NCBI GenBank assembly: GCA_044892525.1
Contig: CM097885.1
Coordinates: 12,836,001-12,900,000 of the forward strand
Source: Schmidtea polychroa
Lineage: Eukaryota
Direction: 5' to 3'
Length of the DNA stretch: 64,000 nucleotides
Of the stretch, positions 1 through 64,000 are shown piece by piece (positions within the stretch are counted from its first letter, which is position 1; the number at the start of each line of letters is the position of its first letter). The position numbers were made by a program, and so were the translations under genes. The notes below the pieces were generated by a model. That model worked only from the letters and a program-made list of their open reading frames with translations. It was not told where the DNA came from and did not search any database.

Positions 1-879
1 AATACATTAATAATCTAAAAACTTAAATTATACGCTATTCCCCGTAAAGATTTTAAAGATGCTCTATTATGTTGTTCATTTTCAAATCGTTGCTAATCTT
101 TGGTCCTTCTCTACATATGTTTTTTGCGTTTAGGGTATGGTTGCCCCAGAATTATGGATTCCATTTCACCTGAAGTGTTGTCTTGTTCTTGTCGTAACAG
201 CTTAATTAGGTAGAATATTCCAGGATGATTTTTTCCAACCAATATTTGACAACCCTCTACTTTCATTTGAAGTTCTTGGTATGCCGTTTATTTTGTTGTC
301 ATATACAGACCAAAGTTGAGGCTGAAAAAGTGGTGGGACTCTCACTTCTCTTCGATTTATGTTCCTTTATCGGCCATTCACATAATTTTCTTCTAACTAC
401 GTCTAAACGCTTCCGGAATTTTTGCAATAGGCAGAAACGCTAGTGCCGCAATTTTTCTCATTAAAAGATAGACGTTTTCATTTTGTCCATATAATCAGAC
501 AATAATTTAAAAAGTGAGTTTTCAAAGTTTTCATTAAAAATCTGAAAAATAATTTGTTAGTAGTAATTATTCATTTTTTAGGAGTAAATTATGTCAAAAC
601 ACTTTATAAACCTTTTACATTTTGTAAAGCGGTGTACAAAATTGAAGGTGTAACTGTTAATCACTTTTTAGAACAAAGGTGAATATGTATGTTTCTTATA
701 ATATCATTTATCGATTATTTTTTTTATTATATTATAAACTGAAAGTTAATAACAAATAATATAATTGTAATAATTAAAAGATCGACATTTTTTCTTTGCT
801 TTCCTATTGGACCAGGCTTTCTCGTTTACGATCACCTGACCAAAAAAGACAAGGACAACTTCAGCGCAATAGAAAAAGC

Positions 880-1700
880 TTTAACATATGTCTTTTCGAT
901 TGCCATGAAATGAAGAGCCATCTATGTATACCTTATGGACCTACAATGATTGACCACATTGTCTTGGAAAAATGATGATGGGCTCCTCAAGAGAAGGTTT
1001 ATAGTCGACCTCCAATCAATGATCTCCCATAAGCTTAAAGCTTCAATAAGGATCTTCAAAATGATTCTTTCAGAAGTTCTTTGACATGTTGAAGCACTAA
1101 TATCCGAACAAACCAGCTCTGCTAATGGCAATGAAAGAAAGTTGTTTTGGTTTATTATCCGTTTGCAAGGTGGCTTAGAGTGGCTTGCAGTTTTATCAAG
1201 AAAGTTAAGATGGCACAAATTGGATGATCTCCTCGGATTAGATTGAAATGATGAGTAACATCGAACTGGATCTGGTTTATAAACATCAGTAAGTACTAAT
1301 TGTATGAAACAATGCTAGTAGTTTAGCAATGAGAGTCGCATTGGTAATAAATGGATGCAATTTGGCTTAAGAAAAGTAATGACCATCCACATATAAACCT
1401 CACTGAGCTCGATGCAGTTCTTATAGGTGTAAACTTAGCAATAAAATCGGGCGTTAACAACTCAAACTGATGATGGACTCGGCCATGGTGGTAGGCTGGC
1501 TGAGAACATTTCTTAACAATGAAGGTAGGATTCGTGTCCATGGGATTTCAGAAACTCTAATTTGACGTCGCTTATGAATAATAATAGACATTACCGAAAA
1601 TGACAGAATCTCCATTTGTATACAATTGGTTAAATCAGAGAAAAACCGAGCAGATATACTGACGCGCGTTACAAATAGATAGTTAAAGTTTAAAGCATAT
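880..1700 (+). mobile_element. Degenerate LTR-retrotransposon pol remnant (RNase H region)
   Basis: Broken frames read HINLTELDAVLIGVNLAIKSG (from 1390) and QLVKSEKNRADILTRV (~1623-1670), typical retrotransposon RNase H motifs. Many stops and frameshifts; boundaries approximate. Confidence 0.6.
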
Positions 1701-3949
1701 TTAAACTGTCTGGGCTTATCGTCAGAAGAAGATAAGAACTGTGACAGCAATAACCATTTGGACCATGGAATACCATGGCTTGTAGCAAACATTCGAGTTT
1801 TGACAAATCAATCGAATCCAGCGATCTTGAATATAAATTTGAAGATAATCACGTTGACGTCAGAAATCCAGAAAAGAGTGAGAAAAATTAACATTTGGCT
1901 CTCACCTGAACGAAGCCTTCCTATTTTGATCAGTACGCATTGGATTTGTCCTATTGATCACCGGGGAATGGGATAATTAAATTAAATCACATTCAATTAA
2001 GGAAAATAATTTGTTTATATATTGTGATTAAGAGAAGAGTGACATTTTATTTTTAACAATAAATACTGAACAATTTCTTAACAATCATAATATCAAGTGT
2101 AAGTTAAAGATTATTAAAACCTACTTTTAAATAATATAAAAACCAAATTCTGTCAATTTATAAGGTGAAAAATAATTTGTCTGAAATGATGACTCATTTA
2201 TTGGTTTACACACAATCTTGTATTATAAATGCTTTTATTCCATGCAAACTGGTGTAGTTAAAAAATATAAAAAAGAAAATAAATAAGAGTGGAGTTTATT
2301 TTAATGGAATTTAGTTTTGGTTATTGCGTTATCGAAAACTTGTAATGAAAAATGTTTGTAAACATTCGTGATTTTGGGAGATTGATTATTTAATAAGTAA
2401 TATATCTAACTTAAAATGTAACATAATAATGAAACTGAATATATATGCGGATACAAAAAACTTAGACAAAAGAATTTCCAAAGTTTTGTCATTGATAACC
2501 AAATTTTGACTGTCAAAATGGGTCATTATAGAGGGGTTATGGAGAGGATTCTTGAATCACCAGATAAACAACTACATTTTCTTTCGTACTTTGGAATTAA
2601 ACATGCTCTGAATTGGATGATTTGAATAATTTCATAAGAATACAAAAAACTGATTGAAATAATTATACGAAATGTTAATTTTGTTTCAATTCCCTTATTA
2701 ATTGTTTGTTCAAATATACTAAAATAATTAAATAAATAAATAAAACAAACAAATATAGAAGTTGTAAAAGATATTATTTGTTTAAATGATGCTAAGAAAT
2801 TAAGTTTTATAATTTTAATGGATGTCATTAATTTAAGAAATCAAGCATTCAATATTTATTATCGCACTAAAAAGGAAATTTTTAAAATTTAAATTTCAGA
2901 AAATTCGTTTAGAATCAAATAATGTTATTTTAAAATGGTGATATTAAAAGCAAATTAATCAACAAAATATTTTTTCATTTGATTAAAACCTTTTTATCTT
3001 ATCAATCTGTCATGCCAAGGGGAATCTTTGTTTACTTGAAAATAATAAAAGCATTATAAATTTTAACATAAATATTTTAATTAATATATTATTATTAATA
3101 TTATTATATTAATATTATAATTTAATTATTAATTTTATTAATATTATTATTATTATTATTATCATATTAATATTCTAATTTAATTATTAATTTTATTAAT
3201 ATTATTATTATCAGAAGCTCGGTTCTGTAGTGCCTCTGAATTTCAAATTAATAAATATATTAATTCAATAATTAAATTTCAAATACATAATATAAATACA
3301 TCAAAAAAACATCGTTTTAATATTCAAACAACTTCTTTCGAACATTATCACCTTTATTCAAAACAATGAAATTTTATCAATTTACTGGAAGTCTGTCTCC
3401 TACGAAAATACGTCATTCCAAACAACCAATATAGCAACATTCGAAACTCCAGCTCGTCAAACAGGCCACTTATATATTTAATTCCTATGGTAACATCATC
3501 AATATTCTTATTCTCAAAATACTCGTACGCAGTCAAGAATGTAAGTTATATTAATTAAAATACCAGACACACTTTTTCATATAGGCTCTAAAAAGTTGTC
3601 AAAGTTCAAATCTTCTTTGACAATATGGTAGTTCGGTTCAAGTAAGCATTGTAATTGACATCAATAAAAAATAAAAAATTCATATAGATTCGCTTGCTGA
3701 TTAGTCAACCATCATGAGTCCTCAAAGAATATAGAGAATCCACATATTAAGCAATCGTACTGAATGGCGAATAGAAACCGAGATCAGAGGGAACACCGTT
3801 AGAGAGAAGAAAAAATATGTTGTTTTCACAGATGATTGAAAAAAGATGCCAGAAAAGGTCAGAAGCCATGTTGTTGGTCGGATAAAAGCCAAGGATTTCT
3901 TTGATATTAACAACTGAGATATGTTGCTCAATTCAATAATCGACAAAAA

Positions 3950-4660
3950 ACAATGCAATTTTCACAGTTCCAGTTCACTATGATTTTCTCATTAATAAAA
4001 GAGCTGATGCCAACATCATCCCTATTAGAAAAAATATATTTACATCCGATTCCAAAAATATGTGTTACTTCACCAATTCTTAAAATATAAATTTATAATA
4101 TCTTTAACGACTGCTGTACTGATAAACCTTTCAAATATTCACAAACAAGCATAACGTCCATGTAAAAATTCTCTTGATGACGTTATAATTTTTTCAAAGT
4201 TATAGGAAGATCGTAGTAACACCTTGCGAACAAACCGAATGTTTTTAAAAAAGATTTACATTTATTAATAAATAATATTAAAAAGGCGAAAAGATATTTG
4301 GAGATATCAATACTCAAAAGCTTTTGAAGCAGCAAAGAAGAAACAACTGAATTGACTCCTCCAAATAAGCAACATACATTATTTGTATGCACGGATACAT
4401 TCGACATTGAAATTGGTGCCAGGTTTAACCAGTGAACAGCAAAAGGTTAATTAACGGAAACTAGCATTTTTCTTGAAAGTTCAGCAAAACATTTGACCGA
4501 AAACTACTTGCTTTCTACTTTGCTATCAAGAACTTCAAGCAATACCTGGGTGGCAGGCCAACCAAACAACTCGCCGATCACAAGCCCATGATATATATAA
4601 ATATGATGAAAGAACCATCAAATAGACTGTTAGATGTTGCTTTCATTTGATAAACCTTTG
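3950..4660 (+). mobile_element. Degenerate Gypsy-like RT/RNase H remnant
   Basis: Fragments such as YLFVCTDTF..EIGA and LLAFYFAIKNFKQYLGGRP....DHKPM (~4505-4590) match Ty3/Gypsy RNase H consensus. Heavily decayed. Confidence 0.5.
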
Positions 4661-6581
4661 ATATATTAATGACACAATAATGTTTGATTTTTAAGCAAAC
4701 TTTTACAATCCATTTTAAGCTTCAAACCAAAAACCTTTTAAAAAAATATTTATTTAAGAATTCAACATTTAAAATTTTATTATATTATAAAACTATACTT
4801 TTAAAATTACATATCTAATTATTATAAGAACTTTTTTTTAAATTTCACCACTGATTTCTTTTCCATTGACATTCTATTTAATTAAATGCTTGACTATGAA
4901 TCAGTAAATATATCGATGTTTTTTTGATATTCACAAATTTTCGGCTCTGTCTTTTTCAAGTGAATTTGATATTTAATTATGTCAAAATTGTAACAGTTAA
5001 ATATTTTACAATCACTTAATAATAAAGTGATGATTTCTTGGTGGCAGCATTCAATTTTAAACAATTAAATGATAAATAATAATAATAATAACATTTTTTA
5101 AAATATTTAAATTGCGTATATAAATAGTTATTGGAAATAGAAATATTTTAAGATATTATTTATTAAAATAGGCGTTAATTATAGTTAATTATGAGTTAAT
5201 TATAGACGCTTTAAAACTTTTTCTTAGTGAGTCGTTTTGAATTTTAAAGGATATTTAAGTAAAAAAAATATTTAATCACTGAAGACGTGCACTTACGTGG
5301 GGCTTAAGGTAGAGATAAGAACTTTCCTGAAATCTATATATGGTAGACCTTTCCAAATTATCAGTGGGAATCCCCTTACAAAAAACCTTATATCGATAGA
5401 CAAACTCAAAGCTACCACCGATCACTCCATGATTCAAGTGTGCGGGGGAGGGCTAAAAAATCAAACCAATTTTAAATATTAAATCAAAATTTATAACATT
5501 AATATTTTTAAAATCTTTAAAATATATTAATTATATAAAAATTAATAAATTTGTTTAAAATCCTTAATTTATATAGTTTTTTTAAAAAGTTGTTAATTTG
5601 ATTAAAAATATCAAGCATATTTTTTATTATAACTCTGAAAACAACAATTATTATCATCACCATCAATGAAAAAATACAATAATTTGCAAATTCGGTAATA
5701 TCATTACACAATTTACATTTGAAAATTTCTTTGAAACTATTATCAACAAGACGAAAATAGTGATCAACTGCTTCTTATGCCCCCCCCCCCCCCCGAAATT
5801 AGGATCGGATTTGAACAATTAAACATCCAATTATAGTAATCACAAATTATTTCTACAAGAATCATTAAAACAAATATAATGTATCAATTATTCCAAAAGA
5901 AAATATGATGAAAATTTGGATTTATTTTTATTCTATTAGTTATATTTATTAGGTTTTAATCTTTTCTTGAACTGATTAATGTTTTTTTTTTATTTTAATG
6001 AATATTTATTTTAATTTGAAAAAAGATACTCAAACGACTTTACAATTGAAAAAATTAATTAAAATTTAATTTTTTATATTTAATTTTTTAAAATTCAAAG
6101 GAAATTTTTTTGTTTTAAATATGATTTTTGACATGTTTTAAATAACTTTTATTAAACTATTATTATATGTTAATTAAATTTATCATTTTTTGCAATCTCT
6201 GAACAACTCTGATCAGGAGTCGTGAACAATCTGCTCTTAAATCCAAAAATGGCGCTCTCATAAATATTTAAAAAATCATAAAATCTGGATTTACTAAAAG
6301 TGTAAGAAAATGAGTAGTATTTTCTTCTTGAAATAGATATCTTACAATGACAAATTTTTATTATTTTCAACATTCTTTTTTAATTTTTGAATACTAACTA
6401 GAATGGGCGATGGAGTTGGGACATATTTTATTTTAACATATCTCAAATCTTTAGAAATTGATATTTGTATTGAATATAGAAAATAAAACACTCAAAACAA
6501 ATAAAGGTTTTCAATGAAAAGACTGATAAATAAAGAGATCAAAACAGAACCAGTCAACCTCTATTTTAATATATTCAAATA

Positions 6582-6792
6582 GGTATTTATCAATAAAGAC
6601 ACGGCGAAAACAGCGCAGATAAAAACGGCGAGGATGAAAATTGTGCAAATAAATCTATATCGATTCGTGAATTAAGTATTTATAAAAAAAGAAATAGGGA
6701 AAAATATATATGAACTAGCTTGAGATATTCGCTTTTTAATCTTCATTTATACTGTCCACGCCGTTTTTGCCGCGCCTTTATTGGGGTAAGCC
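6582..6792. mobile_element. MULE-like MITE (211 bp)
   Basis: Imperfect ~34 bp TIRs (GGTATTTATCAATAAAGACACGGCGAAAACAGCG versus revcomp GGCTTACCCCAATAAAGGCGCGGCAAAAACGGCG). 9 bp flanks ATTCAAATA/ATCCAAATA (8/9) fit a Mutator-type TSD. Confidence 0.65.
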
Positions 6793-7780
6793 ATCCAAAT
6801 ATGATCTTCTTAAGATATTGAAATTTCTTTATATTAGCTCACTTAAAAGTCTTTTCATCCATAAGAAATTATTAAAAATTTCATTAATTTAACTACATTA
6901 TAAATTTATTAAAAGTTAATTATGCTCATAATATTTACTTAACTGACATTAAAAAATTATTAATAATATTAATTAAAATTAAAATTTCTAAATAAATATT
7001 TAATTTAATATTAAAATAAAAAAACCCATTTAAAACAATGTTTCTATTTAATATATAACACTTTCCCGAAAATCCACTATGATTAATATATACTGAAAGT
7101 TATTAAAAGTTAAGTTAATTAACGGATCAAAATCATTTGAAAAGGAAGTGCCAAAAATTCGTGAATATCAAAATCTTCGATATATTTACAATTTAATAAA
7201 TACTCAATGAAATGTACAATGAAAGTTAATGTTATATAATTGTTCATTATTATTTTACTTCTTCCACGTAGCTTCTGGTCTGTAACCAATTTGACAAAAT
7301 TGAAAGGAAAAGTCACAAAAAATAATAACGATTTTAATCAAATAAAAACAATATAATGTCAATAATAAATTTATTTTTAGTTCCTAATATAAAAAATCTC
7401 ATACAACATTTCCATATTTATTCAAAAAAAATATAAAATTATTAAAGCATTTAAATTACATATCATTAAATTAACATGACCCCTTGCAGGCACCGAGACT
7501 ACACTTGATCCGTAAAAAATTTCACTTACAGAAAATATAATCACCAAATCAAATCAAAAAATAATAAAATAAAAGATAATTAGAGAAATAATTTTTTTAT
7601 ATTTTCATTGTTAATTTTATATTTGTTCATTGCACAACGGAAATTATTTAATAACATTTTATTTGGTATTAATATTAATTAGTTATCAGACGCGTAGACA
7701 ACGCAGGAAGTCTTATAAATGATCATTTAGTCTACTTTGGTAATTTGATTTTGAATATCAGATAATTTATATATTATCAA

Positions 7781-7960
<180 letters not shown>

Positions 7961-7994
7961 AAACAAGTAAATGATAAGATAAGCCTTTTGCTGC

Positions 7995-8077
7995 AAAGCA
8001 TGTATTAAATGAAAAGTTTTCGATTAATTGAAAATAATATCTAATAATCAAAAATCTTTTCATTTAATACATGCTTT
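7995..8077. repeat. Short inverted repeat (22 bp perfect arms), probable MITE remnant
   Basis: AAAGCATGTATTAAATGAAAAG (7995-8016) and CTTTTCATTTAATACATGCTTT (8056-8077). Confidence 0.6.
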
Positions 8078-8868
8078 TATGGTTAAGGCTTGTTTCATCT
8101 TTTTCTAATAATATATAATTTTGTTAATAATAATATAAAATTTTGTTAATTATTTCTTGTTTTAACTTTAAATATAACTGGAATGATAATAAATTATTAT
8201 ATTCCTCACCATCCTCAACGATTTATGGCTGTAACTGTATTTTTACCGAGTTTAAAATTTAATATTTAAAACTTTTTTCATTTTGTGGATTCATTAAAAA
8301 CATTATTAAAACACGACAGGTTCCAATTTCATAATGGAAGTACCCAATATATCTGTTAATAAAAAATAAATTACTGCAAAAATGAGAAAATTAACATTTT
8401 AATAAAATATTATAGCAAATCAAAGATGGACAAAAATTATAAAATTATAATTATAATTATAAGCTTTTTCACATATACATCATGGTCAAGAATTACCAAT
8501 CCATTTCTTTGACAAACTTATTATTGATGTCTTTCTTAGCTAAAATTTTTAATACATAAACATCTTTAATATTCTGGTTTTTATTTTTATAAATCCACAC
8601 TTATTAGACCTGTTTTATCCATTGTTGACACTGTCCAGTAGAAAATTGCCAATGGAGGGATTATTAAAGACATTAATACGATCAGAATTTGAATGTAAAG
8701 ACAGTTTTGAATATTTATGTATCGATTGTTGTTGTTAAATTAAATAATTAATAAATTACTAAATTAAATTCAACTTGTTAAAATTTAAAAAATAATATAA
8801 TATTTGAATTATAATTATTAAAAGAATGAATTGTTTTTATCAATATTTATTATATAGTTATTATGTCC

Positions 8869-8907
8869 TACCTGATGATGACAGGAAAACTGTCGAAATA
8901 TATTGTG
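8869..8907 (+). ncRNA. Minimal type I hammerhead ribozyme, Penelope/retrozyme type, weak stem I
   Basis: tac-CTGATGA-T-GACAG-gaaaa-CTGTC-GAAA-TATA-TT-gtg: conserved core, 5 bp stem II, palindromic stem III and only a 3 bp stem I. Confidence 0.6.
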
Positions 8908-9611
8908 AAAAGAATGTTTGATTGGCGCTTTCTTATAATTAAATCGTTGCCATGTATGAGTAGTGAGGGAACAAGTCCTCATTATATGTATGTTTAACTA
9001 TTTATAGCATGTATATTATATAATTTCTTGGTAATTTTCTCGGATAATCAATTTTTGAAACGGAGAGAATAAATTAACAGACGATAAAGATTAATTATTT
9101 TTGAAAACAATCATGAAAGTAGGGTCAGTAAAGTAAACCGAACTGTAAAGTTTAATGCTTTATGATTATAGAGATTTCATATTTTTTTATAAAGAAGTTT
9201 AACTAATAATTTAACATAAAACAAATTTTAATATGTTTTGTAATTTAAAAATGTAAATAATTCTAATGTTATTAAAATAAAATTTATTAGAAATATTTAT
9301 TAATTTCGAGAAATCCTAATGTCAAAGATTTGCTGATAAACTAAGAGATTTTTAATATTAATATTTAATACAGATAAGCCGTACAATTTGATATTTGCCA
9401 AAATTTGAATATTTGCCATATTATCAATACAATATAAACAATTAATCAGAATAAATTCAAATTTTCTCTCTGTAAATATTTTAGGAAAGACCTGATATCA
9501 TTGTCGGTGGCAATTATATTTATAACAAAGTCGGCAGTCAACCTGACTTGGGGCTTGATAAGTTGTCAAAAGTCAAAAATTTCATTTAAATAAATAAATA
9601 ATAATAATTAA

Positions 9612-9713
<102 letters not shown>

Positions 9714-9732
9714 CGCCATTCGTACATCATTT

Positions 9733-9773
9733 TTACTATATATTTCGATAGCATCCCTATCATCATCAGGTAA
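9733..9773 (-). ncRNA. Minimal type I hammerhead ribozyme, Penelope/retrozyme type
   Basis: Minus strand reads TTAC-CTGATGA-T-GATAG-ggatg-CTATC-GAAA-TATA-TA-GTAA: CUGAUGA/GAAA core, 5 bp stem II, 4 bp stem I and AUA cleavage triplet. Confidence 0.75.
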
Positions 9774-9978
9774 CCTACATTCACGACAGATGAATAACTA
9801 TACAATATTTATAAACAAATTAAAAAATCTATAAATTTTTAAATTATAAATAACAATTTTAAATAATTATTTTTAAAACTAATTTTCAACAATCAATTAT
9901 TTTAATCTTTTAAAATTCGTAAAAAAATATTTTTTTTAAATATTTTTTTAATTATTTAACATAACTATTATTCAATAT

Positions 9979-10039
<61 letters not shown>

Positions 10040-10047
10040 TAGTCAAA

Positions 10048-10480
10048 TGTATAAACTGCCTAAACCAATTAAGTCAGCAAGGGGACACCCGGAAGAAATT
10101 AATTTGATGAAGACATATTACAGTTACGAGTTGGATATAAAAGCTGTCGGCAAGTAAACAGAATCGCCAGGTTGTTGAAAAAAGAAAAGTGATATTACAG
10201 TGAAAAGGAGTAAAATCAAATTTAACTTTAGTGATAACCAAATAATTTTGAATCTAACTTACCAGAAAGGATGATCTGCCGTTGGAAGATAAATCCCCGT
10301 GCAAGATTCAGGTTGAAATTGACAAGTGTACAGAGTAAAAGAGTTACTAAGAGTGATGTGAACTAAATTGTTTCATTAAGGTGTATAATTAATAAAAGTG
10401 TAATTGTGATTTCGAATAAATATTATTGTGTTGTGTTATTTGATTTGCTCAGTAAAAAGACAGTGATACCGACTCGCACA
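10048..10480 (+). mobile_element. Possible solo LTR
   Basis: TG...CA bounded, relatively GC-richer block with a TATA-like GATATAAAAG and AATAAA motifs. No convincing TSD found. Confidence 0.3.
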
Positions 10481-11034
10481 AAATACCCAATACTATAATG
10501 AAATAATTTTGGTGTTAGGTTTTTCTTTATTTTTATTATGATAATAGATCAAAAATATATATAAACAACATTAGATGAAGACAAAGCCGAAAATTTCTGT
10601 TGCGGAGAATTAACTATTGATATTATGGAAATAAAAAGAAAAACAGAAAAAAGATAACAGATAAAAAGTGACCAAAAAAATATGAGAAAACCTTTACTCG
10701 CTGTTTCATTGAAATAGAAAAAATCTGCACAAAATTTTACAATCAAGTAATACAAAATTTAAAAAAATATTATAAAAAGTACATAAAAAATCCCATCTCT
10801 ACCTGAGCTAGCAGCCAGTATCAGAAATATCAGAATTTCTAGCAAATATGTTGAAAAAAAATCTAAAATGTCATAATAGTCTGCAAAATTTTCTCACTAG
10901 CAAATTGTGTGCCAATAGCAGTGCATTTTTGTTAATTGTGCACTCTACTTTTTACTGAATGCTAATCTGTTTTCTATAATTCACTTTTAATCACTATTGA
11001 TTTTTATCAAGTCTGTGAACCTTCTAGTAATCCT

Positions 11035-11625
11035 ATGAGTAAAATTGACGAGTTCTATGAAGAAGCTAAACGAATTGTCGACAGTCACACTTGGTTGAAG
11101 GTGATCCTAATCGGTGACGTACAGTGCGGCAAAACGTCAATCATCAAGAGCTACTACGATGTGTCCATAAATGATGAATATTTCCCAACAATAGGAATTG
11201 ACTACGGATTTAAATTATATCGGTCAAACAATCCCGTTATAAATAAAGAGATTCGGGTCAACATTTGGGACTTTTCCGGTGATCCTGATTTTCTTGAAAC
11301 TCGAAAAGAGTTATATATCAATACGGACATAGTGATGATAGTATATGATTTGACCCGGCCGATAACTTTCACAAATATCAAACAGTGGCTCAACGAATTC
11401 CAGACATATAGCAACCGGAAAATTGAAGAAATTGAAATCGGAATATTAGGAAATAAAACAGATTTGACACTTGATAGAATAGTTGATACAGAAACCGGGA
11501 AAAGTTTCACACAATCCTGGAAAGCTGTCTATTTTGAGACGTCATCTAAGTCGAAGAAAAATATTCAAGAATCATTTGAATATTTAATTGAAACTGCAAT
11601 AATAAAGAAATTGAAGAAGCATTAA
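11035..11625 (+). CDS. RJL-family (Rjl/DNAJC27-like) Ras-superfamily small GTPase, intronless, no J domain
   Basis: G1 GDVQCGKT, effector TIGIDYG, G3 VNIWDFSGDPDFLETRKELY (RJL-like, no catalytic Gln), G4 NKTD and G5 ETSSK. No C-terminal prenylation cysteine. Confidence 0.8.
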   Translation: MSKIDEFYEEAKRIVDSHTWLKVILIGDVQCGKTSIIKSYYDVSINDEYFPTIGIDYGFKLYRSNNPVINKEIRVNIWDFSGDPDFLETRKELYINTDIVMIVYDLTRPITFTNIKQWLNEFQTYSNRKIEEIEIGILGNKTDLTLDRIVDTETGKSFTQSWKAVYFETSSKSKKNIQESFEYLIETAIIKKLKKH

Positions 11626-11818
11626 CAATTATTAATCAGTTTACATTTTTATTGAAAAATTCTTTAAAAATGCCTTTTTTACTATGAACTCATTTCAGAT
11701 TAATTTCATATTTTTATATTTGTTTGCGGTGGCGTTACAAAATTCAGATGTAATATTTAGTTTTTAGCTCGTTTGAATATTAATGCGTTGAACGTTTTCT
11801 ATTTTCATAATAATAATG

Positions 11819-11882
<64 letters not shown>

Positions 11883-11978
11883 TAATAATAATAATAATAA
11901 TAAAAATAATAATAATATTATTAATAACAATAATATAATAATAATAATGATATTAATAATTAAAATATAATAATGAAA

Positions 11979-12035
<57 letters not shown>

Positions 12036-12314
12036 AATGTATCAAAACTTGCATCTGTATCTAGAATCAATACATTTCCCAATTTTGAATATGTGCGCTA
12101 ATTATTTGATATATAAATTTTACTTCAGACAAACAAATCTTTACTTTTGTAGTTGTTGTGTCTAATTCTTTATAAATCTCCACTGCTAATTTGTTAATAT
12201 TAAAACACTATGGAAATATATTTTATATATTGTGGAAATTGCCAATTTTAAAAATTAAAATTATGAAAAAATTGCATGAAATATTTATAGAAATGAAATC
12301 GATGGATTTTAGAT

Positions 12315-12716
12315 CAGCGTTTCTCAACAGGGACCTACTTGCCAAAATAAAAATCTTTGGTGACCCATTGGAAATTAAAATTTGCTCCTAAGGGGATGAA
12401 GTGAGCGAAGCAAGCAACAGACGATTAGTGGGTCTGGGGAACGTCGGAAATTCAATCGCCAACGCGTTTGGGAGTATTTAGGTTTTTGGCATGAAATTGA
12501 ACCATAATAATTTATATCATTGTTGGTTTTAAATCTTGTGCTAATAATTTTCAATTTAAAATAACATTTTAATGCTAAATTATGTTGATGATCTAGGTTT
12601 AATAAATATTTTGGAAAATTAAATCTTTAAAAAATTTTTTTTATTTTTATTTTTTCATTTTCTGATTTGGCGACCCACCTGGAAGGATGCCGCGACCTAC
12701 AGGTTGGGAAACGCTG
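12315..12716. mobile_element. hAT (Charlie/Buster-type) MITE, 402 bp
   Basis: TIRs CAGCGTTTCTCAAC / GTTGGGAAACGCTG. 8 bp flanks TTTTAGAT/CCTTAGAT (6/8) with central TA. Confidence 0.75.
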
Positions 12717-13118
12717 CCTTAGATACATTGACCTATTTGTAAATTCTAACATTTCATCATAAATTTAAGTTAACAATGCCACTTAAAAGTAATTATATTT
12801 AACTATTTCAAATACTAATCATAAGATTAATATATTTAGGGAATAAATTTAAATGAACAAATATATACATAGCACTTTCTTTTTCAAATCCAAACATTAA
12901 AAAATCAAAAAAAAATTAAAAAACATTAATAAATCAAAACATAAAAAAATTATCTTTTTAAATAAATATATAAAATAAATTGTCTTATATTACAGACATT
13001 TAATGAGTTCAAAGGTCGTTTTAAATTTCATATAATTACATTCCACTTTTTTATTCTACATTCTCGGTTTACTCATAATGTAATTCGTTTGAATTTATGC
13101 TTCAAATGTCTTTTGAGG

Positions 13119-13248
<130 letters not shown>

Positions 13249-13847
13249 TACAGTATTTAGTAATAATTATTATTTTATTTGAAACTTTATAAATATAATC
13301 CATGCATTAACATTAATTATTATTATTATATTTTTAAAAGTTAATATTATGTATTATTAATCAACATATAATAATAATGATTCATAGAAAATATCTGTAC
13401 AAAAATGAAAACAACTTCCTCGTTGACAAGCGCTTTTTAATTGTGTGAAGAAATTGTTCAGTATTTATTGTTAAATTAATCCGCTTTCTGTAATTTAAAA
13501 AATATTGATATGTCAAATCTAGTGTTATTTCCTTATTTCAATATAAATTCTTATCTATTCATTAACTTCGGATTAAAGAGATAACGTAATTATATCTAAA
13601 ATATGTTGAAATTAAGAGAGTGAAATATAATTTGACCTCACAAAATTTGTGTTTTACATACACACATGCAAACATCAACGAAGTTAATATAGAGAGACAA
13701 AATGATTAATTTATCTATTTAAAAAAATGATATTATCTTAATAGATATTTACAAAATGTAAATTATAAAAATTGCAAATAATATTCACCACAAATAATTT
13801 TATTGTAATTCAAACGTTTTAAATTACTGATTTCTGTTAATTTTGTC

Positions 13848-15299
13848 CTATGAAAATAAATTTACTAATTCAACTTTTTCGTAATGACCGCGACGATCTT
13901 TGAGAATTTGAAAAGCGTTAATTGTTCTTCTAATCAGTTGATCTCCCCTTGCAACATTTATATTTCTAACTTGAAGGTCATTAGATAGTAGAGAGCACTC
14001 CTGTAGGATGTCAATCATAAGAGCTAAATCTACTAGAAAACATTTTTTTTGTAGTCGTTTTGCCATTCCAGACATTTTTTGGTTAGAAGAGAACAACGTA
14101 TACAAAGCAGGGTAGCTCCGCCATACAGCAAGAGCAGATCTTAGGCTGCACGCAGCCCATACTGGTCCTAACACTCTTCTAATCTTAATTATTTCAAAAC
14201 TAAGCTCCTGGAAAATATTATTCAGTTCTTTTTGGTTTTTATTAGATTGATGAAAAATACAATATATTTTGTCCATGAAAACTTTAAAATGATTAACCTG
14301 TTTGATATCGTTTATGGAATCATCTAACACAAGTTGTAGACGGTGATTGAGACAGTGCCAAATAATAACATTTGGAAACATCTCTTTTATTCGTACGCTG
14401 ACTCCAGATTTACAACCGAGCATTACGCTAGCACTGTCAGAACAGAATTCTATTAAATTCAGTTTTAAATAATTAGTATCAAATCCAACAGCAAGCAATA
14501 CACCCAACAAACTTTGAAAAATAGTATTTGCATCTTGTGCGTCAAGCTCCACAATATCTACAAACATTATTGGGGATATTTCAGAAGATTCTACTGTAGA
14601 AGATTCTACTTTGATGATTCTTAATTATCGATATAAACAATTCTTTTTAAGTTTCTTGCGCGATATGCTCTACTATCTTACTTGCACTATGTCGAGAATG
14701 AAGTCCGGTTCCCATGTCCAACCCGTTTTTTACTTGAAGCTCTATTACTCTTTCTATGTCTGAAAACGGACGGTTTCTTTTCGCTAGGCTGTAAACAGTG
14801 TTGAAGATTCTTGCAGTAGAACTAAGAAATTTCTCGTTCATCTTATCGATGCATGATGTAAAAGTTTGTTTTTCAAGTATCTTGGCATGTTCAACAACTA
14901 GTTTGTGTGCTTTTGATGCAAAATGTTCACTCAATTTTTCCTTAAAGATGCTTGTTGCACTATTTTGTCTTTCCCCGATGTCGTAACTTTACATTTTTTC
15001 CATACCTGAGATATTAGTTTTGATTCCATTTTTAAACAATACTCACATTTCAATTTCTGATTACTGACAAATAGCCCATCATATTTAATTTTAAACTCCT
15101 TCAACTGTTTCGCATTCCAACAGCTTGGTAAATTATTATTGTCCTCATTTTGGGAACTAGGAATCTCTAGTATTTGTTCCTGTAAAGTTATTGAAACTGC
15201 TTCTGTCACTGTTATAGTCGACCTGCTACCATTACTTACTGATGTTTCCTCTCTTATTTTTTTCGAGAAATATGTGGTTAACATATTTTGTCTCTTCAT
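13848..15299 (-). pseudogene. Frameshifted, 3'-truncated hAT-related transposase (KIAA1586/ZNF862-like)
   Basis: Three consecutive minus-strand ORFs with motifs FNTVYSLAKRNRPFSD, FCSDSASVMLG, IWHCLNHRLQL and LGPVWAACSLR. C-terminal dimerization domain absent. Confidence 0.75.
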
Positions 15300-17941
15300 C
15301 TTCAAAAAATGAAATTGGTATTTAAAAATAAATTATTTAACTTAAAGCATGAAAATAGTTAATTGAACTTACCTTATTAAATTTTTTAAAAATTTGCGGT
15401 TTTATTAGAAAAATAATTAACTTAAATGTATAAATCTGAACAGAACAAAACAAATAATAACCAATAAAATGAAATCTTTAGATTGTACTTTTTCAATAGA
15501 TATTAGAAATAGATTTAACTTTTACACACATATATATAAGTGTGTACTGTGAGTTACGTAAATGTTAGATTATATGTAAAAACGTGGGAATATTCAATCA
15601 ATTCAGGTTTCTTAAAATAACATCTTTTTTGACATTTGTAAGTTTTAATAAATGGTAAGGTGTGATAAGGCGTATGCTAAAGTGTTTTCTAAATTTTTAT
15701 GATGGAGTAAAATTTCCATTGGTTGAATTTACATTTACAATAAGGAAAAGTGAGAAATGACTGTTGATGGTGATGAGAATGGTAAATATAATATAAATGG
15801 CTAAAGAGCTAAAATATTAATTACACAATAAACCAATGATAAATAAAGTTATAAAAATGGCAATGTATTACAATGTTAATAGTGTCCAGTTTAAACGACG
15901 GGTGACTTAGGACAATGCAAAGGACTACAAAATGGCCATATTTTCTACTTTTTGCTTCCCATTCCCAAATCATTGACCTAAAGATTTGACTTCCATTAAC
16001 TGATATCAAACTTTACAAAAATGAAAAAATGAAAATAATATAGTTTTTTCATATACATGTGTAAAATATAAAATCACTTAACTTTGACATGTTATAATAA
16101 CATAAAGAATTTCAAAACTCTACAAAGGATAGATGTAATAAAGGGTAATTTTTCGTAATTTTTCTACCAAATAAAAGATTTTAAACAATATAAATAAATA
16201 TTTCCATAAATCAAATGCGAAATTGTGGTTTTAGTACTCACCAAAACAACTTATATATGATAAATATTCCATTAAAAAAAGACAACTAGGAAAGAAAATA
16301 GAACATTAACCAAAGATTATTGTGTTATTTGTTTAGAAAACAAATAAGTACGAAGTAAGATAATTCCAAAAGTTATAGTTTCATTTAAATTTTTAAAAAA
16401 ATATTAATGGAATTTTGTTCTCAGTTGCAACTGGGAAAATTGTTTTTACATTTATTTCTAAAAAAAATATCTTTTAATTTTTCTCATTATTTGATGAATG
16501 AAAAAAATAATAATAAATCATTTATTTATGTTTGATTTAATTCCTATTAAAACAAAAAAACATGAGAAAAAATATGATATTTCTAAATTTTCCCAAATGT
16601 CCCACTGTGATTGGTTGATTATTAATTACCAATAATATAATTTAGCAGAATGGTTTCCCATTTCAAATTTGCATGAATGGAATTGATCAAATGTGATTAT
16701 CAGTCAGAATCGTTCTTAAAAGTAAGATTTCAATTACAAATATATGCAAATTGAAAATTAATTTTTAAACTAATCGATATTTGTAAAATTTATCATTATT
16801 TTAACAATAATAATTATTATAATAATTATAATACGAATAATAAATATATTAAAAATATAATAACAATTATGGTATTATTTCTAATAATAATTTTATTAAT
16901 AATAAATATTTTTCATATTAATTATTGAAATTTCAATAATAATAATAATAATTATGATAATAATTTTAAAAAAAATATAATTTCCTAATTTGCTTTCATC
17001 ACAATTTGAATGTGTGTAATTAAAATGATTTTGGATTATTAAGTTAATTATTTTTTTTTCAAACAAATTTTATTAATTGTTGAAATTTTATCAAGATAAA
17101 ATCGTCTGGCGATGGAAATTATAAAATCTGATAGTCTGTAAATATTTCATTAATTATTACCTGGTTAAATAAAAAAATTAAAAATTCATTTTTAAGTAAA
17201 TTATGTTGATTTTTTTATTCGTTTCAATGCGCTAATAATAATTGTATACTAACTTTTTTTTAAACAAAAATGTTAATAAAACAAAATTGTAGTCAGGATA
17301 TTTTGAATTTATTATACATTATACATTTGTTATACAATTCCCCTAATCTTCATTTCTATTTAGATTATCGATCATATATTTTTGAAGAGGATGAGAAGTA
17401 AACATTTATTAAATATATAAACAACAACAATTTATTATTCTCAAACTTGAAAAGAATAAAAATGAAAATAGATCAATAGTAAAAAGGATAAAAGATTTCA
17501 CTAATTGAAAATTTGTTTTAACATGTAAACTCTGCAAAATTAATAATTGAGCATAATAATTTATATTATTTGTATATAATGATATAAATAGTTAAAAGAA
17601 AATATATTTTACATGTGACTACTAACGTCTAAGGATAAATGTGTTCTTTCTTTTCAATTTTCCGTATTCAATTTACCATATTTTTTCAGTAGATATTTCT
17701 TCAATATACCTAAATTATTTTGATAAAATTAATTTTGTTTAGAGGGAAACGTGTTTCCTGTTAAAGGTAATTTTATGCCTTATTTTTGTTAATTAACTTT
17801 GGTATTTGCATAATTTAAAATTTAGAAATTTACATATGTTTTTATTATATTTAAAATTATTTATGTTACCAAATTCTTTTTACTATCTATAAAAATGGTC
17901 AATTTAATTTTCAACCTTTTTATCGTGTCTATAATAATAAC

Positions 17942-18012
<71 letters not shown>

Positions 18013-18032
18013 TTATTATTATAATAAAAATT

Positions 18033-18063
<31 letters not shown>

Positions 18064-19254
18064 TTATTATTTCTATTATTATTTTTATTATAATTATCAC
18101 TAATGAGTTTGATTACTTAAAATATATTTTGATTTATACACATAATAGGATATTTTTTGTCATAAGATAATTTTTTATGTAATTTATAATTTATTTTGAT
18201 TAATTAACAATTAATATAGTTTCACTATATATTTTGAGTTTTAACTGAATCATTAATTTTACAAAAGATTTTAATGGAATCATTTCTATTGAGATATATT
18301 GAAAAAAAATAAAATTCTTAAATACGTAGTTTCATGTCGTTGCTTTTTTAGATAAATAGCACTATAGAAAATCAGATTCCATTCCATTAAAACAAACAAA
18401 TAGAAACAAAACAACCAGTTTAAACAAAAGCTAATAATAAATTATTATCCATAGATTTAAATAATGGATGTTTCATTATAGACAGTAATTAATTTAATTG
18501 ATATTAATGAGACTCATTTGCAATTAAATATTATTGCAAGTCCCATGGCGGTATATTTCCCGAGATCCAAACTTTTCTGCATCCTATTGAAAATTTTAAG
18601 TGCAACATAATTTATGAAATCATATAAAACGACTGTCAAAGTAAAAATGTTAATTAATAGGAAAATAAAATATATTTAATGCCTTTACCTACCTTGAAAG
18701 TTGTCGCTTATATGCATGTTGCACTGAATGTACTACAAATAATAATCAAAATATTTATTTAAATATTAAAATTGAAAACTGACGTCATTACTTCTCAGAG
18801 GTTCAAGAACTTTGTTTCCAGTTTGCGTTGTAAGATCTGAACTAAAGAATAATTTTATTTTATTTTATTTCTTTTAAAAACATGATTTTTGACAATTACC
18901 TATAAGATTTATTTACTTGGTCATTTTGTCTGAGAGTCTCTCTATGATTTATTGAAAATGTTGTAAAATTGGTTCAATTTCATAAAATATTTCTTTCAAA
19001 TTACTAATTATTTCAAATTATTGCAATTAAATTCCATTTACTAATTCAAATTATTTCTACATAATTTAATCGACAGCATGACATTTTTATTCACATTTCA
19101 TCTCGAAATCGACGTTTTTAATTGGATATTGAAAAATTAACTCAATTTAAACAATTATATCTTTATAACGGGTATAATGTGTTGAATATTAAAATATTAT
19201 TTTCAATAAATGTAACTTATTGATTTGAATAATCGTCTAATTTTCATGAAAACA

Positions 19255-19332
<78 letters not shown>

Positions 19333-19335
<3 letters not shown>

Positions 19336-19560
19336 GTAGGCAAATGGTAATTTCAATTTTTTCTTCATATCTTTATAACCTCGAAATTAATAACATCAGA
19401 ATTATTTGCCCAACAAAGATTTAGCCAAATGGCTTTTGCCTGGGCAAATGCTATTTTCCTAGTCAAATGGAAATGAAATAATAGCTAAAGCTATTTGACC
19501 AGGCAAATGGCATTTGCTTAGCCAAATGTTATTTTCCTAAAATTACCATTTACCTACGAC
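19333..19560. mobile_element. MITE with ~21 bp TIRs and internal ~15-20 bp repeats (MULE-like), at the edge of a (TA)n tract
   Basis: GTCGTAGGCAAATGGTAATTT ... AAATTACCATTTACCTACGAC, with internal repeats of (T)AG(C/G)CAAATG. Confidence 0.7.
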
Positions 19561-20603
19561 ATATACACTAAATGGGTACCTATAATCAACTATTATATTA
19601 TTATTTTTCTACGCCGCAATACATTAGGGGGCTAAAATTAAGGAACATCAATGACAGACAAATGCAATGTATGCCTAATTTGTGTATGATAAAGTCTTAG
19701 TTAGGATATTCAGTTATCCAACACAGAAGTCAATTTTTACGCAAATATATCACTCGTTTCGTCAAAACAGAGAAACGGAAAAGCTGAATATTTAATATTT
19801 GCCGCATGGTCAAATTCATTTCATAAATCTGCCAAATTTATTGCGTGATAAATAATAATAGATTTTTTGTATGACAAATAAATGGTTAAGGTGAAGGGTA
19901 GTTGATAATGTATATGAAATATTTCGTAGCATTAATCAAAGAAATAATTCATTAATTAAATATATTCAATTCGACCATACTATTTCAAACAAAAAAGTGT
20001 ATATTTTGAGGATATTTAGATAATGAAACAATAAAATTATTATATCAGGAAAATGATTGAGGAAGACGAATAACAATGATAGAAAATAGGAATGAAGCTT
20101 TAAAAATTTAAAGAAAAATGGGAAAAAGAGAAAGAAATGAAAAGAAAATCAATTATTAAAACAATAAATAAGAAAATATAATTTAGAAAAAGAAACTAAA
20201 CGCAAAACAAGTTTTGTTATCTCGACATTTTTTTGAGATTATTGCTTCAAGGTGATACAAAAAGTAGATATTGGAAAATTATAGTTAAGACAGTCATTTA
20301 AAAGAGGTTTTGATATAATTCGGCGAAGCTGAAGTCAAAGCAGAACAGACAATCAAGTAAATAGTATCGAGAATAAATAGGGGTATAAACAGTGATTGCG
20401 AATCTAATATTCTGTTGAAAAGTGCTATTCCTCACAAAGTCGTGCAATTACAATTAAAATTGTCATGTTATCAAATAATTCGCTCTGATTATTTTCAATA
20501 AAGAGAAGTCTAGATTCTAACTGCCCTGGTTATTATAATATTTTACACTTAGAACCAAGTTCATATAACGTTCATTTATTTCACTGACAAACACCAACAT
20601 ATA

Positions 20604-21560
20604 CACCCGTTTGCAATGAATAGACACATCTATAATGTTAACAAAATCAATAAGTTTATATTATATAAACACACACTTACATGCGCGTTGATATTTAGCG
20701 CTGCAGTGAATAAACGTATTTAATACAGAAAGTGAGAAAGTGGCAGAAAAAATAAAATGAAACACGCAAACACAACAGATAATAAAAAATGCATGCGAAA
20801 TCTCTAAATGTAGAATCGTTGTAATTGCTAAACTCGCTTTAATTAATCATTTACAGACATTATTAGAAAAAAATGACCGAAATAAATTTTGACGAAAATT
20901 CCGAAAACTCAACATTAAGTTGTAGAAATAATGATTACATAATTTCATAAGATTTATCTTCAATTTTTAATAAATTTAATAATTTTTTAGAATTTCACAT
21001 TGTCCTGAAATTTCTTTATTAACATTTCCGTCCAATGTTGATGTTGGAAAAAAAATAGAAAAATCGTAAATTTTATGAACCTAAATTTAAAAAATTATTA
21101 TTTCCCTCGAAAGGAGATTTTATTTAATCAATGAGACGCTGGAAGGTGATGTGAAAAAATATGATTATAGAAATTTCGAAAACTATTTTGAACACATTCA
21201 CTGTTTTTCCCTATAAAAGTTTTAAAAATATAGATTTCTTTGGAGAATAATAAATTATATTTGTAAATTAATTTAATTAAAAATAATAGCACTCTTGTTG
21301 TATCAAAATAAATCTAAAAAAAGTTGATTATAAATTATTTATAGTAGAAAATGTTGAGAAAAACTAATATTTAAAATCTTGAATAATAATATAATATCCA
21401 TATGGATAAAATTAAAAGCCTTAAAGTTTACTTTAAATTAAAGAAAAAGCCATTTCCTAAAAACTTACAAACAATATTTAATCACAAATAATGTGTGTTC
21501 TATAATTGGTTGTACACACCAATCTATATCATCGTTGCGTATATTTATTGCAAACGAGTG
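20604..21560. mobile_element. Tc1/mariner-like non-autonomous element, same family as 54853-55688
   Basis: TA-CACCCGTTTGCAATGAATA ... TATTTATTGCAAACGAGTG-TA. The interior aligns by eye with 54853-55688; partial copies at ~2190-2256, 23630-23740 and 24060-24210. Confidence 0.65.
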
Positions 21561-21998
21561 TATATAAAATTTAATTTTTAAAACACCTGACAAGTCAGTG
21601 TTGAAAAATCCAAAATATTAATAAATAGTCTGAAAAGAAATGACAATAAAGTAAAATTACAATAATATGTCTAGCTCATGCATTACATTAGTTATATCAG
21701 ATAAAAAGAAATTCATTTTCTTAATATAATATTTATTGCAAAATACTAACTTGAATCAAATAAAAATCTGTATTTTCAATTTGAAAGAGCTGAGACCTTG
21801 TCCAGACTATAATCAAAATGAGAAGAGAGATTTCTTGTTTAAATCGGTATTTATTTTTAATATTGGATAAAATAAATAAACAATTTTGATTTTATTATCT
21901 GGGACATTAAATTGACTAAAATTTTGGAATGAATCAAATTGATATAAAATAAATTTTCAATTATAAATTTCAAAATCGGCTGATACAGTTTTTCATAT

Positions 21999-22126
<128 letters not shown>

Positions 22127-22135
22127 TATTATTAT

Positions 22136-22195
<60 letters not shown>

Positions 22196-22522
22196 TATAA
22201 TAATAATAATAATAATAATAATAATTAATGCTTTTTTCTTGGTTGCATTATACTGCAGTGTTGAATAATTAAAAAATGAAAAAGATAAATAATTACATCA
22301 AAGCTTTCAAGAAAACTTTGAAATGTTTAATTTTTGTTAATGTTCTTTTTTAATTCTATGATTTGTATTTTCATTGGATATAAATCTGACTTTAACTTTA
22401 TGTTTTATATTTCATATTTTAATTTTTATTGCTAATTTTTTTCATCAAAATTACAAGAAATATCTCATTTTAGACTTAGGTTCTTTGGATTGATATCTTG
22501 AATAAATCATTTCCACGTGAAA

Positions 22523-22954
22523 ATGAGAGAAATAATAGTTCTTTTCCTGATCAATTCAGTCTCTATGTTTCGTAAAAATTTTGTTCAATTGAAAGTACTT
22601 CATTTTGAAACAAAAGAAATGACGGATTTAAGATCTACAGCCGAATACTTTAAAGTCAGTAAAGAGCTGACGATTGTCAATCAAACCGAAATGAAATTGC
22701 CTCATTTAGTTCCATTGAATTTGACACTAGATTACAGACCTATGTTCAAATATCTATTCTATCCCACCGCATTAAAAAGTGAGATTTGCAAGGAATTCCT
22801 CATAAATCAAGTAAATACGTTCATGCTCGTTAATGATGACGGAGAATTAGAAAAAGATAAATTTAATAGAGGAGTAGATTTTATCATTCATATGGTTTCA
22901 TCAATGGGCATTCCGACATTTACTTGGTTTCCTGATAAAGCCGGACAATACAAG
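22523..22954 (+). CDS. NMDA-type ionotropic glutamate receptor subunit (GluN2/Nmdar2-like), coding exon 1: signal peptide and start of amino-terminal domain
   Basis: Hydrophobic N-terminus MREIIVLFLINSVS; ICKEFL...FIIHMVSSMGIPTFTW resembles the invertebrate Nmdar2 ATD. Donor AAG|GTAAAT, phase 0. Confidence 0.7.
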
Positions 22955-24460
22955 GTAAATTTATTCACATGAGCTTTTCTTATTAGATATCATAACTGAT
23001 CCTATTGAAATTTTGCAGAGTTTCATTTCATTTAGATTATTCCCCATTGATAATATATAATATTGAAGCCATACCATTGAATAAAATATTATTATATAAT
23101 TTATTTATTTAAAATTTTATTGTAATATATATTAACATTTCTCAGCATTATTTTGTCCCAAAAATTCATGAAAATATTTTATACAGAAATATTGTAGATT
23201 TTATAGTCATATTTCCTTTGAAATTTCAATGTAACATAAGCTTGCTTTGACCACAATAACTATTCATCTGGCATTATCCTATACTTACACGATTCCCACA
23301 TTGGCTTTAATCCCACGAAATTATACTATGACATAATCTTTGAGACTTTAACAAAATACTGATAATACATGACAGCAAGGCTTTTGTTACAGTAATTAAA
23401 TTCAGTGATTTTTGTGAATTTCTGCATGAAAATTTGACATTTGTTTGATATAATTTTTTCTATCATGATAGATTGATAAGTTATTCTTTTGATTCAAACT
23501 TTACACATTTATTTTACTAGTTTCATTAATTTGCTTTGTTGATTTTTTTGTAGATTTTTGTTTAAATAGGAATAGATTAAATTGTTTAAACAGCAAAGTT
23601 ACAAAAACTTACACATGTGTTGAAGTATTTACTATAGTAATGAAGAAAGTGGTAGAAAAAATAAATTTAACACACAAACACAATACATAGTAAAATATGC
23701 ATATAAACTTTCGATATGTAATATTGTTTTATGGAATTCATGTGATTTAAATTTCTTTTTGTGATGAAACTATGAGAGATAAAAATTTTAAATTTTGTAC
23801 CGAAAAATATTTTGAATTCAATCTTACTACTCTAGAAATTGATAATATAAACTAAAAAAGTTAATATAAAACCGAAAAGCATTTTTTTATGAATATTCTT
23901 GATTTTGTTTCAAAATGTACTAAAATGAAAATATTTTACTTTTTAATTAAAAATTTTTAAAACCTTCAAATTGTAAAAATTCCATAGAAAACAAAATATT
24001 GTCAATTCATAATCTGAAAATAAATTGTCAGAAATAATGATTCATTTATTTGTTTACCCACAAAGAGGCGTTTATTCCATGCAAACTGGTGTAGAAGAGT
24101 TTATTTTAAGCAAAAATAGTCAAAGTAATAGAAAAATAAATTCAACACACAAACACAAAACAAAGTAGAGAATACATGCAAATTTTCGATATATGCAACT
24201 GTTGCATGGAATAAGTATAGGCGTCTAATAATATTTTGATAACTTTTGTGAAACAATAATGGTTTTATATATCATTGCTTGAAATCCTTTATCCTTTTCA
24301 TTCAAGCCAATCTTCTTATTCTTTATTTCAGATTGTAGGTCAACATTTTTATTAATTTAATATTAACTCTAAATTGTGTAAAATAAATAAAATATTGAGA
24401 TATTATCTGACATAAGAATAAAGGAAACTAAAATTATTAAGATATCTTAACAAAGAAAAG

Positions 24461-24603
24461 AGTAGTGTGTATATAGCCCTAACCCAAACAACCCTCCCAA
24501 CAAAAACATACCTCCATTACGCTTAAACCATTAGAAAAACAACCTAAAACTTATACTTTTATAGTATTTTAACCCTATATTTTTGAAAACAACCACCCTT
24601 AAT
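24461..24603 (+). repeat. Left outer terminal inverted repeat of Polinton
   Basis: Exact reverse complement of 38448-38590 (143/143, compared block by block). Confidence 0.97.
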
Positions 24604-24615
24604 ATACAACTACTT

Positions 24616-24768
24616 TATAAATCTAAGATACCCACACCATTTTCAATATGGTTTTCAAATTTTTAATATTATTTTATGTTGAAAAAAAACTAACCTCAGA
24701 TGTGATTTGAACCACTGTGCCAGTCTAGCCCACTGCGCTATCTTGCTTTGGATTTTTGTCATTTTTTA
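24616..24768 (+). repeat. Left inner inverted-repeat segment of Polinton
   Basis: Near-identical reverse complement of 37686-37825, with a few substitutions and one ~13 bp indel. Confidence 0.9.
24682..24747 (-). ncRNA. tRNA-like Pol III unit in left inner TIR segment, outward facing
   Basis: Minus strand: A box TAGCGCAGTGG (24740-24730), B box GGTTCAAATC (24713-24704), T8 run (24689-24682). Anticodon arm is missing. Confidence 0.55.
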
Positions 24769-24879
24769 AATTTTTATTATAAAAATCTAAAAATTATACT
24801 GTCACATTATGAAAATAAATATAAAAACATCATAAAAAATAAAAAAACAAAGTATCCAAAAAAAAATTTTTTTCTAAAA

Positions 24880-27800
24880 ATGAATTGTAATATTTGTAAT
24901 AAAGTTTTTAAAAATAAAACTGGATTGATTTCTCACTGTAAATCGAAAGCTCATTTATTAAAAGCAAACAATCTTAATGATACAAATTCAAAAGTTTGTC
25001 CTAAATGTAAAGGAAGATTTCTACATTCTGGATATAATAAACATTTTGAAAATTGTATCGGGAAAAATAGAGAAATATTTACATGTTCTCACTGTAACTT
25101 TTCAACAAAAGTAAATTTCTATTATTTAGAACATATAAAAGAATGTAAAAATAAAAAACAAAATTCTGACGATGAGGAATGTCATTCAGAAGGAGAACCT
25201 GATCATGTTGAAAGAGAAAAATATAACTGGGATGATTTTAATCATGTAGATGAATTTCAATTAGAAATCAATGGACCTATAACTCCTGGAGAATATATAA
25301 ATAAAAATAAAAAAAATATTAAAAATTCTTTCACTGAAGCTTTAAAAAATTATAAACCGACAAGGTATAATGTTATAAAATATAAAATTATAATCAAAGC
25401 AAAATACTGGCGAGGAGCACAAGAAAAGACAACACCTTTAGATGTTGAAATTGGAATACCCTTTAAATATTTATTTTCAACTAAAGGATTTGATAAAACC
25501 ATCAAAGAAATAATTCAAGCAGTAGAAGCAAAACAAGAAGAGGTTGAAAATGAATTAGGAGATTCAAACTTAGTATTCAACTCTTTCCAAACTTTAGTGA
25601 TTGATTATTGGAGAGGATTACCACCTAATCCTAAATCTTATATTCCTACACCCTTTAAATCTAAAAATGTTATAAACATACAGAATAATGATAACAAATG
25701 TTTCGTCTGGTCAATACTTGCACATTTACACCCTCAAGAATCAAACCCTCAAAGAGTTTCAAAATACAAACAATATGAAAATGAATTAATATTTCCCAAA
25801 GGATTCAAACATCCAATGAAACTAGAAGACATTCCAAAATTTGAAAGTTAAAATAATCTTAAAATTAATATTTATGAACGTGTTAAAGGGAAACATGTTA
25901 ATAGCAGAGAAATTATTCCAATTTATATTTCAGATTATGAAGTTAGAGATAATGAACCCCAGGATAACACTAGGGAGATATATCTTTTAATCTTGGAACA
26001 ACAAAATAATCAACATTATGTTTTAATAAAAAACTTTCAAGCTTTTACATCACCAGAGAATCCAACTAGTGGAGGAGGAACATGTAAAAGATGTCTTCAT
26101 TATTCAACAACTAAAAACACTATGATTAAACATACAAGATTTTGTGAAAAAGATGATCCAGCTTTAATTAAAATGCCTAATAATCCCAAGATGTATTTTA
26201 AAAACTTTTCAAATTTACTACAAACAGTAGGAGTGCTTTATGGGGACTTTGAATCTATAAATCGTAAACAAGATTTGGTTAAACAATATTTAAAAATAAT
26301 AGAAAAAAATAAACTCATGGATTCCTGGAACTCCTCAGGAGAGAAGATGAAACCAGAGAGGATGAAAGCCTTTCTAAGAAAAAGGAATAAACCTAATAGT
26401 GTTAAAAAAACTAAACAATTACCATCTGCTTATAAATTATTATTTAAAAGTAATTATCCTGAACTCATAGAATCTAGAGAATATACATTTCGAGGAATTT
26501 CAGAAACAGAAGTCTTGAATCATTTTACTAAAAGTATAAATGATCTAGAACATGAAATATTTAAAGTATTAAAAACAAACTATCCTCAAAATATTTCTAA
26601 TCAACAACAACAAGAATATGAAAACACTTCCAACTGTTGGATGTGTAAACAACCATTTGAAGAGTCTCCGAATATAAAAGTCCTCGATCATGATCATTTA
26701 AAAAAGGAAAATAATTATCGAGGAGCAGCTCATAAAAATTGTAATCTTAATTGTCATACTCCTAAATTTGTACCTGTTATATTTCATAATCTTTTTGGTT
26801 ATGACATACATCTATTTATTAAACATTTAGCAGCAAATGCTAAAAACTCTTTCAAAGTTATAGGACTTACAAAGGAAAAATATAAATCAGTTGAATATGG
26901 AAAATTAAAATTTATAGACTCGTTAAACTTTCTTCAAATGTCTCTAGATGGAATAGCTAAAACAATGAAACCAGAAGATTTTAAAATCACTCGAGAATTC
27001 TTGGAAAAAAATAATATTCCTCTAGAAGAATATCCTACATGTTTAGCAAAAGGAATATATCCTTATGACTATGTTGACTCGTTTGAAAGATATAATGAAA
27101 CAAGTCTTCCTAGCCAAGAAGATTTCTATTCACAACTTCAAAAATATCATATTACAAATCAAGAATATTCTCGAGCAAATAAAATGTGGGAATTATTCAA
27201 GTGTAAAACTTTAGGAGAATATACAAGTATGTATTTATCCTTGGATGTTTATATTCTAGCAGATTGCTTTGAAGAATTTACAAAGTCTTTTGTTCTTAAA
27301 CCTTACAATTATATAACAGCACCCTCTTTAGCTTGGGATACTTTATTATATACCATTTGGACTTTAAATATAGAAGAAGCTGATAAAATTATAGATCTTT
27401 TAACTAACCTCGATATGTTTAATCTAATTAAAACAAACATTAGAGGAGGAGTCTCTTCAGTAATGGGGAATAGAGAAATAAAAGCCTGAAATGCAATAAC
27501 TACTAGCAGAATGCTTTCAAAGACCTCTGATCCATATATAAAAATTAATAATGAGGAATTAAAAGAAATATTAGAAACAATGAAAAATCCTATATTTATA
27601 CTTTATATAGATGCAACAGCTTTATATTCAGGAATTATGACTCAATATTTACCAATGGGTGATTTCATTGAAATAGAATCATCAAAAGAACTTATAAAAG
27701 AAATACTTTCAACACCTAAAGATTCTCCAATAGGTTACTTTGTAGAATGTGACTTATTATATCCAGATGATATAAAATCAGGAACAAGATATTTCCCATT

Positions 27801-29196
27801 AGCTCCTGTAAGAAGAAAGATTGATATCAACGAACTTTCTGAATGGCAAATCTCACAAGATAAACCTCCAACAATGAAACTTCTTTGTGATCAAACAGAT
27901 CGAAGGTTTTATCTTTGTCACTATAGACTCCTCCAATTTTATCTTTCACGAGGTATGATATTAAAAAAAGTTCATAGTGTCATAAGATTTAAACAAGCTC
28001 CATTCATGAAAGCTTTTATCGAGGAGAATATTAGGTGCCGAAACATTGCAAAAAGAGAAGGTAACCTTTTTAAAGATAATAATTATAAACTTTTAAACAA
28101 TTCAGTCTTTGGGAAAACAATGGAGAATGTTGATAAATATACTCATATTGAACTTTTAACTAATACTACCAAAGATATTAAGCGCTATAATCGTATGCTA
28201 GGAAAGCCTACATTTAAAAACGCACAAGTATTTTCTGAAAATCTTACTGCAATAGAACTAAAGAATTTTCAGAAAACATACAACAAACCAATATTTATAG
28301 GGTTTTCAATTGTAGAACTTTCAAAATTACAAATGTATGAAACATATTATAACATCTTACAACCTATATATGGTTCTAATATATCAATGCATGCAATGGA
28401 TACAGATTCAATGTTTTTAACAATAAGAACTCATAATTTACAAAGAGATATAGCCGAAAATCCTATACTTTCAAATTTAATAAATTCATCTGGAGAATTA
28501 TTTTCGTTTAAAGATGAAAAACCTTTTACTCCTATAGAAAATGGAATATTTATTCGTGCTAAACAATATTCATACGAAACATTTAGAAACCCTGAATTTA
28601 TAACTAGATCATTTATATTTAAAACTCCAAAAACAGAAGAAACCATTACACATAGATATCCTATATTTCCTAAAGGACCAGAGGGACAAGAAGAAAAACC
28701 TGTAAAGGATAACAGATGTAAAGGAATACAGAAATTAGTTGCAAAGAATCTTTCTCATCAAGATTATATAGATACATTGAATCCAAATCATAAAGATAAA
28801 CTTGATGAAGTGCATCAGATTAAAAGCGAAAACCATGATATTCACTTGATAGAATCTCAAAAAGTATCATTATCAAATTATGATGATAAGAGATTCATCC
28901 TAAGTGATTTAAAGACAACTCTTCCTATAGGAAATAATTTAATACCGATAATAAAAAATCTAGAAAAGTTGAATAATTTATATGATACAAAAATTACTGA
29001 TCTTGATATTTATAATGTTGAAATCATTTATCCCGAGAGAGAAATCGAGAAGCCTTTATATTCTCAAGTTTTTAATCCTATATGTTTAGAACTTAAATAT
29101 TTTAATACTGATCCTGAATATATAAAAGGTCTAAGTGATAAAGAATTTAAAGATCATAAATTAATGATTCAAAGGTTGGCTTTCAACGATATTTAA
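24880..29196 (+). pseudogene. polB: Protein-primed family B DNA polymerase with N-terminal Zn fingers and an endonuclease VII-like insert; two in-frame nonsense codons
   Basis: The three listed ORFs share one frame, split by TAA 25849-25851 and TGA 27487-27489. Motifs: ExoI YGDFES, EndoVII CWMC..DHDH..RGAAHKNCN, ExoII FHNLFGYD, ExoIII YLSLDV, Pol YIDATALY, KLLNNSVFGK and MDTDS. Confidence 0.93.
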
Positions 29197-29258
29197 TGTC
29201 GACAATTAATTTAAGCAACTATAGCAACCTGATCTACTTTTTTAAAAATACACCCATT

Positions 29259-29858
29259 TTATAAATAAGAATTCTTTAACCATTTCTCTCGTTTAATTTT
29301 TTTAGAATATTCATTAGTTACAACATTAGCGCTTTTTAATCTATTAATATTATTTTTAATATCTTGTATTATTTGATTTGATTTCATTATTTCATCATCA
29401 GTTAAGATTCCATCTTCCAAAGCTTTTAATTGAAATAAAAATAATTTAGAGATTCCTAATTCTATTGATAAACAAACTTCACGATATAAACTTTTCTTTT
29501 TAGAAGTATAAGATAGTGAAACTATTTCAGTTAGGAAACCATCAGCTACAGAAATACTTCCAAGTATTACTGGTGCAAGAGTAACAACTGGTAAAGTTAT
29601 AGGTAAAATAACTGTTAATATTGCAGATGCAAATCCTAAAGAATAACCTATAACTTTTAAAACTGTATTCCCTTTATTCCATCTATTTTTAATTTATTTA
29701 TAATGCTTTAATAAATCTTGTATATGTAAGGTTTCTGATTTAAATTCTTTTACTCTCATAATTTCAAGTTCTGTGGGAGCCGAAGGTGCCGAAGGTTTGG
29801 GGGAATAATATCCTGATGACAATTCTGGGTAAATTTTTTCTTCTCTTACTTCTTCCAT
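29259..29858 (-). pseudogene. Polinton PX-like transmembrane protein with one internal stop (not in ORF track)
   Basis: Hand translation: MEEVREEKIYPELSSGYYSPKPSAPSAPTELE...HYK*IKNRW..two hydrophobic segments..KALEDGILTDDE...SYL*. Premature TAA at 29696-29694. Confidence 0.75.
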
Positions 29859-29866
29859 TTTAATAA

Positions 29867-30844
29867 TTAAAAAAATAAGATTTTATTATCTGGTACCAAT
29901 ACTCGGATATCATAAGAGACTCTTGTTGAGAGAATATCTTTATACAATTCCATCAATGCTTTACGAACTTCATCAACATCAACCTTTTTTTCATAAAATA
30001 TTAAATCTATATATTGTACAAGTGTGCTTTTAAAAATAATATTCTTACTTTTAACTTTATGTGTTTTATGTGAATCAGTTTTATCATGCCAATATCCATG
30101 TGTTAAATCATAACCACTTATTATAACATCACCCTTTTCAAACTTACTATTATAATCACATTTCACAAACCATTTCATTCTTTCATTATCATCATCAAAT
30201 AAAAAGAAATAAGGATCAATAATCTTTACAACCATAAAAACACTCCATTCTTTACTATTTGTTGTTATTAAAGTTGGTTCTATAAAATGTTTATATATAT
30301 GGGGTAATAATGTTTTATTCTGTTCAAATTCAGCAGCTCTTTTTCTAATACTATGTGTGGTGTTAATGTGTGTTGTATGAGATTCTAAATTTGAAAGTCT
30401 TTTATTAAATGATGTAATCATCTCATTTATTATATTATATATTGTATTAAATTTAGTATTCATAATTTGTTTATCTTTAGAATTTAATATACTAGTATTT
30501 AACTTTACAACTTGTTCAGTTAACAGACTTTGTAACTTGTCAAATTTATCATTAAATCGTTGTTCGATATTATTAAGCTTTGATTCCATTGAATCAATTT
30601 TTGTTGTTAATGAACTTTCAATTCTTGTTGTTGTTAAATCAGTATATTTCTTATTAACCGCATCAGCTTCATCAATTGGTAAAGATAAATCTTTTATCTT
30701 GTGTCCATTTAAATTTAAATCACCCTTCATTGAATCACCTCTTTCATTAATATATTTATTTTCTGTTAAAGTTAATATTTCTTCTGTATTAAACCCTGTT
30801 TTTATTGTTCCACCACCTCTATTACATGGAATATAAGAACTCAT
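29867..30844 (-). CDS. Putative virion fibre-like protein
   Basis: YINERGDSMKGDLNLNGHKIKDLSLPIDEADAVNKKYTD resembles phage tail-fibre/trimeric stalk repeats. It is followed by a coiled coil and a globular C-terminus, and lies next to the penton gene. Confidence 0.6.
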   Translation of the reverse strand: MSSYIPCNRGGGTIKTGFNTEEILTLTENKYINERGDSMKGDLNLNGHKIKDLSLPIDEADAVNKKYTDLTTTRIESSLTTKIDSMESKLNNIEQRFNDKFDKLQSLLTEQVVKLNTSILNSKDKQIMNTKFNTIYNIINEMITSFNKRLSNLESHTTHINTTHSIRKRAAEFEQNKTLLPHIYKHFIEPTLITTNSKEWSVFMVVKIIDPYFFLFDDDNERMKWFVKCDYNSKFEKGDVIISGYDLTHGYWHDKTDSHKTHKVKSKNIIFKSTLVQYIDLIFYEKKVDVDEVRKALMELYKDILSTRVSYDIRVLVPDNKILFF

Positions 30845-30870
30845 TTATTAATAATTTAAAATGGACTTCG

Positions 30871-31608
30871 TTAAACCTGTTTCAAATGTAAATACATTGA
30901 AATCTCTTCTCCATTAAAATCAATCAATTCTCCTTCTTGATTAAGAATTTTAAAATTAATATCCATTATATATTTTCTACATAAAGGTAAATAATTTGGA
31001 GGATTCATTCTTTCAACTATTTTATATCCCATAGGAACTGTGTTTGAGGGAAAGGAATATAAAATATTACTTTGTTTACCATTATTATAAGAACCTGTTA
31101 TACAATCGCAATGAATATTTATTGTGTTTGTATTTATTATTTTTATAATATTTTCTGATGTAACTTCAGGTGTGGTATAATGGTTTTGTGTAAATCCTAA
31201 AATTGTTCTAAAGAAACTATTATTTTGAAACCTAAGTCCTATATTCTTTAAAGTCATTATACATTTTGAAGTTGGTAAATCTATTTTAATTTCAATAGCT
31301 CCATTTGTTTTTTTAGAAAGTATATTATTTAAATCTTTTATCTCATAAGCCCCGGGTTCTATTATTATTATGTTATACTCCGTTTTTAGGGGGCTTACAT
31401 AACTAAATGTGTTAATATCTTTAGTTATATTAAAAATAGTATTATAAGCACAAAACCATAATAGACCTAATTCATAATTTAAATTTTGATCTAATTTTAT
31501 TGAATCTTCAAAATTTATAGTAAAGTCTGATTCTTTTGAATTTATAGATAAAGTTCTTGAATATTTATCTGACATTATGTTTACCATTTTTTTTAAATTA
31601 TCTTCCAT
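30871..31608 (-). CDS. Minor capsid protein (penton, single jelly roll)
   Basis: SDFTINF..IKL..NYELGL, IEPGAYEI, INIHCDCITGSYNNG..SNILYSF and LNQEGELIDFNGE are Polinton penton motifs. Confidence 0.85.
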   Translation of the reverse strand: MEDNLKKMVNIMSDKYSRTLSINSKESDFTINFEDSIKLDQNLNYELGLLWFCAYNTIFNITKDINTFSYVSPLKTEYNIIIIEPGAYEIKDLNNILSKKTNGAIEIKIDLPTSKCIMTLKNIGLRFQNNSFFRTILGFTQNHYTTPEVTSENIIKIINTNTINIHCDCITGSYNNGKQSNILYSFPSNTVPMGYKIVERMNPPNYLPLCRKYIMDINFKILNQEGELIDFNGEEISMYLHLKQV

Positions 31609-31611
31609 TTC

Positions 31612-32097
31612 TTATAGTAGAGATTTTAAATCATTATAAATTTCTTGGATTAAGGAAGTGAAACAGTAGTCCCCTTTGGACAGAGTCCCTTGAGATTTAT
31701 TCAATCTATACAAAACATATAAGCTTAAAATACCACATATTTTAGTATTATTAGGTTGAACTTGTAAAGAATTAAAAGTATAGTCTCTCTTCGAGCTTAC
31801 TCCGGACAGATAGTCTTCAACTTCTTTAGTGGGTTTAATCCTAAAAGAATCAAAGTAGATTGGGACTTCGTCCATATATATACAAACCCAATGAGATCCT
31901 TTTTCATTTGAATTTTGATAATTGATTATTATATTCTTTGGAGTGACCCTTTGACCTTTGACCTTCGGACCTTTCAATTCATTATTCATTAATATTTTTA
32001 TTTTTAAATTTAAATAATCTGCATAATCTTTTAAATCAAAATTTGTTTTTGCATTTATTCCAAATGTTTTTAAAAAATCTAATATTGAAGGAGTCAT
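31612..32097 (-). CDS. Adenain-type cysteine (maturation) protease
   Basis: IINYQ...GSHWV (His), YFDSF (Asp), Q...CG (Gln, Cys). The usual FDSFG reads FDSFR. Confidence 0.9.
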   Translation of the reverse strand: MTPSILDFLKTFGINAKTNFDLKDYADYLNLKIKILMNNELKGPKVKGQRVTPKNIIINYQNSNEKGSHWVCIYMDEVPIYFDSFRIKPTKEVEDYLSGVSSKRDYTFNSLQVQPNNTKICGILSLYVLYRLNKSQGTLSKGDYCFTSLIQEIYNDLKSLL

Positions 32098-32792
32098 TTT
32101 ATATACTTATTAAATTTATCTTTTGAAATTATTCCTTGTTTTAACAAATCTTTAGAAATCTTTAAAATATCAGAATCTAAATTATTATGTCCTGCTTTTT
32201 TAGCTGCTAATAGTTTTCTTAATTCAATAAAAAGATTGATTGGGTTTGCAGCCACAGGCATCCCCTTACCCTCTGTAACAACATAACCCCTTTCATTTTT
32301 ATTTAAATAATTCTTTAAATCTTGAATATGTTTTGCTTTAGAACTACCATGTATTTTTTTTATTAAGTTTAAATATATATAAAATATTTGATTATTAATT
32401 GTTATTGTTTGAAAACCTCTAGGATCATAACCTATAGTAGGTATAATTGATGGAGCTAGTGATGTATTAATTTTAAAATTAATTGAAGTCTTAAGAGGTG
32501 TTAATCTTGAAAGAAATTCATCTTCTTCTAAATCAATAGTATTTCTACGTTTTCTTAATCCCATTAATCTTGATAATTCCTTTTTAGAAGGTTCTATAGC
32601 TTTAAGTTCAGGGGTTAGAGGAGCTTCTATAGTTTTAAGTCCCTCTATAGCTTTAATTGTTGGCCCCTGTTGTTGTATTATTACCTCATTTAATATTATA
32701 GATTCGGCATGTTGAGTTGTATCTTTTTTATTATATTTATCTTGTTCAGATTGTAATTTTTTTAAAAGTGCTAATCTTTCTTCATATACCAT
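32094..32792 (-). CDS. Polinton PZ-like core protein
   Basis: C-terminal GKG-x-NPINLFIELRKLLAAKKAGHNN..DILKISKDLLKQGII matches the conserved Polinton PZ C-terminal motif as I recall it. Confidence 0.65.
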   Translation of the reverse strand: MVYEERLALLKKLQSEQDKYNKKDTTQHAESIILNEVIIQQQGPTIKAIEGLKTIEAPLTPELKAIEPSKKELSRLMGLRKRRNTIDLEEDEFLSRLTPLKTSINFKINTSLAPSIIPTIGYDPRGFQTITINNQIFYIYLNLIKKIHGSSKAKHIQDLKNYLNKNERGYVVTEGKGMPVAANPINLFIELRKLLAAKKAGHNNLDSDILKISKDLLKQGIISKDKFNKYIK

Positions 32793-32814
32793 TTTTATGG
32801 TATTAAAAATGGTA

Positions 32815-33411
32815 TCAATGGGGTTCGAAGGGCTTCAAGTATAAACCTTTACCATTTTTAGTTTTACAAAGGCATCCATTCTTTAAAGATTTACATATTT
32901 TTTTTAAATCATCTTTATCTTTTGAAGATAAAGATTCAGATGTAGAAATTTGATTTTTTAAAAAATCATTTAAACCTCTACCTTTATAAGGATCAAGATA
33001 GAGACCTTTGCCCTGAGACTTTTGCCGACTCCCCTCATATGGATTAAGATAGAGACCCTTTCCAACGGACACTCCCCCTTTAGCTTGCCCTACCTTCTTC
33101 ATTGAATCGATTTCAGTTTGTAGTTTTTCTTTTTCTAGGTCTGTCTTTTGAGATTCTTTAGCTTTTTGAACTGTAGTTGCAATTCCTCCAGCTATTCCAG
33201 CAGCACCTGATAAACCAGCAATGATTGCAGGTATTAAAGCAGCTAATGGAAGAATGCCTCCTTCTTTAGCTTCGTGGAGCTTCGCTCTAACTTGTTCTTT
33301 TACATGTTTTCCAATAAAATATTTTTTACCATCAATTACTACTGATTTATTTTTATTTGAATTTATTAATTCTTGCAAAGATTCTTCAGTAGAGGAACTC
33401 TTCGAGGTCAT
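32815..33411 (-). CDS. Adenovirus pX-like / membrane-active core protein (PW-like)
   Basis: EGG-ILPLAALIPAIIAGLSGAAGIAGG resembles the adenoviral pX C-terminal peptide after a GG cleavage site. Three GKGLYLxP(Y/F) repeats. Confidence 0.7.
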   Translation of the reverse strand: MTSKSSSTEESLQELINSNKNKSVVIDGKKYFIGKHVKEQVRAKLHEAKEGGILPLAALIPAIIAGLSGAAGIAGGIATTVQKAKESQKTDLEKEKLQTEIDSMKKVGQAKGGVSVGKGLYLNPYEGSRQKSQGKGLYLDPYKGRGLNDFLKNQISTSESLSSKDKDDLKKICKSLKNGCLCKTKNGKGLYLKPFEPH

Positions 33412-33426
33412 TTTATAATATATAAA

Positions 33427-34239
33427 ATGGATGTACGAAGTCCAATAATTTGGAAACCAATTTTAAATAGACATAAATCTAAATTTAATAATAAAGTATT
33501 TCCTGATAATTTTAGATTATTAATTGTTGGTTCTTCTGGATGTGGAAAGAATGTACTTGTTTTGAAAATGTTACTTGAAGATGGTTTTTTAGATTATAAT
33601 AATTTAATCTTTTATTCTACAACCATAAATCAACCAGAATTACAACTTTTGAAATGTGGATTTGAAAATAAATTAACTAAAAAAGCTATAATTGATATTT
33701 TTAAAAATCAACATAGATGTCCTGAAGAAGTTTTTCAACCTTGTGATATGGTTGATTGGTATAAGGAAAAGATTTTAGAATCAGATATTAGTAATAAAAA
33801 TGATTACATCTGTGAAGATGAGGGGCAGGCAGAGGCGATTCAAGTTTTATTCTCTAATAAACCTGAAGATGTTTTACATTGTGATTTACTTCCTAAAGAT
33901 AAAAATAATCTAGTTATATTTGATGATGTTGTTAACATGAAAAATCAAGAGATTCAAAAGAGTTACTTTACAAGAGGAAGACATAATAATTGTAATGTTA
34001 TTTATATATCTCAAACTTATTATGCTTTAGATAAAAACTCTATAAGAAATAATTCTAATTGTTTTATATTTTTTAAATTAGATCGCCGTGATAAGAATAT
34101 GATTAATAATGATTTATTTTCAAATGTTGAACCTGAAAAGAATATGTTTGATATGTTTGTTGATAATCATTGGAAAGAAAAATATAATTATATTTATTTG
34201 GATAGAGAAGAAGCTGAAATATGGAAAAGTTTGTTTTAG
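33427..34239 (+). CDS. A32/FtsK-like genome packaging ATPase
   Basis: Walker A GSSGCGKN (usual T/S replaced by N), Walker B LVIFDD, RGRHNN and YISQ. True ATG at 33427. Confidence 0.92.
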   Translation: MDVRSPIIWKPILNRHKSKFNNKVFPDNFRLLIVGSSGCGKNVLVLKMLLEDGFLDYNNLIFYSTTINQPELQLLKCGFENKLTKKAIIDIFKNQHRCPEEVFQPCDMVDWYKEKILESDISNKNDYICEDEGQAEAIQVLFSNKPEDVLHCDLLPKDKNNLVIFDDVVNMKNQEIQKSYFTRGRHNNCNVIYISQTYYALDKNSIRNNSNCFIFFKLDRRDKNMINNDLFSNVEPEKNMFDMFVDNHWKEKYNYIYLDREEAEIWKSLF

Positions 34240-35606
34240 AAATCTGTTTTCTGTAACTCATTATTATAAAATCTACCTAATATTTTTTCATTATTTAAAT
34301 CAATGATGCTATATGTTATTGGAGTTGTATAATGTATTTTATTTATAATAAAAATTTCATTTGTCCATTTTGCTGTGAATCCTTTTTCAAATTTATTTTT
34401 ATATTTAAATATTCTTACTCGGTCACCAATTTTAAACTTTGGTTTTATAGGGGTTGTATCAACAATAACATCATTTTCAATATTTACCACTTTAATGGTT
34501 TCAGGATTCATGGAAGCATTTAAAGGTGTTGATTTTATAGAACTATGTACATCATTATTATATTCATTTACAATCTTTTGTAACCACTCATTGTTCCATT
34601 TTTGTTTTCCAATAGCAGTAAAATATTTCCACATTTTATTTTTTAATGTTCTATTTAATCTTTCAAATACGACTGCTTTTCCTTCGTTTTCTGTTGAATA
34701 TAATTTAATATCATTTTCATTTAAAAACTTTGTAAAAACTTTGTTATAAAATTCTGTTCCTTTATCACACCATAAATATTTTGGAATTCTTTGATGTTCT
34801 TCAAATATATTTTCAAATGCTTCTGTAATGGAATATCCTGTTTTATTTTCTAAACACCTTGCAAAGGCAATCCTTGTATATAAATCTATTACAGTTAAAA
34901 TTATTTTATATTTTTCAGGGTCTGATGATTTGGTTGGCATAAAGACTAAATCTGCAGACCATGTTTGATCTTTTTCATGTACTTGAACTTTTAAATATTT
35001 TTTATTTTTTCTAAATTCATGGTGTAATTCGTTGGCATATTTTATTTGTGATTCTGTTGGGGTTAATAAACTAGTCTTGGATATATTCTCGAGGGATCTT
35101 TCAGCATATGCTTGTTCAATAATCTTTTTATTAGCAACATCTTTTGCCATCCTTGGTAAACTAGCACCTATGAAAATCTTACCTTTCATTGCTAATTTAA
35201 CTAGAGCTCTTTGAATCTTTTCTTGGGTTGATGGATTTTGGATACTATTTAAATCATGTATTAAATTAACATCTGCAACATGTCTATCTCTAAGATCTTC
35301 TGAATTGTAAGCAATATCAATTTTTAAAGCTGCTTGGTCGATTCTATTTATTGGTTCTTCTCCTTGTTTGGGATTATTATTTTCATCTAATCTAATATCT
35401 AATCTTGTTCCTGGTCCGGTATAGTTGTGTTTAAATAAATGTCTTTCACCTGGATATTTTTCTGTAGTAAAAGGTTTTAATATTGAAGATGTCACTTTTG
35501 AAGATTGTAGATCGCCTCCTATATGTTTTTTAGTTTTTAGATGACTTGCTTTATGATGTCTTGTAACTTGACAATTACAACTTTCACATCTCCAATAGAG
35601 AGACAT
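34236..35606 (-). CDS. Retroviral-like (rve) integrase with N-terminal Zn finger and PLA2-like domain
   Basis: DDE motifs WSADL, WCDKGTEF and FERLNRTLK; C-terminal FKIGDRVRI. N-terminal CxxC..H..H finger and HNYTGPGT...PINRIDQAALKIDIAY...RHVAD. Confidence 0.92.
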   Translation of the reverse strand: MSLYWRCESCNCQVTRHHKASHLKTKKHIGGDLQSSKVTSSILKPFTTEKYPGERHLFKHNYTGPGTRLDIRLDENNNPKQGEEPINRIDQAALKIDIAYNSEDLRDRHVADVNLIHDLNSIQNPSTQEKIQRALVKLAMKGKIFIGASLPRMAKDVANKKIIEQAYAERSLENISKTSLLTPTESQIKYANELHHEFRKNKKYLKVQVHEKDQTWSADLVFMPTKSSDPEKYKIILTVIDLYTRIAFARCLENKTGYSITEAFENIFEEHQRIPKYLWCDKGTEFYNKVFTKFLNENDIKLYSTENEGKAVVFERLNRTLKNKMWKYFTAIGKQKWNNEWLQKIVNEYNNDVHSSIKSTPLNASMNPETIKVVNIENDVIVDTTPIKPKFKIGDRVRIFKYKNKFEKGFTAKWTNEIFIINKIHYTTPITYSIIDLNNEKILGRFYNNELQKTDF

Positions 35607-35623
35607 TTTAAAATGTTAAAATA

Positions 35624-36916
35624 TTAAGAATCTCCCCTAACATTTTCGATTATTGAAATCTTTCCACCATATAATTTCATTTCTATTTTCTTTTCTTCTA
35701 ATATTAATGTATATACTTTAGCTTTAAAATTAGAATCCTTTGTTACATGAAGTGTAACATCAACATTATTTATGGCTAGGCGATCATCTTGGTCTGAAAC
35801 ATTTATACAAAATATAGAATATAAATTTTTGAAATCTTCTAAACTTAATTGCGGTTCAACTTTGAAATCATAACATGTTTCAATATAATTTAGATATGGG
35901 AATATGTTTTCATTATTTTCAATATTAAATTCCATTCTATTTATTGGATAATAAGAACTATTTAATTGAATTTGGATTGTTTTTAAATTATCAACTCCAA
36001 TCTTTTGAATAAACAAGTTGTTATTTTTTTGGAAAGATGAATCTACTTCTTTGAATCCAATCAAGATATATCTTGGTCGGTATGCTAAATTTGCTACCTT
36101 TATAGAATATGTTGAACCCTCTGTCATACTAAATTCACTACAGATTCTATTTAAATAATTTACATTTATAGACTTGTTGGAATTTAATCTTTCAAGGAGT
36201 TTAATCTCAGAATGTGGATTTAATGTCCATTCAGGTATATGCAATTCAAGTGTTGATATTTTTAATTTAGCTGTTGTATCTGCAGCTCCATAGAACAATC
36301 TTTTATCACCTTCTACTCTATTACAAACTAATTCTATAAAAACATTATGAAGTATACGGTTATAGTTTTGAATGAATCCAAATAAGTGTTTTAATTCAAA
36401 ATAACCTTCAAATTTTTTAGATTTATAAAGTTCAGCTCTTTTATAGTAACCATAATTTATATCTAAACCATGTTTATCTAAATCTCCTTTATTAACATCA
36501 GGAATCCAGCCTGTTAATTCACCATATTCATTTTTATAATCACAACCAGTCAAAATAAAATTTAACATTGTAGAATATACTCCCGGATGCAAAACAGTTT
36601 CAATTTCTGACGATCCTAGTTTTAATCTCATGTTGGAGAATAAATTTGGAAAGAAATTATTTTCTAGGGTTATATCTTTGTTTGCTTCAATTTCTAATTT
36701 GATTTTATAATATAATTTGGCATTACAAATATCTATAGGGTTTGATGTTTGAAGAGATTGAAAAACTATATCACCCCTACGATTTAAGTTTGCAATAGAT
36801 CCTGAAGTTGGGGAGATTTTAAGTACATCGTTTTTCTTGATTTCATGAGTAAATTCTTTATTATAATCAAGATTTAATTTATTTTTTTCTTGAATTTTAA
36901 GATTTATTTTATTCAT
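35624..36916 (-). CDS. Major capsid protein (double jelly roll)
   Basis: 430 aa, beta-rich, with NLFSNMRLKLGSSEIETV..PG..STM, RPRYILIGF, IQLNSSYYP and FKNLYSIFCINVS. Size and position fit Polinton MCP. Confidence 0.85.
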   Translation of the reverse strand: MNKINLKIQEKNKLNLDYNKEFTHEIKKNDVLKISPTSGSIANLNRRGDIVFQSLQTSNPIDICNAKLYYKIKLEIEANKDITLENNFFPNLFSNMRLKLGSSEIETVLHPGVYSTMLNFILTGCDYKNEYGELTGWIPDVNKGDLDKHGLDINYGYYKRAELYKSKKFEGYFELKHLFGFIQNYNRILHNVFIELVCNRVEGDKRLFYGAADTTAKLKISTLELHIPEWTLNPHSEIKLLERLNSNKSINVNYLNRICSEFSMTEGSTYSIKVANLAYRPRYILIGFKEVDSSFQKNNNLFIQKIGVDNLKTIQIQLNSSYYPINRMEFNIENNENIFPYLNYIETCYDFKVEPQLSLEDFKNLYSIFCINVSDQDDRLAINNVDVTLHVTKDSNFKAKVYTLILEEKKIEMKLYGGKISIIENVRGDS

Positions 36917-36972
36917 TTTTATATATTAAAATTTACACACACACAATAGGATTAATTAAATATATTATGTAA

Positions 36973-37054
36973 GCCATTATAGCGGAGTGGGAATAGGCTT
37001 CAATTTTATCACCGGGAGTACCGGGTTCAATTTTCGATTTTGGTCAATTTTTTT
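36973..37054 (+). ncRNA. tRNA-like Pol III unit 1, degenerate cloverleaf
   Basis: A box TAGCGGAGTGG 36980-36990, decayed B box GGTTCAATT 37024-37032, tRNA-length spacing, partial acceptor stem GCCA/TGGT and T7 run 37048-37054. Confidence 0.55.
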
Positions 37055-37215
37055 CGATATTTTTTTTCAACGGAATCTGATTCAGCGTACTGATTTTAGT
37101 ATATATTTAAATTTTCAGATGGATCTGAGTGGTAGTTGTCGAGAAAATGAATAATTAATTATTAATTTCATCAATAAATAGTCACACATTAACAACCTAT
37201 TTTATATTGAGTATA

Positions 37216-37296
37216 GCTCTAATAGCTTAGTGGTAATAGCACTCGACTGCATTGCCAATACCAATGGGTTCAAATCCCATTTCGGTCATTTTTTTT
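37216..37296 (+). ncRNA. tRNA-like Pol III unit 2, tRNA-Cys-like 5' half, anticodon stem unpaired
   Basis: A box TAGCTTAGTGG 37223-37233, D stem GCT/AGC, loop CTGCATT, perfect T arm ATGGG-TTCAAAT-CCCAT 37264-37280, 73 nt body and T8 run 37289-37296. Confidence 0.7.
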
Positions 37297-37459
37297 CAAA
37301 ATTTTTTTTTAACGAAATATTGATCAGCATACTCGATTTAGTACTTGTACAAATTTTTAAGGAGATTGGTCAACGGCAACTCTTGGAAATTTAAGATCAA
37401 AAACGTTTTAACTTAAGCTACCAAAAATTAATATATCCAATAAAAAAATATTTATAAAA

Positions 37460-37729
37460 ATGGATGAGTTAAAAGAAAGAATGAGAAATGAATTGAATGA
37501 AGTTAAACATAAGAGAATGAAAAGAAGAGAAGAAGAACCATTAGAATACATCAAAGAGTTGATGGTAGATAATGAAAAGTATCGACATTTTTATATGAAG
37601 GCTGTAGATGTTGCTGATATAAGATTGAAGAAAATGAAACAATTACAGGAAAGAGTTAAAGAAATTGAATCGATTATTTATAGTCTAAAAAATGACAAAA
37701 ATCCAAACCTAGATAGCGCAGTGGGCTAG
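37460..37729 (+). CDS. Small charged coiled-coil hypothetical protein of Polinton
   Basis: 89 aa ORF with the same TATAAAAATG start context as other element genes. It ends inside the inner TIR segment. Confidence 0.5.
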   Translation: MDELKERMRNELNEVKHKRMKRREEEPLEYIKELMVDNEKYRHFYMKAVDVADIRLKKMKQLQERVKEIESIIYSLKNDKNPNLDSAVG

Positions 37730-37825
37730 ACCGGCACAGTGGTTCAAATAGTTTTTTTTCAACATAAAATAATATTAAAAATTTGAAAATAATATTGAAA
37801 ATGGTGTGGGTATCTTAGATTTATA
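37686..37825 (-). repeat. Right inner inverted-repeat segment of Polinton
   Basis: Reverse complement of 24616-24768. Confidence 0.9.
37707..37759 (+). ncRNA. tRNA-like Pol III unit 3 in right inner TIR segment
   Basis: A box TAGCGCAGTGG 37714-37724, GGTTCAAAT 37741-37749 and T8 run 37752-37759. Confidence 0.5.
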
Positions 37826-37916
37826 TTTTATTTTATTTTATTTATTTTTATTTATTTTATTTATTTTATTTTATTTTATTTTTTAAACATAAATATGAAA
37901 AAAAAATATTGAAACG

Positions 37917-38277
37917 GGTGTGGTGGCGAACCGGTAATTATCGCCACCAGTCTTTCGAACACCCCCGGATCGATTCCATAATGTGCACATTTATTTCTCA
38001 GTTGTTTTCGGACCTCTTTCGGATTCACTTTCGAATTCATTTGTACTTTCGAGCAGCACACTTAAAACGCCGATGAAATCGTATTCGAGCGAGAAGCGAA
38101 TAATAAGGTGTGCTGCTATTATCGGATTGATTCTGATGTATGAGTCTGGCCAGCTTGTATATTAGAAGAGATTTGATAAACGAAAGAGGTTGAAATGATC
38201 CGGATCAAAAAAACTGTTGAGGGGACAGTGAAAAAAAAAAAATACCACTGTCCCCTCAGAGCAGTTTTACTATTTTT
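37917..38277 (+). ncRNA. Candidate ~360 nt structured Pol III RNA (VA-RNA/TMER-like)
   Basis: A-box-like TGGCGAACCGG 37924-37934 and B box GGATCGATTCC 37967-37977. GC-rich island with multiple nested 7-13 bp perfect helices, ending at T4/T5 runs 38265-38277. Confidence 0.55.
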
Positions 38278-38447
38278 CATTTATTTTTTAATTTATATAA
38301 TTTAAAATCAATAATCTGATAAAGATCAACTCCGGAGTTTGATTGCGATCAAAAGTAGTGTGTATATAGCCCTATCCCAAATAGCCCTCTAACTTTTTCA
38401 TAATGCCATTTTCTTTTTTATTCTCTTTTTAGTTTGAGGCTTTAAAG

Positions 38448-38590
38448 ATTAAGGGTGGTTGTTTTCAAAAATATAGGGTTAAAATACTATAAAAGTATAA
38501 GTTTTAGGTTGTTTTTCTAATGGTTTAAGCGTAATGGAGGTATGTTTTTGTTGGGAGGGTTGTTTGGGTTAGGGCTATATACACACTACT
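38448..38590 (-). repeat. Right outer terminal inverted repeat of Polinton
   Basis: Exact reverse complement of 24461-24603. Confidence 0.97.
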
Positions 38591-38994
38591 GAAAAGTATT
38601 AGAAATATAAAACGACACATAAACCTTCCATAGGAAATCATATTTATATTTTATATAAAAATAGGAAATTTGTTGATTCAATGCTTTTTATAAAATATTT
38701 GAATATAAACTTATATAAACATATATTTACATCTAATCCATTACTAAATTGTTAACGTTTTCTGTGATATTTAAATAAAATAAAAAATTGAAGTAAATTT
38801 AAATAAAATAATGCTATTATAAAATTATGGAAAAATCAAAAAATCAAAATTAAATTAATTAAACTAACTTTTTCCCTTTGATTGAAAGACTTTAAAAATT
38901 TTTAATGTATTTTTTATCAGTCATGTCAAACAAATTTTTGTTTATCTTATTAATTTACTTAAAGATAAAAACTTTTTAAAATGTATATTATTAT

Positions 38995-39177
<183 letters not shown>

Positions 39178-39450
39178 TTTGTATCATTATATTTGAAATG
39201 ATTAATTATATTTCCAAGTAACAAAAATTTTGACAAGAAAAAATAAATTCGTTTAAAAATCTGTTCGTATGGGATCCGTAATAGGGAAAGGATGAGTAAA
39301 AAAAAATTTCCCTGTAGTCGTTGTAATATAATTTTACATGAACTCAGAGATAAAATTTATTACGCTGAAGAATTCAATGCATTTGCACGATATTGTTACA
39401 AACATGTTCTCATGAAAGAAATTTAATGAAAAACGTCCATTTATTCATAG

Positions 39451-39550
<100 letters not shown>

Positions 39551-42500
39551 AAAGAGAATTTGGAGACTATAAATCAGTAATATATCGATGTTTGTTGATA
39601 CTCACGAATTTTTGTAACTGCCTTTTTCAAGTGAATTTAAAGTTAAATAGTCTTCAAACTCTCTTTTTAATATATTCAATGAAAAAAGTAATCAGTTGTG
39701 AAATTGGAAGAAATAAAAGTTCTTATAATATATATGATGTGTAAATGTGTTAACGTTAGTCAAATGCGTTTAGCCTCTATTTTTTATATCACGTTAAATA
39801 GCATTGATGTTTTTGTAACCTCTGATTGTAAATATGTATTTTATGAAAGAAATTATTTACATTCATCATTGCAATTCTCGGATAAATCTGGCAGTTGTTT
39901 TTTTCAGTTCCTTTTTGCTTTAAAGAATTTTTCTACATTTTCTCATAATTCCACATAATTTAACAAACTATCATGATAGAAATTGAAAAAGCACAAAATA
40001 TTTACATTCATTTATTTTCTTATGACTTAAATAACCCTATCCCACCACTCACTGACTCTATTGATAAGGTACGTCGGTTGCTTAATCGTGATTAAGATTT
40101 CTAGCTTGAAAATCATTGTAAAGATAAATAACAATAATCCTTTAGCATATGTGATTAAACTATGTAATTTTATTAAGAAAATAATTGTCATTATTGTCTA
40201 GACAGAATACTTGTGATACTTGCGAAACCATACAGACCTTGTAAAGATTGTTTTTGTCAATGCTGAAAATTACAAGATGAAACAATAATATATGTCTATT
40301 AGCAAAATGTATAAATCTCTCGTAACAAATTGAAATAATGGTTATCTAGAAGAAATAGTTAAGGAACCTCAAAACCCTGAACTGATAGTTGTTGTCTTTT
40401 GTTATCTTTTGTCATATTCTACTGAACGCATCGATCTAATCATAACTAATATAGAAATAAAAACTAATATACTTATTGTCATTAAATATCCGACACATTT
40501 CACCCTAAAATTTGAGTTACTAGATAATCTTAATGTTCGAAAGTATTTTACCCTAAAAAGAGATCGAATCTAACTACAAGGTTGAACATAATACACTTAA
40601 TTTGTTACTTATTGAAGATTTTACACTACTTCCAAATTCAATCTGTTATATGTATAAATATGTATAATGTGCCTGATGCAAGCACACACACTTGTTAGTG
40701 GAATACAGTCAATTTCACTGGAATGATACATCCGGATCTAACTCCACTTACTAAAATTACTGACAAAATTTCACACACTTTAAAGCTATTTGTGCGTTTA
40801 AAACTACAGAATTTCATGTGAGTGTGAGGTACAAATTATTCGCTAGTAGCAAATTCAATTTGATAACGGTTTATTATAGAACCTTTATTGAATGTCTGAA
40901 GGTCTATTTTACCTCATTGTAAATCTATACTTTTTAAATGATCTTTTTTGACATTATTTTCATCAATTGTTGGAAAATATATAATATCAACTCAACATCA
41001 AATGAAATGAAATTTAATATAATAAATAATATAATAAAAAGAACCCAAATGCAATACAATTCATTATAATTAGCATTATTCATGAAAAATACTTTGTTAT
41101 TTCTTTGGATACTTTTAAACTAATACATAAATTGCTAATCTGCTTCCGAGTGATAACATGGGCAATAGTGATGAAATGGAGTATGAGGCAGACACAAATT
41201 ATTATAAAGACACAGGAAATATTGAAAGGATTATAATCTTTAACCAAATGATGGATAGATTTCTTGCAGAAGTAAGACGATTACAGTCGTTGATCTCATT
41301 GAAGTTATAAAGAATCAGGAGCACGGATGAGCTTCCTAAATATTTCTGATAATATTGGTCATATTTGTAAAAAAAACGAATTTATAAACGTACATTCATG
41401 TATATTAATATTGTTAATGTCTATCACTAATCCTTGAATTCAAAATGTATTTCTGTTCTTGACAATGTTGTTTCAATCTAATATTTGCATATCAAATGTT
41501 TTTCTTGTTTAAGTATTTTTCAAAATAGTTTGTACTCCAAATATACTGAATGCAAACTGAGTAATCCATTATATTAGCAGAAGATTTTACATTATTCATA
41601 AATCATTTCAAAACTATATTATTAAAACAAAAACATTTTTCCAATATAATATATGTGGAGAATTTAACTAAATATAAATAATATGCCGAGCAATGTGATT
41701 ATAAAATTTCAACATACCACAAACATACGAATATATAATAATATTTTTAAATACATCTTAGAAATTATTTGTTGACAACTTATGAAACTACCAAGGTTAG
41801 TAATTCCAACATTTGGAAATTTGTGTTCCTCCAGTAATGGGACTTATTGGGGTGTAGCATTAATTACCTTAGTTCAATGAATCATATCTAGATTCGGTGT
41901 TTGATAGACATATTGTCTGAAACATTTGATAGAACGTATTTCCAAATTCGTTTTAATCTAATGGTATTTCTTCCTGACTACATTTGACATTATTTATGTA
42001 TTATTTATAACTATCTACATTTAAACTATATACATCTAAAATGTTCTGTACCAGATTTTCGTACACATATGGCACATATATACTTTTTAAAATTATATAT
42101 ACTATTTAAAATCACACCGTGTCTTATTAAAAAAAGTCTTTAAATTGGCTATATGAATTAAAAATATATTAAGATAGTGATTAATTCTGACTAGTCGCAT
42201 TTGTGTGCGCAAATATATGTATGTTGTCTATCATTATTATCAATTCTTTAATAACATATTTAATAACAAATGTAAATAGAAATGGAAAACGCATGCGAAA
42301 TACACGGACCATAAAAAAATCAATATATTTATTGTAACGTTTGCCAAAATTTAATGAATGAAATTATCTAAATTATTAACTGGAAAAGATTAACAACAAA
42401 GTCCTCAGGAAAATAAGATATAATAAACAGCGGCATTGACTGTGTAAAAAAGCGACGCCCACAAGGAAAAATCCTGAGTGCACGACTGAATAAGACTATA

Positions 42501-43983
42501 TATAGCAGGGCTGGCCAACAAGTCGATCTCTCGCAATTTGTGTTAGGGATATTTAAATAATTAATTTATAAATAAAATATATATTGTATTATAAGTATCA
42601 AATACTATTATATAGTAAAAGTATAATAAGTATAAATGCTGGCAATCATAATTATCATTGTTATTAAATTAATTAATTCGCCATTAAAATCGGTTGTTTT
42701 AATATTACCAGATTTAGGCAACAATTTGTAATTAAATATATTTTTAGAAAAGTAAGCTTTTATTATTAACAATTTGGATTCCAGTATACCCATGAATATG
42801 AGTAGTAAACCGAAGAAATCTAAAACTTATAACTTCAATGAAGAGATTTCTTTTTTACAATGGTGAATGATAAATGCTGTTATTTAATACGCCTTACCTC
42901 GGTAGCCATTGTTAAGAATGGTAATCTGGAGAGACAATTACATAACAAGAATCAAACTGATTATCCATCAAATTCAGAACTGAGAAAAGATAAAGTTAAG
43001 GATCTTAAAACTCGATTAGCAAATCAACAAAGCGTTTTTAAAAAGCCAATGTAGATGTCACAAGCAGTAACTACTGCATCATTTAAAGTAAGCTATCTCT
43101 TAGGCAAAAAATGCATTTTCCGACTGTGAATTTGTAAAGGAATTATTTTTGTAAATGTGGGATTCACTTTTTAACGATTTTAAGAACAAGAGTTAAATTG
43201 TTGCTGCAATTCAGGATCTACAATTGTCTCGAAACACAGTGGTGCGAAGAATTGAAATGATGAGTAGGAGTGTAAAAGAGCATTTAATTAAGGATATTAG
43301 TAGATGTTCTTGTTTTTCCATTCAGTGTGATGAATCGACAGATATAAGTGATACAACATAATTATTTATTTTCGTTCGTATGGTTTTTAAGGATTTTACA
43401 TCTAAAGAAGAATTGTTGGGTATGATTTCTTTGACGGAAAGGACTATAGGTGTCGACATATTCAAAGCCTTTAAAAACTTGATCCGTGATTTGGAAGTAC
43501 CACTTTCCAAATTAGTCTCAATAACAACGGATGTTGCAGCTGCAATGATAGGTTGCAAAAATGGATTTATAGTCCTATGTCGAGCTGAAGATGTATTCCC
43601 AGGCTTTTTGAGCTATCACTGCATAATTCACCAGCAAGTGTTAGCTAGTAAGAGACCAAACACAATAGAGGTAATGTACGTAGCATTTAAAATTGTTAAT
43701 TCAATTCGAGGAAGTTCCCTCAAAAGACGTCTCTCCGAACTGCAGCTCGATGAAGGCCAACCTGAATTATTACTACATAACGATATCAGATGGCTAAGCA
43801 GAGGTAAATTTCTGCAGCGATTTCGTGATTTATTGCCCGAAATTATGGGTTTTCTTCACGAACAAGATGAAAACTGTGAAAATTTAAAGGATAAAACTTG
43901 GTTTGGTGACTTGGCATTTATTACCGATTTTACTTCAATATTAAGTCATTTAAATTTAGAATTACAAGGTAAATTAAACAGTA

Positions 43984-44822
43984 TGTCGTAGTTTGCTCCT
44001 TCTTGATTGATGAAGGACTTTCTTTGACCTTTTCATTAAAAGAATCCGCTTTTAGATTATTAAAATATTGGCAGCTGAGCATATCATGAAATTATCAGCC
44101 CATCATTGTTTCTGGATAGCTTTTCTGCATTTGATATTTCAATGTAAATATTAGAAAGAGAATGGTGCATGACCTTTGCATTTGTTAGCGTGTCAGGGAT
44201 TAGTTGATTATTGATAAACGTTAGAACAATGCAAGATAACATAATAACAGAAATTATTCCTAATACAACTTTATCTTTACCACCTGTGAAACACCTGTGA
44301 AACACCTGTGAAATGAGTTACAGCTTAATGAGAAGAAACGGTATTTTGCATTAAAGGCGCATATTTAGTTCCAGCAGATTTATAAATTAATGAAGATTCG
44401 ACGGAAAGTTCGCCTTCAACTGAACTATTGATTGGAACAACAATTGCATCGCATTGTAATTTATAAACATCTCCAGACCAAAATATAATTCTTCTGTTAA
44501 TATCAGGTAGAAATAAATCGTCAACATAATTGTATTGAATAAAAATGTCATAAGTAATATTAATAAAGAAATGCAGGTCAATATTTTCCAGATTTTCATT
44601 CTTATTTGAAATACTCCTTGAGAAAAGTAATTCTATCGGAATATTCCGTGAACCAATCATTGATAATATAATTCATAATTAATTATTAAAAAAAATAGCA
44701 AGATCACTATAATTTGTATTTTAGCATAAAAAACTGCATAATCAAACAAATGATTTTTTTCATAATAACATAAATGTTTTTTATACAATTTAAAGTTTTT
44801 GATATTTGATTAACTCACTACA
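43984..44822 (-). mobile_element. TGT...ACA-bounded insertion with 5 bp TSD (solo LTR or Ginger-like non-autonomous element)
   Basis: CAGTA duplicated at 43979-43983 and 44823-44827. Ends are TGTCGTAG / CTCACTACA, and the transposase sequence resumes directly after it. Confidence 0.75.
44325..44660 (-). pseudogene. Captured GDAP2-like macro-domain N-terminal fragment
   Basis: DINRRIIFWSGDVYKLQCDAIVVPINSS...LIYKSAG matches the start of a macro domain (W.GD...L..DAIV...AG). A CFTG-coding 11-mer follows, tandemly triplicated at ~44281-44313. Confidence 0.6.
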
Positions 44823-45250
44823 CAGTAATTGATATGATCAGCTACATAGACGCATTTAACAAATTTTATATTGCTAATAGAAGATCTGCAACAAAATAAT
44901 TTGAATCATTTTCCAACCATGGCGGATAACCTACAAAAACATGAAAATATTAAGTATAAGATCGACAAATATGTCACGGAAATCCAAAAAGTAATTGATG
45001 ATTTTGAAGTAAGATTCCAGGATTTTGAAAAAATTAAATAGTGGAATTTATATCTTTTCCTTTTAAAAAATATTTAAGTGTGAAACGCATTAGCCAAAAA
45101 ATTTCAGATATATTTCATATGAATCAAAAGGCATTAGAAAATGAAATTATAATTTTGCAAACTGACCAAAACCTACAAGCCAGAAAATCTGAAGAAGATT
45201 TTTGGAAATATGTCAGCCGAGAAAAATATCCCAATGTCACCAAATGTAGC

Positions 45251-45314
<64 letters not shown>

Positions 45315-47043
45315 TTGTTTCGGATCTACATACCTTTGCGAATCGGCATTTTCATACTTGAAGCTAACGAAGACTAAACAACGTTCTGTCCTTACTGATT
45401 CCCATACAGAAGACTCATTAATAATATCTTTGTCGGGATATACACCTGATTATGATTCCTTGGTTAGAGACATGCAAACTCAGTCTTCCCATTAATGTTG
45501 AGGGAACAAAGTATCTGTATTTAACTGTGGCTACTTTGAATTAATAAATATTGTTAATATTATTCTTTTAATTCCCCTAGACGTGAGTATTTAGAGCTTT
45601 AAATACTTATTGTTGATGTTTTTTTTACGTAGGTAGATAAGTACAATAAGCCCAATCTATATTTCAGTACTAGATGCACTTACGAGATTTTTTATATTTA
45701 CGAACAAATATTACAATAACTATACATTGCAGTTGATAAAAAAAATAAATTGCATTTTAAGTTAGTAAAGATATATCTCGAAAAAGTGTTGTAAAATCAA
45801 ATATAGGAATATAATAATAATTTTATAGAGATAATATGTTGAATATATTTAGGAGAAAATAATTTATTTTTTATAAAATAGATATTGAAAGATTTTGGAG
45901 AATATTTGGGCAAATTGGTGAGAGGAAACTTAATAATACCTAATAATGAAACAGATGGGAGTTTGAATATATTTGTGTCCATTATGTTTGGATATTTCTA
46001 ACACTTTTGTCATTTTGAAAAGTCTTTCAATAATTTGATTTAGATATCATTGCTTATCTCTTTGAATCTTTTGTTTAAGACGTTGATTCTTTCATTTTAG
46101 AATTTGATGGGAATAATAAGACATCAAAGAAAATATCAATCTTTGCGTTTCACTATCCAGTGTTAGATTCCTTGTTGAATATATTCCATTGAATATATTT
46201 TATTTCCAGACATATTGGAGTTTATTTTCCCGAAATACTTGTTTAGGAATAATAAATATTATATTATTATATAATTTACACTTTGGTCAATATAAGATGT
46301 TTTCCAACAATCTAACAAAGTCATGAATTTATTGAAATGAGAAAACATTATTTAATATTATTAAACAATCACTGTTAAAACAAAATACGATTATTCAAAT
46401 TATTTAGGCATAAATTTCAGTTTGAATGTTTTTTAATTGAGTTTAGGCGCCTTTAATAAAAAAACAAAATATTTCCCATTGAATTTCATTTAGTCATTTA
46501 TTTCAATTGATCTCAATAAATATTCCAGGAAAAATATTTCTAGAATGAAAAATATTTTTTTACAATAAAAAATTAATTTATTCAGCAAATAACCAAAAGT
46601 TACAATATCAAAAGCATTATGAAAAGAAATTAAAAAAATTTTTTTTTCGATTATTTTAAACAAAAAATGTTTTATTTTACAATTAATTCATTTTGTTTTC
46701 TAATTTATTTTTAATTTGAGAGAGATTACAATTTTATTGATTAAAATTATAATATAATTTTTCAGAAATTTTCTATTTTCATATTTCTATGAGATTTTAT
46801 CGGTTTATTTATTATATAGGGAAATATGAATTATTTTAAAATTAATACGAAAGAAAATTCATTTGATGATTGTTTGAAACGATATTAATTTATTTGCTAT
46901 TTGGTTTGAATGAATCACAATTATTTTTTTTAAATATTTTAATAGTCAATTTTCTTTATATTGATTGCAAAAAATTTTCAGTTTGTTTAAATATTTCCCA
47001 TTTTCCTTAATAAATACTTTGCAAATTTGTAGAATATCTCACT

Positions 47044-47194
<151 letters not shown>

Positions 47195-47874
47195 ATTTAT
47201 TTAAAAAATTTCGATATATGCGACTCTGATTTTTACAAAAAAAATCATGACATTTAAACTTTTAAAAACAAAGCTTTTTTTTGAAACTAAAAAACGAATT
47301 TATATAAACAAAAACCCAAATTAGTGATAATATTAACACCAAATTTAAACTATATATTTTTATTTAAATTTAAATTTCCTAAATTACAAATTGATTTTGT
47401 AAAAAAAATTTACCAATAATAATTTTTAAATTGTCAATTTTATTATATTAATTTTCAATAATTTAAATTTGAACGAATTTTTAATTCTATTTGAAACTAT
47501 TGCAATAAAATATTCTACATACAAATTTCATAAATTTTGATTTTTTTATCATTGATATTGCGATATCTATCTAATTTTGAGACTAACTATAGATGATAAA
47601 TCCATTACAGTCAGTGATTGGTATTTTTCATCAAGATGTTTTGGAAAGTCGAGCAATTCACGAAATTTTGTCCTTGATAATATTGATTATGGAATGTGAC
47701 TCCACGGTCAGATAATATGAGACTCACAAGTCTAATTGAAATACTATTTATTAATTTAATTATTAATTTATTTTATTTTATTCCTTGTCTGTACCATTAT
47801 TATTATTATTATTATTATTTACATAAATATATTAGAGAATTTATTATTTAAAATCAGTATTAGATTTATTTTAG

Positions 47875-48077
47875 TTAGACAAATCTTCATTGGCAATTCG
47901 ACTTGAGCCGGCTAATTGGCATATTATCCAAGCCATGGTCGATTTTATGCAGGCTTACAATTGGACTCAAGTTGCAACTATTGTCAGCAACAAAATCCCA
48001 AATCATCAGAATTTCATTAAGGAACTTCAACTTGCTCAAAAGGAACGAGGATTGATGAATAATGAGAAATTGTTTCG
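47875..48077 (+). CDS. NMDA-type receptor subunit, coding exon 2 (ATD)
   Basis: Acceptor TTTTAG|TTA in phase 0, matching exon 1. LAIRLEPANWHIIQAMVDFMQAYNWTQVATIVS...HQNF is a typical iGluR ATD segment. Donor CG|GTAATT, phase 2. Confidence 0.8.
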
Positions 48078-49958
48078 GTAATTTTAGTTGATTTGATAGT
48101 CATATTTCATTCATATTAATATTTCTTCAACTCTTATGTAAACTTTAAAAAACATGTTCCTAGCAAGATAACTTTTCTGTATTTTAAATTTCAAATATAA
48201 GCTATTAAAGATGTTGCACGTGTTGAATAGTGTTTATTTACGTTTTATTGATAGTACTATTTTAGTACTTTTCAAAGTAAGACTTTTGCAAAGTGTCTCC
48301 TTTTACTTTTTTATTCCAGTTTTGTGAATTATAATTTGTAATTGTTTTATATTCAAAATACATTACTAAAGCATTACAGAAATATATATATATATATATA
48401 TATATATATCCTTTACAAATCAGATTTTTTATAAGCAAAAAAATGTATATGGTACTCAATACATAAACATGGAAATAAAACCCATTTAAATTTATTAATC
48501 CCTTTCTAAATTACTTAAACAACTTTACTATCGTTGGGTAACAATTACAAAATCAACAAAATGTTGTCACGTGCCTGTGACATACAAATTATCCACTTAT
48601 TGCAGATTCAAATTGTATAGAGAAAGTAATACTTTTTATCATTACAAAACACAAAGAATAAATAAATTTGTGTTCCTACAAAAGGTCTGAAATTCTCAAC
48701 GGAAATGATTCGTAAAAATCTAATTTAAAATAAGACCTAAATATATCAATTTTTCCATTTAATTATTTTTGTTTTATCAATATGATTTTTTTTTCAAATA
48801 ACAATAAAAAAAAATATTGTGTGATCCAATACCTAATAAGCAATAATAATACCATATACACACATACAAATATAAGTACACATTTTTGGAAATCGAAATG
48901 AAATATTCTGCAAATTAAAACAAATTGTACAAAAATTAATTTTAAACATTTCCAATAATAATTAATAAAACATTCATAGACAAATTAATTCAATTAATAT
49001 TGATTAATAAATTAAATCAATTACTGAGCAAGTTAATTTAATCTAGATTGAATTGAACTGGATGTAACAGCAGTGGAAATTCTTTTTAGACAGAAATGGT
49101 TTCATAGAATTTCATTAAAATTAGTAGAGAACTTAATTGAACATTTTTTTGTAGAAAAAGATCAATTTAAATTGCAATAAAATTTTGCATCAATTATATA
49201 TAAAAATAAATATCATTATTTATTTCAATAAAGCAATACGACGTAATTGGTTTATATATCTCGTAGAATGACACATTTAATACAAAATTTGATTTCAAGT
49301 CATGCATGACTAATTTTGTAGATTTATTGATTATAATTCCATGGTTTTTGTTTCAAATTGGTTTGTTAGTTAAAACAAATATTCGATAATTACATTCTAG
49401 TAGTAGGTAAACAAATAAAAATTTATTTTCAGTGAAATTAAATTTTAAAAATATATAATAATAATTATTATTATAACAATTACTCACTTTTTTTGAGATA
49501 ACATTTATGTTAATTTTGCGAAATTTACCAAATATTTCTCTCATTATCAGAACGTATACTATACTTACCAGGTATTATGTTTTCCAAAAGAAATGATTTA
49601 TATCATCAACTAGATTTTTAATTAAGTATTAATTAGTATGTGTTTTAAATTACATGCTGATTAGTTAAAATTATCGGATTCAGATATTTAGATTAAAATT
49701 TTTCACTTTTATGTAACCCTGCCCTCTCCATCACTCTCAATACAATTGAATTTTAAAATTTCTGAATTTTAATTAATTCCTTATTTAAATTTTATTCCTG
49801 CACATTTTCACAACAATAATAAATTTTCTAATTCATTCCATGTTTTCGAAACATTGGTTAACATATATTCTTAGTCAATTTTTTAATAAATATATTGTCA
49901 ATTGAAAAAATATATATATTGTATTTATTAAAAAATTTATTTATGGATCACCACTGAA

Positions 49959-52315
49959 ATGTGAGCCATCTGACACAGAAGCTTCTGATTCGCTGAATAA
50001 AAACACGACTCGTCTGAGCGATAAATCATTAGATGTGTCACGACATTTTGGTATTGGTCAGGTGTGTGTCATCAGTCATAATAGAGATATAACAAAAATG
50101 GTGAGTCATTGCAACATATTTTTTCTGCGGTCAAAAGTGTTTATAATGATCGGAAATGTCTAGTTTTTATTTTGGACAAAACAATATTCCCTCCCCCATT
50201 ACAATTTTTTTACTTTTCCAGAAATTCAATAAAGGACTCCCCCACTATTCAAATAAGTCAAGTATTTTTAAACATGGTTTAAATTTATGTTTTAAGTCAT
50301 TTTTAACATAGAATTTTATCGAGATTTACAAACACACATTAGTCATTTTAATATTTAAATATCTTTTTTAATCATGCTCTTGTTTGCACATTTTTTTGTT
50401 AATCTACATTACTATTATTATTATTATTAAGTGATGATTTCTTGGTAGCAGCATTTATTATAGAAACAAATGGGTTATATGGTCCTCAGTGTCTGTCGTT
50501 CGACTTCAAGATCCTGAAAGAACTTAAACGTACCGGTCTTCCAATTTGGATAGCACATAAATCTTGGACATTGAGAAAAGCTCTGGCAAACAAAACAAAT
50601 AGAGAAAACAATTGCACAGTGAAAACTGCCAGACACTGAAAGATAGATGCTTTAGAAAAAACATCATCTATTGCATCACGTGCAATGTATGCAAGAAAAT
50701 CTACATTGGAAGTACACTCAGGACCTTGCACCAAAGAGTTAAAGAACATATAGATCCTGGTGGAACATCCTCGATAAACAGACATCTCCAACAATGTCAA
50801 CCAACAGAGGAAAGAAAAAATATTTCAATCGAAATCATAGTTAATGGAAACATCCAAAAGAAAAATGTCAGATTCAAAGAAGCAATTCTCATCATAAACA
50901 GACAGCCAAAAATCAACACTAAAGAAGAAATAAATGAAATCATGAATTTGGTTGGTTGAAATTGACCTTGAGAACATCTGATAATATATAAAAAATAAAA
51001 AATATAATAAATTTTAAAAAAAAGTAATAATTAAAATAATATAGAAAATTTTAGGAAATATACTTTCAAAAGATAGGATTTAAAAATCAAAATTGACAAA
51101 TTTATTGAAATATTTAAATAGCGTATATAACTAATATTATTATTTTAAACAATAAAGTGATAATTTAAGCCTTTTTCTGCAAATAATGTATTTAATGAAA
51201 CAATTTTTGACTATAAGATATGCCTTGTCAATCTCCTAATTATTATTATTACAAGAACTTAATTCGAATTTTACTTCAGATTTCTTTTCAAATGGCATTA
51301 CAATTATATAAAAGTTGACTATAAATCAATAAAGATATCAATGTTTACGTATTTTCGGCACATCCGGTTTCTATAAATGACCTTTTTATTATTCATATTG
51401 TTATACAACAAACAATCAAATTCATACATTATTTGTGTAAATAACGAGTCCCTGCCAATATATTTTTATTAAAAAATTATACCACATCAATTTTATTAAA
51501 AGGTTACTCAATGGAGTACCTTCTAATGAAGAAAATGAAAATTAAAAGTAACAGGTTTATGATCCCTGGTATCCTATACTGAGAAGATCACAGAAGAAAA
51601 CCCTATTGATTTTTCTGGTATTTTAAATCAGAAATAGATTAGAGCACAGGAGTACCATTTGAAACTGGTACTCTGTTCACTTTTTGAATCAGGCATGAAC
51701 TGGTCACACTTCATATTGAATTTCATGCATATAAATCAGATTCTTTCCAAATTTCAATCTTTTATGAGAATTATTTCAAATGTTCAGTCGAAGTAATTGA
51801 TTTAATAATTATCTATATAATATCTATTATTTTTAGATTATTCAAGATAAAATATACCCATGGGTTCATCGAAATGGGAATTGGGAAGCGTTAAAAAAAT
51901 CTTAGCAAGAAGCATGAAGAAACCCGAAAAGCAGAATAAACCTTTTAAAGTTGACATATTATGTTACATGAGTATTGGTTACTGAATTATTATTTCGTAA
52001 ATAAATTTTTTAAATTGTGTTTATAAAATCTATTGTTTTATTTATTGTAATATTTTTTTGATTAAAAGACATTTATTATTATTTTTTTTTAAATTTTTAT
52101 AATAGTGTTTTTATTATTAATATTACTATTTTTTATGCACTATCAATGTAAAGAGAAACACAAAACTATAAAATTCAAATAAATATTCATAAAAATTAAA
52201 ATTAATGACTCATACTAAAATGTCCACCGACTCATGACGCATCAAATGATGTATCGCTCGGACGAGTCATGTTTTATTCAGCTAATCATAAGCGACTATG
52301 GTAGATGGCTCACAT
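49959..52315. repeat. Pair of diverged ~85 bp inverted repeats (49959-50044 and 52232-52315), probable old TIR element
   Basis: ATGTGAGCCATCT...GCTGAATAAAA.CACGACTCGTCTGAGCGATA versus TATCGCTCGGACGAGTCATGTTTTATTCAGC...AGATGGCTCACAT. Confidence 0.5.
50442..50959 (+). mobile_element. 5'-truncated Penelope-like retroelement (GIY-YIG endonuclease end)
   Basis: CFRKNIIYCITCNVCKKIYIGSTLRTLHQRVKEH...EAILI...PKIN, with an upstream frameshifted linker. Starts next to an (ATT)n tract. Confidence 0.85.
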
Positions 52316-53268
52316 GCCCCTACTTTGAATATTTGTTTAAATCATTAATATTTTGTATTTGAATTCTCTTATCTGTCGTTTGTTCCTTATATCCATTGAG
52401 CCTCGAGTTGTAAGAATTTTCGAGACGATAATTATTTTTTGCGTTGCCTATTTTCGAAATGCGTCTAATAAGAATAGTTTTAAAATAAAATTTAATTAAA
52501 ATATTGCATAACACTGACTTAAAAAACTTAACCTTTATTTTTAACAAAAATTTGACAAAATTAAACACTTACATGGATTTACGGTGGTTTGAACAAATAA
52601 TATGGTGCCCTATGGATTTGGATCTATTAAAAGTTCACAGGTAATAATATAAATAAAGTTATGAGTTGAAAATAATGTATTGGACTATATATCTATGACT
52701 CCAAAAGTCACTATTTAATAGTTTTTCAGGGTTCAAAAGAAATTTTAATGGTTCCAAGTTTGCTTAAATTTTTGAGAAGAAATTTTTGTCAATAATTTCC
52801 ATTAAATCTCAAAGTGAAATTCTATTTGTATCATTTTTTCCATTTTCATTAGCAATTATTGGAAGGAAATTTCACAATTTCCGAGAAATTAAATATTTTT
52901 TTCGTCAATAAAATTGACTGATTTTCATAAATAAAATAATTTATCGTTTTAAGCTTTTTATTGTTTTAAAAAATTTATCAATGAAGCATTCTGATATTAT
53001 TGCTGATTGTTTTAGGATTTTTGGATTAACGATTATGAACAAAAAATTATTTAAATTAAATTTAATTAATGTTTTAATATTTTTAGAAATTAAATTTGTA
53101 AATAATACAATTATTTATATTTTTCTTTTTTATAGTATATATAATTATTAATTTAAAATATTAAATAATAAAATAAAATAATTCAACTAAAAAATAATAA
53201 ATTTGAGGATGAATATTACAATAATAAATATCAACTGAAATAGCTTTGCCGTAATATATAATTATATT

Positions 53269-53347
<79 letters not shown>

Positions 53348-53856
53348 CCCAGGCATGGTTAACTAATATTTTTAAATATATAATAGACATAATTAAGATA
53401 AAAGTAAACGAAGCGTAGTAATATCCCGAAAAGATAGACAAACATTTAATTAATTAAACCGTTGTGAAATTCCTCATTTGCAGCTTCGACAGATCGTCGT
53501 CATTTACATATTGTCCCTACCCCTCCATCAAGAATTTACTTGTAAGGAATCAACAACTCATTATAACAAATATCAACTCGTTTTACAAAATAAAATCTAA
53601 TTTAATTTCCCGGTAGAAATTTCTTTGATTAAAAAATGATGGCAATAAATATTTGCCCACAGGCGTTCGGACATTGCAATCATAACAAGTGTGAGACTGT
53701 CCAGTCCAATAAAATGATAATTTCATTTTTATTCATTTTTCATTTAGAAAAACCCCCAAAGGCTTCAAGCTATACGAAATAAATTTAATTGATAAAATAA
53801 TTGTAAATAATTTATTTTTTATTTATACTTTTATTGTTAATAAAAGTTTAAGCTTT

Positions 53857-53913
<57 letters not shown>

Positions 53914-54852
53914 TTTAATAATAATATTAATAATATTAAACAATAATGCAAAATATATATTCTAAGAACTTTTTTGCAAGTTTCACCACTGATTTCTTTT
54001 CAATTGACATTGCATTTATTTAAAAGCTTGACTATGAATCAGTAATATATCGATGTTTTTCATATATTTACTGATTCATAGTCAAGTTTTTTTAATAAAT
54101 ACAATGACAAAATATATACAAAATATTTTTTCTATGATTCACATGTTGTCCATTTCCAAGTTTTATCTTTGAACTACTTTATAAATAAACTTCCAATTAA
54201 AACATTTTAATAAATGGAAGCCTTTTAGCCAGGTCTTTGCGTAACTAACACATTGTATTGAATTACGCAATATACTCTGAACTGCTTCCCATTTGGTCCT
54301 TGGCCTCTAATGTAATATCATTACTAACATTAACCCTTTAAAGGTGGAAATAGTAAGTTTTGTGTGAGCCCTTTAGCACAGCCATTAAAAAACAAAATAT
54401 TAATTTTTCGATTTGAAAAAAAGTGATTAAAAAATCTTTAGTTATTTTAATTCTTTGATTTGTAAATAAAATGAAATTAATCTTTTGACTTTGGAATTTG
54501 TCTTTGAAAAAAAAATTTTAAGATGTAAAACCTTTTTAAATAATCTTTCATCTTTTATAAAAGAATCTGAAAATTGAAAATATTTTTGTTTTAATTCTTA
54601 ATAATAAATGTATTATAATAATAAAAATGAAAATCATTTTGAAGCGCACTATTCAATAAGGGAAAATTAAGAAATGGAACTTACCATTTCAAGTCACCAG
54701 ATAAATCAGTTTTGGGAGCGCCTCAAGAAATTCAGAAAACTATTCCAAATGTAATTAAAAATAAACTTATTGATAAATTTTATCAGATAAAAAGTTATTT
54801 TCATTTTGAATGCGTGGGACAAATTCCTAATTCAGTTACTCATGATAAAATA

Positions 54853-55688
54853 CACCCATTTGCACTGAATAAACGCGTCTATAATGTAAAAATAAAATCA
54901 ATACGTGTATATTATATAAACATACAAACTTACCTGTGTGTTAATTTTTAGCATTGCAATGAATAAACGCATTTAATATAGAAAGTGAGAAAGTGGTAGA
55001 AAAAATAAACTGACACACAAAAACACAACACATAGTATAAAAATGCATGCAAATTTTCGATATGTAGAATCGCTGTAATGACAAAATGCACTATAATAAA
55101 TCATTTACAGACATTTTTAGAAATTTTTAGAAAAAAATGACCGATACAATTTTGACGAAAATTCCGAAAACTCAACTTTGAGTTGTATAGATAATAAAGA
55201 CGTTATTTCGTAAGATTTATCTTCAATTTTTAATAAATTTATTATTAGTTATTTTAATAAAACATGACAATTCGACTAATTAATCCCTTTAAAAATGTTT
55301 ATTTATATTTAAAAATATATTTGACTTACATTATATCGAAATAATTCCAAATAACCTCATAAAATTTCATAAAAATCCTAAAAGAAATCCTAAAAAATTA
55401 ATTAAAAATAATTTATAATAAAAAATATCGATAAAAAGTATTATTTAAGAGCTTGAATAATGATCTCATATCTATATGGATCAAAATTCAAACCTTAAAG
55501 TTTACTTTAACTAAAATAAAATTACTTGAAAGCCATTTCTAAAATGGCTAAATAAGTAGTTACACCAACCGGCAATTGATTACTGAATTTATTACTGCAC
55601 AAAAAATTCAATCACAAATAATGACGCATCTATAATATGGGTTGTACATATCAACCCATATTATGCTTTTATTCAGTGCAAACCGGTG
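54853..55688. mobile_element. Tc1/mariner-like non-autonomous element
   Basis: TA-CACCCATTTGCACTGAATAAA ... TTTATTCAGTGCAAACCGGTG-TA: ~22 bp TIR with TA flanks. Confidence 0.7.
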
Positions 55689-55719
55689 TAGCTTTAATAC
55701 AGAATAGCTTATTTTCATT

Positions 55720-56260
55720 TCTAAAGGATGATCCTTTGTGGTTGCAAGTTTCATCTTGGAGCTGTATTTTCGACAAACTTAATTAAATAAACGAGCTCAA
55801 GAAACTTTCATCACCATCTCTAACGAGGTTAAAGGATTTGCGGAAAAACTGAGATTTTGAAATTCAAAAATTAGCAAATCAAATTTTGAATCTTTTCCGA
55901 CGGTCAACTCGTCCGAATCTCGAGGTTACATAAATGGAATGCGTAATCAACCCATTTTGGAGGGTGAATCAAACAATCTTGAAGAAGGGCTAGAAGAAAA
56001 CTTTATTGATTTGAAAAATGATAGTTTTCAAAAGAATCTTAGATGAAAATGAGTTGTCAATGTTCTGGATATCTTTGAGAAGCAGAAATTATATAATTTT
56101 TGTTGGGTTTTGGAGGCATTTATCTTTGCGAGCTTGGATTTTCTACATTCAAAAAAAGCTCAAAAAACTTCAAATGGTCAATAAAAAAATGTGTATTTGT
56201 CTTTCAGAAATTGAATCTTGCATCAATCAAGCAAGAGAAGCAATCTCAAATTTCGCATTG
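55720..56260 (+). mobile_element. Decayed C-terminal fragment of a Buster/SCAND3-like hAT transposase
   Basis: IFDKLN, FPT, LEENFIDLKND...LSMFWISL and YLCELGFS in broken frames. Confidence 0.55.
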
Positions 56261-56532
56261 ATTAACAAAAAATATTTGTTGATAAAAATTCTTTCATACT
56301 GCTGATAAAATTTTGTTTTGTCTTGGAGTGCGGCAATGGTAAAAAGGCACTGAGATAAATAAATAATAAACAAATAGTAAAATATTATAAAAAATGGTCT
56401 TATAAATGTTAAAAAATAATATATTACTCTAAATATCTGTAAATTCATGAATAAAATTGTAGGCAAAATGATATCAATTTGTCTTTTTATAAAGATTTTT
56501 AATCTTAATTATCTTTTTGTCATTAATTCTAG

Positions 56533-56694
56533 ATTTATCATATCTAAAAGCATTAAACTAAACGGATTGGATATTTCTGATTTACAATCTTGCAAAGCAC
56601 AAAAAAATCTTTGTCCATTTATAATTGACTCTTTAAGGATTCTTAAAGAGCTTCATAAGAACAATGATCGAGTCATACTTTTCCATGGAACCCA
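56533..56694 (+). CDS. NMDA-type receptor subunit, coding exon 3 (ATD)
   Basis: Acceptor TTCTAG|A completes the Arg codon (phase 2). FIISKSIKL...LKELHKNNDRVILFHGT. Donor CA|GTGAGA, phase 2. Confidence 0.75.
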
Positions 56695-56710
56695 GTGAGA
56701 ATTCATTTTA

Positions 56711-56783
<73 letters not shown>

Positions 56784-57063
56784 ATTATTGTATGACGCTA
56801 TAAGTTAAATTTTTTTAAGAAATTAAGAACTGAAACATGCAATATTAATACTAACGTTTTTCCAATTCTGTAATCTATAAAACGGAGTATTATTAGTCTA
56901 AGTGACATTATAGATACAAATTACATACATACTTATGTCAAAACATTCTCGCAAATTGACTATAAATCAGTAAAGATATCGATCTTTCTTTGATATTCAA
57001 AAATTTTCGGAATAGCCTTTTTAAAGTGATATTTTATAATAATTGTAATAATAATATTAATAA

Positions 57064-57225
<162 letters not shown>

Positions 57226-57554
57226 TAATATGTTGCAATTGAGTGTTCAGAAAAAATAATATTGGATATGATAATAATAAAATCATATGGATAAGCCTTA
57301 AGTTAATAGAAAAACAAATTGTGAAAATATTTAATACTAAATTTTCCTGGTTTAATATTTTCCCAAAAAATGATTAATAATTATCCTTGGGGATATTCAA
57401 CTAATACCGGTAAAGTTTTCTGTCACTTTAATTCTAATTTCTACCAAAATTAATTATAATTTAATTAAATAAATTTAATTTTAATCTTTGAAATTGATTG
57501 GAAATTTTATTATATTTTCTATGTTGAGTTTTTTAGTAAGAAATTATTTTCCAG

Positions 57555-57778
57555 ATATGAATTGATGCAACTTATTAGTGCAGTGAAGGAATACGCAGTT
57601 GACAAAAGCAGTTATTTAAATGAAATGTTTGGATCAAATTATATTTGGCTTTGTAGTCCAGCCTTGATGTCTCCCGTGAAAATCGGCACGAGGAGCGAAT
57701 CCATTAATCCTGACCTTTTTGTGATCAAAGGTTCGTGGAAAGTGGGCAAAGTTAATTTGCAAATTCCTGGAATGTTTG
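57555..57778 (+). CDS. NMDA-type receptor subunit, coding exon 4 (ATD); gene continues beyond window
   Basis: Acceptor TTCCAG|A completes the Gln codon. MFGSNYIWL and IPGMFG match ATD G.NYVW and P.GM.G motifs. Donor G|GTATAA. Confidence 0.78.
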
Positions 57779-57917
57779 GTATAATTTTATTTTTTATTTT
57801 TGTTTAATTTGATTGTTTAATTCATAAATGCTTACTTAAACGTCACTAACTATTCTGTTTGTTTAATCCAATTAATTGTCCTATTAATACGAATTTTTCG
57901 AAAATGCCACTTTTATG

Positions 57918-57998
<81 letters not shown>

Positions 57999-58001
<3 letters not shown>

Positions 58002-61000
58002 GCCATAACAGAGGGTGGACCATGAGGGCCATTTGGCTCAGGCCCCGAGTTGTGAACGGGCCTCTATTTATTTCCTAATTTGGTCACAGTAGGTGCGGAA
58101 AAATTAAGTTGAAATATTATTTTGAGTATTAATTTATTTTATTTTAACCAAAGATTTATAAAATATAACGATACAATAGTTATAGTAAAAATTTCAAGTT
58201 ATTGTTATATGTATGTATAAAACTTTTTAACGTAGTAGGCCAATTGCATAAAAAAGAATATTTAATTTTCAATTATTAAAAATTTAACTATATTTCCTAT
58301 TCAGTACAATTTTAATTTTCCTATTGAGTATAGCTTTTGGTTCTATAAATTTTAGTGATTATAAAATTAGTATTTTTTTTATTGTTTAGTGATATTTGTA
58401 ATCTGTAAGCTTAAATGGAGTTAATATTAAAAATAGTTCTATTTAATTCATAAGTAATTAATTTTAGGAATATAATGAAAAGAACATATCCGAGTGGCGC
58501 AAGCAAGAGACGACAGAAAAAAGAACAAGCCAAGCAAAGTCTGTCACGATTAACGAAATTCTTTAATAAAAAAACATCACTGCACAGATTATCAATCAAA
58601 CAGTCAATCCTGAAAATGAAACTACTCATGCTATTTCACAAATGGCAAATGTTATTGCTGATGTTGATACTCAAATTTCGGTGGTTGAAAATATAACTTC
58701 AGAACAAATAGAAGATTCTTTGTCACCATTACAGATAATTGTTGATGATACAAACATGGAAGAAAATTACGTGTCATCCAATCTACCCAATATTCAAGGA
58801 ATTGAAGCAACAACTTCAATACCTGTTTTCAACGATGACGTCGCCTTACTTAACAAGAAAAATATAATGCAAATGGAAGATTCTTTGAAAATTGAACATT
58901 TTAAAATACCTGAAAACATCCCAAATGATGCTGAAAACAATAAATTTCCATATCGTCTGACGAAGAAGGTTTTAGCGAATGGAGAAATTTGCAACAGAGA
59001 TTGGCTATGCTGGAGTAATTCAAAAAAATCATTATTTTGTTTTCCGTGCTTCCTACAAGATACGAACTTTGATGCATCAGTTCTCGGTAGCCAATCAGGA
59101 TGGGATATTTTAAGAGGATGGAGGAAATTGAAAGATCGCGTACCCGCACATGAAAATTCAATTATTCATAAAAAAAATTATGTCCATTGGAAATCAGCAA
59201 GTAGATCTGCATTATTAAAGTCGTCATTAGGATCATCTCTACTGAAACAACTAAACTGTGAGTCAAGTAATTGGCAGAAAGTTCTTCACAGAATTTTGGA
59301 TGTTATATTTTTCCTAAGTGAGCGTGGTTTGGCATTATTTGGTTCTAATGAGAATATTGGAAATTCGCGGAATGGAAACTTTTTAGGTATCATAGAATTG
59401 CTCAGTAAGTATGATCCAGTTTTATACGAACATGTAAAAAGTGTTCGTGAGTCACAAGACAAGCACAAACGTCTTCAAGTTCATTATTTATCATCAAGAA
59501 TTCAAAATGAATTCATTCAGATTTGTGGAAAATTTGTGCAAAGAAAAATTATTGAAGAAATTCTTGATTCTAAATATTTTTCTATTATTTTGGATGCGAC
59601 ACCAAACTGCTCACACCAAGAACAAACGTGTCTTTTAATTCGTTATGTAAAAATAATAAATAATGCATCGTATTCAATTGAGGAAAGATTTATTACATTT
59701 GAATCATTTACACAAAAAAGAGGAATTGAAATCGCTACACGAATTATTGAAATTCTTGAAAATTTTGGCCTTGATTTTAAATTATGCTTTGGGCAAGCAT
59801 ATGATAATGGTGCTAATATGGCAGGACAGTATAACGGTGTACAAGCTGTGCTGCTTGAGCGTAATCCGAATTGCATTTTTTCCAGTTGTGGAAATCATAC
59901 TCTTAATGTTGTTGGAGTTGACTCTGCTGAATCATCTAAAGAAGCAGTTACATATTTTGGGAGAATTCAACAGATGTATAATTTTTTTAGCAGCAGCCCT
60001 AGAAAGTGGGAGATTTTAAAGAAATATTTAGCTGTGTCACTTCACACAATATCAAAGACAAGATGGTCTGCTCGAATTGATGCTGTTAAACCAATTTACA
60101 ATAATCAGTCAAATATTCTGGCTGCTTTAGAGGAGTGTAAGTCACTAAACTTTCCACCGCACGCACGTACCGAACTTCAGTCAATTTTTCAATATTTGGA
60201 TACATTCGAATGCATTGTGTTGACAACAATATGGCTTGAAATATTAACGTTATTGCAACAAACTAATTTAATTATTGAAGCACGCAATGCAACACTTGAT
60301 GTAGAAATGGAAAATATTAACAATCTTATTGCAAGGATGAAGATAATGCGTGAAGAGTGGGGCAGATTACTCTTAAGTTCAAAAGAGATTGCCGTACTTT
60401 CCAAAATTTCAACTGATTTTCAATTAACTCGTCATATTAGGTCACAGTTTGATGCTGAAGAACATTATAGAGTTAATGTTTTTATATACATTATTGATTC
60501 GGTTATTTCAGGCTTGACACGTCGCTTTGAGTCTTTACGCAAAATTTGCCAGACTTTTGGATTCCTTTGGACTTTTCAAACTTCATCAGATGAGGAAATA
60601 AAATCGAGAGCAAAAAATATGCACTTAAAATATCCAAAGGAAATTTCAAATGAAATATGTGATGAAATAATATTTTTAAAAAATATTTTTGAAGTAAACT
60701 TTGATATAGAATCATCTCCAGCTAAGTTGCTGCTAAACATTTTAGAAAAAAACCTAATTGGATTGTTTCCAAATATATCAACAGCTTTAAGAATATTTTT
60801 AAGTCTACCTGCCTCCGTTGCTTCAGCGGAACGCAGTTTCAGTGTGTTGAAAAGGGTTAAAAATTTTAACAGATCGGCAATGAGCCAAGAACGGTTGAAT
60901 GGGCTAGCCATTTTACATATAAATTAAGATATTGCACGAAATATTGATTTTTCAACTACTATAAAAGATTTTGCTACAACTAAAGCTCGAAAAGCTTATT

Positions 61001-61138
61001 TGTAATTTAATTATTAATTTCATACTTTTTAAATAAATTAAAAATAATAAAAGAACTATGTAAATTTGTTTTTTTTTATTCAAACCAGAGGCCCCATATG
61101 TTTTATTGGCCTGCGCCCCCTCTCAGCTCTGCAAGGCC

Positions 61139-61141
<3 letters not shown>
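57999..61141 (+). mobile_element. hAT (Tip100/ZMYM1-like) DNA transposon, 3,143 bp, inserted in (TA)n
   Basis: Imperfect TIRs CAGG-CCATAACAGAG / revcomp CAGGGCCTTGCAGAG, (TA)n on both sides and an internal transposase. Confidence 0.9.
58475..61005 (+). pseudogene. hAT transposase (TTF-type Zn finger, DDE, hAT dimerization domain) with one frameshift and one late stop
   Basis: MKRTYPSGASKR start, frameshift in the A7 run near 58568-58574, RDWLCWS..LFCFPC, ILDATPN, YDNGANMAG, TRWSAR and ASAERSFS. TAA at 60925-60927 precedes the conserved tail DIARNIDF..KDFATTKARK, which ends at 61005. Confidence 0.9.
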
Positions 61142-61187
<46 letters not shown>

Positions 61188-64000
61188 TGATAGGATAATC
61201 CACAAAAATAATTTTATTTTGTATCTGCAATTAATTGATTTGAAATATTAATTCTCAAAAATATATAATTGTTTTAATTTATTAATTAAAAATAATCAAA
61301 AGAAAATTCATATAAAAATCCCTAATCCCCAAAGGGAAATAAGAAAGTAGATATTTTTGTCTGAAAGTTTCAGCTATTTTTTTGTAAATTTGTCTAAATG
61401 ACAAATTTTAAATAATACTATTTTCAAAGTTCACTTTGAAAAATTCTATATAAAATTCAATTAATTATTTAAATGCCTATATAAAATTAATTAAAGAATT
61501 CTATCAGCAAAGTGCAAACTAGTTTTTACTAAAAATATCATTAAATTATTAAATTAATTTCAGATTAAAATGTCAAAAGAAAAATAATTGATTTATCATT
61601 TTTGTTTTCATTTCCGAAAGTTTTCTCTACTATAAATACGTATAAATAGAAAAATAATTTAATATTTTATTCATTTTAATATTGGAATCAATTAATTAAA
61701 TTTTCTTAAAAAAATATGAATAATCTAGAATATTTTTTTTATTTTGAGAATTAAAGGAATATATTTTTTTATGTTTAAAACTTTCAAATAAATAAAATAT
61801 CAAAAAAAAATAATAATTTTATATATTATTAAATTTTTGGTTTAATTTTCATTTAATGTTTCCAAATTAAATCTGCTATAAGCACTTACGTGTTATATTT
61901 TATAATTTGATAGAAAATACATCAACGTGGAATTAACTTAAAATTATGTTCTCCTTTGCAATTGTGATAAGTGTGGGTAGAACTGGAGGTATTTAATATG
62001 CATTCCGTACTTATCTAGTGGTTCTGATTGCATGTTATCAAAAAGTAAGTCAGTATACATCGGTTATCATACACATCTATCTTCTTATAGCAGATTGAAT
62101 TTGGAAATAGTGCAATATATTATCATATTCTGAATGAAAACATAATGCAATCAAAATATTTTGCATTTGTAATAAGATGCCACGTACCATTCTATTATCA
62201 TATAAAATATTATACTTCATTTAAGATCACAGTTTATTTTCCGGTTTACAGAATATATAAATCTTCCACTAACAGATTATCTGTATTTTATTAATTATTT
62301 CGGAAGATGATACTTTTTGTTACAGAAATTTATTCTGTATTTCTTCAAACATGTATTTTCATACATTTTTGTATATATTTATGTATGGGTCTTATAAAAA
62401 TGAACGAAAGTAATATCTATTGAAATTTAATTAGGAAAAGTATTTTATGAAAGATAACTAATGTCAGGCTGGATAATTAGAAAACATAACAGGAATTTTC
62501 AGACCTTCTAGGCAAGGAACAATTTTGCTCAATCGAACTTGATATTTTGAGGTTAATTATTCTATTGAGAAATATCCTAACATTTAATTATATTGGGAAT
62601 TCAAACTTGTCTTGGTCTGGCTTTTCATGTTCAGTCAAAATAAATAATAATATCCCAACAAAATAACTTTTATTCAAATAAAAATTATATACACTTTGAT
62701 AGATCAACATTTAACAATTGCACGATAAACACTCAGTGAATGTCACTTTCAATATCAAAAAACATCTCCCGCAAAAATATTGATTTTTTTTTAATATTTA
62801 ATTAGTTTTTAATTTAATTTTAATAATTTACAATTTTCCATTTTATTGATAAATTTAAATGTTACTCTGACTCCAAGTGTGTCTTTATACGATTCACAAA
62901 TAACACTTGACAACAGAAATCTTTATTGATAATCACAAATAAACTTTCTTTTCACAGTGTAAAGTCTACACTGACAATCAATTCAACACTCTGCTTGGTG
63001 ACTATACAATGCTTATTACAATACTCGGTGAGGAATAGTACTTGCGTATAACACCGGATTAAAAGATCAGAAATTACTGATTGGTTTATCAACTGAGACT
63101 TTGAGCTGGTTGTTTTCTTTGACCTTCTTCACAACTTTATTCAAATACTCTTCGTTTTATTTTTCAACTAATTCTTTTATTCAAATCTTCTCCAACAATT
63201 ATTCTTCACAAATTATTTTCTTAAAAATTATTCTTCACAAATCGTTTTCCAATAACGTTTGTTCGACTTGTCCAATTTTCTCTCTATTCTCGTCTCACTT
63301 TTGTATCAATTTGTCTCTCACGTTTCGTCTCAATTTACGTCACTCTTTGTCTCTAATTTTGTCTAATTTTGTCTCTGCTAGTATTTCTTTATATAATTTG
63401 CTTCTATTGTGGCACTCAAGATAATCAAGTGTTTTTCCACTTTTTTTCTCCAGCTTTACCCGACTGTTCCATTTTTATCTCTGACGGCTGTCAAGTTATT
63501 TTATCTTTTTCCTTTTTTGCTTAACTTTTCTGCTATCACTGACAAGCTGTCGAGATAAGAATATTGTTGTTTTCCTTTTTTCCCGATTCCAAAATTCCTT
63601 TTCCTTTTTGTACTAATTAATTAGTATTGACCTTGGTTTTCCTTTTCCTGTTTGATTCCTTTTATTTCCTTTATCTTTCTCATTTTGAATTTCTTTATAT
63701 TTCCGTTTCCTTTTCTGAGTCTCTATAGATCGTCCCGTTTGTCATGGCGATCTTCCCCAGGTAATTTTATTTATTTCTTTGTGAATTGTTATTTAGGTAT
63801 CCTCAACAATTTCATAAATTTTTGTATATCCCCAACAACTGCAACTGATTTCAATATTTATACCAAAGAAATAATATTGTTTACTAAATTCTTTTTACAT
63901 AAAAAAACATAAATTATTTTTCAGAATTTTTTCAAAAATTAATGTTGCAATTTTGTTTTAATTTGATTTTTAATCCCAATGAAAATAAATGAAATGTTAA

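Follow-up and report, generated by a model that had tools for sequence, protein, structure and literature searches.

Several viral systems are known in which small RNAs are produced from tRNA-like genes with internal RNA polymerase III (Pol III) promoters. In the sections of PMC4337559 and PMC8223928 drawn on here, the TMERs of MHV68 form a cluster near the genome end, and each has a tRNA-like head with an internal Pol III promoter followed by stem-loops; a triplicated, overlapping A-box is a further TMER feature (PMC8223928), and alternative terminators give rise to short and long forms of TMER1 and TMER5 (PMC4337559). VA RNA I and II possess an internal box A and box B, an oligo-U end and strong double-stranded structure, and a tRNA origin has been proposed for them (PMC7589676, in part). 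Polintons, by comparison, have so far been described almost only by their proteins. Adenoviruses and Polintons belong to the same broad double-jelly-roll lineage, and VA RNA blocks PKR and competes for Exportin-5 and Dicer; TMERs give rise to mature miRNAs. In tRNA-derived SINEs, a tRNA-derived head with A and B boxes is joined to an unrelated body. According to the portions of PMC12220804 consulted and a figure legend of PMC8502044, tRNA genes are also found in polinton-like viruses and virophages, and the figure in the latter, an adintovirus paper, draws them for viruses with other replicases.

The locus described here lies in a 64-kb window (the whole stretch of DNA that was analysed), which contains an adintovirus-like Polinton/Maverick copy (Table 1). 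The terminal arms of this copy show 100% complementarity, and identical 6-mers at 24455-24460 and 38591-38596 represent the target duplication; terminal inverted repeats with a 6-bp target duplication are characteristic of Polinton/Maverick elements. The membership of the copy is also indicated by Pfam matches to a protein-primed DNA polymerase B (PF03175, E 1.9e-8), the gene for which is split over three ORFs, and to a retroviral-type rve integrase, an A32 ATPase and a double-jelly-roll capsid. The protease and minor capsid candidate ORFs (31612-32097 and 30871-31608) have no Pfam match. At its N-terminus, the integrase ORF (34236-35606, minus strand) encodes an in-frame PLA2-like domain. Each right end (38354-38590 in the window; L094, L104 and L110) repeats its terminal 30-36 bp in inverted orientation approximately 200-270 bp further in, and this design is common to three different terminal sequences. 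Upstream of the element, a host ORF (22523-22972) seems to stop at a splice donor, and the Polinton may be intronic. The host genome that was searched amounts to 781 Mb, with four large contigs, and all 98 of the scored capsid matches (the best 98 of 3251 candidates) were 97-100% identical. The Polinton family is large and young. Because the copies are young, conservation among them says little.

An earlier note on this DNA had claimed four co-oriented A-box/B-box units between the capsid gene and the right end, a fifth unit at the left end, and oligo-T behind each of them. Our scan of the 64-kb window returned five A-box/B-box matches, all within the Polinton. The A-boxes are at 36980, 37223, 37714 and 37924 on the plus strand and at 24740 on the minus strand, and the B-boxes lie 44, 44, 27, 43 and 27 nt further, respectively. 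Shuffles of the whole window contained 0.09 such pairs on average and never more than 1; for the region 36901-38350, which holds four units, the shuffle mean was 0.004, and 0 of 1000 shuffles reached 4. The scan and the shuffles bear out the four units. The fifth unit, which mirrors unit 3 in a decayed inner arm of the inverted repeat, is present but not independent; it points outward and stands head-to-head with the first polymerase ORF (ATG 24880). At the other end of the element, the start of unit 1 is 57 bp from the capsid ATG, which is on the opposite strand. A run of seven or eight T closes units 1-3 and the left-end unit, whereas unit 4 has no strong T-run, and the claim of oligo-T behind each unit holds only for the former. 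We consider the cassette to be a real set of element-borne, tRNA-derived genes of Pol III type, and the Polinton probably makes small RNAs of its own, namely, three worn tRNA look-alikes and one longer folded candidate.

Table 1. Positions of the Polinton copy, its Pol III-type units and the associated features in the window.
Feature	Positions	Strand	Description	Basis
Polinton/Maverick (adintovirus-like) copy	24461-38590		14,130 bp	143-nt arms, 6-bp target duplication, Pfam genes
Left-end unit	24682-24747	-	short-form mirror of unit 3	box scan; inverted arms I2, I3
Major capsid gene	35624-36916	-	double-jelly-roll	PF21738, E 1.9e-26
Unit 1	36973-37054	+	tRNA-length A/B-box unit, ends T7, paralogue of unit 2	box scan
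Tail common to units 1 and 2	37037-37115	+	second copy at 37279-37357, 76% identical	duplicate D2
Unit 2	37216-37296	+	derived from host tRNA-Cys(GCA), ends T8	Rfam tRNA 32.4 bits; host gene L189:1485-1556
89-codon ORF	37460-37729	+	in cassette, stops within unit 3	ORF list, Pfam
Unit 3	37707-37759	+	short form, ends T8	box scan; ~30 nt shorter than sisters
Unit 4 head	37917-37989	+	A-box 37924, B-box 37967	box scan
Unit 4 body	37990-38277	+	predicted multi-hairpin domain, ~290 nt	folding
Stem with variable loop	38052-38117	+	predicted, 12 bp; one pair A-U, G.U or G-C among copies	folding, pair counts
Pre-miRNA-like hairpin	38119-38179	+	predicted, 25 bp incl. 8 G.U pairs	RNA/DNA folding
Terminal hairpin	38210-38268	+	predicted, 21 bp, A-rich loop, just ahead of T-runs; one pair G-C, G.U or A-U	folding, pair counts
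Terminal module	38354-38590		inner copy of terminal 36 bp, inverted relative to true end	inverted-repeat arm I4

An old duplication had been suggested for units 1 and 2, and its features were recovered: the starts are 243 bp apart, both units are of tRNA length, and they share the 79-nt tails listed in Table 1. An ungapped comparison by eye shows the two bodies to be colinear, with 38 of 63 positions matching. In unit 1, the D and anticodon stems are broken and the T-arm is partly kept; its fold is not significant (z +0.44), and units 1 and 3 fold no better than shuffles. As had been expected, tRNA tools gave the scores of pseudo-tRNAs. Only unit 2 exceeds the Rfam tRNA cut-off (32.4 bits vs 29), this best score compares with 62-74 bits for host tRNAs, and ARAGORN called no tRNA in the units. 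In 13 of 14 sister loci, the Rfam tRNA score of unit 2 is between 23 and 36 bits. The cloverleaf of a functional tRNA is absent and the anticodon stems are unpaired; on sequence grounds, no unit is a working tRNA.

The origin of unit 2 can be traced further. A pattern drawn from this unit matched 1000 sites in the host genome and its reversed control matched 0, and the host locus that was read from it is a tandem array of tRNA-Cys(GCA). Over the stretch from A-box to anticodon, 25 of 28 positions of unit 2 match host tRNA-Cys, with one inserted base; just past the anticodon, the match is 2 of 15, and at the B-box it is 11 of 11. At 3 of 5 pairs, both strands of the T-stem depart from host tRNA-Cys, with pairing kept. 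These matches indicate that unit 2 derives from host tRNA-Cys, the choice of Cys being partly circular because the pattern came from unit 2; the comparison covered a few host tRNA types. The predicted refold of unit 2 consists of two hairpins (z -2.2, 6/200 shuffles). Host tRNA genes were observed in long tandem arrays (L189, L183 and L201): the repeat period is 281 bp for approximately 1000 tRNA-Cys sites and 424 bp for Lys genes, and Asp and Gly genes alternate.

Unit 3 occurs in sister copies at tRNA length, with the B-box 43-44 nt from the A-box; it is shortened in the window copy and others, and the short form is also found in L030. Among six variants of this unit, all 11 nt of the A-box are constant and the B-box differs at a single position, while the spacer and the 3′ part vary freely, which agrees with the observation in the earlier note that the boxes are better kept than the stems. 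Searches with Pfam and by sequence revealed no relatives of the 89-codon ORF that runs into this unit.

The units could be abundant host SINEs, and the earlier note had named this possibility along with the question of whether the units are confined to Polinton copies. For unit 2, the genome search yielded 744 candidates, which is fewer than the 3251 for the capsid, and the 40 scored (the best 40 of 744) were all identical. Each of the 30 loci that were fetched has a Polinton context; 27 show the capsid-start motif 330-450 bp away and the remaining three carry further cassette units, while the other 10 scored matches are in the window or beside capsid or cassette matches. For unit 4, there were 2221 candidates. 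Of the 40 scored, 16 constitute eight outward-facing pairs 12-29 kb apart, four are at loci already covered by the analysis, and the remaining 20 of 20 stand beside a terminal motif. No free copy was found in the 50 sampled loci (30 for unit 2 and 20 for unit 4), which are the closest matches, so that diverged free copies could be missed; nor did these loci show target duplications of the units' own, a 3′ A-tail or dispersed insertions, the traits of tRNA-derived SINEs. Among these closest matches, the units are confined to Polinton copies and are fixed parts of the Polinton family instead of free host SINEs.

The presence of the units in sister Polintons is partial. Eighteen sister loci share the whole cassette at 89-97% identity (the best 40 of 2997 candidates were scored), but three capsid-bearing copies (L061, L091 and L092) have no unit between the capsid gene and the end, and no match above chance was found in the approximately 10 kb of body that each of them offers, a stretch that stops short of the far end. 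A retroelement-like insertion interrupts the body of one of the three. Because some capsid-bearing copies lack a cassette beside the capsid gene, the cassette may be dispensable. The order of the units beside the capsid gene also differs: 1-2-ORF-3-4 in the window, 3-4 in L035, L080, L104 and L110, and 3-4-1-2 in L067, L069, L084 and L094, with unit 3 doubled in L030. Moreover, units 3 and 4 occur with three different terminal-repeat types. It appears from these arrangements that the units move among subfamilies as intact modules. Outside this family, box-pattern matches were found in 7 of 38 metagenome loci with capsid relatives at 20-52% identity; the three that were read (L118, L119 and L135) are situated in coding-like sequence or inside reading frames, and they seem to be fortuitous. 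Rfam detected no tRNA in 19 of these 38 loci, for which the contigs are mostly short and without ends, and two scans of viral contigs found no relative.

Unit 4 differs from the others because a long folded domain is predicted behind its head. On the plus strand, the segment 37915-38280 has a predicted energy of -134.4 kcal/mol (z -8.8, 0/100 shuffles), and on the minus strand -110.5 (z -5.9). The three hairpins of the domain recur in the predicted folds of L080 and L104. As plus-strand RNA, hairpin 38119-38179 is stable (-25.1, z -5.0), whereas as minus-strand RNA (-3.0, z +1.1) or plus-strand DNA (-4.1, z -0.4) it is not; the other two hairpins are equally stable as DNA on either strand. Pair counts were obtained as exact-motif loci among 188, in which copies share descent and two loci are counted twice. 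One pair of the 38052 stem is G-C at 19 loci and A-U at 46, with 35 matches for G.U and 1 for A.C; one pair of the terminal hairpin is G-C at 48, A-U at 34, G.U at 3 and A.C at 0. Together, the mixed forms are G.U 38 times and A.C once, the G.U counts representing related copies and not independent events. The head is predicted to form a hairpin and no cloverleaf. By eye, it resembles host tRNA-Gly(GCC) in several blocks of 3-8 nt, which is suggestive only.

The terminators of unit 4 are also unusual. The host Gly gene ends in T5, and a split T3-A-T3 is found behind the unit 4 head, followed by T4 at 38005-38008 and by the first T5 at 38273-38277. In 11 of the 12 copies read, T5 is absent over approximately 350 nt of unit 4 while A-runs vary freely; in L035, T5 is directly behind the head. 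The T4 at 38005-38008 is present in all of the copies read, and host tRNA-Cys genes have only T3 and T4 runs downstream; because of these two facts, the long form of unit 4 may not be made. The pair counts and the predicted folds point to signs of selection on the plus-strand RNA structure of unit 4. Rfam returned no miRNA or VA family match in the units, and a literature search with five hairpin motifs gave an unrelated match only. Two miRNA-like hairpins were observed elsewhere. One Polinton-like metagenome contig, the capsid of which is 50% identical, contains a mir-754-like hairpin in a non-coding stretch (L116:5436-5515, minus strand; 48.6 bits, E 9e-7, where the family cut-off is 84), and some planarian miRNA families may be Polinton-related; an uninformative mir-754 search of the host genome gave no match. 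A mir-753-like hairpin (55442-55502, 59.7 bits), of a family that we take to be planarian, is outside the Polinton, in sequence that recurs at 21318-21447. Together with an exact match to a probe published in a Schmidtea paper, this hairpin points to a planarian host.

Coverage of 34200-38700 was examined in four contig sets, of which three are from runs guessed to be RNA and one is from a DNA-like run. In the guessed-RNA runs, contigs extend over the body of unit 4, and the summed contig depth peaks in the two bins of 37975-38276: 6609 and 11395 in X1 (median bin 38), 8944 and 2583 in X2 (median 224), and 42 and 41 in X7, with 8, 23 and 0 in the next bin, respectively. We regard this as a lead and not as evidence, because contig depth cannot rank parts, the assignment to RNA is guesswork, and X1 and X2 share one study and were picked up with this very stretch. 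The DNA-like run likewise peaks at 37975-38276, its excess over any other bin of the element being below threefold. In X1, A-rich loose ends behind 38195-38196 are uninformative because sister copies have A-runs at the same place, and one contig reaches 24 nt upstream of 37921, beyond the predicted start. Low depth over units 1 and 2 is likewise uninformative. At 38125 and 38138, most of the guessed-RNA contigs show the 25-bp hairpin in an L080-like version that few contigs of the DNA-like run have; contig depth being unreliable, this too is no more than a lead.

The explanation we prefer, tentatively and with slightly less than even confidence, is that this Polinton family captured host tRNA genes, turned them into Pol III genes of its own, and exposes the RNA of unit 4 to the host small-RNA machinery. 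In such a scheme, host TFIIIC and Pol III would use the internal promoter of unit 4 and pass the weakened tRNA terminator, which would yield a folded RNA of approximately 360 nt and perhaps also a 90-nt short form, while units 1-3 would give RNAs of 50-80 nt. That the units are read by Pol III into the folded RNA and the short RNAs is likely. By analogy with TMERs and VA RNA, Dicer and Argonaute would handle the long double-stranded hairpins, and unit 4 would supply either a miRNA-like product, with 38119-38179 as the source, or an abundant competing substrate; given expression, we lean slightly towards such processing of the hairpins. According to PMC8532177, in the part cited, planarian Polintons are targeted by piRNAs and are de-repressed on smedwi-2 knockdown. 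A reading that involves the small-RNA machinery fits this setting because SMEDWI-2 and piRNAs silence planarian Polintons, and Pol III transcription would allow integrated copies to produce RNA during PIWI silencing of the Pol II genes. An extension to animal Polintons in general, which would repeatedly recruit host tRNA genes as Pol III promoters and thereby make structured RNAs that either supply or block Dicer, Argonaute or PIWI, is in our view doubtful.

The main rival to the small-RNA reading is a role of the units as DNA, in which TFIIIC/Pol III sites at both ends would serve as barriers in chromatin or hold open the neighbouring Pol II promoters, those of the capsid and polymerase genes, and the short RNAs would be by-products. 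TFIIIC sites are described as chromatin boundaries (PMC3395662), and the layout agrees with this role: a unit stands head-to-head with the capsid ATG in each cassette arrangement that was read (unit 1 in the window; unit 3 in L035, L069, L080, L084 and L094), the left-end unit points away from the polymerase ORF, both ends carry unit 4 in 8 outward-facing pairs (among the best 40 matches), and the boxes are kept while the stems drift in units 1 and 3. However, the RNA-only hairpin, the G.U bias and the missing T5 of unit 4 would be left unexplained, as would the compensated T-stem of unit 2. We give this role a limited chance as the sole explanation, and it may hold for units 1-3 alongside unit 4 acting as RNA.

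A second rival considers the short units as tRNA mimics, with unit 2 presenting the 5′ half and T-arm of tRNA-Cys as a sponge to factors that bind tRNAs or 5′ halves (PIWI loading, stress nucleases). It would account for a likeness to host tRNA-Cys that holds at 25/28 positions from A-box to anticodon and drops to 2/15 just after, and in planarians each of the three SMEDWI proteins is associated with 5′ tRNA fragments (PMC7962491, in the section cited). Nevertheless, unit 1 has lost most of its tRNA-Cys likeness, subfamilies without units 1 and 2 exist, and the pseudo-Gly and SUP-TTA species probed in that section do not match the units, a mismatch that also rules out the units being those planarian RNAs; we consider mimicry unlikely. 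The units could also be neutral passengers, that is, tRNA pseudogenes or old SINEs that were captured once and multiplied with a young and successful element, which would suit the 40 of 40 identical unit 2 matches, the cassette-free copies and the shortened unit 3 in the window copy and others. Compensated stems, strand-specific folding and boxes and T-runs that were kept despite 60% identity between units 1 and 2 argue against this, as do whole-module reshuffling and the lack of a free copy in the 50 sampled loci, and they make passenger status quite improbable. It is least probable of all that the hairpin block is a single-stranded DNA structure for replication or packaging near the genome end with incidental boxes upstream, for although the block adjoins the terminal module, often at both ends, and two of its hairpins are stable as DNA on either strand, hairpin 38119-38179 is unstable as DNA (z -0.4) and the block is missing from copies with intact ends (L061, L091 and L092) and from the left end in the window.

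If this doubtful extension to animal Polintons were correct, the present family would reveal the passage from tRNA to viral RNA while it is under way, and thousands of integrated copies would make one of the more abundant small RNAs of the host. The cassette would then amount to a transposon's RNA-based defence against silencing and to a model for the origin of adenovirus VA RNAs. A Pol III RNA cassette as such would supply Polintons with a product while PIWI silences the Pol II genes. Unit 2, with its traceable descent from tRNA-Cys, is relevant to the old proposal that VA RNA and other viral Pol III RNAs came from host tRNA genes, and some of the "pseudo-tRNA" calls in such genomes may be viral. 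In mostly open-access literature, supplements excluded, we found no prior report of a Pol III RNA cassette in Polintons. Among the literature matches listed for Polinton/Maverick and VA RNA, none contained both, and among those for B box, TFIIIC or Pol III, none mentioned Polintons; the main text of a planarian tRNA survey, in the portion covered, does not mention them either (PMC7962491). The supplementary tables of planarian miRNA and tRNA studies may already list pieces of the units.

Compared with the known systems, the units differ from tRNA-derived SINEs because they are spread by the Polinton, with no free copies, target duplications of their own or 3′ A-tails in the sampled loci. With the tRNA genes of polinton-like viruses and virophages, they share the status of tRNA-derived cargo in related viruses; those genes, however, can be called by ARAGORN or Rfam and are read as codon helpers in the portions of the papers cited (PMC12220804; PMC8502044, figure legend), whereas the units have broken anticodon stems and no ARAGORN call. 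The earlier note had proposed a layout resembling VA RNAs or TMERs, and only the second half of this proposal was retained. Box A, box B and the oligo-U end of VA RNAs are found here, as is strong predicted double-stranded structure, but a length of approximately 160 nt, paired 5′ and 3′ ends with a terminal stem, and central and apical domains are not: unit 4 comprises approximately 360 nt in separate domains, and none of units 1-3 reaches 85 nt. For the conserved tetranucleotide stem of the VA RNA central domain, the one matching 4-bp pairing in the predicted folds is at the 5′ end of unit 4 and may be chance. The likeness to TMERs extends to a cluster near the genome end and, in unit 4 only, to a tRNA-like head with an internal promoter and downstream stem-loops, the tRNA-Gly likeness of this head having been judged by eye; the short and long forms from alternative terminators (PMC4337559, PMC8223928, in part) are proposed for unit 4 as well. 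The differences are that the unit 4 head is predicted to refold as a hairpin in place of the tRNA fold that RNase Z can cut in TMERs, that the body of unit 4 is longer, and that units 1-3 lack downstream hairpins; no sequence relation is expected. Judged by its boxes and predicted fold, the layout of unit 4 resembles that of a TMER and not that of a VA RNA, and by analogy unit 4 would act like a TMER without descending from one.

What the first reader, a model, noticed from the sequence alone, without database searches (positions are those of the whole stretch)
37916..38203. Large nested multi-helix RNA fold behind a refolded tRNA-type promoter
Seen helices: GGGTG 37916-20 / CACCC 37960-64; TGGTGGCGA 37921-29 / TCGCCACCA 37941-49; CCGGATC 37965-71 / GATCCGG 38197-203; ACCTCTTTCG 38012-21 / CGAAAGAGGT 38181-90; GATTCA 38022-27 / TGAGTC 38141-46 (G-U); and AGCAGCACAC 38052-61 / GTGTGCTGCT 38108-17. 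The last closes a three-way junction (CGAT-GAA-ATCG and TATTCG/CGAATA). There is also a palindrome AATGTGCACATT at 37980-91 and a recurring TTTCG motif. All helices nest, and the G-U pairs favour the plus strand. As in VA RNA, the A and B boxes are embedded in non-tRNA stems. Inference: a functional structured ncRNA of unknown class.
Basis: partly seen in the sequence, partly recalled or inferred. Interest (0 to 1): 0.8.

Follow-up and report, generated by a model that had tools for sequence, protein, structure and literature searches.

The report
Folded RNA gene in Polinton ends
A virus-like jumping gene (Polinton) with thousands of copies in this animal genome carries near its ends a roughly 350-base stretch whose base pairing is kept across three lineages; it is likely copied by RNA polymerase III into an RNA that would engage the host's double-stranded-RNA machinery, as adenovirus VA RNA does.

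Summary
The fold is real (z -5.4; plus strand favoured) and lies in the right terminal inverted repeat of a 14.1-kb Polinton/adintovirus (24461-38590). About 2,950 copies exist; 40 of 40 sampled ones adjoin Polinton-end DNA, so it is not a free SINE. Across three lineages the 38052/38117 helix has changes on both sides at 6 of 12 pairs. Its GATTCA/TGAGTC helix and three-way junction are not supported. A box 37924 and B box 37968 form one of only two such pairs in the element. One laid run (RNA is a guess) has a contig with an adaptor-like end at 37916/17 that bridges the T4, and another has A-tails on the plus strand; these are hints, not proof. Five sister Polintons lack the RNA, so it is accessory. 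No Rfam family matches; it is not 7SL-derived. Best reading (0.4): a VA-like dsRNA decoy. Rival (0.25): a small-RNA precursor. The scan noted this folded stretch before on other copies in this genome. I found no paper describing it.

The parts
24461..38590 (.). Polinton/Maverick (adintovirus-type) element, ends AGTAGT...ACTACT, 6-bp target duplication GAAAAG
   Evidence: Pfam pPolB, A32 ATPase, rve integrase with PLA2-like domain, double jelly-roll capsid
37682..38590 (.). Right terminal inverted repeat as seen in other copies; this copy's left repeat lacks the part that holds the RNA
   Evidence: 23 outward-facing pairs 10-21 kb apart among the first 100 motif hits
37916..38270 (+). Structured RNA gene, about 350 nt (ends inferred)
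   Evidence: z -9.7 plus, -6.2 minus; covariation; adaptor-like 5' end in one contig
37916..37964 (+). tRNA-type head refolded into a stem-loop; A box at 37924-37934
   Evidence: A box exact in 81 of 87 distinct copies
37968..37976 (+). B box GATCGATTC; overlaps the 5' strand of the 37965/38203 helix
   Evidence: motif in 84 of 87 copies
37980..37991 (+). 12-nt palindrome, role unknown
   Evidence: exact in 77 of 87 copies; hairpin probability 0.48
38005..38008 (+). Internal T4, possible leaky terminator
   Evidence: matched in 87 of 87 copies; bridged by contigs in X3, X4, X7
38011..38191 (+). Closing helix 38011-21/38181-91 and the multibranch domain inside it
   Evidence: probability 0.91; 99% of cells paired but 8 of 11 pairs never vary
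38052..38117 (+). 12-bp helix 38052-63/38106-17 with a variable cap
   Evidence: 6 of 12 pairs changed on both sides across three lineages
38119..38179 (+). 25-27-bp G-U-rich hairpin, 61 nt, 7-nt loop
   Evidence: probability 0.97; 8 G-U and 0 A-C; 11 of 25 pairs vary on one side, 99.3% of cells paired
38192..38213 (+). A-rich linker of variable length with palindrome GATCCGGATC
   Evidence: alignment A2; palindrome in 80 of 87; A-tailed loose ends at 38194 and 38196 in X1
38210..38268 (+). 3' hairpin with oligo-A loop, ending in T4; T5 at 38273 and T6 at 38284 follow
   Evidence: probability 0.96-0.98; pair 38222/38254 is A-U in 14, G-C in 13, G-U in 4 of 34; T runs
37216..37288 (+). Neighbouring tRNA-like unit ending in T8
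   Evidence: Rfam tRNA 32.4 bits, gathering 29; not called by ARAGORN
36978..37054 (+). Neighbouring degenerate tRNA-like unit ending in T7
   Evidence: sequence; about 74% alike to the 37216 unit's 3' part in related copies
37712..37759 (+). Short tRNA-like unit inside the terminal repeat, ending in T8
   Evidence: sequence

Best explanation
This is a structured RNA gene fixed in the ends of one set of Polinton lineages, likely transcribed outward by host RNA polymerase III from internal A and B boxes into an RNA of about 350 nt that would act as a double-stranded-RNA mimic, binding and distracting the host's Dicer-type or other dsRNA-binding silencing factors. Shown: location, copy number, helices, promoter motifs, absence from sister elements. 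Hinted: transcription from 37916/17 on the plus strand through the T4. Inferred: Pol III as the enzyme, the 3' end near 38268-38277, and the decoy role. The long G-U-rich hairpin next to the invariant closing helix would be the bait; the A-rich tracts may bind poly(A)-binding protein.
For: Selection on pairing: 97.3% of cells paired, 23 cells changed on both sides, 0 of 500 shuffles as high (34 copies); 8 pairs changed on both sides among 13 copies of three lineages. RNA rather than DNA: 8 G-U and 0 A-C in the long hairpin (p 0.004). Variation in the RNA (0.026-0.045) is like the capsid gene's (0.025) and below that of flanking spacers (0.068-0.152). Only 2 A+B-box pairs in 14.1 kb, one heads this RNA; one X4 contig starts with an adaptor-like end at the predicted start and bridges the T4; X1 has A-tailed ends at 38194 and 38196. 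Accessory: absent from 5 of 5 sister elements fetched at length. Precedent: VA RNA uses A/B boxes and is a Dicer decoy (PMC7589676, passages). Planarian Polintons are piRNA-silenced (PMC8532177, passages), relevant only if the host is a planarian, which is my inference.
Against: No binding or functional data. The runs are only guessed to be RNA, are contigs, and the 5'-end contig has depth 3.8; contig depth cannot rank parts. Related copies can beat shuffles without structure, and the fold was derived from one member. Watson-Crick pairs drift to G-U in 6 cases and to A-C in 1, only p 0.06. Most both-side changes sit in one helix and rest on 2-3 old, decayed copies; one of the 8 pairs is partly inflated by two misaligned rows (L159, L166 in A3). 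The 3' arm of the hairpin looks sequence-constrained, which fits a small-RNA precursor better. The other units end in T7-T9, so T4 may be a weak stop, but some termination at 38008 is not excluded.
Confidence: 0.4

Rival explanations
1. The RNA is a Pol III precursor from which the 61-nt hairpin is cut to give a microRNA-like guide from its 3' arm, as in gammaherpesvirus TMERs or the BLV microRNA cluster.
For: Hairpin is pre-miRNA-sized. In the 11 loop-proximal pairs, 5 of 8 tolerated transitions recur on the 5' arm and 0 of 8 on the 3' arm (p 0.013, window chosen after looking; whole hairpin 7 of 16 against 3 of 18, p 0.088). tRNA-like units lie beside it.
Against: The hairpin is internal, with no free 3' overhang; the rest of the 350 nt is as conserved; no Rfam microRNA match on it; no complement of 13 or more exact bases in the element.
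Confidence: 0.25
2. The A/B boxes matter as DNA: TFIIIC and Pol III keep the element ends open or insulated, and the RNA is a by-product.
For: Four tRNA-type units cluster at the end; three are degenerate. The unit lies in the terminal repeat, facing outward.
Against: It does not explain both-side changes 100-300 nt past the B box or the G-U bias.
Confidence: 0.1
3. A BC1-like translation regulator: refolded tRNA head, A-rich tracts and 3' stem-loop bind poly(A)-binding protein or initiation factors.
For: Three A-rich tracts of variable length and a 3' hairpin are kept in all three lineages. The BC1 layout is recalled, not tested.
Against: The conserved core is the double-stranded domain; loose ends in organism B contigs differ after GATCCGGATC.
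Confidence: 0.1
4. A SINE-like passenger captured once and spread by hitch-hiking, with no use to the element.
For: tRNA head plus A-rich 3' part; patchy on the capsid tree (3 changes); element ends are modular.
Against: 40 of 40 sampled copies adjoin Polinton-end DNA; the RNA is kept while the terminal module is swapped; pairing is conserved.
Confidence: 0.1
5. A cis element for replication or packaging (single-stranded DNA fold at the terminus, or a packaging RNA).
For: It lies in the terminal repeat of a protein-primed element.
Against: Absent from 5 of 5 sister elements that have polymerase, penton, protease, ATPase and integrase matches and from this copy's left end; strand-specific G-U pairs.
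Confidence: 0.05

Closest known systems
Adenovirus VA RNA I/II
   Same: Internal A and B boxes inside non-tRNA stems, T-run terminator, long imperfect helices, carried by a protein-primed double-jelly-roll DNA virus lineage.
   Different: About 350 nt (VA about 160 nt, recalled); no Rfam VA match; GGGU/ACCC forms the first stem here, not a central-domain stem; 5' and 3' ends do not form one terminal stem; thousands of integrated copies in an invertebrate-like host; A-rich tracts.
Murine gammaherpesvirus 68 TMERs and BLV Pol III microRNA cluster
   Same: Cluster of tRNA-like Pol III units in a viral genome; a pre-miRNA-sized hairpin behind a tRNA-derived head.
   Different: The head is not a cloverleaf (ARAGORN 0); the hairpin is buried in a multibranch domain; no small-RNA product shown. 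Seen as search listings and abstracts only.
tRNA-derived SINEs and BC1 RNA
   Same: tRNA-type head, A-rich 3' part, high copy number.
   Different: No free copies among 40 sampled; moves with the Polinton; strong conserved double-stranded core. BC1 features are recalled.
Alpha-type adintovirus / Polinton (the carrier)
   Same: pPolB, integrase, A32 ATPase, capsid, PLA2-like domain (PLA2X marks Alpha virion modules, PMC8502044 passages), terminal repeats, 6-bp target duplication.
   Different: That paper has 0 occurrences of 'VA RNA' or 'non-coding'; here the PLA2-like domain lies in the integrase reading frame.

Membership tests
VA RNA | Internal A and B boxes | tested here: met
   A box 37924, B box 37968; 81 and 84 of 87 copies
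VA RNA | GGGU-ACCC tetranucleotide stem in the central domain | tested here: not met
   GGGU 37916-19 and ACCC 37961-64 pair, but as the first stem; definition from PMC7589676 passages
VA RNA | Terminal stem, central domain, apical stem; match to the Rfam model | tested here: not met
   No VA match at gathering or among 16 matches up to E 10; different topology
VA RNA | Pol III transcription ending at a run of four or more T | tested here: inconclusive
   T4, T5, T6 at 38265-38289; contigs cannot show the polymerase or the 3' end
VA RNA | Binds PKR, Dicer or Exportin-5 | not testable with these tools
   needs biochemistry
TMER-type tRNA-miRNA RNA | tRNA cloverleaf head | tested here: not met
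   no ARAGORN call; no Rfam tRNA match at 37916
TMER-type tRNA-miRNA RNA | Hairpin processed to a microRNA | not testable with these tools
   no raw small-RNA reads were offered
tRNA-derived SINE | Dispersed free copies with their own target duplications | tested here: not met
   40 of 40 sampled loci adjoin Polinton-end DNA; one old 5'-less fragment (L142) has unassigned flanks
7SL/Alu-derived RNA | Homology to host SRP RNA | tested here: not met
   host SRP found; local score 20, reached by 338 of 500 shuffles
Self-cleaving ribozymes and other Rfam families | Rfam model match | tested here: not met
   hammerhead core also not seen by eye
Polinton/adintovirus (carrier) | pPolB, integrase, ATPase, capsid, terminal repeats, 6-bp target duplication | tested here: met

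The most novel reading that the evidence does not exclude
A Polinton lineage evolved its own VA-RNA analogue: an abundant Pol III RNA, built on a captured tRNA promoter, that blunts RNA silencing and helped these elements reach thousands of copies. It would extend viral Pol III decoy RNAs from vertebrate viruses to endogenous adintoviruses of an invertebrate.
Probability: 0.3. Interest if true: 0.85.

Novelty: new variant of a known kind. Interest (0 to 1): 0.62.

Why it matters
How Polintons persist and multiply under piRNA and RNAi control is open, and my searches found no non-coding RNA described for them. A conserved, accessory, likely expressed RNA in some lineages but not in sisters of the same genome gives a natural comparison and a direct test by RNA depletion. 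It bears on whether decoy RNAs arose more than once among protein-primed DNA viruses. In practice, about 3,000 copies with internal A tracts may give a strong unannotated signal in oligo-dT libraries of this animal.

Tried and rejected
Rfam: no family on the RNA. 7SL origin of the head: rejected. A-to-G differences in run X1 as editing: not needed, the same letters are genomic in other copies. A-tails as true polyadenylation: more simply oligo-dT priming on the genomic A-rich linker. The look-up of sequencing runs: no RNA holder listed on record; 4 of 21 listed runs were laid. A second laying, meant to add a DNA control and more organism B variants, got no answer, so that control is missing. 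Relatives outside this genome: viral contigs gave 0 capsid relatives, 0 and 15 motif matches, the 15 no longer than about the motif; 13 metagenome capsid loci (25-52% identical) had no RNA match, most too short or ordered differently. Antisense to the element's own genes: nothing above chance. Host naming through a Rab-like protein gave no names. RNAalifold's consensus keeps the three hairpins but prefers other long-range pairs, with a covariation term of only -1.43, so the outer architecture is less sure. Papers: searches listed no report of this RNA; subscription papers, Repbase and supplements were not seen.

Full report
Context. The finding lies in a 14,130-bp element (24461-38590) that begins AGTAGT, ends ACTACT and has GAAAAG on both sides. 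Pfam finds a protein-primed B polymerase, an A32 ATPase, an rve integrase with a PLA2-like domain and a double jelly-roll capsid (4 of 13 frames carry these). This is a Polinton/Maverick of adintovirus type. The genome G000 has 781 Mb, mostly in four large contigs, and the window is about 25% GC. I infer an invertebrate, probably a planarian flatworm; no call named it.

Observation. The fold beats 100 of 100 shuffles (z -5.38) and favours the plus strand. GATTCA/TGAGTC and the three-way junction do not hold. In their place is a 61-nt hairpin, 38119-38179, with 17 Watson-Crick, 8 G-U and 2 other pairs. A further hairpin with an oligo-A loop (38210-38268) precedes T4, T5 and T6 runs, so the unit likely spans about 37916-38270.

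Copies. Two 17-nt motifs match 2,935 and 2,987 places, with 0 for the reversed controls. Among the first 100 hits are 23 outward-facing pairs 10-21 kb apart and 3 inward ones: the RNA lies in the terminal repeat and faces out. This copy's left repeat lacks it. I fetched 40 loci from those 100 hits, favouring unpaired ones; all 40 adjoin Polinton-end DNA on at least one side. It lies beside 20 of 20 close capsid genes and 9 of 16 picked for being unusual. Five of the seven without it were extended over the element: polymerase, penton, protease, ATPase and integrase matches are there, but no RNA match and no A+B-box pair. On a capsid tree the label needs 3 changes and one origin was not recovered in 200 bootstrap trees, so gain, loss or exchange of ends has occurred. 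The RNA is accessory.

Covariation. Loose ends from laid runs led to two more lineages in G000 with different terminal modules. On 34 representatives of 87 distinct full-length copies (35 clusters, one with a large deletion left out) my 104-pair structure has 97.3% of cells paired and 23 cells changed on both sides, 0 of 500 shuffles as high; slid controls pair 40-45%. On 13 hand-picked copies of three lineages (two old copies that break off early were left out) 8 of 59 pairs change on both sides, 6 of them in the 38052/38117 helix. Two rows there are misaligned in the 5' part, and the tool warns that kinship alone can beat shuffles. The long hairpin varies mainly between G-U and Watson-Crick pairs and closes its two mismatches in the other lineages. 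Variants seen in organism B runs at 38124, 38125, 38140, 38141, 38142, 38164, 38060 and 38109 also keep these pairs. Variation within the RNA (0.026-0.045) equals that of the capsid gene (0.025) and is below the spacers (0.068-0.152) (loci were picked by a motif inside the RNA, which fixes 17 columns). The outer helices are nearly invariant and so say little; RNAalifold offers other long-range pairs.

Promoter and transcription. A strict scan of the element finds two A+B-box pairs, at 37223 and 37924. The head is not from 7SL. Three short tRNA-like units nearby end in T7-T8. I laid 4 of 21 listed runs, all contigs and only guessed to be RNA. In X4 one contig (depth 3.8) has a loose 5' end that reads like a template-switching adaptor (recalled) joined to the letters at 37917, and it runs to 38123, across the T4. 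Contigs of X3 and X7 also bridge the T4; the two listed X1 contigs that cross it have too few letters beyond it to count. X1 has 3 + 3 contigs with A-tails at 38194 and 38196, best read as oligo-dT priming on the A-rich linker of a plus-strand RNA. Together these are hints of a plus-strand transcript that starts where predicted, not proof.

Mechanism. I commit to a VA-like decoy (0.4): Pol III makes an abundant RNA whose long G-U-rich hairpin engages Dicer-type or other dsRNA-binding factors. Only the anatomy is shown. The main rival (0.25) is a small-RNA precursor: near the loop the 3' arm is invariant while the 5' arm drifts (0 of 8 against 5 of 8, p 0.013 after choosing the window; p 0.088 overall). 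The two are not exclusive, since VA RNA is both decoy and Dicer substrate. DNA-level boundary, BC1-like regulator, passenger and replication roles rank lower for the reasons listed.

Comparison and novelty. It works like VA RNA or TMERs in outline but fails membership of either, and of SINEs and 7SL derivatives. Papers seen: PMC7589676, PMC8502044, PMC8532177 and bioRxiv 10.64898/2025.12.11.693146 as passages; all others as listings with abstract starts. Nine searches listed no report of such an RNA in Polintons. Earlier notes of this scan flagged the same folded stretch on other copies; I used them as leads only. New here are covariation over three lineages, the corrected structure, absence from sister elements and the transcription hints. 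Verdict: real, a new variant of viral Pol III structured RNA, function untested; interest 0.62.

Noticed in passing
window 38354-38590: The last ~240 bp form a module with its own inverted ends (AGTAGT...ACTACT); the module differs between lineages while the RNA is kept.
   Followed up: partly
window 24461-24768: This copy's left terminal repeat lacks the stretch matching 37826-38447, including the RNA.
   Followed up: yes
window 24706-29196: The polymerase frame of this copy is interrupted by two in-frame stop codons.
   Followed up: no
L087 (G000:C1:141000-151000): Tandem array of about 1,245-bp period whose units share 290 bp (83%) with window 37132-37424.
   Followed up: partly
L185-L193 (G000:C2:31.93-31.98 Mb): Host 7SL genes lie in a tandem array with a 593-bp period.
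   Followed up: no
L119 (G000:C1:9865400-9868400): A ~1.9-kb derivative with two outward-facing RNA cassettes around a capsid-gene fragment.
   Followed up: no
window 37461-37729: Small coiled-coil-like ORF next to the capsid start, also present in sister elements that lack the RNA.
   Followed up: partly
window 38003-38051: The TTTCG motif recurs at about 13-nt spacing; some copies (L159, L166, L167, L169, L172) lack one unit, which suggests tandem duplication.
   Followed up: partly
L143 (G000:C4:85527040-85530061): An old lineage has the RNA cassette upstream of a decayed capsid gene on the same strand, the reverse of the window's layout.
   Followed up: no
window 11035-11625: Single-frame Rab-like small GTPase with only three close relatives found (71-96%).
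   Followed up: partly
window 13848-15332, 43362-45495, 58570-60927, 50603-50959: Frames that look like hAT-type transposase remnants and a GIY-YIG-like fragment (by eye).
   Followed up: no
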